Positions 1-64,000 of a stretch of DNA of 64,000 nucleotides are shown piece by piece. Origin of the DNA: Octopus vulgaris (Eukaryota); NCBI GenBank assembly GCA_951406725.2, contig OX597816.1, positions 97,154,001-97,218,000 on the forward strand, read 5' to 3'. Within the stretch, counting starts at the first letter, position 1, and the number at the start of each line of letters is the position of its first letter. Under the pieces are notes generated by a model. It was not told the origin of the DNA, did not search any database, and saw only the letters and a program-made list of their open reading frames with translations. The translations under genes and the position numbers were made by a program.

Positions 1-3000
1 CCAAGTATACTCATCAATAATTTGATACCATATATACTCATCTACATTCTAATACCAAGTATACTCATCTACAATCTGATACCATGTATAAACATCTACA
101 ATCTGATACCAAGTATACTCATCTATAATCTGATACCAAGTATACTCATCTACAATCAGATACCAAGTATACACATCTAGAATTAGATACCACGTATACT
201 CATCAATGATTTGATACCATGTATACTCACCTACATTCTGATACCAAGTATACTCATCTACAATCTGATACCAACTATAATAATCTGTAATCTGATAGCA
301 AGTATACTCATCTACAAACTGATACCAAGTATACTCATCTAGAATTAGATACCACGTATAATCATCAATAATTTGATACCATGTATACTCATCTACATTC
401 TGGTTCCAAGTATACTCCTTTACAATCTTATACCAACTATACTCATCTATAATCTGATACCAAGTATACTGATCTACAATCTGATACCAAGTATACTCAT
501 CCACAATCTCATACCAAGTATACTTGGTATCAAATTGTAGATGAGTATACTTGGTATATGATATCAAGTATACTCATCAACAATTTGATACCGAGTATAC
601 TTATCTAGAATTAGATACCAAGTATACTCATCTATATTTTGATACCATGTATACTCATCTACATTCTGATACCAAGTATTTTCATCTACAATCTGATACC
701 GAGTATACTCATCTACAATCTGATGCCAAGTATACTCATTTACAATCTGATACCAAGTATACTCATCTAGAATTAGATACCAATATACTCATCAATAATT
801 TGATACTATGTATACTCATCTACATTCTAATACCAAGTATACTCATCTAAAATCTGATACCAACAATACTCATCAATAATTTGATACCATGTATACCCAT
901 CTATGTTCTGATACCAAGTATACTCATCTACAATCTCTTATCAACTATAATCATCTATAATCTGATACCATGTATACTCATCTACAATATAATACCAAGT
1001 ATACTCATCTAGAATTAGATACCACGTATACTCATCAATAATTTGATACCATGTATACTCATCTATATTCTGATACCAAGTATACTCATCCACAATCTGA
1101 TATCAAGTATACTTATCTATAATCTGATACTAAGTATACTCATTTACAATTTGATACCAAGTATACTCATCTAGAATTAGATACCAAGTATACACATCTA
1201 TAATTTAATACCACGTATACTCATCTACATTCTGATACCAAGTATACTCATCTACAATCTGATACCAATTATACTCATCTACAAACTTATACCACGTATA
1301 CTCATCAATAATTTGATACCATGTAAACTCATGTAAATTCTGGTACTAAGTATACTCATCTACAATCTCATACCAACTATACCCATCTATAATCTGATAC
1401 CAAGTATACTCATCTACAATCTGATTTACTCATATCACAATCTAATACCAAGTATACTCGTATACAATTTGATACGAAGTATACTCATCTAGAATTAGAT
1501 ACCAATTATACTCATCGATAATTTGATACCATGTATACACATCTACAATCTGATACCAAGTATACTCATCCACAATCTCATACCAAGTATACTTGGTATC
1601 AAATTGTAGATGAGTATACTTGGTATATGATATCAAGCATACTCATCAACAATTTGATACCGAGTATACTCATCTAGAATTAGATACCAAGTATACTCAT
1701 CTATATTTTGTTACCATGTATACTCATCTACATTCTGATACCAAGTGTTTTCTTCTACAATCTGATACCGAGTATACTCATCTACAATCTGATGCCAAGT
1801 ATACTCATTTACAATCTGATACCAAGTATACTCATCTAGAATTAGATACCAATATACTCATCAATAATTTGATACTATGTATACTCATCTACATTCTAAT
1901 ACCAAGTATACTCATCTAAAATCTGATACCAACAATACTCATCAATAATTTGATACCATGTATACCCATCTATGTTCTGATACCAAGTATACTCATCTAC
2001 AATCTCTTATCAACTATAATCATCTATAATCTGATACCATGTATACTCATCTACAATATAATACCAAGTATACTCATCTAGAATTAGATACCACGTATAC
2101 TCATCAATAATTTGATACCATGTATACTCATCTATATTCTGATACCAAGTATACTCATCCACAATCTGATATCAAGTATACTTATCTATAATCTGATACT
2201 AAGTATACTCATTTACAATTTGATACCAAGTATACTCATCTAGAATTAGATACCAAGTATACTCATCTATAATTTAATACCACGTATACTCATCTACATT
2301 CTGATACCAAGTATACTCATCTACAATCTGATACCAATTATACTCATCTACAAACTTATACCACGTATACTCATCAATAATTTGATACCATGTAAACTCA
2401 TGTAAATTCTGGTACTAAGTATACTCATCTACAATCTCATACCAACTATACCCATCTATAATCTGATACCAAGTATACTCATCTACAATCTGATTTACTC
2501 ATATCACAATCTAATACCAAGTATACTCGTATACAATTTGATACGAAGTATACTCATCTAGAATTAGATACCAATTATACTCATCGATAATTTGATACCA
2601 TGTATACACATCTACAATCTGATACCAAGTATACTCATCCACAATCTGATACCAAGTATACTTGGTATCAAATTGTAGATGAGTATACTTGGTATATGAT
2701 ATCAAGCATACTCATCAACAATTTGATACCGAGTATACTCATCTACAATTAGAAACCAAGTATACTCATCTATATTTTGTTACCATGTATACTCATCTAC
2801 ATTCTGATACCAAGTATTTTCTTCTACAATCTGATACCGAGTATACTCATCTACAATCTGATGCCAAGTATACTCATTTACAATCTGATACCAAGTATAC
2901 TCATCTAGAATTAGATACCAATATACTCATCAATAATTTGATACTATGTATACTCATCTACATTCTAATACCAAGTATACTCATCTAAAATCTGATACCA

Positions 3001-6000
3001 ACAATACTCATCAATAATTTGATACCATGTATACCCATCTATGTTCTGATACCAAGTATACTCATCTACAATCTCTTATCAACTATAATCATCTATAATC
3101 TGATACCATGTATACTCATCTACAATATAATACCAAGTATACTCATCTAGAATTAGATACCACGTATACTCATCAATAATTTGATACCATGTATACTCAT
3201 CTATATTCTGATACCAAGTATACTCATCTACAATCTGATACCAACTATACTCATCTATAATCTGATACCAAGTATACTCATCTACAATCTGATACCAAGT
3301 ATACTCAGGTAGAATTAGATACCACGTATAATCATCAATAATTTGATACAATGTATACTCATCTACATTCTGGTACCTAGTTTACTCATCTACAATCTCA
3401 TACCAAATATACTCATCTATAATGTGATACCAAGTATACTCATCTACAATCTGATACTAGTTTGCTTATCCACAATCTGATATCAAGTATACTTATCTAC
3501 AATCTGATACTAAGTATACTCATTTACAATTTGATACCAAGTATGCTCATCTAGAATTAGATACCAAGTATACTCATCAATAATTTGATACCATATATAC
3601 TCATCTTCATTCTAATACCAAGTATACTCATCTACAATCTGATACCATGTATAAACATCTACAATCTGATACCAAGTATACTCATCTATAATCTGATACC
3701 AAGTATACTCATCTACAATCAAATACCAAGTAATCACATCTAGAATTAGATACCACGTATACTCATCAATGATTTGATACCATGTATACTCACCTACATT
3801 CTGATACCAAGTTTACTCATCTACAATCTGATACCAACTATAATAATCTGTAATCTGATACCAAGTATACTCATCTATAAACTGATACCAAGTATACTCA
3901 TCTAGAATTAGATACCACGTATAATCATCAATAATTTGATACCATGTATACTCATCTACATTCTGGTTCCAAGTATACTCCTCTACAATATTATACCAAC
4001 TATACTCATCTATAATCTGATACCAAGTATACTGATCTACAATCTGATACCAAGTATACTCATCCACAATCTCATACCAAGTATACTTGGTATCAAATTG
4101 TAGATGCGTATACTTGGTATATGATATCAAGTATACTCATCAACAATTTGATACCGAGTATACTCATCTAGAATTAGATACGAAGTATACTCATCTATAT
4201 TTTGATACCATGTATACTCATCTACATTCTGATACCAAGTATTTTCATCTACAATCTGATACCGAGTATACTCATCTACAATCTGATGCCAAGTATACTC
4301 ATTTACAATCTGATACCAAGTATACTCATCTAGAATTAGATACCATTATACTCATCAATAATTTGATACTATGTATACTCATCTACATTCTAATACCAAG
4401 TATACTCATCTAAAATCTGATACCAACAATACTCATCAATAATTTGATACCATGTATACCCATCTATGTTCTGATACCAAGTATACTCATCTACAATCTC
4501 TTATCAACTATAATCATCTATAATCTGATACCATGTATACTCATCTACAATATAATACCAAGTATACTCATCTAGAATTATATACCACGTATACTCATCA
4601 ATAATTTGATACCATGTATACTCATCTATATTCTGATACCAAGTATACTCATCCATAATCTGATATCAAGTATACTTATCTATAATCTGATACTAAGTAT
4701 ACTCATTTACAATTTGATACCAAGTATACTCATCTAGAATTAGATACCAAGTATACTCATCTATAATTTAATACCACGTATACTCATCTACATTCTGATA
4801 CCAAGTATACTCATCTACAATCTGATACCAATTATACTCATCTACAATCTTATACCACGTATACTCATTAATAATTTGATACCATGTAAACTCATGTAAA
4901 TTCTGGTACTAAGTATACTCATCTACAATCTCATACCAACTATACCCATCTATAATCTGATACCAAGTATACTCATCTACAATCTGATTTCCTCATATCA
5001 CAATCTAATACCAAGTATACTCGTATACAATTTGATACGAAGTATACTCATCTAGAATTAGATACCAATTATACTCATCGATAATTTGATACCATGTATA
5101 CACATCTACAATCTGATACCAAGTATACTCATCCACAATCTGATACCAAGTATACGTGGTATCAAATTGTAGATGAGTATACTTGGTATATGATATCAAG
5201 TATACTCATCAACAATTTGATACCGAGTATACTCATCTAGAATTAGATACCAAGTATACTCATCTATATTTTGTTACCATGTATACTCATCTATATTCTG
5301 ATACCAAGTATTTTCATCTACAATCTGATACCGAGTATACTCATCTACAATCTGATGCCAAGTATACTCATTTACAATCTGATACCAAGTATACTCATCT
5401 AGAATTAGATACCAATATACTCATCAATAATTTGATACTATGTATACTCATCTACATTCTAATACCAAGTATACTCATCTAAAATCTGATACCAACAATA
5501 CTCATCAATAATTTGCTACCATGTATACCCATCTATGTTCTGATACCAAGTATACTCATCTACAATCTCTTATCAACTATAATCATCTATAATCTGATAC
5601 CATGTATACTCATCTACAATATAATACCAAGTATACTCATCTAGAATTCGATACCACGTATACACATCAATAATTTGATACCATGTATACTCATCTATAT
5701 TCTGATACCAAGTATACTCATCTACAATCTGATACCAACTATACTCATCTATAATCTGATACCAAGTATACTCATCTACAATCTGATACCAAGTATACTC
5801 AGGTAGAATTAGATACCACGTATAATCATCAATAATTTGATACAATGTATACTCATCTACATTCTGATACCTAGTTTACTCATCTACAATCTCATACCAA
5901 ATATACTCATCTATAATGTGATACCAAGTATACTCATCTACAATCTGATACTAGTTTGCTTATCCACAATCTGATATCAAGTATACTTATCTACAATCTG

Positions 6001-9000
6001 ATACTAAGTATACTCATTTACAATTTGATACCAAGTATGCTTATCTAGAATTAGATACTAAGTATACTCATCAATAATTTGATACCATATATACTCATCT
6101 ACATTCTAATACCAAGTATACTCATCTACAATCTGATACCATGTATAAACATCTACAATCTAATACCAAGTATACTCATCTATAATCTGATACCAAGTAT
6201 ACTCATCTACAATCAAATACCAAGTATACACATCTAGAATTAGATACCACGTATACTCATCAATGATTTGATACCATGTATACTCACCTACATTCTGATA
6301 CCAAGTATACTCATCTACAATCTGATACCAACTATAATAATCTGTAATCTGATACCAAGTATACTCATCTACAAACTGATACCAAGTATACTCATCTAGA
6401 ATTAGATACCACGTATAATCATCAATAATTTGATACCATGTATACTCATCTACATTCTGGTTCCAAGTATACTCCTCTACAATCTTATACCAACTATACT
6501 CATCTATAATCTGATACCAAGTATACTGATCTACAATCTGATACCAAGTATACTCATCCACAATCTCATACCAAGTATACTTGGTATCAAATTGTAGATG
6601 CGTATACTTGGTATATGATATCAAGTATACTCATCAACAATTTGATACCGAGTATACTCATCTAGAATTAGATACCAAGTATACTCATCTATATTTTGAT
6701 ACCATGTATACTCATCTACATTCTGATACCAAGTATTTTCATCTACAATCTGATACCGAGTATACTCATCTACAATCTGATGCCAAGTATACTCATTTAC
6801 AATCTGATACCAAGTATACTCATCTAGAATTAGATACCAATATACTCATCAATAATTTGATACTATGTATACTCATCTACATTCTAATACCAAGTATACT
6901 CATCTAAAATCTGATACCAACAATACTCATCAATAATTTGCTACCATGTATACCCATCTATGTTCTGATACCAAGTATACTCATCTACAATCTCTTATCA
7001 ACTATAATCATCTATAATCTGATACCATGTATACTCATCTACAATATAATACCAAGTATACTCATCTAGAATTAGATACCACGTATACTCATCAATAATT
7101 TGATACCATGTATACTCATCTATATTCTGATACCAAGTATACTCATCTACAATCTGATACCAACTATACTCATCTATAATCTGATACCAAGTATACTCAT
7201 CTACAATCTGATACCAAGTATACTCAGGTAGAATTAGATACCACGTATAATCATCAATAATTTGATACAATGTATACTCATCTACATTCTGATACCTAGT
7301 TTACTCATCTACAATCTCATACCAAATATACTCATCTATAATCTGTTACCAAGTATACTCATCTACAATCTGATACTAGTTTGCTTATCCACAATCTGAT
7401 ATCAAGTATACTTATCTACAATCTGATACTAAGTATACTCATTTACAATTTGATACCAAGTATACTCATCTAGAATTAGATACCAAGTATACTCATCTAT
7501 AATTTGATACCACGTATACTCATCTACATTCTGATACCAAGTATACTCATCTACAATCTGATACCAAGTATACTCATCTACAATCTTATACCACGTATAC
7601 TCATCAATAATTTGATACCATGTAAACTCATCTAAATTCTGGTACTAAGTATACTCATCTACAATCTCATACCAACTATACCCATCTATAATCTGATACC
7701 AAGTATACTCATATACAATCTGATTTACTCATATCACAATCTAATACCAAGTATACTCGTATACAATTTGATACCAAGTATACTCATCTAGAATTAGATA
7801 CCAATTATACTCATCGATAATTTGATACCATGTATACACATCTACATTCTGATACCAAGTATACTCATCTACAATCTGATACCAAGTATACTCATCTAGA
7901 AATAGATAACAAGAATACTCATCAATAATTTGATACCATGTATACTCATCTACATTCTGATCCCAAGTATACTCGTCTACAATCTGATTCCAAGTTTACT
8001 CATCCACAATCTGATACCAAGTATACTCATCTACAATCTGATACCAAGTATACTCATCTAGAACTAGATACCACGTATACTCATCAATAATTTGAAACCA
8101 TGTATTCTCATCTACATTCTGATACCAAGTATACACATCTACAATCTGATACCAAGTATACTCATCTATAATCTGATACCAAGTATATTCATCTACAATA
8201 TTATACCAAGTATACTCAATTAGAATTAGATACCACGTATACTCATCAATAATTTGATACTAGGTATACTCATCTACAATCTGATACGAAGTATACTCAT
8301 CTACAATCTCATACCAACATACTCATCTATAATCTGATACCAACTATACTCATCTAGAATCTGATACCAAGTATACTCATCTAGAATTAGATAGCACGTA
8401 TACTCATCAATAATTTGATACCATGTATACTCATCTACATTCTGATACCAAGTATACTCGTCTACAATCTGATTCCAAGTTTACTCATCCACAATCTGAT
8501 ACCAAGTATACTCATCTACAATCTGATACCAAGTATACTCATCTAGAATTAGATACCACGTATACTCATCAATAATTTGAATCCATGTATTCTCATCTAC
8601 ATTCTGATACCAAGTATACACATCTACAATCTGATACCAAGTATACTCATCTATAATCTGATACCAAGTATACTCATCTACAATATTATACCAAGTATAC
8701 ACATTTAGAATTAGATACCACGTATACTCATCAATAATTTGATACCAGGTGTACTCATCTACAATCTGATACGAAGTATACTCGTCTACAATCTCATACC
8801 AACATACTCATCTATAATCTGATACCAACTATACTCATCTAGAATATGATACCAAGTATACTCATCTAGAATTAGATAGCACGTATACTCATCAATAACT
8901 TGATACCATGTATACTCATCTACATTCTGATACCAAGTATAATCATCTACAATCTCATACTAACTATACTCATCTATTATCTGATACTTAGTATACTCAT

Positions 9001-9873
9001 CTACAATTTGATACCATGTATAAACATCTAGAATTAGATACCATGTGTACTCATCAAAAATTTGATAACATGTATACTCATCTACATTTGATACCAAGTA
9101 TACTCATCTACAATCTCATACCAGCTATACTCATCTATAATCTGATACCAAGTATATTCATCTACAATATGACACCAATAATACTCATCTAGAATTAGAT
9201 TCCAAGTATACTCATCAATAATTTGATACCATGTATACTCATCTACATTCTGATCCCAAGTATACTCATCTACAATCTGATACCAACTATACACTTCTAT
9301 AATCTGATACCAAGCATACTCATTTACAATCTGGTACCATGTATACTCATCTAGAATTAGATTCCAAGTATACTCATCAATAATTTGATACCATGTATAC
9401 TCATCTACATTCTGTTCCCAAGTATACTCATCTACAATCTGATACCAACTATACACTTCTATAATCTGATACCAAGTATACTCATTTACAATCTGGTACC
9501 TTGTATTCTCATCTAGAATTAGATACCACGTATACTCATCAATAATTTAATACCATGTATACTCATCTACATTCTGATACCAAGTATACTCATCTACAAT
9601 CTCATACCAACTATACTCATCTATAATCTGATACCAAGTCTACTTATCTACAATCTGATACCAACTTTACTCATCCACAATCTGATACCAATTATACTCA
9701 TCCACATTCTGATACCAAGTATACTCATCTACAATTTGATACCAAGTATACTCATCTAGAATTAGATACCAAGTATACTCATCTATAATTCGATACCATG
9801 TATACTCATCTACATTATGATACCAATTATACTCATGTAGAATTTGATACCAAGTATACTCATCTACAATCTG
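1..9873. repeat. 27-bp tandem satellite (consensus TCTGATACCAAGTATACTCATCTACAA) with higher-order structure; runs off the left edge
   Basis: Monomer visible continuously from 1 to ~9873. A marker inversion recurs at 523, 1592, 2661, 4086, 5155 and 6580 (spacings 1069, 1069, 1425, 1069, 1425). Confidence 0.97.
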
Positions 9874-9893
9874 TTAGAATATAAACATCTTAC

Positions 9894-9947
9894 TGCATTG
9901 AAACATAAGAAAGCCAGTATACTCAGCAGGATAACGATCGTGTCATT
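9894..9947 (-). CDS. Candidate isolated 54-nt phase-0 exon encoding a hydrophobic segment (NDTIVILLSILAFLCFNA); gene unknown
   Basis: Minus strand reads ttccttctgtactctactaattctctacag|AAT...GCA|gtaaga: polypyrimidine tract, CTAAT branch-like motif, CAG acceptor, GTAAG donor. Only one of three frames is open. Confidence 0.4.
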
Positions 9948-12779
9948 CTGTAGAGAATTAGTAGAGTACAGAAGGAACGCTTATTAAAGGATTCGACTAT
10001 AACACGGTAATACGACATTTCTGGATAACCTCTTGTTTTTTTTAAATTGCTATGTATTCTAAATATTTAATCTTTTTTAGCGATAGATTTGTTAACGTGC
10101 TACACAGTCCTTTTTGGTTTCTATGGTTTGTATACAGTCAAAGAAATCTAGAGTCTCTATCATCAAAGGATCCAATTAATCAAAATCCGACGTGTTAGAA
10201 AACTGCTTACAATTTTTTCCGTGGGAAAAGCTATTTGTGATGAATCAGCATTTAATCCATTTGAAATTATGTCTTTCAGCGTCTTTCATTAGTAGCAAGA
10301 TATGAATTAGTTAGCGAGCACTTCTAAAAGTATTTAATTTGATAGATTCTGAGAAAGTGGAGAATATTACATGTTTAACTGAAAGAAGGTAAACAGGCCC
10401 TCTGCATAGATTTGTCATGAGAAAAATCTAAAGTCTTAGTAGTTTAGTTACGAAGCTCCGCTTGTGTGTTAAAAGTAACCTTTTAAAATTTGATGCAGAT
10501 CTATGTTTCGCCGTAGACGTCTTTATATAGTGTAAGCGAGTGTAGAAGAAGGTCATTTAAAAACTACTAAACGCTGGTGTTCTACCATTATTACGTAACA
10601 CAATGGAAACTTTGGGCGCGCCAGTCAGGTTCGTATAAACAGGTTTATCACTCGCAACAGCAGATGGGGGAGTATCCAGTTGAAATGTGAGATAGTGGTC
10701 TTTGTGCTAGGAAAGATAGTGAGTAAGAAGGAGAAAGAGGCAGAGGGAGAGAGAGAGGGGTGGCTAGGTGGATATTATCAGGGCCAATTGTAAAGTGCTT
10801 GGTAAATATATATGAACACAAACCATACTCACGTACATACATATTGTTTCGTATAATATTAATGTCATAATGTATTACTAATATTCTTTCAAACTGCTAA
10901 AGCCCTCCTCTCCCCCTTAACTCTCAACGCATATATTTAATTAAATAATTGCCCTGATACGTTTTGAGAATATATATTGAAAATATTTATGGCAAAATTT
11001 TATTAGATTATCAATGCAATTTATAATATCGGATATCATATATTTTACAATATATTGAAACATAATTAGCCTCGTTGTTTATGAATATTGGGTTTATGCT
11101 CAAAATGGTAAATATAAAGACAGAAACAGGGTGAAATTTTTCACAAAATATTTGTATGTAGAGTTATTTCATGCATAAAACGATACTTTTTAAATGTAAT
11201 TATGCGCAACGCAGATCTCTAGAAATTCAATGATAAAATAGTGTTGCTTTGTTGAGAAAGGAAATATATTATATGAATAATTTCTCTACTTGAAACAGGT
11301 GAATTTAGGTAGAAAGAGTGCTGTTTGCTAGTTAGAAATCATGAATTTGTATATAATTAGTAAATATTCCAGTTGTAAATCTAATTAGGAGAGATTATTT
11401 CTAATTATACAAATATGCTTAAAATACAAACATATCAAATATACCTGAATGCCTAAACAAAATAATTGAAACGATTTGGAGGCCACCCTCCACCTTTGAT
11501 CCAAATTACTGGGAGAATAGCGCCATACCAGCCAAAATGGCAGCAAGCCATCGTCAAGGGAATGGTCCAGATGAAAATAATAGACGTCAAAAAGCAGAGA
11601 TCAGACTTTGAAGACGCAAAGAGCGACTGGTATTTCCTGCTCCCCGCCAACCTTCCCCTGCGATAAACACTCCACCATCCCTGGCCTGAACAGTCACCCC
11701 AGGCAGCGGTACCCTACTCACTCACCAACATGAAAAGGGCCATTCACTCGCTACAGATTACGAGTTGATGCCGAGGATGACGATCAAATATGCCTCTATA
11801 TCTATGCAAAACAATTGAAACAATTTGGTTTCTCCTCAAACTTTGCTTTTTCCTACAAATGTGCAGAAGCGAACTGATGTCAGTATTACTCAAGCGCCAT
11901 ATCGATTTCCCCAAACAAGCCAATCTTTTGTAAATCACTAAGTACATGCGTGACAACCACTTTATATAATATGATTAATATTCTCCCATTATTTTCATCA
12001 TAATTATCATTAAATACATTTTTTTTCATATATAATGATACCTTCCTCTAAAATATATAACTACTTCAGAGTTTGGTGTGTTCATAAGTACTAAATATAA
12101 CAGATAACAATTATCCAAGTTGTCAAATATCTAATAATTCTTCTCTAACCTTTCTTATAGCCTCTTCCACGCTCTCTGCAACAAGTAGGAAGAAGAATAA
12201 AATGTTTTCCAAGCAGAAACTGACGCAAGAACTTGCAAGAAATTTGATTCCGATAGAGCCATGCGCGGACCAGATGTTCAGAACACCAGATGTATTAATT
12301 TCTTATGACGACAGGATATGGTTTCAAATAAATTCGGCTGCTATATAGAGCCATGAACATCACATAGACTCAACCGTTTTGGTTCGTCAATGATTTTCGT
12401 TGTTGTTGTTGTTGCTGTTACAATATTGGTTAGTCCTGATCGGGAAGACATATTACCAAGGATATTCCAGTTCTAAACTTTCTTGTTCTATCCTTGGTTT
12501 TTATATTTTTATTTCCGATGATAGTTAAAAGTTTCCATCAATCAGAACTTACCTATTCCATCTAATTTATCCAGTTTATTGACAAGATACATAAATCATC
12601 TACTCACATGAAGGATTATGGACACAATTATTAACGGGTTAAACTTACACGCATATTTTCCTAATTATAGTTATATTATTTTGATTCTCTTATTTTGTTA
12701 TGGTCTTATGTCACTCACACATAACTACATCGGCATACAACCTACCATAAAGTCTATGCATAAAAGACTTTATACATAT

Positions 12780-13800
12780 ATGTCTCTCCATCCACTTTAT
12801 ACATATGTCTCTCCATCCACCAGACCCTCTATTTCCGCTCTCTCTCTCCCCTCCTCTCTCTCTCTGCCATCGTTTCTCTTTCTGCATCTCTCTCTCAGAT
12901 CAACTTTCTCACATCTCACCCCCCTCTCAGTTCCTCTACTTCACTCATTCTCTCTTGTATCTATATACCGCCCCTCTCTCTCTCTCTTTTTCTCTCTCTC
13001 TCTGTTACTCCCCCTCCCTCTCTCTGCCTCTTTTCTCTCCGCTCCTTCACAGGTCAAACTCCTTTTCCTCTTCTCCTTCTGTCCCCTTATTTCTTTCTCT
13101 ACACCACCCTCCCTGTCCCTTTACTACACTCTCTTGCACCTCTGTCGCGCCCCCTCTTTCCCGCTCCACCCTTTTTCTTCCTACCTTTCCTCTCCCTGCT
13201 CCCTCTAAGGCTCACCCCTTGTCTCTTTTTCCTCTTTCTGTCTCCTTCCTCCACACCACCCTCTCTGTCCCTTTACTTCAATCTCGGGTAGCTCTATCCC
13301 GCCCTCTCTCTCCCTCTCCCTTTTCTCTCTCTCCCCTTATTCTCCCTACCTTTCCTCTCCCTGCACCCTTTAAGGTTCACCCCCTTGTCTTTTTTCCTCT
13401 CTCTGTCTCCTTCCTCCACACCACCCTCTCTGTCCCTTTACTTCACTCTCTGGTACCTCTATCCCGCCCTCTCTCTCTCTCTCCCTCTCTCCCTCTCTCT
13501 CCCTCTCCATTTTATCTCTCCGTCTTTCTTCTCCCTGCTCCCCCTAGGGTCCATCCTCTTGTCTCTCTTTTCCTCCCTGTCCCTTTACTTTCTTTGTACT
13601 ACACCTCTATCCCGCTCACTCCCCCCTGCTGACCTGCCATTCTTCCTCTTTTTTCTCTCTTTTTTCTCCTTTTCGCTTTTTTTCTCTTCTCTCAGGACAA
13701 TCCCCTCGTCTCTCTCTCTATCACCTCTGGCTTTTCTCCTTTCTCCTCTCCCTCTCCGGTCAACCATCTTTCTCTGTTCCTATATTTCACTCTCACTGTA
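12780..13800 (+). repeat. Polypyrimidine (CT-rich) tract with imperfect ~150-165 bp internal repeats; probable 5' region of the LINE
   Basis: The + strand is strongly C/T-biased. Motif acaccaccct..ctgtccctttact recurs at ~13101, 13253 and 13418, directly upstream of the ORF1 ATG at 13813. Confidence 0.7.
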
Positions 13801-13812
13801 TCTCGGGCGAAA

Positions 13813-14763
13813 ATGTCAAGAAACTGGTCTGCGAGGGAGTTGCAATTGTTCGTCCGCGCTTGGAAGATTGCCGAGGACGACTCGCTGAACAATATTATTG
13901 CAGCGGCGCTGAAGAGCAATGATTTTTCAAGAACCACCGCCCAGATAGAGCGAAAGAAACGAGAATTTATCCGTTCATACGCTCTAATCAGGCAACATGT
14001 AGACACTCCGGACATCATCCTAGGAGGCGACGGCACCAGGGAAGGCCAAAAGGATGAAGAAAACATCCAGGACCCAACAAAAGATAAAACCAAAAAACCT
14101 AGAACACAGGGAAACAATGACACATGTCCAGCTCCCAACATCACAACTGAAGACCAAAGAGGTGCGTGCGATGGCTGCAAGAAAAGAAAAGCACCCTAAA
14201 ATTGATGGGAAACAGGAGGTAAAAGGCAAGAAAATCAAAGCTAAAACAAACTCTGTCCAGAAAAAACAAAAGGACCCCAGCAAGAACTATAAGGGCAAAG
14301 AAAAAAACATCTGCAAATTCTACCTGAAGGGGGACTGCTGGTACGGCGTCGAAGGTGCGAACTGTCGCTTTGCACATCAGGGGCCCTACCAAAACCGCAC
14401 GGACGCGAGACCGGGGTCCCTCTCTTGGGGAGAACAAAAACAAAAAGAAAAAGAAAAATATAAAAGAAGGAAAAAAAGCGCATTGACCACTCCTGAAAGA
14501 CGATATGCGGATGTGGTACGCCAACAAATGGCCAGCTTCACCCAGATGTGAGAAGTGCAGCAGCTGAACAGCAATCTTTTTTGTGCATGGCACAAAAAAT
14601 TGTTCAGCAGCTGACCTGGCTACAAGCACAAAGCTGGAACTACTACCACATAAATCCACAACCAACAGATACAGGATGGCAACCACAGACACCAACACCA
14701 ACACACACACACCACAAAAATACTTCTACTGAACGTAGGAGGGCTGCTGCGCGGAAACTGTAA
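13813..14763 (+). pseudogene. LINE ORF1, frameshifted; N-terminal Myb/SANT-like (trihelix-type) region and CCCH zinc finger
   Basis: Pieces in ORFs 13813-14199, 14054-14551 and 14548-14763. Contains NWSARELQLFVRAW...RTTAQIERKKREFIRSY and CKFYLKGDCWYGVEGANCRFAH (C-x7-C-x8-C-x3-H). Confidence 0.65.
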
Positions 14764-17662
14764 AAGTAAAATATCATTCCTGAGAGACCTTGTGACATGC
14801 AATCAAGCTATATGCATGGCACTCACAGAAACGCATCTTGAACCCGATATAGGTGATGCAGAAATACACATGCCGCAATATGCAGTCATACGCACAGATA
14901 GAAAAGGGAGGAGCCATGGTGGAGTTACAATGTACATCCGAGATGACCTCACACCCCAGGTCCTGTTGTCATATTCAAACTCAGTGTGTGAAACTCAAAT
15001 TGTACACATAAGACAACTGAATATCGTCATATGCACTACATAGCGCCCACCAGATGCCCCAAATCACTCAGGCATGTTTGAAAACTGCCTAACAAAAATA
15101 GAAGTCCTCACCAACCTTGAACAACACAACAGTGTATTCTTCATGGGTGACTTTAACTTCCCCAATGTGGAATGGCCTGGGGGAGGGGGCAGATGCTCTC
15201 AGGGATAACACACCATCAGCAGGCACAGGCAGAGTCCCTGCTCCATCTCACAAATGCCTCTTTCATGGAGCAAATAGTTCTGCAACCAACAAGGGCAGAT
15301 AATATACTGGATCTCTGCTTCACAAACAATATGGATATTATCCATAATGTTAATGTGATGCCGACAATGATCTCGGATCACAACATAATAGAGCTGTCTA
15401 TGTATGGAACAAAAGCCCCCGTAGACACACAGCCTATACGAAGCATCCACCATCTCTCCAACTTAAACTTTCATAAAGCAAACTGGAAGTTGATTAAGAA
15501 AGAGATCCTCAAACAGGATTGGCCTAAATGTCTCTCCACACCGAACATTAACATGAAACACAAACACTTCATGTCCATAATACAAGCCATATGGGACAAA
15601 TATGTCCCAGTGTGCAGGGCCAGCACACACAAAAACAAAAACAGGATCCCTAGAGAAAGGAAGATTCTTATGAGACGACGGACAAGGATTGCGAACCGCC
15701 TGAGCAAGCACACCAAAAGTGGTGAGAAGTCTCGGCTCGAGAGAATGCTAATGGAAATTGAGAAAAGTCTGCATCAGTACCGTGAAAAGGAGAGAGCAGA
15801 TAAAGAAGCTTGGGTAATAGAAAATATAAAATCAAACCCTAAAGCTTTCTTTAAATTTGCCAAAGAGACAGCCACAGTGCACCAGAGAATAGGACCTCTC
15901 TTCCAAAAAGATGGCTCTCTCACAGGAAATCCCACGAGGATAAGTGAAATACTGAACGAACAATTCCAAAGTGTGTTCACTACATCTCTAGGATACGGGC
16001 AAGTAAACAACCCAGAAGAATTCTTTGCCACTTTACCTGCGGCCAAAGAGGCAAAAATCGAGTACACCAACATCGAAGATGATGATATCACACTAGCCAT
16101 AGATGAGATTGACACAAACTCAGCTGCTGGACCTGATGGATTCCCAGCGATCCTTCTCAAATCGTGCAAACGAGCCCTTGCAAAACCGCTACAGCTTCTT
16201 TTTCAGAGCTTTCTTGCAAGTGGTAAGCTCCCAGTCAAATTGAAAGAGGGGGTAATATGCCCTATCCATAAGGGAGGTAGCAGAGCAGATGCTAAAAATT
16301 ATAGGCCTATCTCTCTGACCTCACACATCAGCAAAGTCATGGAACGAATAGTCCGTAAGAAACTAATCATGTTCCTTGAAGAAAATGACTTGCTGTCTGA
16401 CACCCAGCATGGATTTCGACCAGGTAGAAGCTGCCTAACACAGCTCCTGCAACACTATGACTGGGTGTTGAAACAGCTACTAAATGAGACAAATGTGGAT
16501 GTAATATATCTCAACTTTGCAAAAGCCTTTGATAAAGTCGACCAAGGTATGATCTGTCACAAACTGCGTGGTCTCGGCATAGGCGGAAAACTTGGAGAGT
16601 GGCTGCACAACTTCCTAAAAGACAGAAAACAGGCAGTTGTGAGCAATGGAGCCACCTCCAAGGAAACACAAATAACAAGCGGTGTCCCACAGGGTACTGT
16701 CTTGGGGCCACTGATGTTCATAGTGGCCCTTTCAGACATGCCTTCAGTTGCTACGATGACCACCCTTGCTAGCTATGCAGATGACACAACAGTCTCCCAC
16801 ACAATACAAAGCCCTGAAAATATTGCGCATCTGCAACAGGAGTTGGACACAATATACAGGTGGGCTGAGGACAACAACATGCAGTTTAATGCACACAAAG
16901 GTAAACGACGTACAGACTGGATACACTGGCCCAGGAAGAATTGCAATCCCTGAGTCAAAATCAGTGCGTGACCTGGGCATTGACATGAGCAATGATGCAT
17001 CTTTCCAAGTGCATATTACTAATCTGGTGATAAAATGCAGACGGCTAGCTGGATGGATTCTCCGAACTTTCAGAACAAGAGAGAAGGAAACACTGATGGT
17101 CCTATGGAAAACATTCGTCCTCAGCCGCTTGGACTACTGCTCCCAACGATGGTCACCACACAATATAAAACTAATAGCAGAACTCGAAGCAATTCAGAGA
17201 AGCTACACAAAGAAAATCGTCTCAATGCAAAATATCAGCTACTGGAAAAGACTGAAAGTATTAAACCTCTTCTCCCTAGAGCGAAGGCGGGAGAGATATG
17301 CGGTGATATATATCTAGAAAATCCTGGAGGGTCTTGTCCATAACTTTGGCATTCAAAGTAACCCCAACCGCAGAACGGGGCGCCACTGCATGGTGCCAAA
17401 GATTCCAACATCACCATCAAAATACAGGTCCAGATACTGCAACAGCTTGGGTTTCAGAGGACCACAGCTCTTTAACATCCTCCCTAAATGCCTGAGAGAC
17501 TTACATGGTGTGGATGTGGGTTTCTTTAAAACTAAACTGGATCTCTCCTTGTCGGGAGTCCCAGATGAACATACCGCACGACAGGAGACGCAGATGCGGG
17601 CAGCAGCATCGAACTCCCTTGTTGATCAAGTGCCACGTATCAGAGGTGGATTGACATATTAG
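14676..17662 (+). pseudogene. LINE ORF2 (APE endonuclease + reverse transcriptase), disrupted
   Basis: Motifs ILLLNVGGL, LTETHL, GGVTMY, *RPP, GDFNFP, ILDLCF, SDHN, GPDG, NYRPISLTS, QHGFR, FAKAFDKV, SGVPQGTVLGP, YADD, RDLG, RRRERY. In-frame stops at 15041 and 17315; frameshifts near 14705, 15185 and 16890. The first catalytic Asp reads Asn (YLNFAK). Confidence 0.95.
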
Positions 17663-17739
17663 TGTAGCTCATTCAGCGGTGGTGCCCCAGCATGGCCGCG
17701 ACCTTCGGGCTAAAACATTTTTAAGGATTTAAGGATTTA

Positions 17740-18300
17740 TATATGCATACATGCATACATGCATAAATGTATACATACATACATACATACATACACACAC
17801 ATATTCATACATAAAAGAGACCAAAGTGTACGTACGCCGCTATATGTTTTATATATAAAAAATACAAAATGGAACAAGAACGCAAAAAAATTCAGACAGG
17901 TGATACAAAGAAAACAAGGACGGGTCATTCGGAGTTTTCTTTCCTCAGTTGAGTTCCAGATTATCTTTGCAATTTCAGCTGGTTCGCCGTCCATGCAACA
18001 TCTATATTCCTTCCTGTGCCTGTGAAATCCTGTATCCCTGCTGTAAGGCTTTACTTTCACACACGTCAGCTTAATTTAATTCGTCGTTAGTCGAAAGACA
18101 CATGATGTTAAATTCTGTTATTTGTATTTGTATAACATTCTCCGTCTTTTTCCGTCTTTGTTTCCTTATATATTCGCTTCTTTCTTACAAGGAATCTAAT
18201 GCTCTTACGTATGTATGTATGTATGTATGTATGTATGTATGTATGTATGTATGTATGTATGTATGTATGTATGTATGTATGTATGTATGTATGTATGTAT
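17740..18300. repeat. ~400-bp repeat-like insert flanked by (ATAC)n on the left and (GTAT)n on the right
   Basis: The flanking tetranucleotide microsatellites (17745-17795, 18209-18300) are reverse complements of each other. No credible ORF inside. Confidence 0.45.
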
Positions 18301-19642
18301 TATATTGTGTGTGTAAAACATGGCCACATATTCACTGTGAATGAATCGCTCTTTTTGACATATCACAAAATCACAAATACTTTAAGAGAGAATCACAAAC
18401 TGAATTTCATTTAGTAAACAAAGCTACATATGAGCTGGCGGCTGATAGCTGACTTTAGCTAAAAGCTATCTTTAAGAATTTGTTCAAAAGAATTCTATAG
18501 ACTTTACTAATCATGGACAAAAAATATTTTAGAAGACATTCATTATCATCTGTGAAATGATCAACAGTCATTAAAATACCATTTAGGAAAAAAATCTTCA
18601 GGTATGTATGCATGTATGTATGTATGCATTTCTGTGTGTATGTATATATGCATTTGAGTGTGCATGTATATATGTGTATATATGAATATGCGTTTACTTA
18701 TATTCACACGTGTGGGCTTTCTGTTTGTGTTTGTGTGTGTGTTTCATATTAGAAATTGGATCACTCAGATGTAGTGACGTTATGAACTATATATATCAAT
18801 TGCAGCTGATTGAGCTCATTTCTACAACGTCATCATTTGAAATATCTGGCAAATTCCATTGTTGTTTGTAAAAACTAGAGCAATTATACAAAAGTAACAT
18901 ATTTCAACCCGCATTTATGAACCTGGTTCAACTTCTAGTATGTTGTTGGTTCTAAAAAAGACAATAGTTCTAACCAGACATCTAATCCTAAAAAATAATA
19001 TAGCATTGAAATGCTAAAAAATATATAACATTGAAATACAAAAAAATAATATAGCATTGAAATACAAAAACAAAAACCATGAAAACATTCACGCTATATT
19101 TTACTCCACGACACAATAATTATTTAACAATAGAAACTGTTGATAATTAGTTTCCTGACTTGCACTCTGTTGACTTCACTCTGTGGAGCTAGAGATAGCA
19201 TTACTAGCGCTTTATAAACAATCAAAACACGAAAGAATTAATATGAAAAAAACCCAACAAAAATCAATGCCCTTAGAGAGACATAGTCTGAGACTAAATT
19301 TACGCGTTGTTCGTTTATTCAACTATTCAACAAATGACAGTTGTAATTTAACGTATACTTTCAACTGGCCAGCTCACGTAGCCGCCTTTCCATCGCTATA
19401 GAACTTTCAGTAAATGGAATGATAAATACGGTCACTGTTAGTGGGTTCTGGATCGGGGGTTTCATTGTCTTGAGAAGTGCAGAGCCACCTCTTAACCTCT
19501 ATAACACCCCCCACACACCACATACACACACATATCATGAATATATGTGTGTTTGTGTGTGTGCATCTTTTTCTCTTAATTTAGAATCAATTTTAACCGG
19601 CCACCTACTTGGTACCAAGGCTGTGAGGGAATATTGCTTTGT

Positions 19643-21332
19643 TCATCGTAATTTAAATCTTAAGAAAGTCTTGCAGAATTTTATAATTCTGGATATCACG
19701 ATCATTGGTAGTGTATAAACTAAGGATTTGCGTTCTCTACTCAAAATCACAAGTTCAGCCATACTTTGCTCCAGACGGGTTAATAAGCATCCTGTTGCTC
19801 TAATAATAATAGATATGAAACTGGAAGTGCATCTTTGGTACAGTATTTTCAAACATTTTATCAATGGTCCATAGATGTCCTATTTCTCTTGTATTTTTTT
19901 AGCTACATTGGTATCCAGAATGCACATGATTTCCACAAAGGAGCATATGCTTTCTTTATGGTCCCACACAACAATATCTGGCCGGTTAGGTTTTAACTTG
20001 GTAGCCCTTTTAATTCTCAGATTTCATTAATATTCTATTGAACCATCGGTCGCAATATAGTCAATTTCCTTTGATGGTATTTTCATTTTTGTTATCTTGT
20101 TCTCCACCGTTCTGGCTACCACATTATGCCTCATGGGAAGATAATATTTAAAAGATATTCTCGTAATAATGTGGTTGATGTCTACAGTCTTGGTCCTTTT
20201 TAGTCAGTCATTTGTTATCGGTCAACGTTTTCTGCCTTTGATGTTATAAGTATTTGATGGGGAATCTCTTGTTCTTGAATTGCATGGAGGTGACCTTCAA
20301 AGTGGGGCGCCATAAACCTCTCGGAATTGTATGTCAAGCTTTTGATATGAGCAATCCTTTTCTACGTTTTGAATTTTTTGTGCCAAGTATCCATGTACAA
20401 TCTCATCAGTGAACTGGTCCATTTTGTTTTATTTTACCCTTCTGATTAAATATATTTTACTAATGATGCATGGGGAGAAATCTGTAACAGCTCTTATCAG
20501 ATAGCGCACCCCACTTAAGTTCATTAGCTATACTAATTGTGTTGTTGATTTCATGGTCACAAACGTGGGCAAGATAGTTATTCTTCACTTTCCTATGGTG
20601 CAGATATTGCTTTAGTGTCACAGCACGTGCTTCATAGGACACAAGTACAAATTTGAGCCCACAGCCACCATCTTTGCCTGGGATGTATAGCCTGTATACA
20701 TCTTCATTGATGCTAAATTTACCTGTAACACTGAGCAGCCTGAGCGTTCGGACATCCATCTCTCTGCGTTCTTGTAGTGAACAGTTCATGTCAAATGTAA
20801 GCGTGAAGACAGGCCCTGCAAAGGTGTGGGCAACATTCTGCTAGGCTGAGAGTTCTGATGGCCATGTTCCCTTTACTCTCCTGGGGTATTCATTACACGT
20901 CCTCTCATTATTGATGGGCCTATCGTATCTATCATTGTCATAATGTCTAGGATATGTATAATTGTCATCTGACTGCAGAAGTCGTATGTCAAACCGTTCA
21001 CGTTTAGGTTTTCATAGGAGGACATAACTTTTCCACGTTTTATTGTCAAAAATGCACATTTGAATTCATTAAATTTCATTCCATTGTCTGTAGAAAATTG
21101 GGCAACGTGATAAAATGATTTTTTTTATGTGGTCGATATTTGACCCATACAGTTTCAGGTCGTCGACAAAGAAACGATGGTAGAAACTTCTGGATATATT
21201 TCTATGACCGCTATGCTTTGTGAACAGGTATGATAGCGGATGAGAGGAAGAAGAACGACACCGACAAGCAAACACCCAGTAAGATGCCTTTTTGGCAGTG
21301 AATGCTACCCGACTCAATTTGTTCTTCAACAT
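19643..21332 (-). mobile_element. Decayed Dong/R4-type (RLE) LINE, 3' part of ORF
   Basis: Minus-strand fragments FFVDDLKLY (RT), MKFNEFKCAFLTIKRGKV, RLYIPGKDGGCGLK, an RPDIVVWD-like endonuclease motif near 19965-19985, and C-terminal KFCKTFL. Many stops and frameshifts. Confidence 0.8.
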
Positions 21333-21669
21333 ACTTAAGGAGAAAAGTGCTGTATCAAGTCTTGGTCAGGCATTAGATTGCACTCATTAGTCGTTGTGAG
21401 ATTTTAGCTAGCTGCACAGCCTTGATAATCCACCATGTGGTATACTATTTAAACCTTCTGGTAGTCAAGCCATGGTACAGTTAAGTTACTGCTATATTTT
21501 ACTGTACGCATTTATGTATGTGTATGAATGAGCGAGTGTGTGTGTGTGTGTGTGTGCTGAATTTCACAATTTGTATGTTTCTATTTTTCATGGGCAGCTT
21601 CTTGTTTTGGCAAACAGTCAACGCTATAGGAGAGCATAAAGATTAAACTTGTAGTTAAGAAAAATTTAG

Positions 21670-22110
21670 CTGACATGGAGGACTGGAAACCATCAGAATA
21701 TTGGAAAAGACTTATCTGTATTACGATGATTCGAACTGGGTACCAAAATACTGACATCACGACTGCAGCTCAGGGCTCTGTGAATAAGGTAAACGCTGTA
21801 AGATATGACATGGACAGCTGTATCAGGGACTAAGAAGCGATTGCTAGTAGGCAGTGCCACAATAGTAGTTCTGCCTGCGTCTGCAAACCGGTTGATCCCA
21901 ACACCTTTGAACAGACTCTTAAGCTCATTTCAGGCGAGTATATGAAGCTGCTGGAAAATGTGGTCAAACTTTGGCTGCAGAAGACTGGTGGTGGAAGGCC
22001 ATATGTGTCGCAACATGAATCGGCTCTTTACCATACTTTGGAAAGAGTGGGAAGTGGTTATCAGGGAATTTCTACGACTTAACCAACTCCAATTTCTGGC
22101 TGCCTAAGAT
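21670..22110 (+). mobile_element. Internally deleted Tc1/mariner (maT/DD37D-like) transposase remnant
   Basis: N-terminal MEDWKPSEYWKR..IRTGYQNTDI. Later EYMKLLENVVKLWLQKTGGGRPYVSQHESALYHT and [18 protein letters not shown] resemble the RPYVWQQDSAPCH / WPPNSPD regions. Confidence 0.65.
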
Positions 22111-22233
22111 CAATGCAGTGTTCAAAGATCTTGCCACGGGCTAAGTGAAGAACGAATACATCAAATTCCAGAGCCATCTCGCTCTCGTCCGCTTTCTCTG
22201 TCTCTCTGTCTCTTTCTGCCTCTCGGTTTGTGC

Positions 22234-22293
<60 letters not shown>

Positions 22294-22461
22294 GCTTGCA
22301 TTTGTTTATGTATGTATATATATGTATGTATAGTTTTAATATTCTGATCACACTCTAAGAGTCAGCTTTCATCTTCAATATTCCTGTCTTAGTAAAATAA
22401 CTAGTAGTCAAATATTGAGATCGAATACCTCCCAAATTAGAAATCATTAATTTATTTTCAA

Positions 22462-22665
22462 GCAATGGGTTGACAGAAATAGTAAAATACAAGACTAAAT
22501 ATCATTCACTATTCATTTTAATCCTTCTATTATCTGATTTCAAATCACGCGAAGGTCAACTTTACATTTTTTCCTCCCCAGATTGGAAAACGTGTATTAG
22601 TCACGAATTCCAGTCAAATTATATCATTTCATATAACTAATGCCCTCACAAACAATCTGACAAAA
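22462..22665 (+). mobile_element. Degenerate SINE, family B (Nin-domain-like core)
   Basis: tctgatttcaaatcacgcgaaggtcaactttacattttttcctcc resembles the copies at 37.2, 38.8 and 52.8 kb. Confidence 0.45.
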
Positions 22666-23476
22666 TCGATACGTATCAATGGCAGAAATGATGAAACATG
22701 CATAAGTAGAAAGGAAAAACAGTTTGCATATTTATTTTAAGCATAATAGTGGAAGTCAGTGCGTTGCAAAATTCATTATATTCACCGAAAGAAATTCTAC
22801 ATTTACAACAAAGATACGTTGTGTATTTTTGCAAAACGATTTGGATTAAATTTCTTACTTTATGGTTCCCCACCCAAGATAGAAAACTTCGATGTGACCT
22901 CGTACAAAGTTTGAAGACAGAACATAGAGAGAAGAATCTTATACGCTTCCTCCGGGTCTGGTTGTATAGTGTCATTAACAATAGTTGTGTTAGCTCACAG
23001 TGTTGTTTGTAACAGTAATCTCGGGTTATCAGTTTTTGGGAAATGGGTTCCGCTAGACTAGCTCAAACTAGACACACTAAACGAAAGGTTGTTTTTGTCA
23101 AATTTTCATTTCTAAAAAATGAAAAGGTTTAAGCAGAAATTTTTTGGTTGTTCAAAAGAACAGTTTTTGAAGGGAAATCGAAGTATTTTGATTTTATTGT
23201 TCTGAGTGATGATAAAAATAACGAAAAAATATTTAAAAACTGTGAAAACAAAAAAAAAAAACGAAAAAAAAAACAAAAACAAAAGGCAACTGATGCATTA
23301 TTGCAACGCAGCATGTAGTAGGACGGACATAAATGCTGCAATGCATTAAACCAGAGTCTCTTACAGTAGATATCAAAATCAAATTTCTTCATATTCTGAT
23401 TCATTGTGTAACACATTTCCAGTAAACTATGACCTCTGAACTTCATAAGTGTGTGTTTGTACAAGTGTGTGTAGGC

Positions 23477-23477
<1 letters not shown>

Positions 23478-23528
<51 letters not shown>

Positions 23529-23564
23529 GAATATATGTGCGTCTGTTTATTATATGTATATGTT

Positions 23565-23628
<64 letters not shown>

Positions 23629-23653
23629 AAATGAATATATGTGCGTCTGTTTA

Positions 23654-23700
<47 letters not shown>

Positions 23701-23708
23701 AATGTATG

Positions 23709-23791
<83 letters not shown>
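23478..23791. repeat. Compound (TA)n/(CA)n microsatellite with a duplicated ~35-bp spacer
   Basis: atgaatatatgtgcgtctgtttattatatgtatat occurs at 23527 and 23631; (CA)n at 23712-23791. Confidence 0.9.
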
Positions 23792-23793
<2 letters not shown>

Positions 23794-24422
23794 ATGTATA
23801 CGTATATAAGCTGCTGCTGAAATTTTTGTCATGATTTTGTTAAATAAATAATAACATGAAACGATTGATAGATAAATATAAAACGTGTTCTTGTGTTTGT
23901 TTGTATGTGAATGTATGTGTGTGCTTGTGTCTGTATGAGAGACAGATACAGAGGGTAGAGAGAGAAATAAACAGAAACGCGAAGTAGGGAGAAGGCGAGG
24001 AAGAGGTTATAGGAGAGAATGCGAAAGAGGGTGAGAAATGGGATGAGGAAAGAGAATACAAGAACCGATGATAGACAGTGAAAAAGAATCATGAAACTGT
24101 TGGTAAAAATTATGTATCACGAAGAAAGAAAAAAGAACGAAGGTAGATCCTCTTTTTTTAGGCATTACGATGCACTGAAGAAAAACAAGACACATAAACA
24201 AAACTGAACAGAGAGAGGGAAAGCAAAGTAAAAACGAAAAAAAAAAAACCTAGGCGAGTTTCATTGAAATAAATATGAAATAATTGCATCGAGGTAGAGT
24301 CATGTTAGCCATTTAAACGAACACATAAAGCATTATATTCAATTTTGTTTTATTTTGTTATGATGGTCAATGATGTTCTGTTCCCCCGAGATGCTTTGCA
24401 ACAGAATATCTGCCTTTTATAT

Positions 24423-24423
<1 letters not shown>

Positions 24424-24504
<81 letters not shown>

Positions 24505-24539
24505 TAATAATAATAATAACAATAATAATAATAATAATA

Positions 24540-24571
<32 letters not shown>

Positions 24572-24593
24572 AATGATGATGATAATGATGATG
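24424..24593. repeat. (TAA)n grading into (TGA)n trinucleotide microsatellite
   Basis: Read directly from the sequence. Confidence 0.95.
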
Positions 24594-24983
24594 ACGCAGG
24601 CGTGGCTCTGTGGTAAGAAGCTTGCTTCCCAACTACAAACTTCCGGGTTCAGTCCCACTGCGTGGCACCTTGGGCGAGTGTTTTCTACTATAACGTCAGG
24701 CCGACCAAAGCCTTGTGAGTGGATAGGTAGACGGAAACTGAAAGAAGCCCGTCGTATATATATATGTTTGTGTGACATTGTGAATATGTTTGTCTCCTCC
24801 ACATCAATCGACAATCAGTGTTGGTGTGTTTACGTCCCCGTAACCTAGCATTTCGTCAAAAAGGCTGAAAGTATAAATACCAGGTTTACAAAGAATATGT
24901 TCTGGGGTCAATTTCTTCGACTAAAAGGCAGTGCTACAGTATTGCCGCAGCCAAACGACTGAAACAAGTAAAGAATAAAAAAA
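24593..24983 (+). mobile_element. tRNA-derived SINE, family A
   Basis: A-box-like TGGCTCTGTGG and B-box-like GGTTCAGTCC; colinear with 45009-45478; ends gactgaaacaagtaaagaataaaa. Confidence 0.88.
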
Positions 24984-24999
24984 ATTTTCATATGTATGT

Positions 25000-25156
25000 A
25001 TCTATTCTTTGTAAGCCTGGCACTTATATTTTCGGCCTCTTTGCCGAACCTTTAGGTTACGGGGATGTAAACACATCAACAATGATTGTCAAGTGATGGT
25101 GAAGGAGACAAACACAGACACAACGACACACACAAACACACACACACAAAAACATA

Positions 25157-25209
<53 letters not shown>

Positions 25210-25247
25210 GACGGGCTTCTTTCAGTTTCCGTCTACCAAATCCACTA
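25000..25247 (-). mobile_element. Partial SINE family A copy in opposite orientation
   Basis: Reverse complement of ggtagacggaaactgaaagaagcccgtcg-(TA)n-(TG)n-...tttacatccccgtaac. Confidence 0.8.
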
Positions 25248-25451
25248 CGTCCCCGTATATATATATATGTATGTAGGTATGTGTGTGCGTGTGTGTGTGT
25301 GTGTGCGTGCGTATGACAGAGTGAAACAAAAAATGAATATTATAGTATATGTGTGTTTTAAATGGCCATCATGACTCTATCTCGTTGCAATTGCCTCAAA
25401 ATCGACAAACAATCTAAGAACAAATCACTTGCCAAACAATATAGTCTTTGA

Positions 25452-25482
<31 letters not shown>

Positions 25483-26099
25483 CGCAAAAAAAATACATGT
25501 AGGTTAAGAGTGGAATAATTACAAAATAACATAAAAATATGAGTTTGAGAGATATAATATAAAATAAGAAAATTATATGTCAGTTTGGGTGAAACAACCA
25601 CAAAATAACAAAATAACAGTGAAATCTGTTTGAATGAAATAACATAAAGCAGAATAAAAAAATAATTTGAGACAGAATTTTTTTTTATATTTAGAACAAT
25701 CGAATCACAATAATAAATATTTTGAAAATTGTATGGTCTCGAGATTTTTTTCGTAGGATATCATTTTTATAATGTTTTTGTAGATATTCGATCTAGCAAT
25801 AATACTGATGGTGGTGATGCGGATGGTGTTTTTTATTTGTGGTGATAGTAGTGATCTTTGCAGTTATTTGAGTTAGTTTTGAAGGTGATAGAAGTACATT
25901 TGTTAGTGATTTGGGCGGTAGTAGAAGAGGCGTTTGTAATGTTATTGTGTTGGTGGTAGCAAAGATATCGTTTGTGATTATAATGGTAGTTATATTTTTG
26001 ACTTTTGACTTCCTGGTCTTGGTGGTGCATTGGCAATGATGGTAAATATCGTTGGTGTTCATGATTGTAGAATTCATGTTATTGTTTGAATTATGTCGA

Positions 26100-26290
26100 T
26101 GTTATTTAGCTCCAGGTTAATCCTGATCGAGCAGACCTATGATCAATGGTAATTCAACTGTGACCATTTCATTTTACTTTTTATTGATAGTATGCATAGA
26201 AATAATTTATCCGTGTACTTTCCGAATGAATGGGTAAAGTGTTATTTGAGGGAAATTCATTGTTATTTTTCACACCCTCTCGTGAGGGTT
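26100..26290 (+). repeat. Copy of an unclassified dispersed short repeat family
   Basis: cctgatcgagcagacctatgatcaa-like motif also at ~12435, ~27355 and ~39365; gtgtgatttgag-like motif also at ~28415, ~28686 and ~39456. Confidence 0.5.
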
Positions 26291-26377
26291 TTAAATTGTC
26301 TAACCTACGTCAGCATTGACCTTGCATATAAAAGGCACAATAGATATGACTTATTGTTTTTTCTGCCTCAAAATATA

Positions 26378-26910
26378 TTAGGTTGGCAACTAAGTTCCCG
26401 CCGTTTTTTAAAAATTAAAATTTTTAAAAGGTTTAATAAAAAATAACAACTAATTAATCAATAGTGTATTCACCTTTGTTGTTCACAATGTCTTCCCAAC
26501 GTTCAACAAGATTTTCAATATGCTGTTGGTAGAAATCACCCGATTTTGGCTCGAAAAATTGATCCAACCAAGCTCTCGATTCTGCATCAGAATAGAACGA
26601 AACTCAGGAGGTTGAAAGAGGTGGAAATCCGTTGGTGCCAAGTCAGAAGAGTATGACGGATGTGGCAGCACTTTCCAGCCATGCGTTTGAATGGCTTCCT
26701 TGGTCATACTCCCTATATGACGGTGGGCGTTGTCGTGCAGCAAAAGAATTCCATGCTGCCGATTAGGTCTTTTCTCTTGAATAGCCGTGTTGAGACGTTC
26801 CATCTGTTGAACATAGAGTTACGCGTTGACCGTTTGGTTCCGTTCAAGCAATTCGTAATGTATAATTCCTTCCTTGTCCCACCATACGCACAACATCGTT
26901 TTGTGCATAG
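26378..26910 (-). mobile_element. Mariner (DD34D) transposon 3' fragment with one TIR
   Basis: TA followed by TTAGGTTGGCAACTAAGTTCC (mariner-type TIR). Minus translation KTMLCVWWDKEGIIHYELL..., LLLHDNAHRH, LPHPSYSSDLAPTDFHLF. Confidence 0.9.
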
Positions 26911-27555
26911 AGCTGGTGTTAGTGTGTACTTGAGTTGGTACTACAACAACAACAAAAACAGCAACTACTACCACTACTAGAAATGGTGGTGGTAGTAGTA
27001 TTAGTAGCAGTATTTGTCGTCGTCGTCGTAGTAGCTATAGTAGTAGTGGTGGTGGTGGTGGCTGTCATGATAGTATTTTTGCGTTTTGGGGTGGATATTA
27101 GTTGTAGTGGGGATGGTGATGGTGATGATTGTATTTCTTGTAGTGGTGGCCATGTCATTACGTAATACCAGCAGTGGTGGTGAGGGTATTCGTTGTATTC
27201 TTAGTGTCGATGTTAGTGGCATTAGTTGTGTTATATTAATGGAGGTAACGGTTTTTCTTCATGTTGATTTTTTAAGAATATTGGTATCGACGTTAGCAGT
27301 CAACTAGTTCTGTTTATAGGTTTTATTGTTGATATTTAACTACACGCCAAACTTGAACGTACAGATCTATGATGGATAGCATTCCAGATTTTACGATTTC
27401 ATATCTGTTCTTGGCTTTCAGTTTCCGAATGTCATTGGTGGACGTATTATTCTGGTTGCAAGGTTTTATGTGTGATGAGGCTTTCTCCAGCGTCTTGCGC
27501 TATCCACACTTACCGGAGGATTATTAAGAATCTATAATGTTCTACATATATATAA

Positions 27556-28068
27556 CTAGCAGTATCGCCCGGCGTTGCTCGGGTTTGTAAGGGAAATAAC
27601 TATATAAGCATTTTTAGAGAGTTACTTCCCTTATAGATGCCAATTTGGGCTTTCTTAGCCATTTCTGTTTTGGTGTCTTCAAGCCATGAAGTCGTTGTTA
27701 TAAAAGAACGCTGGTCTCCTTGACAACTCTTTACGACGTTGATTTCCTTACACTCCCTTCCCCACAGCTTCACGAGGGAGGGAAGAAGGAGGAGAAGCAA
27801 ACAGGTGCAGGTGTGATCATGGACGCCAACTCCGCCGCCATCGACACACGAAAAATTATGCATTAAAATGGAATAAAAAATGATGTTAAATTATTTTTAA
27901 AATCGTAAACTCATCGTAGACGCGCGCTAATACTCAGATGGGCTCGATATGAATCACGACTATAAGATACCCGAATTTGGTTAAACTGCACCGCAAAATG
28001 TGGGAGTAGTTAGGAATCTAAATCGAAGGGGACAGACACTCACACAACTACAGTTTTATATATATAGA
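27556..28068 (-). mobile_element. Non-autonomous Helitron
   Basis: Minus strand A|TCTATATATATAAAA...CCCGAGCAACGCCGGG hairpin...CTAG|T: 5' TC, subterminal hairpin (27568-27583), 3' CTAG, inserted between A and T. Confidence 0.85.
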
Positions 28069-28106
28069 TTATTATTTGAGGGAATAAAATCAAACTACAA
28101 ACTTAC

Positions 28107-28260
<154 letters not shown>

Positions 28261-29289
28261 TTTAAAACTGACTTTATGCTGTGGCTACCATCTTATATCT
28301 GATGGGAACATTATTTACGTTTCAGAAATATTTTTGCTCGTTTCCAGAAGCGGCTATTCTGTTTACTACGTATAGGTCTACATACAATAAAACCATTCTG
28401 TTTAAGATGGTAGTGTATGATCTGAGCGATATATAGCAGCAGTTTCTTGCGGGTCGGTTGACCTGGTAAACTGGTCTTATTTTTACGTTAATATTATTTA
28501 TATTGTATAACTGTACCAGAATTAATTCTCGAGTATTTATGTGCTTGCTATTGCTAAGTCTCAGGTTATCCCTTAATGAAGCCTTCAGTACGTAATACCA
28601 TCAAACCGTGATCATAGTGTCCTTCTGATGAGTAATGCATATCTAGGTCTGTTTTATCTAAGGCGATCTTTGAAAGGGCATCTGGGTGTGATTTGAGTGA
28701 TGTGTGGGTTTGGATTCTCGCATGTCGGGAACTATTTTGTCGCTTCTTTCGTTAGCCTTAAAATTCTTTTCAAGTCAAACGTAAGTTCTATATATCTATA
28801 AGTTAATTAAACAATCTGTTGTTGTGCAATGTTCACGCCGACCACCGTATCAACTCGTTTTATGTTGAATGTAATTTCTTTTAAATTCTGAAGATAAAAA
28901 GTATTTGATACACTTCGGAATGTTGATAGTCTGTGTCAGCAAAGATTAGCGTATAAGCGAGTTCATAAGCGGTTTGATAAAATTAATTGATGCGAACAGG
29001 GACGAGTGAAACGTTTCTATCCCTTACTTTTCGTTTGAGGGCAAGGCGACCAAAGGCATCACCAATATCTTTCTTAATCAACTTTGGGGTGAAAGTAACG
29101 ATCTAAGATTAGTATTGCTCCTTCTTCATAGAAACTGAACTTAGCGAACTCTTCAAGAAAATATTGGATTTTACAAACGATCCTTTTGTTCTCTATACTT
29201 CGTGCGCGATTGATGTTCAGAATCAACTCAACGAGAACATTCAAAAGTTTTCGTTGGATGTCGATGAAGAAGTGGAAAGGACAATAATA

Positions 29290-29921
29290 TTGGTGATGGT
29301 GGTGGTGATAATGGTGGCGATTGTAATAGTAGATTGGATAGTGAGGATGCCAGTATTAGTAGTAAGAGTGGTGGTCATCAGGGTTATGGTGGTGGATGTG
29401 TCATTCGAGTTAATGATGATACTTGTTATACTAGTGTGAGGAGTAGGGTTTATGTTAGTGATAGCAGTAATGTTGGTAGTAGAATATGTAATAGTGCTGG
29501 TCATAAAACTCGCAATTGTAACAGAGATTTTGGGTGTTTTGATTGTGACAGTGATAGCAATAACGATGGGTGAATTATGAATTACGTCGACGATAGTTGT
29601 GGTGGTGAATGTGGTAGTTTCGGTCATCATTGTCGAGGTTGTGGTTGTGGTTGTTAGTGGAGCTTTCATGATAACAGTAAAGGTGAAACTATTAGTGGCT
29701 ATGTTAAACAAATGTTGGTTGGGATTAGTTTCATGCTAGTGATAGTACGAATAGTATTGGCGATGGTGTGATAGTGGTTGGTGGGATGTCATTGTTTTGT
29801 GTGGTCGTAGCAGAAGGGTAGTCGGTGTATTGGTGTTGGAAATGGAAGTCAGTGCGATAGTGAGTTGGCAAAGAAATTAGTGCAGTTGATATACTGGTAT
29901 TATTATTATTATTATTATTAC

Positions 29922-29965
<44 letters not shown>

Positions 29966-31000
29966 GTAGTAGTAGTAGTAGTAGTAGTTGTAGTAATATT
30001 AGTAGTAGTAGTAGTAGTAGTAGTAATAGTAGTAGTAGTAGTAGTAGCAGTAGTAGTGGTGGTGGTGGTGGTGGTGGCGATGGTAGTACTACTAGTGGTG
30101 GTGGTCGTCGTGTTGATGGTTTTAGTAGTAGTGGTGGTGGTAATGGTGTTAGCTTACGGGGAGGGGGTTAGATCACTGATTGTAATGACTGAGGTGAGGA
30201 TTGGTGGTAGGGGTAATTAGTGGCATGAATTTGTGTGGTTGGTTGTGATGGCCTTATTGCTTAGTCGATAGTTGTCATCAGAGGTGTGTTTGTGTTTTGC
30301 AGTGACAGTGGTCATGTTGGTTGCAATGGTTGGAGCAGTTAGTTTGATAGGGGGTGGTCATGGCGATACAGTGCTAGTTGTAGTGTAGCTTGTGATGTGT
30401 GTTTGTGGAGGTGGTAATAATGATAAAGATGATGATGGGGATGATGATGATGATGGTGGTGGTAGTGGTTGTCTGGAGAGTAGTGTTGGGTGTCGTGGTT
30501 TGTGGTGGTTGTGGTGATTGTTGTGCTGGTGATAGCTAGTATGGCACTGACGGTGGTAGTGGTTAATGTGCTAGTGGTATTCTTAGTATTCTTGGTGATT
30601 GATGATGGTTATCGTTGTGGCATAGTGTTGTCGTAGCTGTAATACCTAACGTCGATCGCGAAGACGATGGTGATTGTGAGCCGTACGGCGCTAGTTAACA
30701 TGTTTGAAGCGACTGTGGCGGTTTATATGTTAGAGATGGTCGTCGTAGCACGGTTTGTCTCTTCTGCTGTCGATGGCGCTTGCAGCAGTAATGGCGATCG
30801 TTAACATGATGTGAGCGATACTGAGTTGGTTGTCGTAATCATGGTGAGTGCGGTGGTGTTTGATGTAGTAATGGTGATAGTAGCGGTGAAAGTGTAGTAG
30901 CTGGGGTTGTACAGCAGGTTCGTGAGATAGTTGTAATGGTGGTGGTGGTGCTTGATGTGACTGGGTCTATCATTACTACGACGTTTGATACATTATTGTA
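29290..31000. repeat. Long degenerate G/T-rich trinucleotide low-complexity tract with a (TTA)n/(TAG)n/(TGG)n core
   Basis: Pure runs at 29898-30080; flanks are decayed GGT/GAT/AGT triplets. Confidence 0.85.
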
Positions 31001-31671
31001 ATGAATACGATAAAAATATTGAGGAAACCAACGCATTCTAAATGTCTTCTAGCAATTATGTTTAATGGAAAAATAGTTTTGACAGTATAGCCTCAGATAG
31101 ATGATAATTTGGTTGTGTGTGTGTGTCTGTGTGTGCCTGTGTGTGCATGTGTATGTATATTTGTATCCACACACACACAGACACACACAAACACACACAC
31201 ACGCACACACACATATATATATATATACATAGGTATATATGTGTATATCATATACCAACTATATGTGCATGTGCGTGGATGTTAGTTTCGGGTGTCATTG
31301 TGGTTGTAAAAGTGTGAGTTTGTATATGTTTGTATGTGTGTGTTCGTGCGAATGCGCGTGTATAGATGTATGTTTGTGTATGTATGTTTGTATAGTTACT
31401 ACTGTTCTTCGCGTGAGTGTTTATGTATGTGTGTGTCTTTATTAATGATTGATGATGTATTGAAACGAAATTTACATTAAAATTTAAATGATTATATCGA
31501 ACACTATAAGGTATCGCACGCAGACACAAACACACACGCGCGCGCGCGCGCACACACACACACACACACAAACAAACAAACAAACACACACATACACACG
31601 CGCGCATACACACTTGCGCTCATATATGCACACCTGGCCGATTTCTTACCACTTACCTTCCTACTGAGCTA

Positions 31672-31672
31672 C

Positions 31673-31756
<84 letters not shown>
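31672..31756. repeat. (CTAT)n microsatellite
   Basis: Read directly from the sequence. Confidence 0.95.
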
Positions 31757-33349
31757 GGTTATTAATAAATACGTTCGTTGATTCATACATACACACTCAT
31801 ATAGATTCATATATAAACATGCATAAATGTATGTACTCATAGAAATCCACATTCAAAATCACATGTGTAATTACGTAAGTATACCTGTATATTTGTAGGT
31901 AAGTAAATACAAAATACATACGCTGACAGTCACACGCGCGCAAACATGTGCTATCTCACGTTGCTTGTGTGTGTTACATAGATGTACTTACAATCAAATA
32001 TAATATGTTGCATGGTCACATTGTCTCTGACTAAACTTTCAAACTTCTTTAGTAAAAATGGTGATTGAGGAGAATGTTCTCCCTAAGGTAGCATGGCGGA
32101 AATGAAGAAGACAACTGCTATCATATACTACGTAGTTATGCATATGTGTGTACGTGTTCATATTTCATTTAAGTGAGGCATGGAAGAAATAAATGATCTT
32201 TTTCTTTCCGGCAGGTGTACTCTTTTTTTGAGTATTGATCCCTTTGATTATCGTTTTATTCTAGTGGACCTCCATAGCCATTCTATGTTTAAAACTTGTT
32301 TTTATAGATATTTCTTACAAAATTCCTATTTTGTTTTACACCCATTCAGTTGTGTAGGTTTGCAATAGGACACTCTGAGAGAATATGTTTCAGTAGCTGG
32401 AAATGTGTCGAACTGTGTAAGACACTAAAGAAAGGAGCTTAGCTGTGTCTTGAAATAAATACATCTAATGCAACTGTTTTTTATGGACTCATAAAATACT
32501 ACTGTAGATCTCCAATGTGATATTTTGCTTGGTTGGACCACCAAAACTCTTATATGAACCCCTAGAGGACATATGCAGCCCGTCTGAGGACCTCTACTTT
32601 ACAGTTTCGAACTTCACGTAGAGAGCTGACGTAGGTGGCAGAAAACTTTGATACTATGTTTTATTTCTTAAACCATACAACAGTTATTCTTCTGCAATGT
32701 CTGGAAACCACTTCAGCTTTTTTTTTTGCACTTTGCTGCATTCTTATACGAGTTCCCTGATATTGATGTTACTTTAAAATTGTATACCCAAATATATATA
32801 TAACCAACTGCACGCATATACTCACGCTTGTGTGCACACATGCCGATACATATATATACACACATCTATAGAAAGGAATGAGAGTACATCGCGTGGGTGT
32901 CAATATGAGATTAGATAGGCACATCGGGCAGGCTCGAAAAAAAGAGATGCGTAACAAGGTTTTGTAGCATTAGACAATGTCCAACCCCAGCTAGCGTTTG
33001 AGTGGACATACGTTGAAGTGCATTGGCGAGTGACGCCATGCATATGTTTTTTTTTTTTTGGGTGGGGATGCAGTCTAAATCATTCTTATGTTTAACAGTA
33101 AAATTGTTGCAGATGTGAGAGCTGATTATTCTGAGGGAAGTCATTTTAAGCGGAGTTATTTTGAGCGAAACATTACAAGTGAACGGCACTTTCAGCGCAG
33201 GTTAATTTCAATCGAAATACATACTATCGTATAAATTGCGATTGATATTGGCGATCTACGTCATCGATTGATGGGTATTGACTTAAATGTCCTCGATGTT
33301 TTTCAAATCTGTTATTCAAAGTGATTAGAAGCATTCGTAGCTAACTTGT

Positions 33350-34390
33350 GGACATTATTGTTTCGAATCGTAGTAAAAAAGCCTATAATGGTTTCATGTG
33401 AGTTAAGAATAAAGCTTCTCAAACCACAATTACATGGCGTTGTGAAGTGAAAGGTTGCAAAGGACAGTCAAGTACCTTATGTGAATACGAAAAGATAGAA
33501 ATTGCACTGACAAAGTACATTCGCATGCTCCCGAACCTGTTGAAGTCGGTAAGAAAAAAGTTAAAGAAAAAGTCTGCAAAACTGCTGTGACAACACATGA
33601 TCTACCGAGACGCATACTCCAAGATGCCATTGCTGGTCTACCAAACGGACTTGCATCAAAGATTGGATCAGGAGCAAAATTAAGACGTATCGTATCTAGG
33701 AGGCGAAGAGCTATGGGGAACTACCTTCTACCCACACAAACAACTGCATCCATCCTCATTCCGGAATCCCTGCGGTCTGCTCTCATGGGCGACAATTTTA
33801 TTCTCCATGACAGTAGTATAAGTGATAAGAAAAGGATAAAAATTTTTGGCACTAATGAAAGTCTTACCTGACTGAGAGAGAACCGTCAATGGTTAGCTGA
33901 CGGAAATGTCAAGACGGATACAAGCATTTTCCTGAAATTTTTACAGTGCATGCATTGATAAAGGTAAGTGTAATACCTTTATTTACGAATAAACGAGAAG
34001 AAAGTTACACAGCAATGTTCACCAAGCTGAAGGAACAAGAGACTTCGAAATTGCTTCAAGACAACCGTAGAAGAAAACCTAAATTTCCAATATCATTGTG
34101 CAACGCTTTTAGCAAGCTTCACATAAATCACCCGCGAACAAATAATGCTGCAGAAGAGTGGCACACTGCTTTCCAAGGCAGTGTATTTTGTAGTCACCCG
34201 ACAGTTTGACTCTTAATAGAGGCATTATAAAGGGAAGTGAGACTACAAAGGACGAAATATTTTGAAATTTGTTCAGGAGAACATGCACAAAAGAAAGGAA
34301 ATACGTGAATTTAGAAGAATTAAGAGCATTGTTGAATCATGAGAAGACTTAGAAGTTACAGATTATCGTCTTGTCTACAACATTACTTTT
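33350..34390 (+). mobile_element. Decayed Mutator-like (MULE) transposase with FLYWCH-like N-terminus
   Basis: ITWRCEVKGCKG..HSHAP; FILHDS..KKRIKIFGTNESL.*LRENRQWLADG; PRTNNAAEEWHTAFQ...SHPTV*LLIEAL. Stops and frameshifts present. Confidence 0.8.
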
Positions 34391-37194
34391 TGCATTTTCA
34401 TTATTTCTAGAATTAATGTTTTCGATTTTAAACTTTGTGTCGATTTTTAATAATTTTGTATTTACTCATTGTGGAGTTGTTATTATTTGTACAAAAAGAA
34501 TGTAAATTTCTAGTATATTTTTATCAACTTCGCTCAAAGCATCTCCAAGAAACAATTGGAGGTTCACTCAAAGTGACATCGCTCGAAATGCAGAAGTAAT
34601 CTTATGACCATTAAAATGAAATTTACTCTCTCGTCTGCTGTATGTGTGTCATAGTACAGACAAATCATATAACCAAGAAGTAAAACATTTATCACAAAGT
34701 CTTAGGTCTTAAGGTTTCATAAATATTATAAATAAACTTTATGTACGTTGTGCAATTATCTTCAAGGCACAAAACGCTGATATATATGAAGACAAGTAGG
34801 GAAAATGGGTGTGCCGGTGTCTCTTCCGCAGCACTCAGATGGTTAAACTTTGCTATTGGAAACAATAAAGTACACTAAAAAGCTTATGACAATATTGTTT
34901 GGTTACAAAAGGGCGTTTGGCCCTCTTTCTTCTTCATGTTTCATGAATTCGCTTTCATTTAATAAATGTATCTGTTACCTTAATTATAATAGTTATAATG
35001 AAAGGCTTACAAGGAAACAACATTTTAATAAAGATTTTTTGGTTGATATAGGATGGAATTTCGCATGAGGAAATGTCCATACTTCAAAACAAGAATAGGA
35101 AAAACATTTTTCAAACGAAAACAATCACCTTAATGGTCTTTTTATTTCCCTTTGTTCCTTGCAACGAGTGCTATAAATGCGTATGTATCGACGGAAATTT
35201 ATCATATGAAGGTGCCCTGAGCAAAGATAGAGCGATTAAAGAGACTGTACAATACTTTGAAAACCAAAGCAGGGAAATCTTTTCTCTTACAAGAAAGCAA
35301 TATCTTTACAATATATATATTTACAACACATGTTTTACCATCTGAAATTACAGGGCTATAGTCAATAACTTGATCCTGAGATCAAATACATGCTACCACA
35401 CAAAAGATGATTTAGTATACTGGATTATAAAAAGAAGAAAAAAAAACTAGAAAAGAAAACCAACTAAGATGCTTAAGATCAGTTCAGAAAGATTTCGAAT
35501 GTCGTCTAGTATTCCTATAAACAGAACTGTTAAAAATAGGAGCAAAATTATTTTAACTAAATACTTAAAAGTCGAAGATGTAATACCTTATATATCAGGT
35601 ACTGGATTATAAAGAAACATTCGTTTCGTGATGATGATCCATACGACACCAAACTGATAGGTGAACACATGCAGCAAATAACCGGAAAGGAAATAGTCAG
35701 CGTCCTAACTAGTTTGCATGTGAATGACTCCAGGAAACTTGAGAATGTTGCGTATATCGACAACAAGTGTAACTTTTATTAGACGTGTGATGATAATATT
35801 ATGTTACACTTATAAATTAACGCATTACAATTCAGGAACAATGTACAGCTCAAAATTAGTTCTTAAAAAGAACTGAAAAGAAACAACCGAAATGGTAATG
35901 ATATCACATAACCGTAGAAGACATTCAGAAATGTAATGAGAAACTGTCAGAGATTGTCATAAAAAAATTACTTTTATTATGATGTATGACGTTGCCAAAA
36001 CCATTTGCAGAAAGAATTGCTCAAGGAAACTTTTTTTAATGCTTTTGATGATGAATATAATCACTCCGTTCAAACATAAGAATTTCGCGACAAATGTAAA
36101 GTCATCAGATCTAATATAACGATTTTAGTCTGAAAAAAAAGTTTACTACTGAGGGGATCAGCTAGATATCACATGTGAACATTGCATTCGAAATCAATGA
36201 GAAGCAGAACATGTAGGCTAAATGTGGACTGAAGGTAGAAATATTCTACTGAGATTCTAAGTATACATGTACATTTATGTCCTCTGTTCTATAATAATCT
36301 ATGTCCGTATCTGTAATCATTTGCACCTTTTGTCATTTGTACCCATTATCATGCATAATATTAATAAGTGATTGTCATCAAATTATACCAGGCCTTCTAA
36401 ATCTGGAGTTTTCAAGTAAAATAACGCGGCCATCTATCAATTGTCCTAAACGTTCGAGTTGTAGACATAACAATGCAGCTAAGCAAAAATTGCCTTAAAT
36501 TCTAGATGTAACTATACTTTAAGTGTAAACTAAACCTCGAAGAGAGAGCATTGCCGAAATAAGGCATTCTGTAAGAACAAATTAAAGAATTAGAGTAGAA
36601 GAAACACACACGCACACGCACACACACGTATATATGTTTGGATATGCGTGTGCGTATAAGCATGTTTTTCACAATCACACATACATATGCATACATTCAT
36701 ATATACATACAAAATACATGCATGCATATATACATATAACATACAGCGATCATATATACATACATAGAAAGTCACTCAATATAAATAGGTACATTTTTGG
36801 AGCGAAAACTATTACTGAAGCCGTGAGGACTACAAACGCCATCATTAATTCGCAACTATCAGAGCAGATAAATAAATTATTCTTCTGACCACATTCAATC
36901 CAATAAAAAATCAAACAATTATTCGAGGTTGCATTGATTTTCTTGTCAAACTTTGGTTCACCAAGCAAAGATTTGTAAGAAACATTCCTTCTACTTATAG
37001 AGTTAAGTATAACGTATATTTTTCGAGGAGTCAGGAATTTATATGAATATGTCTAATGTACTCTTCTATAGAATGTTTTAAAAATGAACCACTGTTGTGA
37101 GTATGAACAGAACAATAATATACTAGGAAGAACTACACACAGAGTAAAATTTATTTCATAACAAAACAATTATTTTAATACTTGAACCAGAAAT

Positions 37195-37380
37195 ATGGCA
37201 GCAGATTTCTTACCGCAGCGGGCAAAATGCATAGCAGCATTTCTTCCTTTTTTACGTTCTGAGTTCAAATTCCTGCAAGATTGACTTTGCCATTTGTCTT
37301 TTTCGGATCGATGTCGATGTAATCGACTTACATACTCCTTCGAAATTACTGGCCCTGCGCTAAAATTTGAAACCAATATT
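37195..37380 (+). mobile_element. Degenerate SINE, family B
   Basis: gggcaaaatgc...tttacgttctgagttcaaattcc...gactttgcc matches the reverse complement of 52795-52953. Confidence 0.65.
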
Positions 37381-37679
37381 TCAACATGTAATATTATCTG
37401 AACGCAAATGAAAGATTGTAATTTACACGTAGATATGATGATTAAAATGGCATTCTTAAAACTGTAAATAACGCGCAATTAATAATATGTGGACAGGGCG
37501 TACTCCTAGAACATAGTGTCTATAACAAAGTTGACGCCACGTATCACGACAGATCATACTCTTACAGCTACTATGATAGATTGCATTAACGGTAGCCTCT
37601 GCACCAAGATGCTACGGACCATTAATAACTGATGTATGCGTTAGAAAATCATTCTTTTGAAATACCTTGCTACATTATT

Positions 37680-37848
37680 ACTAGCGTAGTTAGGAGTGGG
37701 GGCGTAGTAGGAGCAGTCAACCTCGGGCGGCACTTTTAAAGAGGCCCCTCTTTTAGGTCTGCTGTAGGCAATATATGTTTTTTGTGGGGTCCGGGGGAGA
37801 CAAGTGGAGGGTCCGTCCCGGGCGGCACACTTTCTAGCTACTTACGTG
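37680..37848. mobile_element. Possible decayed hAT-type MITE
   Basis: GC-rich island with imperfect inverted ends (gcgtagttagg ... ctagctac) and internal direct repeat cgggcggcac. Confidence 0.35.
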
Positions 37849-38789
37849 ACAGACTATCTTTAGTATTATTAGTAGAAAACTCAATGGAGTGAAGTTTGCA
37901 GTGATTATCAACATTGACTGTGTATGTAAATATTTGCAACTGAGTACTGAACCTAAATTTATCACTAAATTGTAGATTGGGAACACTAAATAAATGAAAA
38001 ACTGTAAAAAAATAAAACTATAACAGTCAACCCATTGATAGAGCTATCGCCAGAAAGACTTGTATTTGCTCTCTTTTTATAATTAGATACGAAAATCAAT
38101 CTAGGCCATGCTCCATCCTCATGTAAATGATTTAACTTCGGCCGTACAAAATGTATCGTAATTATAAAGCACTTTCTGTAATTAGAAAAACAAAACTCTA
38201 CCTACACTATGTAGAACAACCCCAAAGGTATTTCAGTTGTGATTTTCCTGTGTTTTCTCAGGAATACCATATCCAAGAATGTACTTTATTTTTGTAATCC
38301 AATTGGAACTTACATTCTTTTAGGAGAGGTAGATCTTACTCATAGGTTGTTTATGTCTACGAGCAGTTTTCCACTGTAGTTCATCAAACTCACTTTGTTT
38401 TTTCTGTTTAGGCCTTTTCATCTTGATTCAAGGTTTTTTTTTCTAGTTGTGACCAACGCTCTATCAAATGCATCTATTATTTTTCCTAAAATAATTGGGT
38501 GTGAGTAATATTTTCTCCTCCTTGAAGTAAATCAAGCTCCGTATTTCCACTTTCAATGAGTGCACTGCGTGTTGAAAGTTTAAATCGTTTGATAATACTG
38601 TTATAAGAATATCACTTGCACGTGTACAGGTATTTACAACTTTGGTGAATGCTTTTATACGAAGAACGGATTTGTTTTGAAACTCTGTTACCGTTTCATA
38701 AACCTCGTAGTATGTTTCCGCTGAAACGTGTCTCACGGGTTCGCCATAGATATATGCAATTTAAATATCACTACAGTGAATGAATAATG

Positions 38790-39030
38790 GTTTCTAATAC
38801 AGACACAAAGCCAGCAATTTTGAAGGAAGGCGATTAGTCGATAATATCGATCCTAGTATTTGTTTGGTATTTTATTTTATTGCTGCCAGTACTTGGATAG
38901 TACTTTATTTTATCAACCACTGAAAGTTGAAAAAAATTAGTTTATCGTCGCAGAAATTTATATTAAAATATAAAGATCCGGAACAAATACCTCCAGGCAT
39001 TGTATCTGACACTCTCACGGTTTTGGCAGC
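38790..39030 (-). mobile_element. Degenerate SINE, family B
   Basis: Similar to 52795-52953 and to the reverse complement of 37195-37380. Confidence 0.5.
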
Positions 39031-41461
39031 TAATCACATTTTCAATGAATTAATAATGGGTTTTCACTAAAGCACAACGCTAAAATTTTCTTCCCCAGAA
39101 GAGGAGAAAAGTTATATGAAGTCAGTATATGAAGCAGTGTTCTTATCATTACCTTATATATGCGATTATCGTGGTCGAACGGAGTACGATCAAAATAATT
39201 GCAGCCATAACTATCTTGTCTTTTCACAGATATTGTTAATTCAGAAATATATTCAATATATCATATCATTTTCAAAACACTAAAAAGAGTAGGTTTTTAT
39301 GTCTACCATTGTAGCCATGTCATTGGCTCGATGATTTGCTTACATTGTGCTTGTCCAATTCAGCCCTGATTAAGCAGATCTCGATCAAAATTTATTACAG
39401 ATACTACGAATCAAAGACAAAATTATTCAAAATAACTTATTTGTAAGAAGGCAGTGTATGATACGAGGTAGAATTTGGGTGCTATTTCTTGCAGATCATT
39501 GTCTCGGTATAGATATTCTTTGCCTTCAGACTCATGGCATGAAAGCACATCGACATTTCCAAGGTAATTATTGTAAGATACTGCACAAGACGGGATGCCA
39601 GTCCGGCACACAGTTACCTACCATTTACCACTGGGACTTGTCAAATAAGTGTACTGGAGTAACATGAAATAAAGCGCCTTGCTGAAGCACAAAATGATGT
39701 GACCGTTTTAAGTATCAAACCAAAGACCTAACAGTCGTGAGACTTAACAACTAGACCTTGAACATGATAAGATATATGAATGACGTATGTCGTAAACACA
39801 TATGTCATACGTATTTAAAATATCAATTGGATATATATTTTAATCTCACCCAAACATCCATGCTAACTTGAGTATCTCAAAAGCATTCCATCTATGACCA
39901 CCCACTCAAGCTTAGTATATGCAGGATTACATTATTCGAGAAGTCACTCCCTTTTTTTATTTATTTTGTAGACTAGTGAGGTGTGAGTTTTCATGCAAAC
40001 TTATGATCAAAATAGTTCCATTCATGATCTTCCTGCCTTTTGCCCAGGTGAAATGTATTCTGGACTACGCATTTTAATGTGCACGATATGTAAGAAGTTT
40101 TAGCTGCTGTTTCTAGCTGTTTGAAATAGGCTTTATATAAAGCGAGCAAATTTAATATAACCTCCATTAAACAAACAAATAAATAGAGAAATAGATAAGT
40201 AAATAAATCCACCAATAAACCACACACATAAACTTGCGCTATATTTTATAAAAGTTTCATATATAACATTTTAATAGCAGTTCGAAGCAGCCGAGTTATT
40301 TCCAAGTGAAGTTATCCAAATGGAACCAACCTATCCATTATGAAAATTAGAAAATGTTCAGTTGCTTTATACCAAAGTCTTTGGGTTATGTCGCCATTCC
40401 CAGGGCGGCTCAGGAGTCTTTTGCCATTTTACGATATATTTTTAAAATGAAATGCATAATATGAAAATTGGAAAAGTAAAGTTCTATAAGAAGTTGTAGG
40501 ATAATTGGTGTTTAAATTTACATCAGATTACTGAAATAATATTGGTTTCAAGATCACCTCTCACATTCGATCTATCTCTCTCTCTCTCTCACATACACAT
40601 ACACACATACATACAGACGCACACACATATGTACGTATGTATGTATATGCTCTACAAGCACACGCTTGCATATGTATGTATGTGTTTGCCTGTTTATGTC
40701 TTTATGTGTGTATGCATGTATACCAGAAAATACGTTCTTTTCTTTTACATTCGAGTAGAAGTATAAATGCACCTGGAGGCTTTACCTAACTGCCTTCAAA
40801 GTTTCATGATTTTCAAATGTAGTGCGACATAAAAGGACTGGAGCTATGTCATATTTGTTTCGACTTTGACTAGTGTTTGAAATTTTGCTTTTGATGGTTG
40901 TTACGGCTGAAATTGTTATAAGTTGCGGTGCAAATCTGTTAGTCGAAGCTGTTCGCAAGATCAGGGTGTCATGTGCCAGTATGTATAATAGTTGTGCCAA
41001 AAGTTAAGGACATAGTTGGCCAGTAAATGTGTCATGTGACAATGTGGACAACAATTGCGCATTATAGCCAATTATTAAGTCATGTGTAAGAACAACCATT
41101 GCGTCAGATGCCAAGCTAGTGTTAATCAAATTAATATGCATTCTGACAGCATGAACATAATGTTGACAGAATATCTACAAATACAGAAAAAAAAAACTTA
41201 CTTATTTGTACACCTGTTCGTCTACGTGGTTCTGTCTGAAAATGAGAATTACAAAACTGTGATATTCCTGTTCAATGTGTTGTTGTAGCTTATTCAGTTG
41301 TGGCCTGTACGTTTTAATAAACATATATGTAGCTATCTGTATTTGATCTATAGCTTTCTCAGAAGACTATGAATTTTTTGGTAATTTGATTGCAGCACGT
41401 AAGTTTAAAATTTCATTTTGCGGAGACTGTCTGGCATTAAGATTTCATATTTGCTGCCTAA

Positions 41462-41553
41462 GAATATCAATTCTGTTTCTCAAGTAGACGAACCAACACC
41501 GGTTGTCAAGTGATGGAAGACAAACAAGAACACTAAATGGTGCACGCGTGCGA

Positions 41554-41636
<83 letters not shown>

Positions 41637-41812
41637 AACAAACAAACAAGCACACATGCTTACAATGTTCTTCCACGCAGTTTTCGTCTATCACATTCAC
41701 TCAGAAGCTATTAATCTGTTCGAAGCTATAGCGGAAGATGCTTGCTTAACGTAGTTGTACTGAACCAGGATCCAAGTGCAAAACAATGTTCTTAACGACA
41801 CACTCACACTTC
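41462..41812 (-). mobile_element. Degenerate SINE family A with internal (CA)n
   Basis: ccaacaccggttgtcaag, cagttttcgtcta and gctatagcggaagatgcttgc match the reverse complement of 45009-45478. Confidence 0.6.
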
Positions 41813-42349
41813 TGGCCATAATATAAATACTTAGATCCGGATTGGGCATACACACAAACAAAACACATAAGCACACACGTACATATAGATGCCCGTTTGT
41901 CTCTCATTTCGATAACTACATTTATCTCATCCAACTGTGAAATCCTACCGTCATAAGACTGTTACCATCGCTTTACCTGTATCCAGTCGTATGCGATTTC
42001 CACTTTGGGTCTCATTCAATGTTTCTATTATTTTACATTTCCTCGCAAATACAAATAGATACATATCCACACCACAATGCTGATACGAACAAATGACGTT
42101 ATATATTCCGATCAGAGCACCTATATCAATGTATATGTAAAGTATGTATGAACACATACAAGTAGGTACTTTTGAATAACGATGGGAAGTCATAAGGATT
42201 GTTACGGATTGTGTTGTGTATATGTATTCAATCCACGTAAAAATGTTCGTAGGTATGCTTATGCAGTTGTTCGCAATAGTGTGCGTATGCATGCATGTGT
42301 CGGAATCAATAATTTCCTCTTCATCCAATCGTTTCATTAATCTACATAA

Positions 42350-42960
42350 ATTTATAATCATGGGCTGCGAATTACAACAGTGGACATTACCAAAGGATAT
42401 AATCTATGGTCTTGGAAATATGAGTGGCGGTTGACAACAATATGGTTGATGTCTTCAGTCTTTGTATTACATAGCCTACATCTGTTGTCTGTTAACGTTT
42501 TCTGCTTCTTATGCTGTAGGTACTTGATGGGAGATCTCATGTTCTTGAATTGCATGGAAGTAACCTTTAAAGTTGGATGTTGTAAACCAATCGGTATTCA
42601 ATGCCAACCTTTTGACATGATTAATCTCATCTATGTTTTGAGTTCTTCATGCCCAGTACCCATCTAACCAACTGGTCCATTTTCTGATTTTGATGTTTTG
42701 ATCAAATAGATTTTACCAATGCTTGTCGGGGAGAGATCAGTATCAGCTCTTATCAAATACTTCGTTAGCTATTTTCATTATGCAATTCACTACATGGTCA
42801 CAAACTCAGGCAGATACTTACTGGTCGCTTCCCTCTGCTGCGGATGGTGTTTCAGTGTCACAATCCGTGCTTCATTTCACACGAATACAAAAATACAGAT
42901 TTATTACCACGAACACCATCCTTGTGTGGGAAGTAATGCCCGACTATATCTCTGCTGATG
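42350..42960 (-). mobile_element. Dong/R4-type LINE fragment (zinc-knuckle region)
   Basis: DNRCRLCNTKTEDINHI and a FKGYFHAIQEHEIS-like segment homologous to 20255-20310. Confidence 0.7.
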
Positions 42961-43004
42961 TTGATGTCACCTGTAACACAGAACAGCTTGCGAGTTCAAA
43001 CAAG

Positions 43005-43087
43005 TATGTATGTATGTATGTATGTATGTATGTATGTATGTATGTATGTATGTATGTATGTATGTATGTATGTATGTATGTATGTAT
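43005..43087. repeat. (TATG)n microsatellite
   Basis: Read directly from the sequence. Confidence 0.95.
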
Positions 43088-43794
43088 GCGTGTGTGAGTG
43101 CGTACGTGTGTGAGTGCGTACGTGTGTGAGTGCGTTTGTCTGTGTGAGTGTGTGTGTGAGTATGAGTATGAGTGTGTGGAGAAAGGCACACTCCCTTTCT
43201 AAATGGGTACTAAAGATTCCAATTCCCCCAAAATATATCTTCATTCTACTATTGTAACGTATTTAAGTGGTTGTAGTATACAGTAAATCAAATTACATGT
43301 CTAGCTCTCTTTGTATTCGATCATCAATACAAAACATACATACATATATGCATATATACTTTCAAATATATATATTTGTGTGTGTGAGTGTGCATATGAA
43401 TACAGCATGAGTTTATACGTACGTAAGTGCGCACGTTTGTGAGCAAGTGAAAATGTGTGTGGGAATGTTTGTGTGTTTGCTAGTGTATACGTGTGTGTGT
43501 GTGTGTGTGATGGTGAATTTATGTGATGTGTGTGTGTGTGATTCTGTGACTGTCTATGTACAGGCGCACGCGTGTGTAACAAAATTGTAAAAACCAATAT
43601 TATTTCATGAAGCTGAAATAACTTTAACTCATTTTATTGAAATTTACTTTTCTAATTTTCATATCACTCATTTGATTATACGTACACACACACACACACA
43701 CGCATACACAAACACACACACATACACTCATACAGACAGACACACACATATCTACATACATACATACATACACACATACATATATATGTGTGTA

Positions 43795-43937
<143 letters not shown>

Positions 43938-44151
43938 GAGTACACACATGATATAGACATGCACTTGCAACGACATATTGAAGCTGCATTATGTTGACTA
44001 ATGTGTTATGGTTCTAAGCTACTTGCGGAATGTTCCACTTGTTCGTGTTAATGTTAGGCGCGCTGAAGCGAATTGTGTTATTTTGGCGTATAGGTGAAGA
44101 ACAATGCCTACATTTAAAAGCAATTTATCCTGTTGCAGCAAAATGCTGCTG

Positions 44152-44168
44152 TTACTACTACTACTACA

Positions 44169-44227
<59 letters not shown>

Positions 44228-44301
44228 GACCACCACCACTACCGCCGCCGCCGCCAGCATCACCACCAGCATCACCACCACCATCACCACCACCCACACT
44301 A

Positions 44302-44354
<53 letters not shown>

Positions 44355-44376
44355 GCTACTGCTGCTGCTGCTGCTC
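44152..44376. repeat. Compound trinucleotide repeat (CTA)n-(CCA/CCG)n-(CTA)n-(CTG)n
   Basis: Read directly from the sequence. Confidence 0.93.
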
Positions 44377-45008
44377 ACACTACAGCTACTCTGGCAGTAT
44401 TAAATTAAAGTAGCCATCTACATATATTTTCTTAATGTAATATATATTTTTGAAAAGCAAGTTCCAACGGTTTTCTTCAGAGAAAAAATTTTGTAGGGAC
44501 GTATTGTTTAAAAACACAATGTGTATCGTGTGTGTGAGGATAGACGAAAAAATCTTCCTGACAGCGGCTATCAAAGGCGATAAATCTCTTCTAAGCATGT
44601 AGCTGACTGCGAGTTCACGTTATTGATAATGCCTACAAAGATCGAGATGCATTGAGCGTTTTGCTAGCCGCACTTGGATTAATTTTTTGTCAGTGCAACA
44701 TATCCATGTGAGATTCAATGTACAGTAGCTGGTCTGTCAGCAGAGTATATACATTGAAGATGATACATATATGCTCATCTTAATTCAATACTGCTTCAAT
44801 TGCGTAGACTAGATTAATGAATGAGTATTTTGTCAAGATGTTTAATTTGTAACGAAGGTGAGCAAGTTGAATTATTGAAAAGAAACTAATGGCTTAAATG
44901 AAGTTATATGTATCCAGACAACAGTAAGAATCAACTGGTTTATTTTTCTCAAGTGCATAATGCATATCCAATCAATAAATCTAAATATTTTAAAACTATA
45001 TTTAACCA

Positions 45009-45478
<470 letters not shown>

Positions 45479-46242
45479 CCCAAAAAACAGGATGACACCT
45501 CTTGAATCGACCAAAGATGGGGAAATCTAAAATGTACTATCCAGTTTATTTCTAATTATGTTGGGATTTATTCTTATAACTCGGTTGTAGAAAACTAAAT
45601 AGTACTTCTTTATGAATACTGTCATTTCAAAGTCTTTTACACTTTTGCTAGTATTTGCTATTCGCAATTTGTCGAAAGTACTTGTAGCCATAAATAGCAA
45701 AACCAAGTTTGTATAGTTTTTTTTTTTCCCCCGTGATTCTGTCCATAAACACGACTAACAATATACGCCTTAGAAATCTAAGTCAAAGTGCAGTAGAGGT
45801 GAGATATTTATTTTAGTTGAGAAATATATTTTAGTTGAAACACGGAAAGATATATTTACGTGAAACTAAAAATTCAATGGTTTAACGAGAGCAGTAAATG
45901 TTTCGGCTTTGCACTGAATTTCCGGTAAAAGTCCATAAAGAAACTATGAAAATGAATTTAATTGAAACTACAACGAATATAATCTAAAGTTATTCTATGT
46001 GGCAAAGAAATAAACTATACTGTGGAAGGAGAGTGATTCCAGTTATACGTTACCAAACAATGCCCTGTAAATTATTCATACAATTATGACTGAAATTTTC
46101 TTTCGCTTTCGCAGTCATATTAAAATTTCTTCATAAAAATGGGTGTACGTATATTGGAAGCTTCATATACATGCATACACACAAACACACACACATATAT
46201 ATATATATGCACGCATGTATATACACATACATATAAATATGC

Positions 46243-46290
<48 letters not shown>

Positions 46291-46671
46291 ATATATACAT
46301 ATATATATACATATATACTCACACACAAATATATGGATATATATAATGTATGTATCCATGTATGCATACATATGTATTTATGTATTATGTATGTACATAC
46401 ATATGTATTTATGTATTATGCATGTACGTACGTATGTATCTATATGTGTATGTATTTGTATGTATGCAGATACATAAATCTATACGTGTGTGTATATGTA
46501 CATCTGTACATAATCTCTTTCTCTTTCTTTTTCTCTCTCCTTCTTTCGTTCTCTGTGCGTGTGTGTCTCTGTCTCTTTGTCTCTCTCTCTGTCTCTGTCT
46601 CTATTCATGTATAGACAAATAGAGTGTGTGAGAAAGAGAAAGAAAAAGAAAAAGCGACAGAAGGAGAAAGA

Positions 46672-46675
<4 letters not shown>

Positions 46676-46713
<38 letters not shown>
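46676..46713. repeat. (AG)n microsatellite
   Basis: Read directly from the sequence. Confidence 0.9.
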
Positions 46714-46716
<3 letters not shown>

Positions 46717-48356
46717 GGAAAGGTAGTTTGTAGTGCACTCTATTTACTATATTGATTGAAGAAAAATGGTTTACGAAATTTTATGTTGCCAAGAAACTAC
46801 CAGAATTAGATATATTATGAATTTATATGATTTGTATATGCATAGCCACAGTGTGAGAAAAAGAGAGAATGAGAGTGTATGCCTACCCGCTATACGTACA
46901 TATAGAGTTGCATGTTGTCATGTAACGGGATTAAAGAAATAGATATAGGATTGCAATTATATTATTGTATATATTTTTGTTAAAGTCAACTACGTTTTCG
47001 TTAAGGTTTCTTGCTGAATAGGTACTTTCTAGATGGCATATTGATAAAGAATTTTGTAGAAATTCCACTATATTTTGGAACGTAAACATTCTCCATTTCA
47101 CCATCCATCATCACGTTATCCATCATCTCATGCATTAGACCATACTCTTGCTCTTGAAAGTAAATCATCTGTTAATTAAAGTTCTTGTGCATTATATCTG
47201 CTTTGATAGATAAATTTAAGTGGCACACTATTAAAAGATTTTTCCTTCAATTTTAATTTAAACAGTTTTTTTTTCTATATACTAGTATACTAGAAAAGAA
47301 CTTCTACACAGACGTCAATGAATTTACCATACAACGGAGTAAAACTAGCTCTTTTGCAACTAGTAAATAAAAATCTAAATGATTTGAACCTGCACTCGAC
47401 ATCTCGCGTAATTTCTTTGCAAAATGATTTCTGTCGAACTCCCCAAACTAATTACTACCACACACTAAGAAGCTGGATCCATTTTTGTGCACTTCATTGT
47501 TGATTTTTCCTATTTTCAGATTTCCAAATACATCTTCAGTGACATATTTTGGTCTTGCGCTCCTTCTTGCGGAACATTTTGGTTTCGAGATCACTCACGT
47601 GAAAAAAATATTTCTGGTGTGAAGAAGAGTAATTTTGAATTCTCTGGTTGAATAGAGAGAGATCGATATTCTTGATGCCTCTGCAAACGCTAAATTTTGG
47701 TTCAACTCCTGAGTAAAAAGTATCAATTTGACAATGTTACTGCAAGAACTTTTCTAATTAATTATTAAACCAAGCATTTTCATTACGTTTTATTTGTTTG
47801 TTTTTCGTTCTTGTTTCTGTCTAAGGCAGGGGAAAAGTACCACCCATACACACGTACCATAAGTGACACGTTCTTAATTGTATTAGAAAGATGGCTGGAT
47901 CTGTCTCAGAAGTGTTATTTATAGATGTGACAAATTTCACTGAAATTTCTATTATTTATGTCTATGTATTTTCGACAATCATTTTAAATAGAGCTTTGAA
48001 ATATGTCTTCATATATATATATTTCCCCAGTAATGGATTACTTCTTATAATTTTTGACAAGATAATATATTATTTTTGGCAAGATAGTAAAAAAGATCTT
48101 TTAATATTTAAATATACTTACATGGTTCATTGACGATTTTGTTCTCTGAGTTGTTTTCCCTTTTGCTTCGGAATGAATATTTCATCAATATAGATGATTT
48201 CTCAAACGTTACAATACCTGTCATCGATGTAGATTTACTTTTATTTTTCTTTACATTTTATAGGAATTATTGAGTTTTGAAGAAAAGTTATATTTCCAGT
48301 GTCACTCTGGTTTACTGTTGTCAGTTTGATATTTTGTCCTGCTGTTGGGACACGAA

Positions 48357-48703
48357 GGCGCACGACTCTGTGGTTAGAGCGTCGGGCTCACAATCATGCG
48401 GTAGTGAGTTTGATTCTCGGATCGGGATATGTGTTGTGTTCTTCAGCAAGACACTTTATTTAACGTTGCTCCAGTTCACTCAACTATAGAAATGAGTTTC
48501 GAGGTCACTGGTGCCAAGCTGTATCGATCTTTGCCGTTCCCTTGGACAACATCACTGGTGTGGAGAGGGGAGACTGGAATGCATGCATGACTACTGGTCT
48601 TTCGTAAAGTAACCTTACTCGGACTTGTACGTCGGAAGAGGAACTTCCTAGGTGCAATCCTATGGTCATTCATGACCAATGGCGAATCTATCACCTTCAC
48701 CCC
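48357..48703 (+). mobile_element. tRNA-derived SINE, family C
   Basis: Head ggcgcacgactctgtggttagagcg...gagtttgattc (A/B-box-like); core gttgtgttcttcagcaagacacttta resembles the conserved central domains of metazoan SINE superfamilies. Confidence 0.75.
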
Positions 48704-49847
48704 TTAGGGGTAAATGTAATAGATTCGCCATCTATAAATTCGTAAAGGTAATAGATTATTTTGTTTGTAGTTTTCGGAATCTGATAGTCATTCATGGGAG
48801 ATTAGGACATTCATCCATCTTGGTGAGACATTCAGCGCTTGTTTCTTTTTCGTTCAATAAATTAAAACATTGATACTCTATTGTATCTAAGCGTTTTACA
48901 GTTTGTATTGTCTAATATTTGTGTTATATAATTGGATTTAATTCTCTCTTGTATTTAGCATTCTGGCCCGTGGCGAGTCACCCGCCATCCATGCATCTTC
49001 TTTTGTTTTTTGACACTATTACTTTTTACCCATAAAAAACCATTCTTGGTAAAAGTGCTTGGATTTGAAACAACTGTTTTCTTTCAAGGCAATATTGGTT
49101 TCTCAACAACTATAGCTCTTTTTTTATATTTTTATTTATTGAATTTTGGATTTATATCATAGTCATCTCTTTTTCTTTTTATTTAATTTTCTTTTTGTTG
49201 ATCCCATTAAGTATTACGCTAGCTTGTAGTTAGTAAAATGTTCCATAAAAAGTGAGCAAAAGTAAATAGCTGACAAATTAAATTCCACAGCTACAGAAAC
49301 ATAATGATGTTTTAGCAACTACAATATCAATTTCAACAATCTAGACAATATCGTTAACAACCACATCAATAGCACACACGTTTTGTCAAGCGAAAAGTAT
49401 CTTGTTTTAATGAAATAAAGGTCAATTTTGAGCAACACATTTACGACTAGCACAAATTCTAGATATAAAGTTCCTAGAAATAAGGGGATGGTGGACATGG
49501 TTTACCTAGCAGCAAGCAATCCTTGTGGTAGATATCTGTACGGAGGAAAATACAACGCTGCCTGGGAAACAAAGAAGGAATATTGTATATATATATATAT
49601 ATGCTTCGCTATAATCACATCGGTTATAAGTAAACTCCTAAATCGTCAACTGGAGGAGTTGGGGGCCGACGTGTAGAGCAATATATTCTCCCTCAAATGA
49701 CGTAAGTCTTATATGACCGTTTGCCTGGTTTTCGAAACTGGAGAGAGTGTTAAGAAGCAAGAAGAGTTCTTGCTGAATTATGGAACTCAACACGAAGGTA
49801 AATATGAATAAGTGTGGTAATAAAGCTGAATCTTCGCTAAATGATAC

Positions 49848-50322
49848 GATATTTAATCAGGAAACGTATGCATGTCTCTCATTGTGAGTGTGGAATAGCA
49901 TCAAGAATCGACATACAAGTTGGAGGGAGGGTCAATCATTACACTTGTGAAATTGAGGCTTTTTTGAGGAGTTTCCACTTGGAAGAAATCGGCAAAACTG
50001 AAACAACGAGAAAAAGATAAGAAGAAAAGAAAAGAAGCCCTCAACGCCCCTGTTCTCAAAATAATATAGTCAACGTTCCACAAATAGTGGAAAATATTCT
50101 CAGTGAGATCATTCTTAGAATCTGATGATCATGTGCCCTTTCCTAAACATTACTATTTGCACCCCCATCTAAAGGACAATGAAAAAGGATATTTAATCCG
50201 GAAACGTTTGCAAGTCTCTCGTTGTGAGTGTGGAATAGCATCAAGAATCGAAATACATGCCGAGGGACACTTGTGAAATTGAGGCTTATTTGAGGACTTT
50301 CCACTTGGAAGAAATTGGCAAA
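49848..50322 (+). repeat. Two ~140-bp direct repeats 340 bp apart; possible Penelope pseudo-LTRs
   Basis: 49848-49996 and 50188-50322 share gatatttaatc.ggaaacgt.tgca.gtctctc.ttgtgagtgtggaatagcatcaagaatcga...tttccacttggaagaaat.ggcaaa. Confidence 0.7.
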
Positions 50323-50659
50323 TACATGGAAAAGATATAGGGTCCGTATAATGGAATGCTCTGATAAAATCCGAGTGTTAGCTGCTAATCCTGACGCGGA
50401 TTGTTTGGTCTTATTCATTTCTTGTGCTTTTAAATGATCTATTTTCAAATTATATTACGTCTTAATATATATTCATTTAATTTATTTTGTGTAAATTAAT
50501 GTAAAGCATATAATACACTTTAGTATATAGTAAAATGTCTTTCCTCTTTTATAAAACATTGTATATACCCTCATATTTTTGAAATACAGTTATATTGCCG
50601 TTTATGTTGTCTGTGAGAATGACCGCGGGTGGTAAAAGAGGAAGTAGTTAATATTATCA

Positions 50660-50660
50660 T

Positions 50661-50732
<72 letters not shown>
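50660..50732. repeat. (ACT)n microsatellite
   Basis: Read directly from the sequence. Confidence 0.95.
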
Positions 50733-52794
50733 AACAAATTTTTATGTCTTCGGATCGGTTAAAGAAGTCTTTCATGTTTTGTATTCCATAAATCCACAAT
50801 TCACTTTTCAGTAGCTATATGTCTCTTAGTTTTTATTCCACAGTTCTTCAACGCTTTATGTGAGTTGAGATTAATTTCACTCTCGGATAACTCTTATCAG
50901 TTTTGATAAGGCATCAATAACTATTTGTTTCTTCTTTTTTTTGTTTCAGCACAATGCACAATGCCATAGATTTGGAAAGAAAGAATAGACGTTATTGAAA
51001 TGCTATCGATCCAGCAGAAATAAAGGCAACTATCAACTCTGCAGGCATTTGAACTGAGAACATAACCGGACATAAGTAAAAAATCAAAAGCTACAAGTCT
51101 TTTGGGGAAACTGTATGAGGTCATACGGTTTACTAGAAATAGTAACCAAATCTACTATTAATCACAACTTGTTTTTTTAAAAAGAAACGACACATTTGAT
51201 GAAGTATTTGTGGATATATTTTGTCTGGGACAAACCAATAGCTACACCGTTAAAAGTTATCTTGTGAAGAACATTACTATTTCTGACTTTCACCATGGAG
51301 TAATGACTCAATGGTTAGTTCTTAACTCAATTCATAGTAACAAATGTATATGTTTGTAGATAGAACAGTCATCTGAATCGATTCTTTTATATTATTTCTT
51401 CTTATATTCTCACTGATGTTTTTGAAGAAATCTTATTGATTTAATATTTGTAGTAGGATCCTTTTCTTTATCTGCTTTGAACCCGTATTTTTATATATTA
51501 AAATCTAAGTGTATCTCTTTACTACTCATACTTTCTTTTGTATCGTGTTTTCGATATCTATGTACCACCATGAACTATATGACGGACTCTACCCACTGGT
51601 TCCACACAAAGCTGTCTCTACGTTTTCCCAGAATTTATCGAACATTACGTGTTGTTTGTTCTGTTCATTCCCTCTCTTACTTTCTAGCTTTTCATTCTCG
51701 ATGATAGATTTCCAGTACATGATATTTAATTGTTAATTCTAATCCTCATAATTTTTGTATTTGTCTTAGTAGAATTATGAAACATGATTATTTGTAGGAC
51801 TCCATGACTGTTGGGTAAATCTGTAAGGAATCATTTGACCAAGATATCGATTTATTTATTTCGGACTCGTGATCTGGTGGGAATGATCGCGGCACAATGA
51901 AATCTGCTAAAAACACTCGTAGGCTAATGATACTCTCCCACTTAGAGATTATTCAACCTTTTCCTAGCTGTGGATATAACTTACCACACCTATCCTTTAA
52001 TTGATTTGGGTTAATATGTTACAATGCCTTCTGGATTTTCTCCTTTTTAGTAACAATATAGACAGTAATTTTTACAGTTATAATGAATTATTTAATGTGA
52101 AAATTTTCCTATACTGTTTTTAGTTACAATCGAATATGTCCCAAATACTGACTCGAAGTTTCATGAAACATGTAGTATCATATCACATGGTTGATTCGGT
52201 AGATTTTAGCCCTTACTTTCAAACTTGTGGCCATGTGGCAATGTTAAAAATTATCATTATTAACAATCACTTATTCAGCTCTTAAACAATGTACAATCTC
52301 AACTGACCACTTCATCATTATGTCGTATATTTTCTTCCCTCTCCGTATTTTCACAAGTATTAAAAAGTGAGACTCGCATATATCCTTGCTATGGCCTCTT
52401 TTTTTATTGTTCTCTCCACCACTCTTATCTCTCTTATTTCAAGCATATTCTACTCATCTATATCACAATATCTTTGATTTAGTTCTCTTACATTTTGCCA
52501 AATAACACAGTTATCTTTCGTCTTTGAAGTGTAGTTTAAGGTCATCTAAGGACATTTACTGTTCTACAGCTTCGAAGTTTAGAGAGATGATAATCCCCCT
52601 CCTCCTTAAGATAATCAAGTAATCTCATTTGATATTAAGTTGAAGACACTGTATTTATCTCAATAAATTTTATCCAGTTATGGATAACAATAATTTTCAT
52701 ATTTCCATAATAGAATAAATAGGAATCATGTAATATATTTCAATTGCCGTCTTGCGTTTTAGTGCGATCATTTTTTCGGGAGCAATTCGTAAAT

Positions 52795-52953
52795 AAGCTG
52801 ATTACAACTACCCCAGTGTTCAACTGGTACTTATTTCATCGATCTCAAAAGGATGAATGGTAAAGTCGACCCCGGCAGCACTTGAACTCAAAATGTAAAG
52901 TCGGAAGAAATACCACTAAACACTTTGTCCGGTACAGTAATGATTCGCCGCCT
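52795..52953 (-). mobile_element. SINE family B (Nin-domain-like core)
   Basis: Minus strand ttttgagttcaagtgctgccggggtcgactttaccattcatccttttgagatcgatgaaataagtaccagttgaacactggg. Confidence 0.7.
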
Positions 52954-55199
52954 CTAGCATCATAGAAATATTGTAATCAACTTGCAATCTCACGTTCTAC
53001 ATTAAACTAAGTGCCTCATTCAATACAGATGATACCACACTACACGCGTTTGTAACCTTCCATGAACCACGCGTCATCGACCAAGAAACTTGCATTGGAT
53101 CTATGATAGGAAATCTCAATAATATTCTTTAAATGGGCCATATCAAAAATTTATGCTTCAACAACATGCAGTCAAAACCACTCTATCATCGAGAAACAAT
53201 ATTGTACTTCGTGATCTCTAGTCAAAGATAAAATTAAACTAAAACCTTCAAATCAAGACAAATACAAAGTTTCCCAAATTTTGATGGTCTCTCATAGCGA
53301 TCACTTATACACATGGCAAACACTGCATCTCCAAGGACTATCGTTGCTCTTTAGAGCCAGGTACTACTACAGCTCCTATCTCTCTATGAAGCTTATGTGA
53401 GTCCTACGTCTGCAGCTGCTGTTAGCCCGCATACACTAAAATGTTTTGCTTAATGGCATAAAGTCACTCACCTCACAATTTACTGTAGGCCAAATTAACA
53501 ATTACATCGATCTTACCGACCTCAAAAAGTTTTCAAAGCCACGTTATAAACACATGTATATATCTCCGCATTGCAAACCTTTAGTGACGTTATGTTTAGT
53601 TTGATGTAAGACATGTTAAGATTTACCAAACTAATATTATAATACACACTAGCTTACCCAATTGTGAAGAAAAATAATTTATGCAGCTATGAGTTATTAC
53701 TTTCAAGGCAAATGCAATAGATTAAGTGACATAAAAACAAGATATAAGTCTCAACTATATCCTGAAAACTAGGATTCCTATTTAGATTAACATTACAAAA
53801 TCAGCCTTAACATAATACATACCCATATAATTCAGAAATGTAACTCAGATCTTGGAATAGCTGAAAGTCTAACCTAGCAAGCATAAAATAATCACCTCTT
53901 GATGATTTGAAACGATTAAGTTACCACCATGCTGCAGTTATTAACTTAAATTAATCTTACTTCTCTTCACCCGTTTTTCAAGAATCCTGAGTGCTGTCGA
54001 CTTCACCGACAAAAGAATACAAAAGGAATTAATCATCTATATATATTTCACTGTAATTTATATGTAGCAATATAAATTTTCCCAAAACGTAAAAATAATT
54101 CCAAGGGAATGGATTCTTTTGTACGAGGTTCGAAGAGAATTTGAAATCAGCTCTGCAAACTAACATTAATAAAGTTCTCCTTCTTCTCCCCACTCTCTCT
54201 CCTTCTCTCTACTCTCAGGTATTGCGATGTTGACCTGTGAAGTACTTTAAATGTTTGAATCAAGGAAACATAGCTGTGATCCGATAACCGGAAACGAACC
54301 ACATATTTTAAGCTTCGTTGTGGCTAACTATTACTTCACTCATCTGCCACTCCGCAATTGATTAATTTGATTAAAGAGCATTCACACTATTTGATAACAT
54401 ATGTGCGCAGAAAACGCAGAGACAGCTTTAATGATGGGTGAGAACAATGTTGGCTTCTTCCGGAAGTCTATTTTCTTAATTCATCTGTTGCTGTTATTTG
54501 TTACAGTTAATCACAATTGAAATTGCATATGGCAAGAAATGTTCTTGGAGAAAATGAAAGAGTCAGTAATTAGTGGTGATTATTGAACAGCGAAAGTAAT
54601 TCCATTATGAATTATGAGGAGAGAAACAAAGAACTCAATTTGAAAGCAGTAGCTGGTAAAACCTGAAGTTATAATTCGTTTAACTTCATTCAGTGAGGAA
54701 ATATCGAACTTCCTTATCCAACTGGACATTCATTAGCTCCACATTAATTATAAAATTTTCACTCTTTGCAAATATTATATTACCGGCGTATAAAAATTAA
54801 TTACGCCAAAATAAAATGGTGATGAATTAAGTCATAAAATAGTTATAAATATAATTTTATAGCTGACTTCAAGAGTTAGCTTTTAGCCAACTTTCTTGCT
54901 AATTACTGGATTTGCTTTGCAACAGAGAATTTTGGAATTTGGGTGTTCACCGCCATATTGGATATTCAGAAAGCCTAACGATAAAAGGTAATGATACAAT
55001 AATATTTTTAAAAGGAATCAGAAAATAGAATAAACATCAAAACATATTTATGTACATTTATGGAGCTAATGGATATAAAAAAAGCAGAAAATATGAGTAT
55101 TTATAAGAAACATCTGCTGATTATGGTTATGCAATATCTAAGGAGTAATTTTTACAAAAATATTCTTTCCAAAGACCCCGGGTTGTATTACAAAAATAT

Positions 55200-55740
55200 A
55201 AATATCTCAACCCAAATCAATATCTGCTGCCCAGGCTATAATCTATACTCAAAAGTCTCTCCAAGAGACTTCGTATGTGTCTCCAAGAGACTTCATGGCT
55301 TTGTATGTGTAGATTCAACTCCTTACTTTGCTTATCAAGTCGCCTGGGTATGAGCATTAAAGGCTTCGAGTTACTCTTGCTTAAAAGCTTGCACATCAAA
55401 ACTAACAATACATCTAATTCCACCACTTCTATACAAAATCATCCAACGACCAGGGGATTCTTGGCCAAACTTCTCGGTGCACGTGAAATATCTATCTTAC
55501 ACCCATCCTCCCAAGGTCAACGTTCACAGCGACTGCAATAACCACAGCTTCTCTTGCCTCTCACGCCTACAGGCCTTGCCTAAGCTTTACAAAGCTCAAG
55601 CAAGTTCTGTAATGGAGTAATATTTCTATGTCATATTGCTTCTAGAATTACAAGCATTATGTTCATCTCATGGAAATAAAGGTCATTCAGCTGATTGACC
55701 TGAAGTAGTTCACCAAAAAACTCCATTTCTGGACCACAGA
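55200..55740 (+). mobile_element. Highly decayed APE-type LINE remnant
   Basis: KLYKAQASSVME* resembles the RT C-terminal LYK..RP.MEY motif; otherwise fragmentary. Confidence 0.3.
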
Positions 55741-55751
55741 CTTGCCGAGTT

Positions 55752-55815
<64 letters not shown>

Positions 55816-55845
55816 TACCACCACCACCACCACCACCACCACCAT
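55752..55845. repeat. (CTA)n-(CCA)n microsatellite
   Basis: Read directly from the sequence. Confidence 0.93.
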
Positions 55846-56633
55846 CCTCTCTGCTTAAACTAGTGGTTAATGTAGAGACAACTTAGAATTCTCTTTAATA
55901 TTTCCAATGTAATATATATTTATTAATGTATTATAAACATTCTAGGCTTACCGTTGTACCAGGCATTACAAAACCACTATTGCTCAGAAATTTAGAATTA
56001 ATCATGCCGACTGTTTATTTTATTTTAAAAATAAACGGTCAGCATGAATCTTTACTGAACAAATCCATCTAACAAGTTCGGCCAGCTCCCATTATGTATC
56101 ACTATGCAAAAATATCAGTAACACAAACACAAGTTAAATAGAAATGGAGTCAATCTAAGCTCTACGTTTAATAGCAAAGAATTCATTTTGAAATATGGTG
56201 AGTAAGTAATCCTCTGATTTATCCAAAACTGAATACCGAAAGAAAAAAAAATGCATCCAGCGTAGCAAGAGACATTTTAAAAACCAACTAGAAAGGAAAA
56301 TATGCAAACATAATAAAAGAAAATACTAATAAATGCAGCCCTGTTCCACCCGAACTAAAACAAAACACATCGCAAACATGGATCATAACAGAAGAGAAAA
56401 TATCGACAACACAATACACTCAGTAAGATAATAAAGAAAGGATTGATTAGAGACACCCATGACATAACACACCTAATAAATGTAGGAAAATAACGAATAG
56501 TGCCAAGTAAATGCGTGCACTGACTGAAGAGATTTTAAAATGAAATGAAACAAAAGTTTTAAGAGAAAACTTGCACTTGTTGAAAATAGTGTAAAACTTT
56601 AACGCCTAGTAATAAATTATATAACGAAAAAGA

Positions 56634-56710
<77 letters not shown>

Positions 56711-56719
56711 CAAACCAGC

Positions 56720-57720
56720 TGTTAAATAGAAATATAGAGCAAATATATGAAATACTCATAAATGTCTTAAAAGAATTAGTGTAATGTTAAATATTGTGTA
56801 GTAATTCGAAGAAGCAGGTGTCGAAATAAACCAGAAAACCTGAAACACATGTTATCTGCAAACACAACATTCGAAAAGGGGCAAATCACAGGAAAAATAA
56901 GCGAGAGCATAAACAAGGATACAGAATGTGACACTTAATGAAATCAAAATTACATCAAACGTTGTAAAGTCAAGACGAATTGCATCTTAAAAATTACGAA
57001 AGCGATATTAATTCAGTTAGTGAAAGCAAAAGTTGAAGGAATATAGAGATTTGAATAACAGATCAAACAATTTGAACAAAATAAATGTTTCGAAAAAAAA
57101 TAATGAAACCTTTACAGGGAATTAAACTACAAAAACAATACAAGTAGAGGATCGATCGTTTAAAAAACAAGTAAAAGTAAGTTTGAGAAATGTTTGGGAT
57201 TTAGGATAGCCTCATAAAAACAACTGAACCACCCAGTAAAACAAAAAAATATAAAAATCATGTGCATCACAAGGATGGAATGATATCACAGCGGAAAACA
57301 TAATGGAAGGTTTAATAGGAAAAGAAAATTAACTCGAAAATCTTTTACAGTCTGTAACACTTTATAGCTGTGATATCAGTATGGAGTTTGGGCTTGACAA
57401 ATGCTGCGAAACTTGTTTCAAATGAGGCAAGCTGATCAACTCAGTAACCATTGACAATGAAATCATTTAAACATTAAACAAACTGAAAAAAAAAGCGTAT
57501 AAATATCTGAAGATCAACGAGGCTTAACGAATTCCTCACGTTAGAATGCAGGAACAAATTCAAAAGGAAAATACTGATCGGACTACGAGGATCCTAAAAA
57601 GTGAGCTCAGCTCTAAAATGATATCGAAAACAAATAACACACTATTCGTCCCCGAGAGTAAGCTGTAGTTTCATAGGGGTAAACTAGATTATGTGAAGGA
57701 TAAAAAGAAAACGAAGAGCA
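56720..57720 (+). mobile_element. Decayed Dong/R4-type LINE fragment
   Basis: DISMEFGLDKCCETCFK*GKL at ~57372-57435 and YKYLKINE at ~57498; A-rich strand bias. Confidence 0.7.
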
Positions 57721-58643
57721 AAAGCTTAACACGTGTGTCGCTTGTAAGAATAAAGGAAAATCCCTTTCACAAAGTTATAGTCAGAGTAGTGACTTAACTT
57801 TTCAAGGACGCAAAGCACGCTCGAACAAAAAGTTCCGGATCATGACAAAAATCAACTTGTTCTACTAAATTTATAAATGATCAAGGATATTCAGGAGAAA
57901 AGTTATTCCAATAACAGTACTAGTCGAACTGTTTCGTCAACCTGCGCACATTTCGGAGAGGTTTGGTTGCTGATAGCTCCAATGTGGACAAGTAGTACAC
58001 TTGTAACATTGAGAGTCTAGCACAATAATTGTCGTCTTTGATCAGAAATATCTCAGGGAACTGTTACTCAGACTGAACCCATCATCATGCAGAATCCATC
58101 TGGATCATCTAAGATAGCCTCAAATAATCCTCCCTAGAATGCAACATTTGATTTTCCACCGAACTCACGCATCAACCAGTACAGGGGATTGACGATATGA
58201 CAACATTCCAGGCACTGAAGACAGAACTTTAGTTCAAGCTTTACTCAGGACTGCAATTTTGTCAAAGAAATGAGTTACAAGAGAGCATATCACACAAATG
58301 GTGACTACTCCAATTCTCCACGTATTAGTCCACGAATGCCTGAAGATATTTAAGTCATCACATGTACAGGTGCATCACCAGTCACTGTATTCTGAGACAC
58401 TCTTGGAATAAGCATTTGAAGCAGATAAACTTTTTGAACAGCGGAACACGTCTTTTCCACGAAAAGCAAAAGAATATAAGTTCTAATAGAAGCAGATATT
58501 TCACTGGAAAAAGCAAAACAACCAAGTGCGAAAGTAAACACAGAAGTGCCTAATGATAAATACCCAGTTCTATATTTAAGAGATGAGGAACTTTGTACAT
58601 TATTTACATTTCACGGATATGCGTCCTCATCTTTTTTGTTGTT

Positions 58644-58689
58644 AACACAACGTTTCGGCTGATATACCCTCCAACCTTCATCAGGTGTC
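58644..58689 (-). ncRNA. Minimal type I hammerhead ribozyme motif
   Basis: GACAC CUGAUGA A GGUUG-loop-CAGCC GAAA C GUU GUGUU: stem I GACAC/GUGUU, stem II 5 bp, palindromic AACGUU at stem III. Confidence 0.75.
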
Positions 58690-58916
58690 TTGGGGAATTT
58701 CGAACCTAGGTTCTCATTCCTAAGAGTCTCTACATCTACGCAGGAAAGTTAGATGGTTTGAAAGACGAGCTAGTTTTTGATGGAGTTTCTCTATATGTCT
58801 CCATTGAAGTCTAATGTCTGCTCCGTACTGATTAGATAATAAAGTTGTATATTTAAGAGATGAGGAATTATGTACATTATTTACATTTGACGGATATTTG
58901 TCCTCATTTTGTTGTT

Positions 58917-58962
58917 AACACAACGTTTCGGCTGATATACCCTCCCGCCTTCATCAGATGTC
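58917..58962 (-). ncRNA. Minimal type I hammerhead ribozyme motif (copy 2)
   Basis: GACAU CUGAUGA A GGCGG-loop-CAGCC GAAA C GUU GUGUU; one mismatch in stem II. Confidence 0.7.
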
Positions 58963-59014
58963 TTGGGGAAATTTCGAAACTGGGCTCTCATTTCCAGGTT
59001 CGAAATTTTCTAAT

Positions 59015-59060
59015 GACACCTGATGAAGGCTGGAGGGTATATCAGCCGAAACGTTGCGTT
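59015..59060 (+). ncRNA. Minimal type I hammerhead ribozyme motif (copy 3, inverted)
   Basis: GACAC CUGAUGA A GGCUG-loop-CAGCC GAAA C GUU GCGUU; perfect stem II, one mismatch in stem I. Confidence 0.7.
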
Positions 59061-60395
59061 AACAATAAACAAGATGAGGACAAATATCTGTCAAATGTAA
59101 ATAATGTAGATAAATACCCAGTTGTGGAGTTTATTTGACCCAGAAATGCAACACTGTCAAAGACAATCTGTGGACCAGGATCCCTCATACATCATTAACT
59201 CATGTTTATCAACAAGGAATTTCTACAGATGTTGCAACCTCACTGCATTTTTGCACATAACGAGTTGTAGCATCCGCAATAACCAGCACAGAATGTGTTA
59301 GCAGCTGATGGGTTTTCTTACAAGAAGCAGCCCTAACATTCCTTAAGAAAGATTGATGGAGTAATAATAAAATTTAGTAACAACAACAAAATTTTCAGAA
59401 GTAATGTTTTTTTTTGCTGATGTTATTTAAAGTAGTGAATAAAAACACTTTAGAGGGCCGAACAAACACATGATATATATATATATATATATATATATTT
59501 ACTAATGTCTCAGTATAGACTGGATTTAGATGTTGCCTTTCAGCTTTTACGAATAGTATAAAATGAATATATGGTGTCAATTTAATTGACTATGCTTGAT
59601 ACCCACGCTTGCCTGGCTTTTGGCCTAAGGGAAAAAACATTATTATTGCTGTAGTACTTAGACAAGTAACGAATTGTTTCGCTTCACAACAACTTGCAGC
59701 TCTATGTGCTTTGAGTATGTGCAATATTTTCTTTTGTTTTTGCATCATATTCTGTTACATGGGAATGACATTTATACTATAAACAAAACCCCTCCACCCC
59801 TTATTTTAGCTATCTCTATATGTATGTACATACAGTACCTACATACATATGTACATACATACGTACATACATACATGCATATGCACATACATAGAAGCAT
59901 GCAGGCATACATTCATATATATATTCATACATACATATATATAGATAGAAATATAGATATTCACGTATACTATACTTGCACACACATGCACACACGCGCG
60001 TGCGCACACACACACCAGCCATGCACAGGCACGCACGCTAGCTATTTCCAAGTGACACATACACGTTTAATTCAGAATCGTGCTACTGTTATGAAGAATA
60101 GTAGGTATTGTTTCGGTAATTCTCATGATAATAGAATTTCTAGCCTTTACCAAAATATGAATAATAACCAACGCTAACTTAAGTTGGGAATTTTAAAGAA
60201 ATTGCATTAAATTACGTTAGAAACAGCAAGCTTTTTACAACAGACATACAAATGTCTTCGTATGGCAGCCATATTGTTAAATCTCTCTGACTTGAACAAA
60301 AAAACTTCGTTTGATTTGTATAACAATGTACATAATATATGCAGATGTGTGTGTATTTGCATGTGTGTGTATGTTTGTGTTTATATATGTATATG

Positions 60396-60464
<69 letters not shown>

Positions 60465-60924
60465 TTACACGCACACATATATGCGCATATACACATAAGT
60501 AACTGCAGTTAAACACACGTATATGAATAACTAAGCTTACAACAGTTTATTTTTTTGTGTTGCATCTGTAAACAAGCGGTTGAATTGTAGTGGAGGACAT
60601 GTATATGTGTACACACAATTTATAACTTCCTACCTATCTGCACATACACATGCACACACAAACAAATATTTGCATTAAAAAGTTTACGTGTGTGTGTGTT
60701 TATAGACCCACATATATGTAGATACACTATATAAATATAGGTACGATTGCAGGTACGCATATTTGCATGTATATGTGTATACATGTGTGTATGTGTGTGT
60801 ACATATGTGTATACTTGTATGTATGTCTGTATATATGGTTACACATCATATACACATTAATCCGAATTTTATGGTAATATTCTGTCAATAGTTTACAATA
60901 AATGAATTTATTATCACTCCTTTC

Positions 60925-60993
<69 letters not shown>
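60925..60993. repeat. (TA)n microsatellite
   Basis: Read directly from the sequence. Confidence 0.93.
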
Positions 60994-60994
<1 letters not shown>

Positions 60995-61048
60995 TACGTT
61001 CTTTACAGAATATACCAGAATATGTGTGTGTGTCTATATATATGAAAT

Positions 61049-61091
<43 letters not shown>

Positions 61092-62643
61092 CGGTGAGAG
61101 ATTGTGCGTGTTATGTGTATATAAAAATATATTTGTGCATATATATATATAGAGAGAGAGAGGGGGATATAAAGTTGTGTCATATATATATGTATATTAA
61201 TACAAGCATCCATTTGTTTATATGTGTGTGTGATTGCGTATGCGTTTTGCGTGTGTCTTTGTGTACGGAACTTCTGTTTGATAGTTACCATTTGCTTGCT
61301 TCTTGTCTTATTTATTTATTGTTCTTTTTTTTGTAGATAATAACAATCATTGAATGAAAAGAAATGAATGACTTAGAGATAGAGCATCTATTTTGAAGGA
61401 AAATATAAAGCGTCGACTGATAAATGTTACTATGGCAAGACTATATAATCAATCTGCTGGACATGACACTGGTGAGAGACGATTGGCCAACTGGAAAATG
61501 TGTTAGGTCGAAATGAAAGGCTGAGAACAGCAGTTGATAACACGACCCAGTGAAACTTTGTATATTTCCTTTTCATTTAAATATATTTTCAGTGTTCTCT
61601 TTGATCTTATTCAGTCATTTCACAAGACTGACGACCCGCTGGGGAGAAGAAAGAGAGAGAAATAGTGAGAGATAGGGGGAGAGTGGAGAAGTAGTTGAGG
61701 TAGAAGGAGATTCGGTGAATCGCCTAGATGATTGGTGGAGAGATCAATGCATGTATGTGAGTACGAACGTACGTTTGTCTGTGTGTATGTATGTATGTAT
61801 GATTGTATGTGTATATGTATGTATGTGTTTATGTATGCATCTATGTATGTATCTATGTATGTCTGTATAGTGTGGCATACAGAAAAGGGATACAGATATA
61901 TTCGAAATACACGGAAAACGTAGTGACAAATAAACAACTCAAACATTCATATTTCATACACGCATAGATAAATGCATACCACACATACACACACTCTGTC
62001 TCTCTCTCTCACACACACGCACAGAAACACACATATTTAAAGAAAAATAGAAGAGAGAATAACCGATAGATATTAAGTTGAAAATTAAAAAGAAAAAATG
62101 ATAAATGGAAAGATAAAAATAAATAGATTGATATATTGATAAATAGATTCATATGCTGATGTATATAGTTAGGTTGAGATGAACAGAGAGTGAGTGGGTG
62201 AAAGGAAGAAAGGAAAAGTGAGAAGAAATTCTCGTATATGAGGTATGAGGACATAAAAGCAGCAGGCAGTAAATTAGAGAGGCAATATTATTGAGAAAGA
62301 GACAAGAGAAAATATTAATAGTGAGATATATTCAATACTTCAAGAGAAAAATGAAAGAAGATATCTAAAACAAAGAGCAAAATAAGACAGAGGGATAAAT
62401 GTATAAAATCAAAACAGATACGCAGATAGTTATAATGTTTGTGTGAGTGTGTGTGTGTATGTGTATGCATATAGAAGTAATTTATTATGTGCATTTATAT
62501 ACACACCATATGTGCATGTGTGTATGTATGTTCTTGTGTGTGTGTACGGGTGTGTCTGTGTGTGAATAATGGATACAAATATACATAAATACACGCAACG
62601 ATATAGCTCGCTAGATACTGAAGCAGACATACATTTTGATAGA

Positions 62644-62676
<33 letters not shown>

Positions 62677-62724
62677 CAAAGTAGGCACACACATATATAT
62701 ATATATATACATATAGACATACAA

Positions 62725-62797
<73 letters not shown>

Positions 62798-63038
62798 CAT
62801 ACACACATATAATTATCAAAGTTGGGTGATAAGTCCAGGTAGATATAATGTAAGCCTCAGAAGTGGACCGAAGTACATATAATATAACCAACAATTAGAC
62901 TTTTTCTTAATATATGATGTACACAGGTCCAGAGAATGTAAAACAAGGTTAACAATGGAAAAAAAGGTATATTAAATATCTATTTCTTTTTATATCTATA
63001 AAATCCATAGAATATAGACATTAACAAATAAATAAAAC

Positions 63039-63169
63039 ATCCTACATATGTTTCAGCTGATTTACAAAGAGTACATCCATTTATAATTTGATAATTAGAT
63101 AATTAACTAATTAAATCATTAAATAATTAATAAATACAATCTATTTAGTAAAACAGCTTCATCAGGAAT
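63039..63169 (-). ncRNA. Type I hammerhead motif with a ~95-nt insertion in loop II
   Basis: AUUC CUGAUGA AGCUG...CAGCU GAAA C AUAU GUA GGAU: stem I AUUC/GGAU, stem II AGCUG/CAGCU, palindromic ACAUAUGU at stem III. Confidence 0.65.
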
Positions 63170-63345
63170 TTAAGAGAAAGTTCCTAATTACACCATTTGA
63201 AATTGCCATGTAGGTAAATATAAACAACGCAAATGACTATATATATATATATAGTGAGAATTTACAAAAAAACAACAAAAGACGAAGACGGGTGTGTAAA
63301 CAACAAACAGATGTATTAGTTTAACGCTCGGGAAGTGAGAAAGTA

Positions 63346-63380
63346 TTTTACGTTTCAAGCCTACGCTCTTCGACAGAGAA
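63346..63380 (-). ncRNA. Hammerhead-like motif with variant core (CUGUCGA)
   Basis: CUGUCGA A GAGC GUAG GCUU GAAA C GUA; A6 is replaced by U and stem I is weak. Confidence 0.4.
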
Positions 63381-63426
63381 ATAAACAGGGAGAGAAGATA
63401 GAGAAAGGTTCAGTGGCTAGCGACCT

Positions 63427-63429
<3 letters not shown>

Positions 63430-63501
<72 letters not shown>
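63430..63501. repeat. (TA)n microsatellite
   Basis: Read directly from the sequence. Confidence 0.95.
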
Positions 63502-63504
<3 letters not shown>

Positions 63505-63716
63505 GTAAAATAGAAAGATGAATAATCTTGTTGCAGATTAATCAAAAGTTTAACCGATACCTTGGTAGCAAAAATCACGGCAGAAGAAAGCACGGTTGGA
63601 GATAAAACCTTTTGGTGTTGCAACCGTGCGTTGGTGCGGATAATTGAATTTTAGTATTATTAGTGAATTGAAGAAATGGAGTTGAACGAAGATTGAACAG
63701 AATTCCTTTTATTGCA

Positions 63717-63796
63717 TTCTACACATGTTTCAAAAGCCACAATTTTCCAAATTCTGATTAAATAAGGATCCCATATTGTGGCTTTCTCTTCAGGAA
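63717..63796 (-). ncRNA. Type I hammerhead motif with a long stem II
   Basis: UUC CUGAAGA GAAAGCCACAAU...AUUGUGGCUUUU GAAA C AUGU GUA GAA: 12-bp stem II, 3-bp stem I, palindromic ACAUGU. Confidence 0.7.
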
Positions 63797-64000
63797 AAAA
63801 ATATGAATTCCGTTGGCAGAACAAAACAGAACAGAGGCGCAGCAAAGCAATTTGAACGAGGCGGCTCTTTAAGAGCCCATGAGTTCACCCATGGGCTCTT
63901 AAAGAGCCGCCTCGTTCAAATTGCTTTGCTGCGCCTCTGTTCTGTTTTGTTCTGCCAACGGAATTCATATTTTTTTCCTGAAGAGAAAGCCACAATATGG
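63771..64000. repeat. Perfect inverted repeat, arms at least 111 bp, 8-bp spacer, truncated by the window end
   Basis: 63771-63881 is the exact reverse complement of 63890-64000; spacer AGTTCACC. Confidence 0.95.

What the first reader, a model, noticed from the sequence alone, without database searches (positions are those of the whole stretch)
58555..59123. TSD-bounded 539-bp cassette with three hammerhead ribozymes on both strands
Seen: an exact 15-bp TSD, two tandem minus-strand units and one inverted unit, each with CUGAUGA/GAAA cores, pairing stems I and II, and a palindromic AACGUU in place of stem III. The spacer translates LVFDGVSLYVSI, weakly like the Penelope RT motif FDV.SL(Y/F)T.IP. 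Established: Penelope-like elements and retrozymes carry minimal hammerheads that can cleave as dimers, and tandem copies can release unit-length RNAs that may circularise. Inference: a single insertion of a small ribozyme-processed retroelement. The two minus cleavage sites are 273 nt apart, predicting a discrete RNA, and the inverted copy adds a hairpin.
Basis: partly seen in the sequence, partly recalled or inferred. Interest (0 to 1): 0.72.

Follow-up and report, generated by a model that had tools for sequence, protein, structure and literature searches.

The report
Gutted Penelope retrotransposon with three hammerheads
This is a likely old, gutted copy of a very common Penelope-type jumping gene whose three end repeats each carry a small RNA motif predicted to cut itself; the copy is ordinary, but about one in nine sister copies lacks three bases at the predicted cut, likely a scar of cutting during past jumps.

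Summary
The anatomy is confirmed: an exact 15-bp flanking repeat, two minus-strand and one inverted minimal hammerhead, predicted cuts 273 nt apart. The interpretation needs correcting. The spacer is not an RT motif on the plus strand. On the minus strand it is the N-terminus of a Penelope-like (PLE) ORF (26/48 identical to an 847-aa PLE-type protein), and sister copies continue it into a reverse transcriptase. The cassette has the published PLE layout: two direct pseudo-LTRs, one inverted, a tail at one end, a TSD, with most of the ORF missing. The family has thousands of copies, but this 273-nt junction occurs once, so it is not a spreading retrozyme. It lacks the family's 5' head, is about 6-7% decayed, and its left junction is shared with a relative whose flank differs by 10.5%. 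The family is more interesting than the locus: 321 copies lack 3 nt at the predicted cut (2,568 intact; nearby slippage controls 27 and 67), on both subfamily lineages and often in only one arm of an insertion. This is likely a scar of cleavage in vivo. The scan noted such scars earlier in other genomes. Cleavage is untested.

The parts
58555..58569 (.). Left copy of the target-site duplication; its last 5 bp also match the family's tail end (true TSD 10-15 bp)
58570..58723 (-). Downstream direct pseudo-LTR (unit 1), 5'-truncated, ending in the tailed 3' end
58570..58595 (-). PLE 'tail': 26-31 nt extension present at this end only
   Evidence: (table 7)
58644..58689 (-). Minimal type I hammerhead 1; predicted cut after 58649; core intact, one extra G-U wobble in stem II
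58723..58724 (-). Junction joining the ORF start to the next pseudo-LTR; most of the ORF is missing here; this exact junction occurs once in G000
58723..58914 (-). Open 64-aa stretch = N-terminus of the PLE ORF (residues 16-63 align to P0001 52-99)
58843..58993 (-). Upstream direct pseudo-LTR (unit 2), 5'-truncated, running on into the ORF
58917..58962 (-). Minimal hammerhead 2; predicted cut after 58922; core intact, G.A mismatch in stem II
58994..59108 (+). Inverted, 5'-truncated pseudo-LTR, joined head-to-head to unit 2, ending at the tail-less 3' end
59015..59060 (+). Minimal hammerhead 3; predicted cut after 59055; core intact, A.C mismatch in stem I
59109..59123 (.). Right copy of the target-site duplication

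Best explanation
The cassette is a decayed, internally deleted copy of a high-copy Penelope-like retrotransposon family, made of two direct pseudo-LTRs, the first codons of the ORF and one inverted pseudo-LTR, and it was likely written into the genome in one event by the family's own RT-endonuclease. Shown: each pseudo-LTR holds the hammerhead motif, the spacer is ORF N-terminus, both outer ends are element 3' ends, one with the tail and one without. Inferred: the enzyme nicked both target strands 10-15 bp apart and primed cDNA on each at the two internal start sites of the RNA; the left cDNA ran through hammerhead 1, stopped about 74 nt upstream of the cut and jumped to about 198 nt downstream of the cut on the same or another RNA (or a longer copy later lost its middle); the two cDNAs were joined head-to-head. 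The three hammerheads are passengers of the three pseudo-LTRs. In the parent RNA they would cut after GUU as a dimer through ACGU, probably with protein help. This copy has no 5' head and is probably inert.
For: Spacer: 26/48 identity, E 2e-15, to residues 52-99 of P0001, an 847-aa RT protein; sister copies continue the same frame (L019, L030) and relatives of that frame carry RVT_1 (L046) and a C-terminal part 53% identical to P0001 527-846 (L053). Copy number: 8,330 candidates; 2,568 exact matches of a 34-nt hammerhead stretch. Layout: in 29 loci sampled on the hammerhead, 16 have outward-facing arms, 15 of 16 have one tailed and one tail-less end, 12 of 16 have a flanking repeat of 8-13 bp (controls at most 6). 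Same layout published for PLEs (PMC3846280, PMC8557442, passages); two internal RT start sites make the tail (PMC11167929). Unique junction: 1 of 6 matches, the other 5 are a different junction on one contig. Age: 7-8 differences per 113-115 nt from the family majority; left junction also in two runs of organism E with 104-105 differences in about 990 nt of flank.
Against: No empty site was seen in the 8 runs laid, so the TSD rests on the duplication alone. No intact full-length ORF of this family was found; the parent is pieced together by comparing broken copies. No Pfam GIY-YIG match for L053; the endonuclease is called from likeness to P0001 and a motif I know from memory. All three cores are intact while only 34 of 89 unselected copies are, which is mildly unusual for a dead copy. 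Template jump versus later deletion is not resolved (1-nt overlap at the junction).
Confidence: 0.88

Rival explanations
1. The 273-nt unit is a non-autonomous retrozyme: both minus hammerheads cut, the monomer circularises, and the PLE enzyme copies it more than once round.
For: Two complete cores 273 nt apart. The unit keeps the ORF start that a related PLE protein needs on its RNA (first 172 nt of the ORF, PMC11167929). A similar unit of about 280 nt occurs 5 times on contig C29 with a shared junction, twice in tandem in L008. Animal retrozymes are proposed to derive from pLTRs (bioRxiv 10.64898/2026.07.22.740005).
Against: Junction unique in G000 (exact search, so mutated copies could be missed). 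0 of 29 hammerhead-sampled loci hold the spacer. No 5' head. Hammerhead stems have probability at most 0.04 in the folded tandem or cassette RNA. Old and decayed. Only 1 of 9 tested frog retrozyme dimers cleaved.
Confidence: 0.07
2. The arrangement was built stepwise at DNA level (an old PLE copy, a second insertion beside it, or local duplication and inversion) and the 15-bp repeat is not a TSD.
For: PLEs tend to insert in or beside older copies (PMC6765202). The left repeat partly resembles the element's own continuation. No empty site seen.
Against: The right repeat is not element sequence yet equals the left one exactly; all three arms are equally decayed and carry the same lineage markers; the one-tailed, one-tail-less, TSD-flanked pattern is the family rule.
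Confidence: 0.05

Closest known systems
EN+ Penelope-like elements with pLTR, inverted pLTR, tail and TSD (PMC3846280 and PMC8557442, passages read; Poseidon PAc of PMC11167929, main text read)
   Same: Two direct pLTRs plus an adjacent inverted 5'-truncated pLTR, a roughly 30-nt tail at one end, a short TSD, pLTR overlapping the ORF start, hammerhead inside the ORF's 5' end; internally deleted derivatives are described.
   Different: Here nearly the whole ORF is gone. The family's full pLTR starts with a tRNA-like head that this copy lacks. The tailed junction overlaps the target by 5 nt, whereas PAc primed without homology in vitro.
Minimal type I hammerheads of metazoan PLEs (PMC4209133, parts 1-2 of 4 read; dimer cleavage as summarised in PMC6765202)
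   Same: CUGAUGA and GAAA cores, bulged base before stem II, G10.1-C11.1 pair, 5-bp stem I, palindrome in place of helix III; opposite-strand pairs 100-700 bp apart were already reported.
   Different: New sequence family; cut site GUU; no bench test. Within this family there is almost no stem covariation. A 3-nt deletion over the cut in about 11% of copies was not found in print.
Metazoan non-LTR retrozymes (PMC7229834, listing and passages; bioRxiv 10.64898/2026.07.22.740005, main text read)
   Same: Short head-to-tail unit with a type I hammerhead in each repeat, unit length in the reported range, pLTR origin.
   Different: Only one hammerhead-to-hammerhead interval, ORF-derived spacer, no second copy of the unit, inverted arm, no known RNA.

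Membership tests
EN+ Penelope-like element (deleted copy) | pLTRs in direct and inverted orientation at the ends | tested here: met
EN+ Penelope-like element (deleted copy) | 30-40 nt class 'tail' at one end only | tested here: met
   26-31 nt here; 15 of 16 sister pairs show the same asymmetry; contig loose ends cluster at both sites
EN+ Penelope-like element (deleted copy) | Single ORF with PLE-type reverse transcriptase, linked to this pLTR | tested here: met
   Window holds the N-terminus; sister copies continue into RT
EN+ Penelope-like element (deleted copy) | C-terminal GIY-YIG endonuclease | tested here: inconclusive
   L053 C-terminus 53% identical to P0001 with a YSIPCSCG motif (recalled as PLE GIY-YIG); no Pfam hit
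EN+ Penelope-like element (deleted copy) | Target-site duplication shown by an empty site | tested here: inconclusive
   Exact duplication present; no empty allele in 8 runs laid
Penelope/Poseidon clade | RT phylogeny | not tested
   No tree was built; the clade name rests on domain order and recall
Minimal type I hammerhead | Conserved core, bulge, G10.1-C11.1, stems I and II, palindromic 15.1-16.1 | tested here: met
   one mismatch each in units 2 and 3
Minimal type I hammerhead | Covariation in stems | tested here: inconclusive
   89 copies of one family: 4 cells with a pair-keeping double change over 11 pairs, otherwise one-sided decay; the free position N7 varies in 21 of 89, 19 of them U to A. 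No DNA of a distant family obtained
Minimal type I hammerhead | Self-cleavage (as dimer or with protein) | not testable with these tools
   Only indirect genomic scars
Non-LTR retrozyme | Monomer repeated as a family of dispersed or tandem copies | tested here: not met
   Junction found once; 0 of 29 sampled loci
Non-LTR retrozyme | Two consecutive complete hammerheads | tested here: met
Non-LTR retrozyme | Unit-length linear or circular RNA in cells | not testable with these tools
   Needs raw RNA reads or bench work

The most novel reading that the evidence does not exclude
This PLE family's hammerhead cut its RNA in vivo during transposition, and the genome records it: reverse transcriptase reaching the 5' end of the downstream product jumped onto the upstream product through a 2-nt GU overlap and lost three bases (about 11% of copies), or stopped there (5' ends piled at +1 to +4). 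That gives indirect in vivo evidence for a step that published work could show only weakly in vitro, and a countable readout of cleavage per insertion. The window's own three copies carry no scar.
Probability: 0.55. Interest if true: 0.6.

Novelty: new member of a known kind. Interest (0 to 1): 0.3.

Why it matters
The locus itself is an ordinary relic of a known class and shows how a retrozyme-like tandem can arise once from a PLE without becoming a family. The family matters more. Whether PLE hammerheads cut in cells is open: the discovery paper had no in vivo evidence (PMC4209133) and the PAc study found cleavage dispensable in vitro and no RNA-seq reads ending at the cut (PMC11167929). A deletion confined to the cut site, on both subfamily lineages and often in one arm only, makes that question testable by counting genomic copies and by a simple RT assay.

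Tried and rejected
Plus-strand RT remnant: rejected. Rfam: no hammerhead match in the region. Homolog search with the 64-aa peptide alone: 0 of 20 candidates passed; the 212-aa sister N-terminus gave 1 of 344. Empty site: none in 8 runs; run X9 covered only the far left flank. No RNA holder listed; this is no evidence on expression, and no RNA run was laid. Other hammerhead families for covariation: a looser pattern gave 116 matches (control 21), most of the 100 listed being this same family; metagenome scan with P0001 gave no relative. tRNA identity of the family's 5' head: ARAGORN 0 of 6 loci, Rfam none; it rests on A/B-box-like motifs read by eye. No long coding frame near the locus in 50000-64000. 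Deletion as a single-origin subfamily marker: not supported, though 6 insertions have it in both arms and it is weakly tied to two positions (p 0.002, 0.02). A repeat-annotation paper, looked up on a guess at the animal group, does not mention hammerheads (PMC13282606, passages). The dimer-cleavage paper (Lunse et al.) was not held. No supplements were read; PAc figure S2 and the alignments of PMC4209133 could bear on whether scars were seen before.

Full report
Observation. The sequence holds an exact 15-bp direct repeat at 58555-58569 and 59109-59123, two minus-strand units at spacing 273-277 and an inverted unit at 58994-59108. A repeat of 15 or more arose in 8 of 3000 random position pairs of the window. 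Each unit has GACA(C/U)-CUGAUGA-A-stem II-GAAACGUU-stem I. Predicted cuts follow 58922 and 58649 on the minus strand and 59055 on the plus strand. Unit 2 has a G.A mismatch in stem II and the inverted unit an A.C mismatch in stem I. By the usual numbering only ACGU of the palindrome can form the intermolecular helix III, since A14 and U17 are core bases (established knowledge). Rfam returned no hammerhead family, as is usual for minimal motifs.

The spacer. On the minus strand 58723-58914 is an open 64-aa stretch. It aligns to residues 52-99 of P0001 (26/48 identical, E 2e-15), an 847-aa protein with RVT_1 found with a sister copy's N-terminus. The plus-strand peptide does not align. Sister copies L019 and L030 carry the same pLTR and continue this frame for about 200 aa. 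Related copies hold the RT (L046, RVT_1 E 5.5e-10) and a C-terminal region 53% identical to P0001 (L053). The frame also runs through the hammerhead, and P0001 keeps TPDDG and PKRCV over the two core strands; in PAc too the ORF starts inside the hammerhead.

The family. G000 gives 8,330 candidates for the cassette, of which 40 were scored, 1,378 exact matches of a 42-nt core stretch and 2,780 candidates for an ORF piece. I took the first 30 core matches (29 distinct loci) as a sample unbiased for the spacer. None holds the spacer. Sixteen have outward-facing arms; 15 of the 16 have one end at +82 to +90 from the cut and the other at +47 to +59, and 12 of 16 have a flanking repeat of 8-13 bp against controls of at most 6. 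The window follows this rule. Contigs from four runs break at the same two groups of sites (table 7). This is the layout described for PLEs: two direct pLTRs, an adjacent inverted one, a 31-bp tail at one end, a 9-bp TSD, and derivatives with internal deletions (PMC3846280, passages; PMC8557442, passages). The two ends match the two internal RT start sites of PAc (PMC11167929). The last 5 bp of the left repeat equal the family's commonest tail end, so the TSD is 10-15 bp.

Is the 273-nt unit a family? An exact junction search with a 0-25 nt gap gave 6 matches: the window itself and five copies of a longer junction on contig C29 (control 1). Other short tandems among the best hits have varied junctions (that set is biased towards my query). 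Full pLTRs start about 200 nt upstream of the cut with a tRNA-like head and an (AAT/AAC)n run; the window's arms start only 62-74 nt upstream, so they lack it. Folded as RNA, the inverted arm pairs with unit 2 in a long hairpin and hammerhead stems have probability at most 0.04 (equilibrium folding, which may understate co-transcriptional folding).

Age. The three arms differ from the family majority at 7/115, 8/113 and 8/115 positions; the mean of 89 unselected copies is 6.6%. Left-flank contigs run into the element in 4 of 4 runs and right-flank contigs in 3 of 4. In two runs of organism E, whose flank differs at 104-105 of about 990 positions, the contig also runs 21 nt into the element and ends. 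No empty site was seen. The insertion is likely old and fixed.

Covariation. Across 89 copies not selected on the hammerhead, 4 cells over 11 pairs show a pair-keeping double change; the rest is one-sided decay, mostly at CpG. The only frequent non-CpG change in the core is U to A at the free position N7 (19 of 89). This is what neutral decay from one or two masters gives, so it neither supports nor refutes the fold. No distant family was obtained.

Scars at the cut (family level). Fifteen of those 89 copies lack 3 nt across the predicted cut (my notebook says 14, a miscount). Genome-wide exact counts are 321 deleted against 2,568 intact. Two neighbouring slippage products with equal or longer repeat homology are rarer: 27 for the 2-nt loss and 67 for the in-frame CAA loss; the patterns are 31-34 nt, so the counts are only roughly comparable. 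Three lineage markers are linked to each other (N7 versus +38: 129/8/18/26), yet the deletion is unlinked to them (p 0.73, 0.84) and only weakly tied to two other positions (p 0.002, 0.02). The two arms of one insertion share N7 in 67 of 72 pairs, but among pairs with a deletion 17 are discordant and 6 concordant (15 and 6 loci, two loci counted twice, and loci L124-L146 were chosen for having a deletion). 5' ends fall at +1 to +4 in 8 of 69 truncated copies of the discovery set and 3 of 20 in a later set (p 0.006 and 0.044 against a uniform 4%; the window was chosen after seeing the first set). My reading (inference): RT reaching the 5' end of the downstream product stops, or jumps to the upstream product through a GU overlap and drops three bases. 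Against it: several 5' ends sit at palindromes or microhomologies that favour fold-back or deletion anyway; some deletions are inherited; slippage after insertion is not excluded; in-frame deletions could be favoured in source copies. Most copies pass the site intact, in line with cleavage being dispensable in vitro. Three full-text searches found no report of such scars, within a library that lacks most subscription papers. I reached this reading before looking it up; earlier notes of this scan report similar scars in other genomes and the tRNA-like head in this one, unreviewed.

Papers seen. PMC4209133 parts 1-2 of 4; PMC11167929 parts 1-2 of 4; bioRxiv 10.64898/2026.07.22.740005 parts 1-3 of 5; PMC6765202 passages and the second part of section 11; passages only of PMC3846280, PMC8557442, PMC7229834, PMC4918200 and PMC13282606. 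No supplements. The clade name Penelope/Poseidon and the GIY-YIG motif call are recalled, not tested.

Verdict. A decayed, internally deleted PLE insertion of textbook layout, not a separate ribozyme-processed element. New member of a known kind; interest 0.3, most of it from the family-level scar signal.

Noticed in passing
Family-wide in G000; examples L083, L076, L138: 3-nt deletion across the predicted hammerhead cut in 321 copies versus 2,568 intact; present on both lineages and often in one arm of an insertion only.
   Followed up: yes
L171, L186, L140, L173, L181: Copies whose 5' end lies at +1 to +4 of the predicted cut; in L171 and L186 both arms do.
   Followed up: partly
L020 1773-1900 (minus), L046, L066, L053: The full pLTR begins with a tRNA-like head (A- and B-box-like motifs) and an (AAT/AAC)n run, about 30 nt after the ORF stop of the upstream copy; most genomic copies are short, SINE-like head-hammerhead-tail pieces. 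ARAGORN and Rfam do not call it a tRNA.
   Followed up: partly
L214 (G000:C2:2732500-2739500): Array of 9 near-identical units of 209-222 nt (pLTR with tail); 7 carry the cut-site deletion, so the array likely grew by local duplication and not by hammerhead processing.
   Followed up: partly
L003, L004, L005, L007, L008, L123 on contig C29: A roughly 280-nt hammerhead-to-hammerhead unit with a shared junction, tandem in L008; a better candidate for a small non-autonomous subfamily than the window's unit.
   Followed up: partly
P0001 residues 18-33 versus L019: A distant PLE-type protein keeps the residues that overlie both hammerhead core strands while the stem II codons differ; its DNA would give the missing covariation test.
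   Followed up: no
L035 2-2257: A 752-aa open frame of an unrelated non-LTR (RTE-like by recall) reverse transcriptase beside a family copy.
   Followed up: no
window 1-10000: Strong constant GC skew of about -0.46 over the first 10 kb, probably a long satellite.
   Followed up: no
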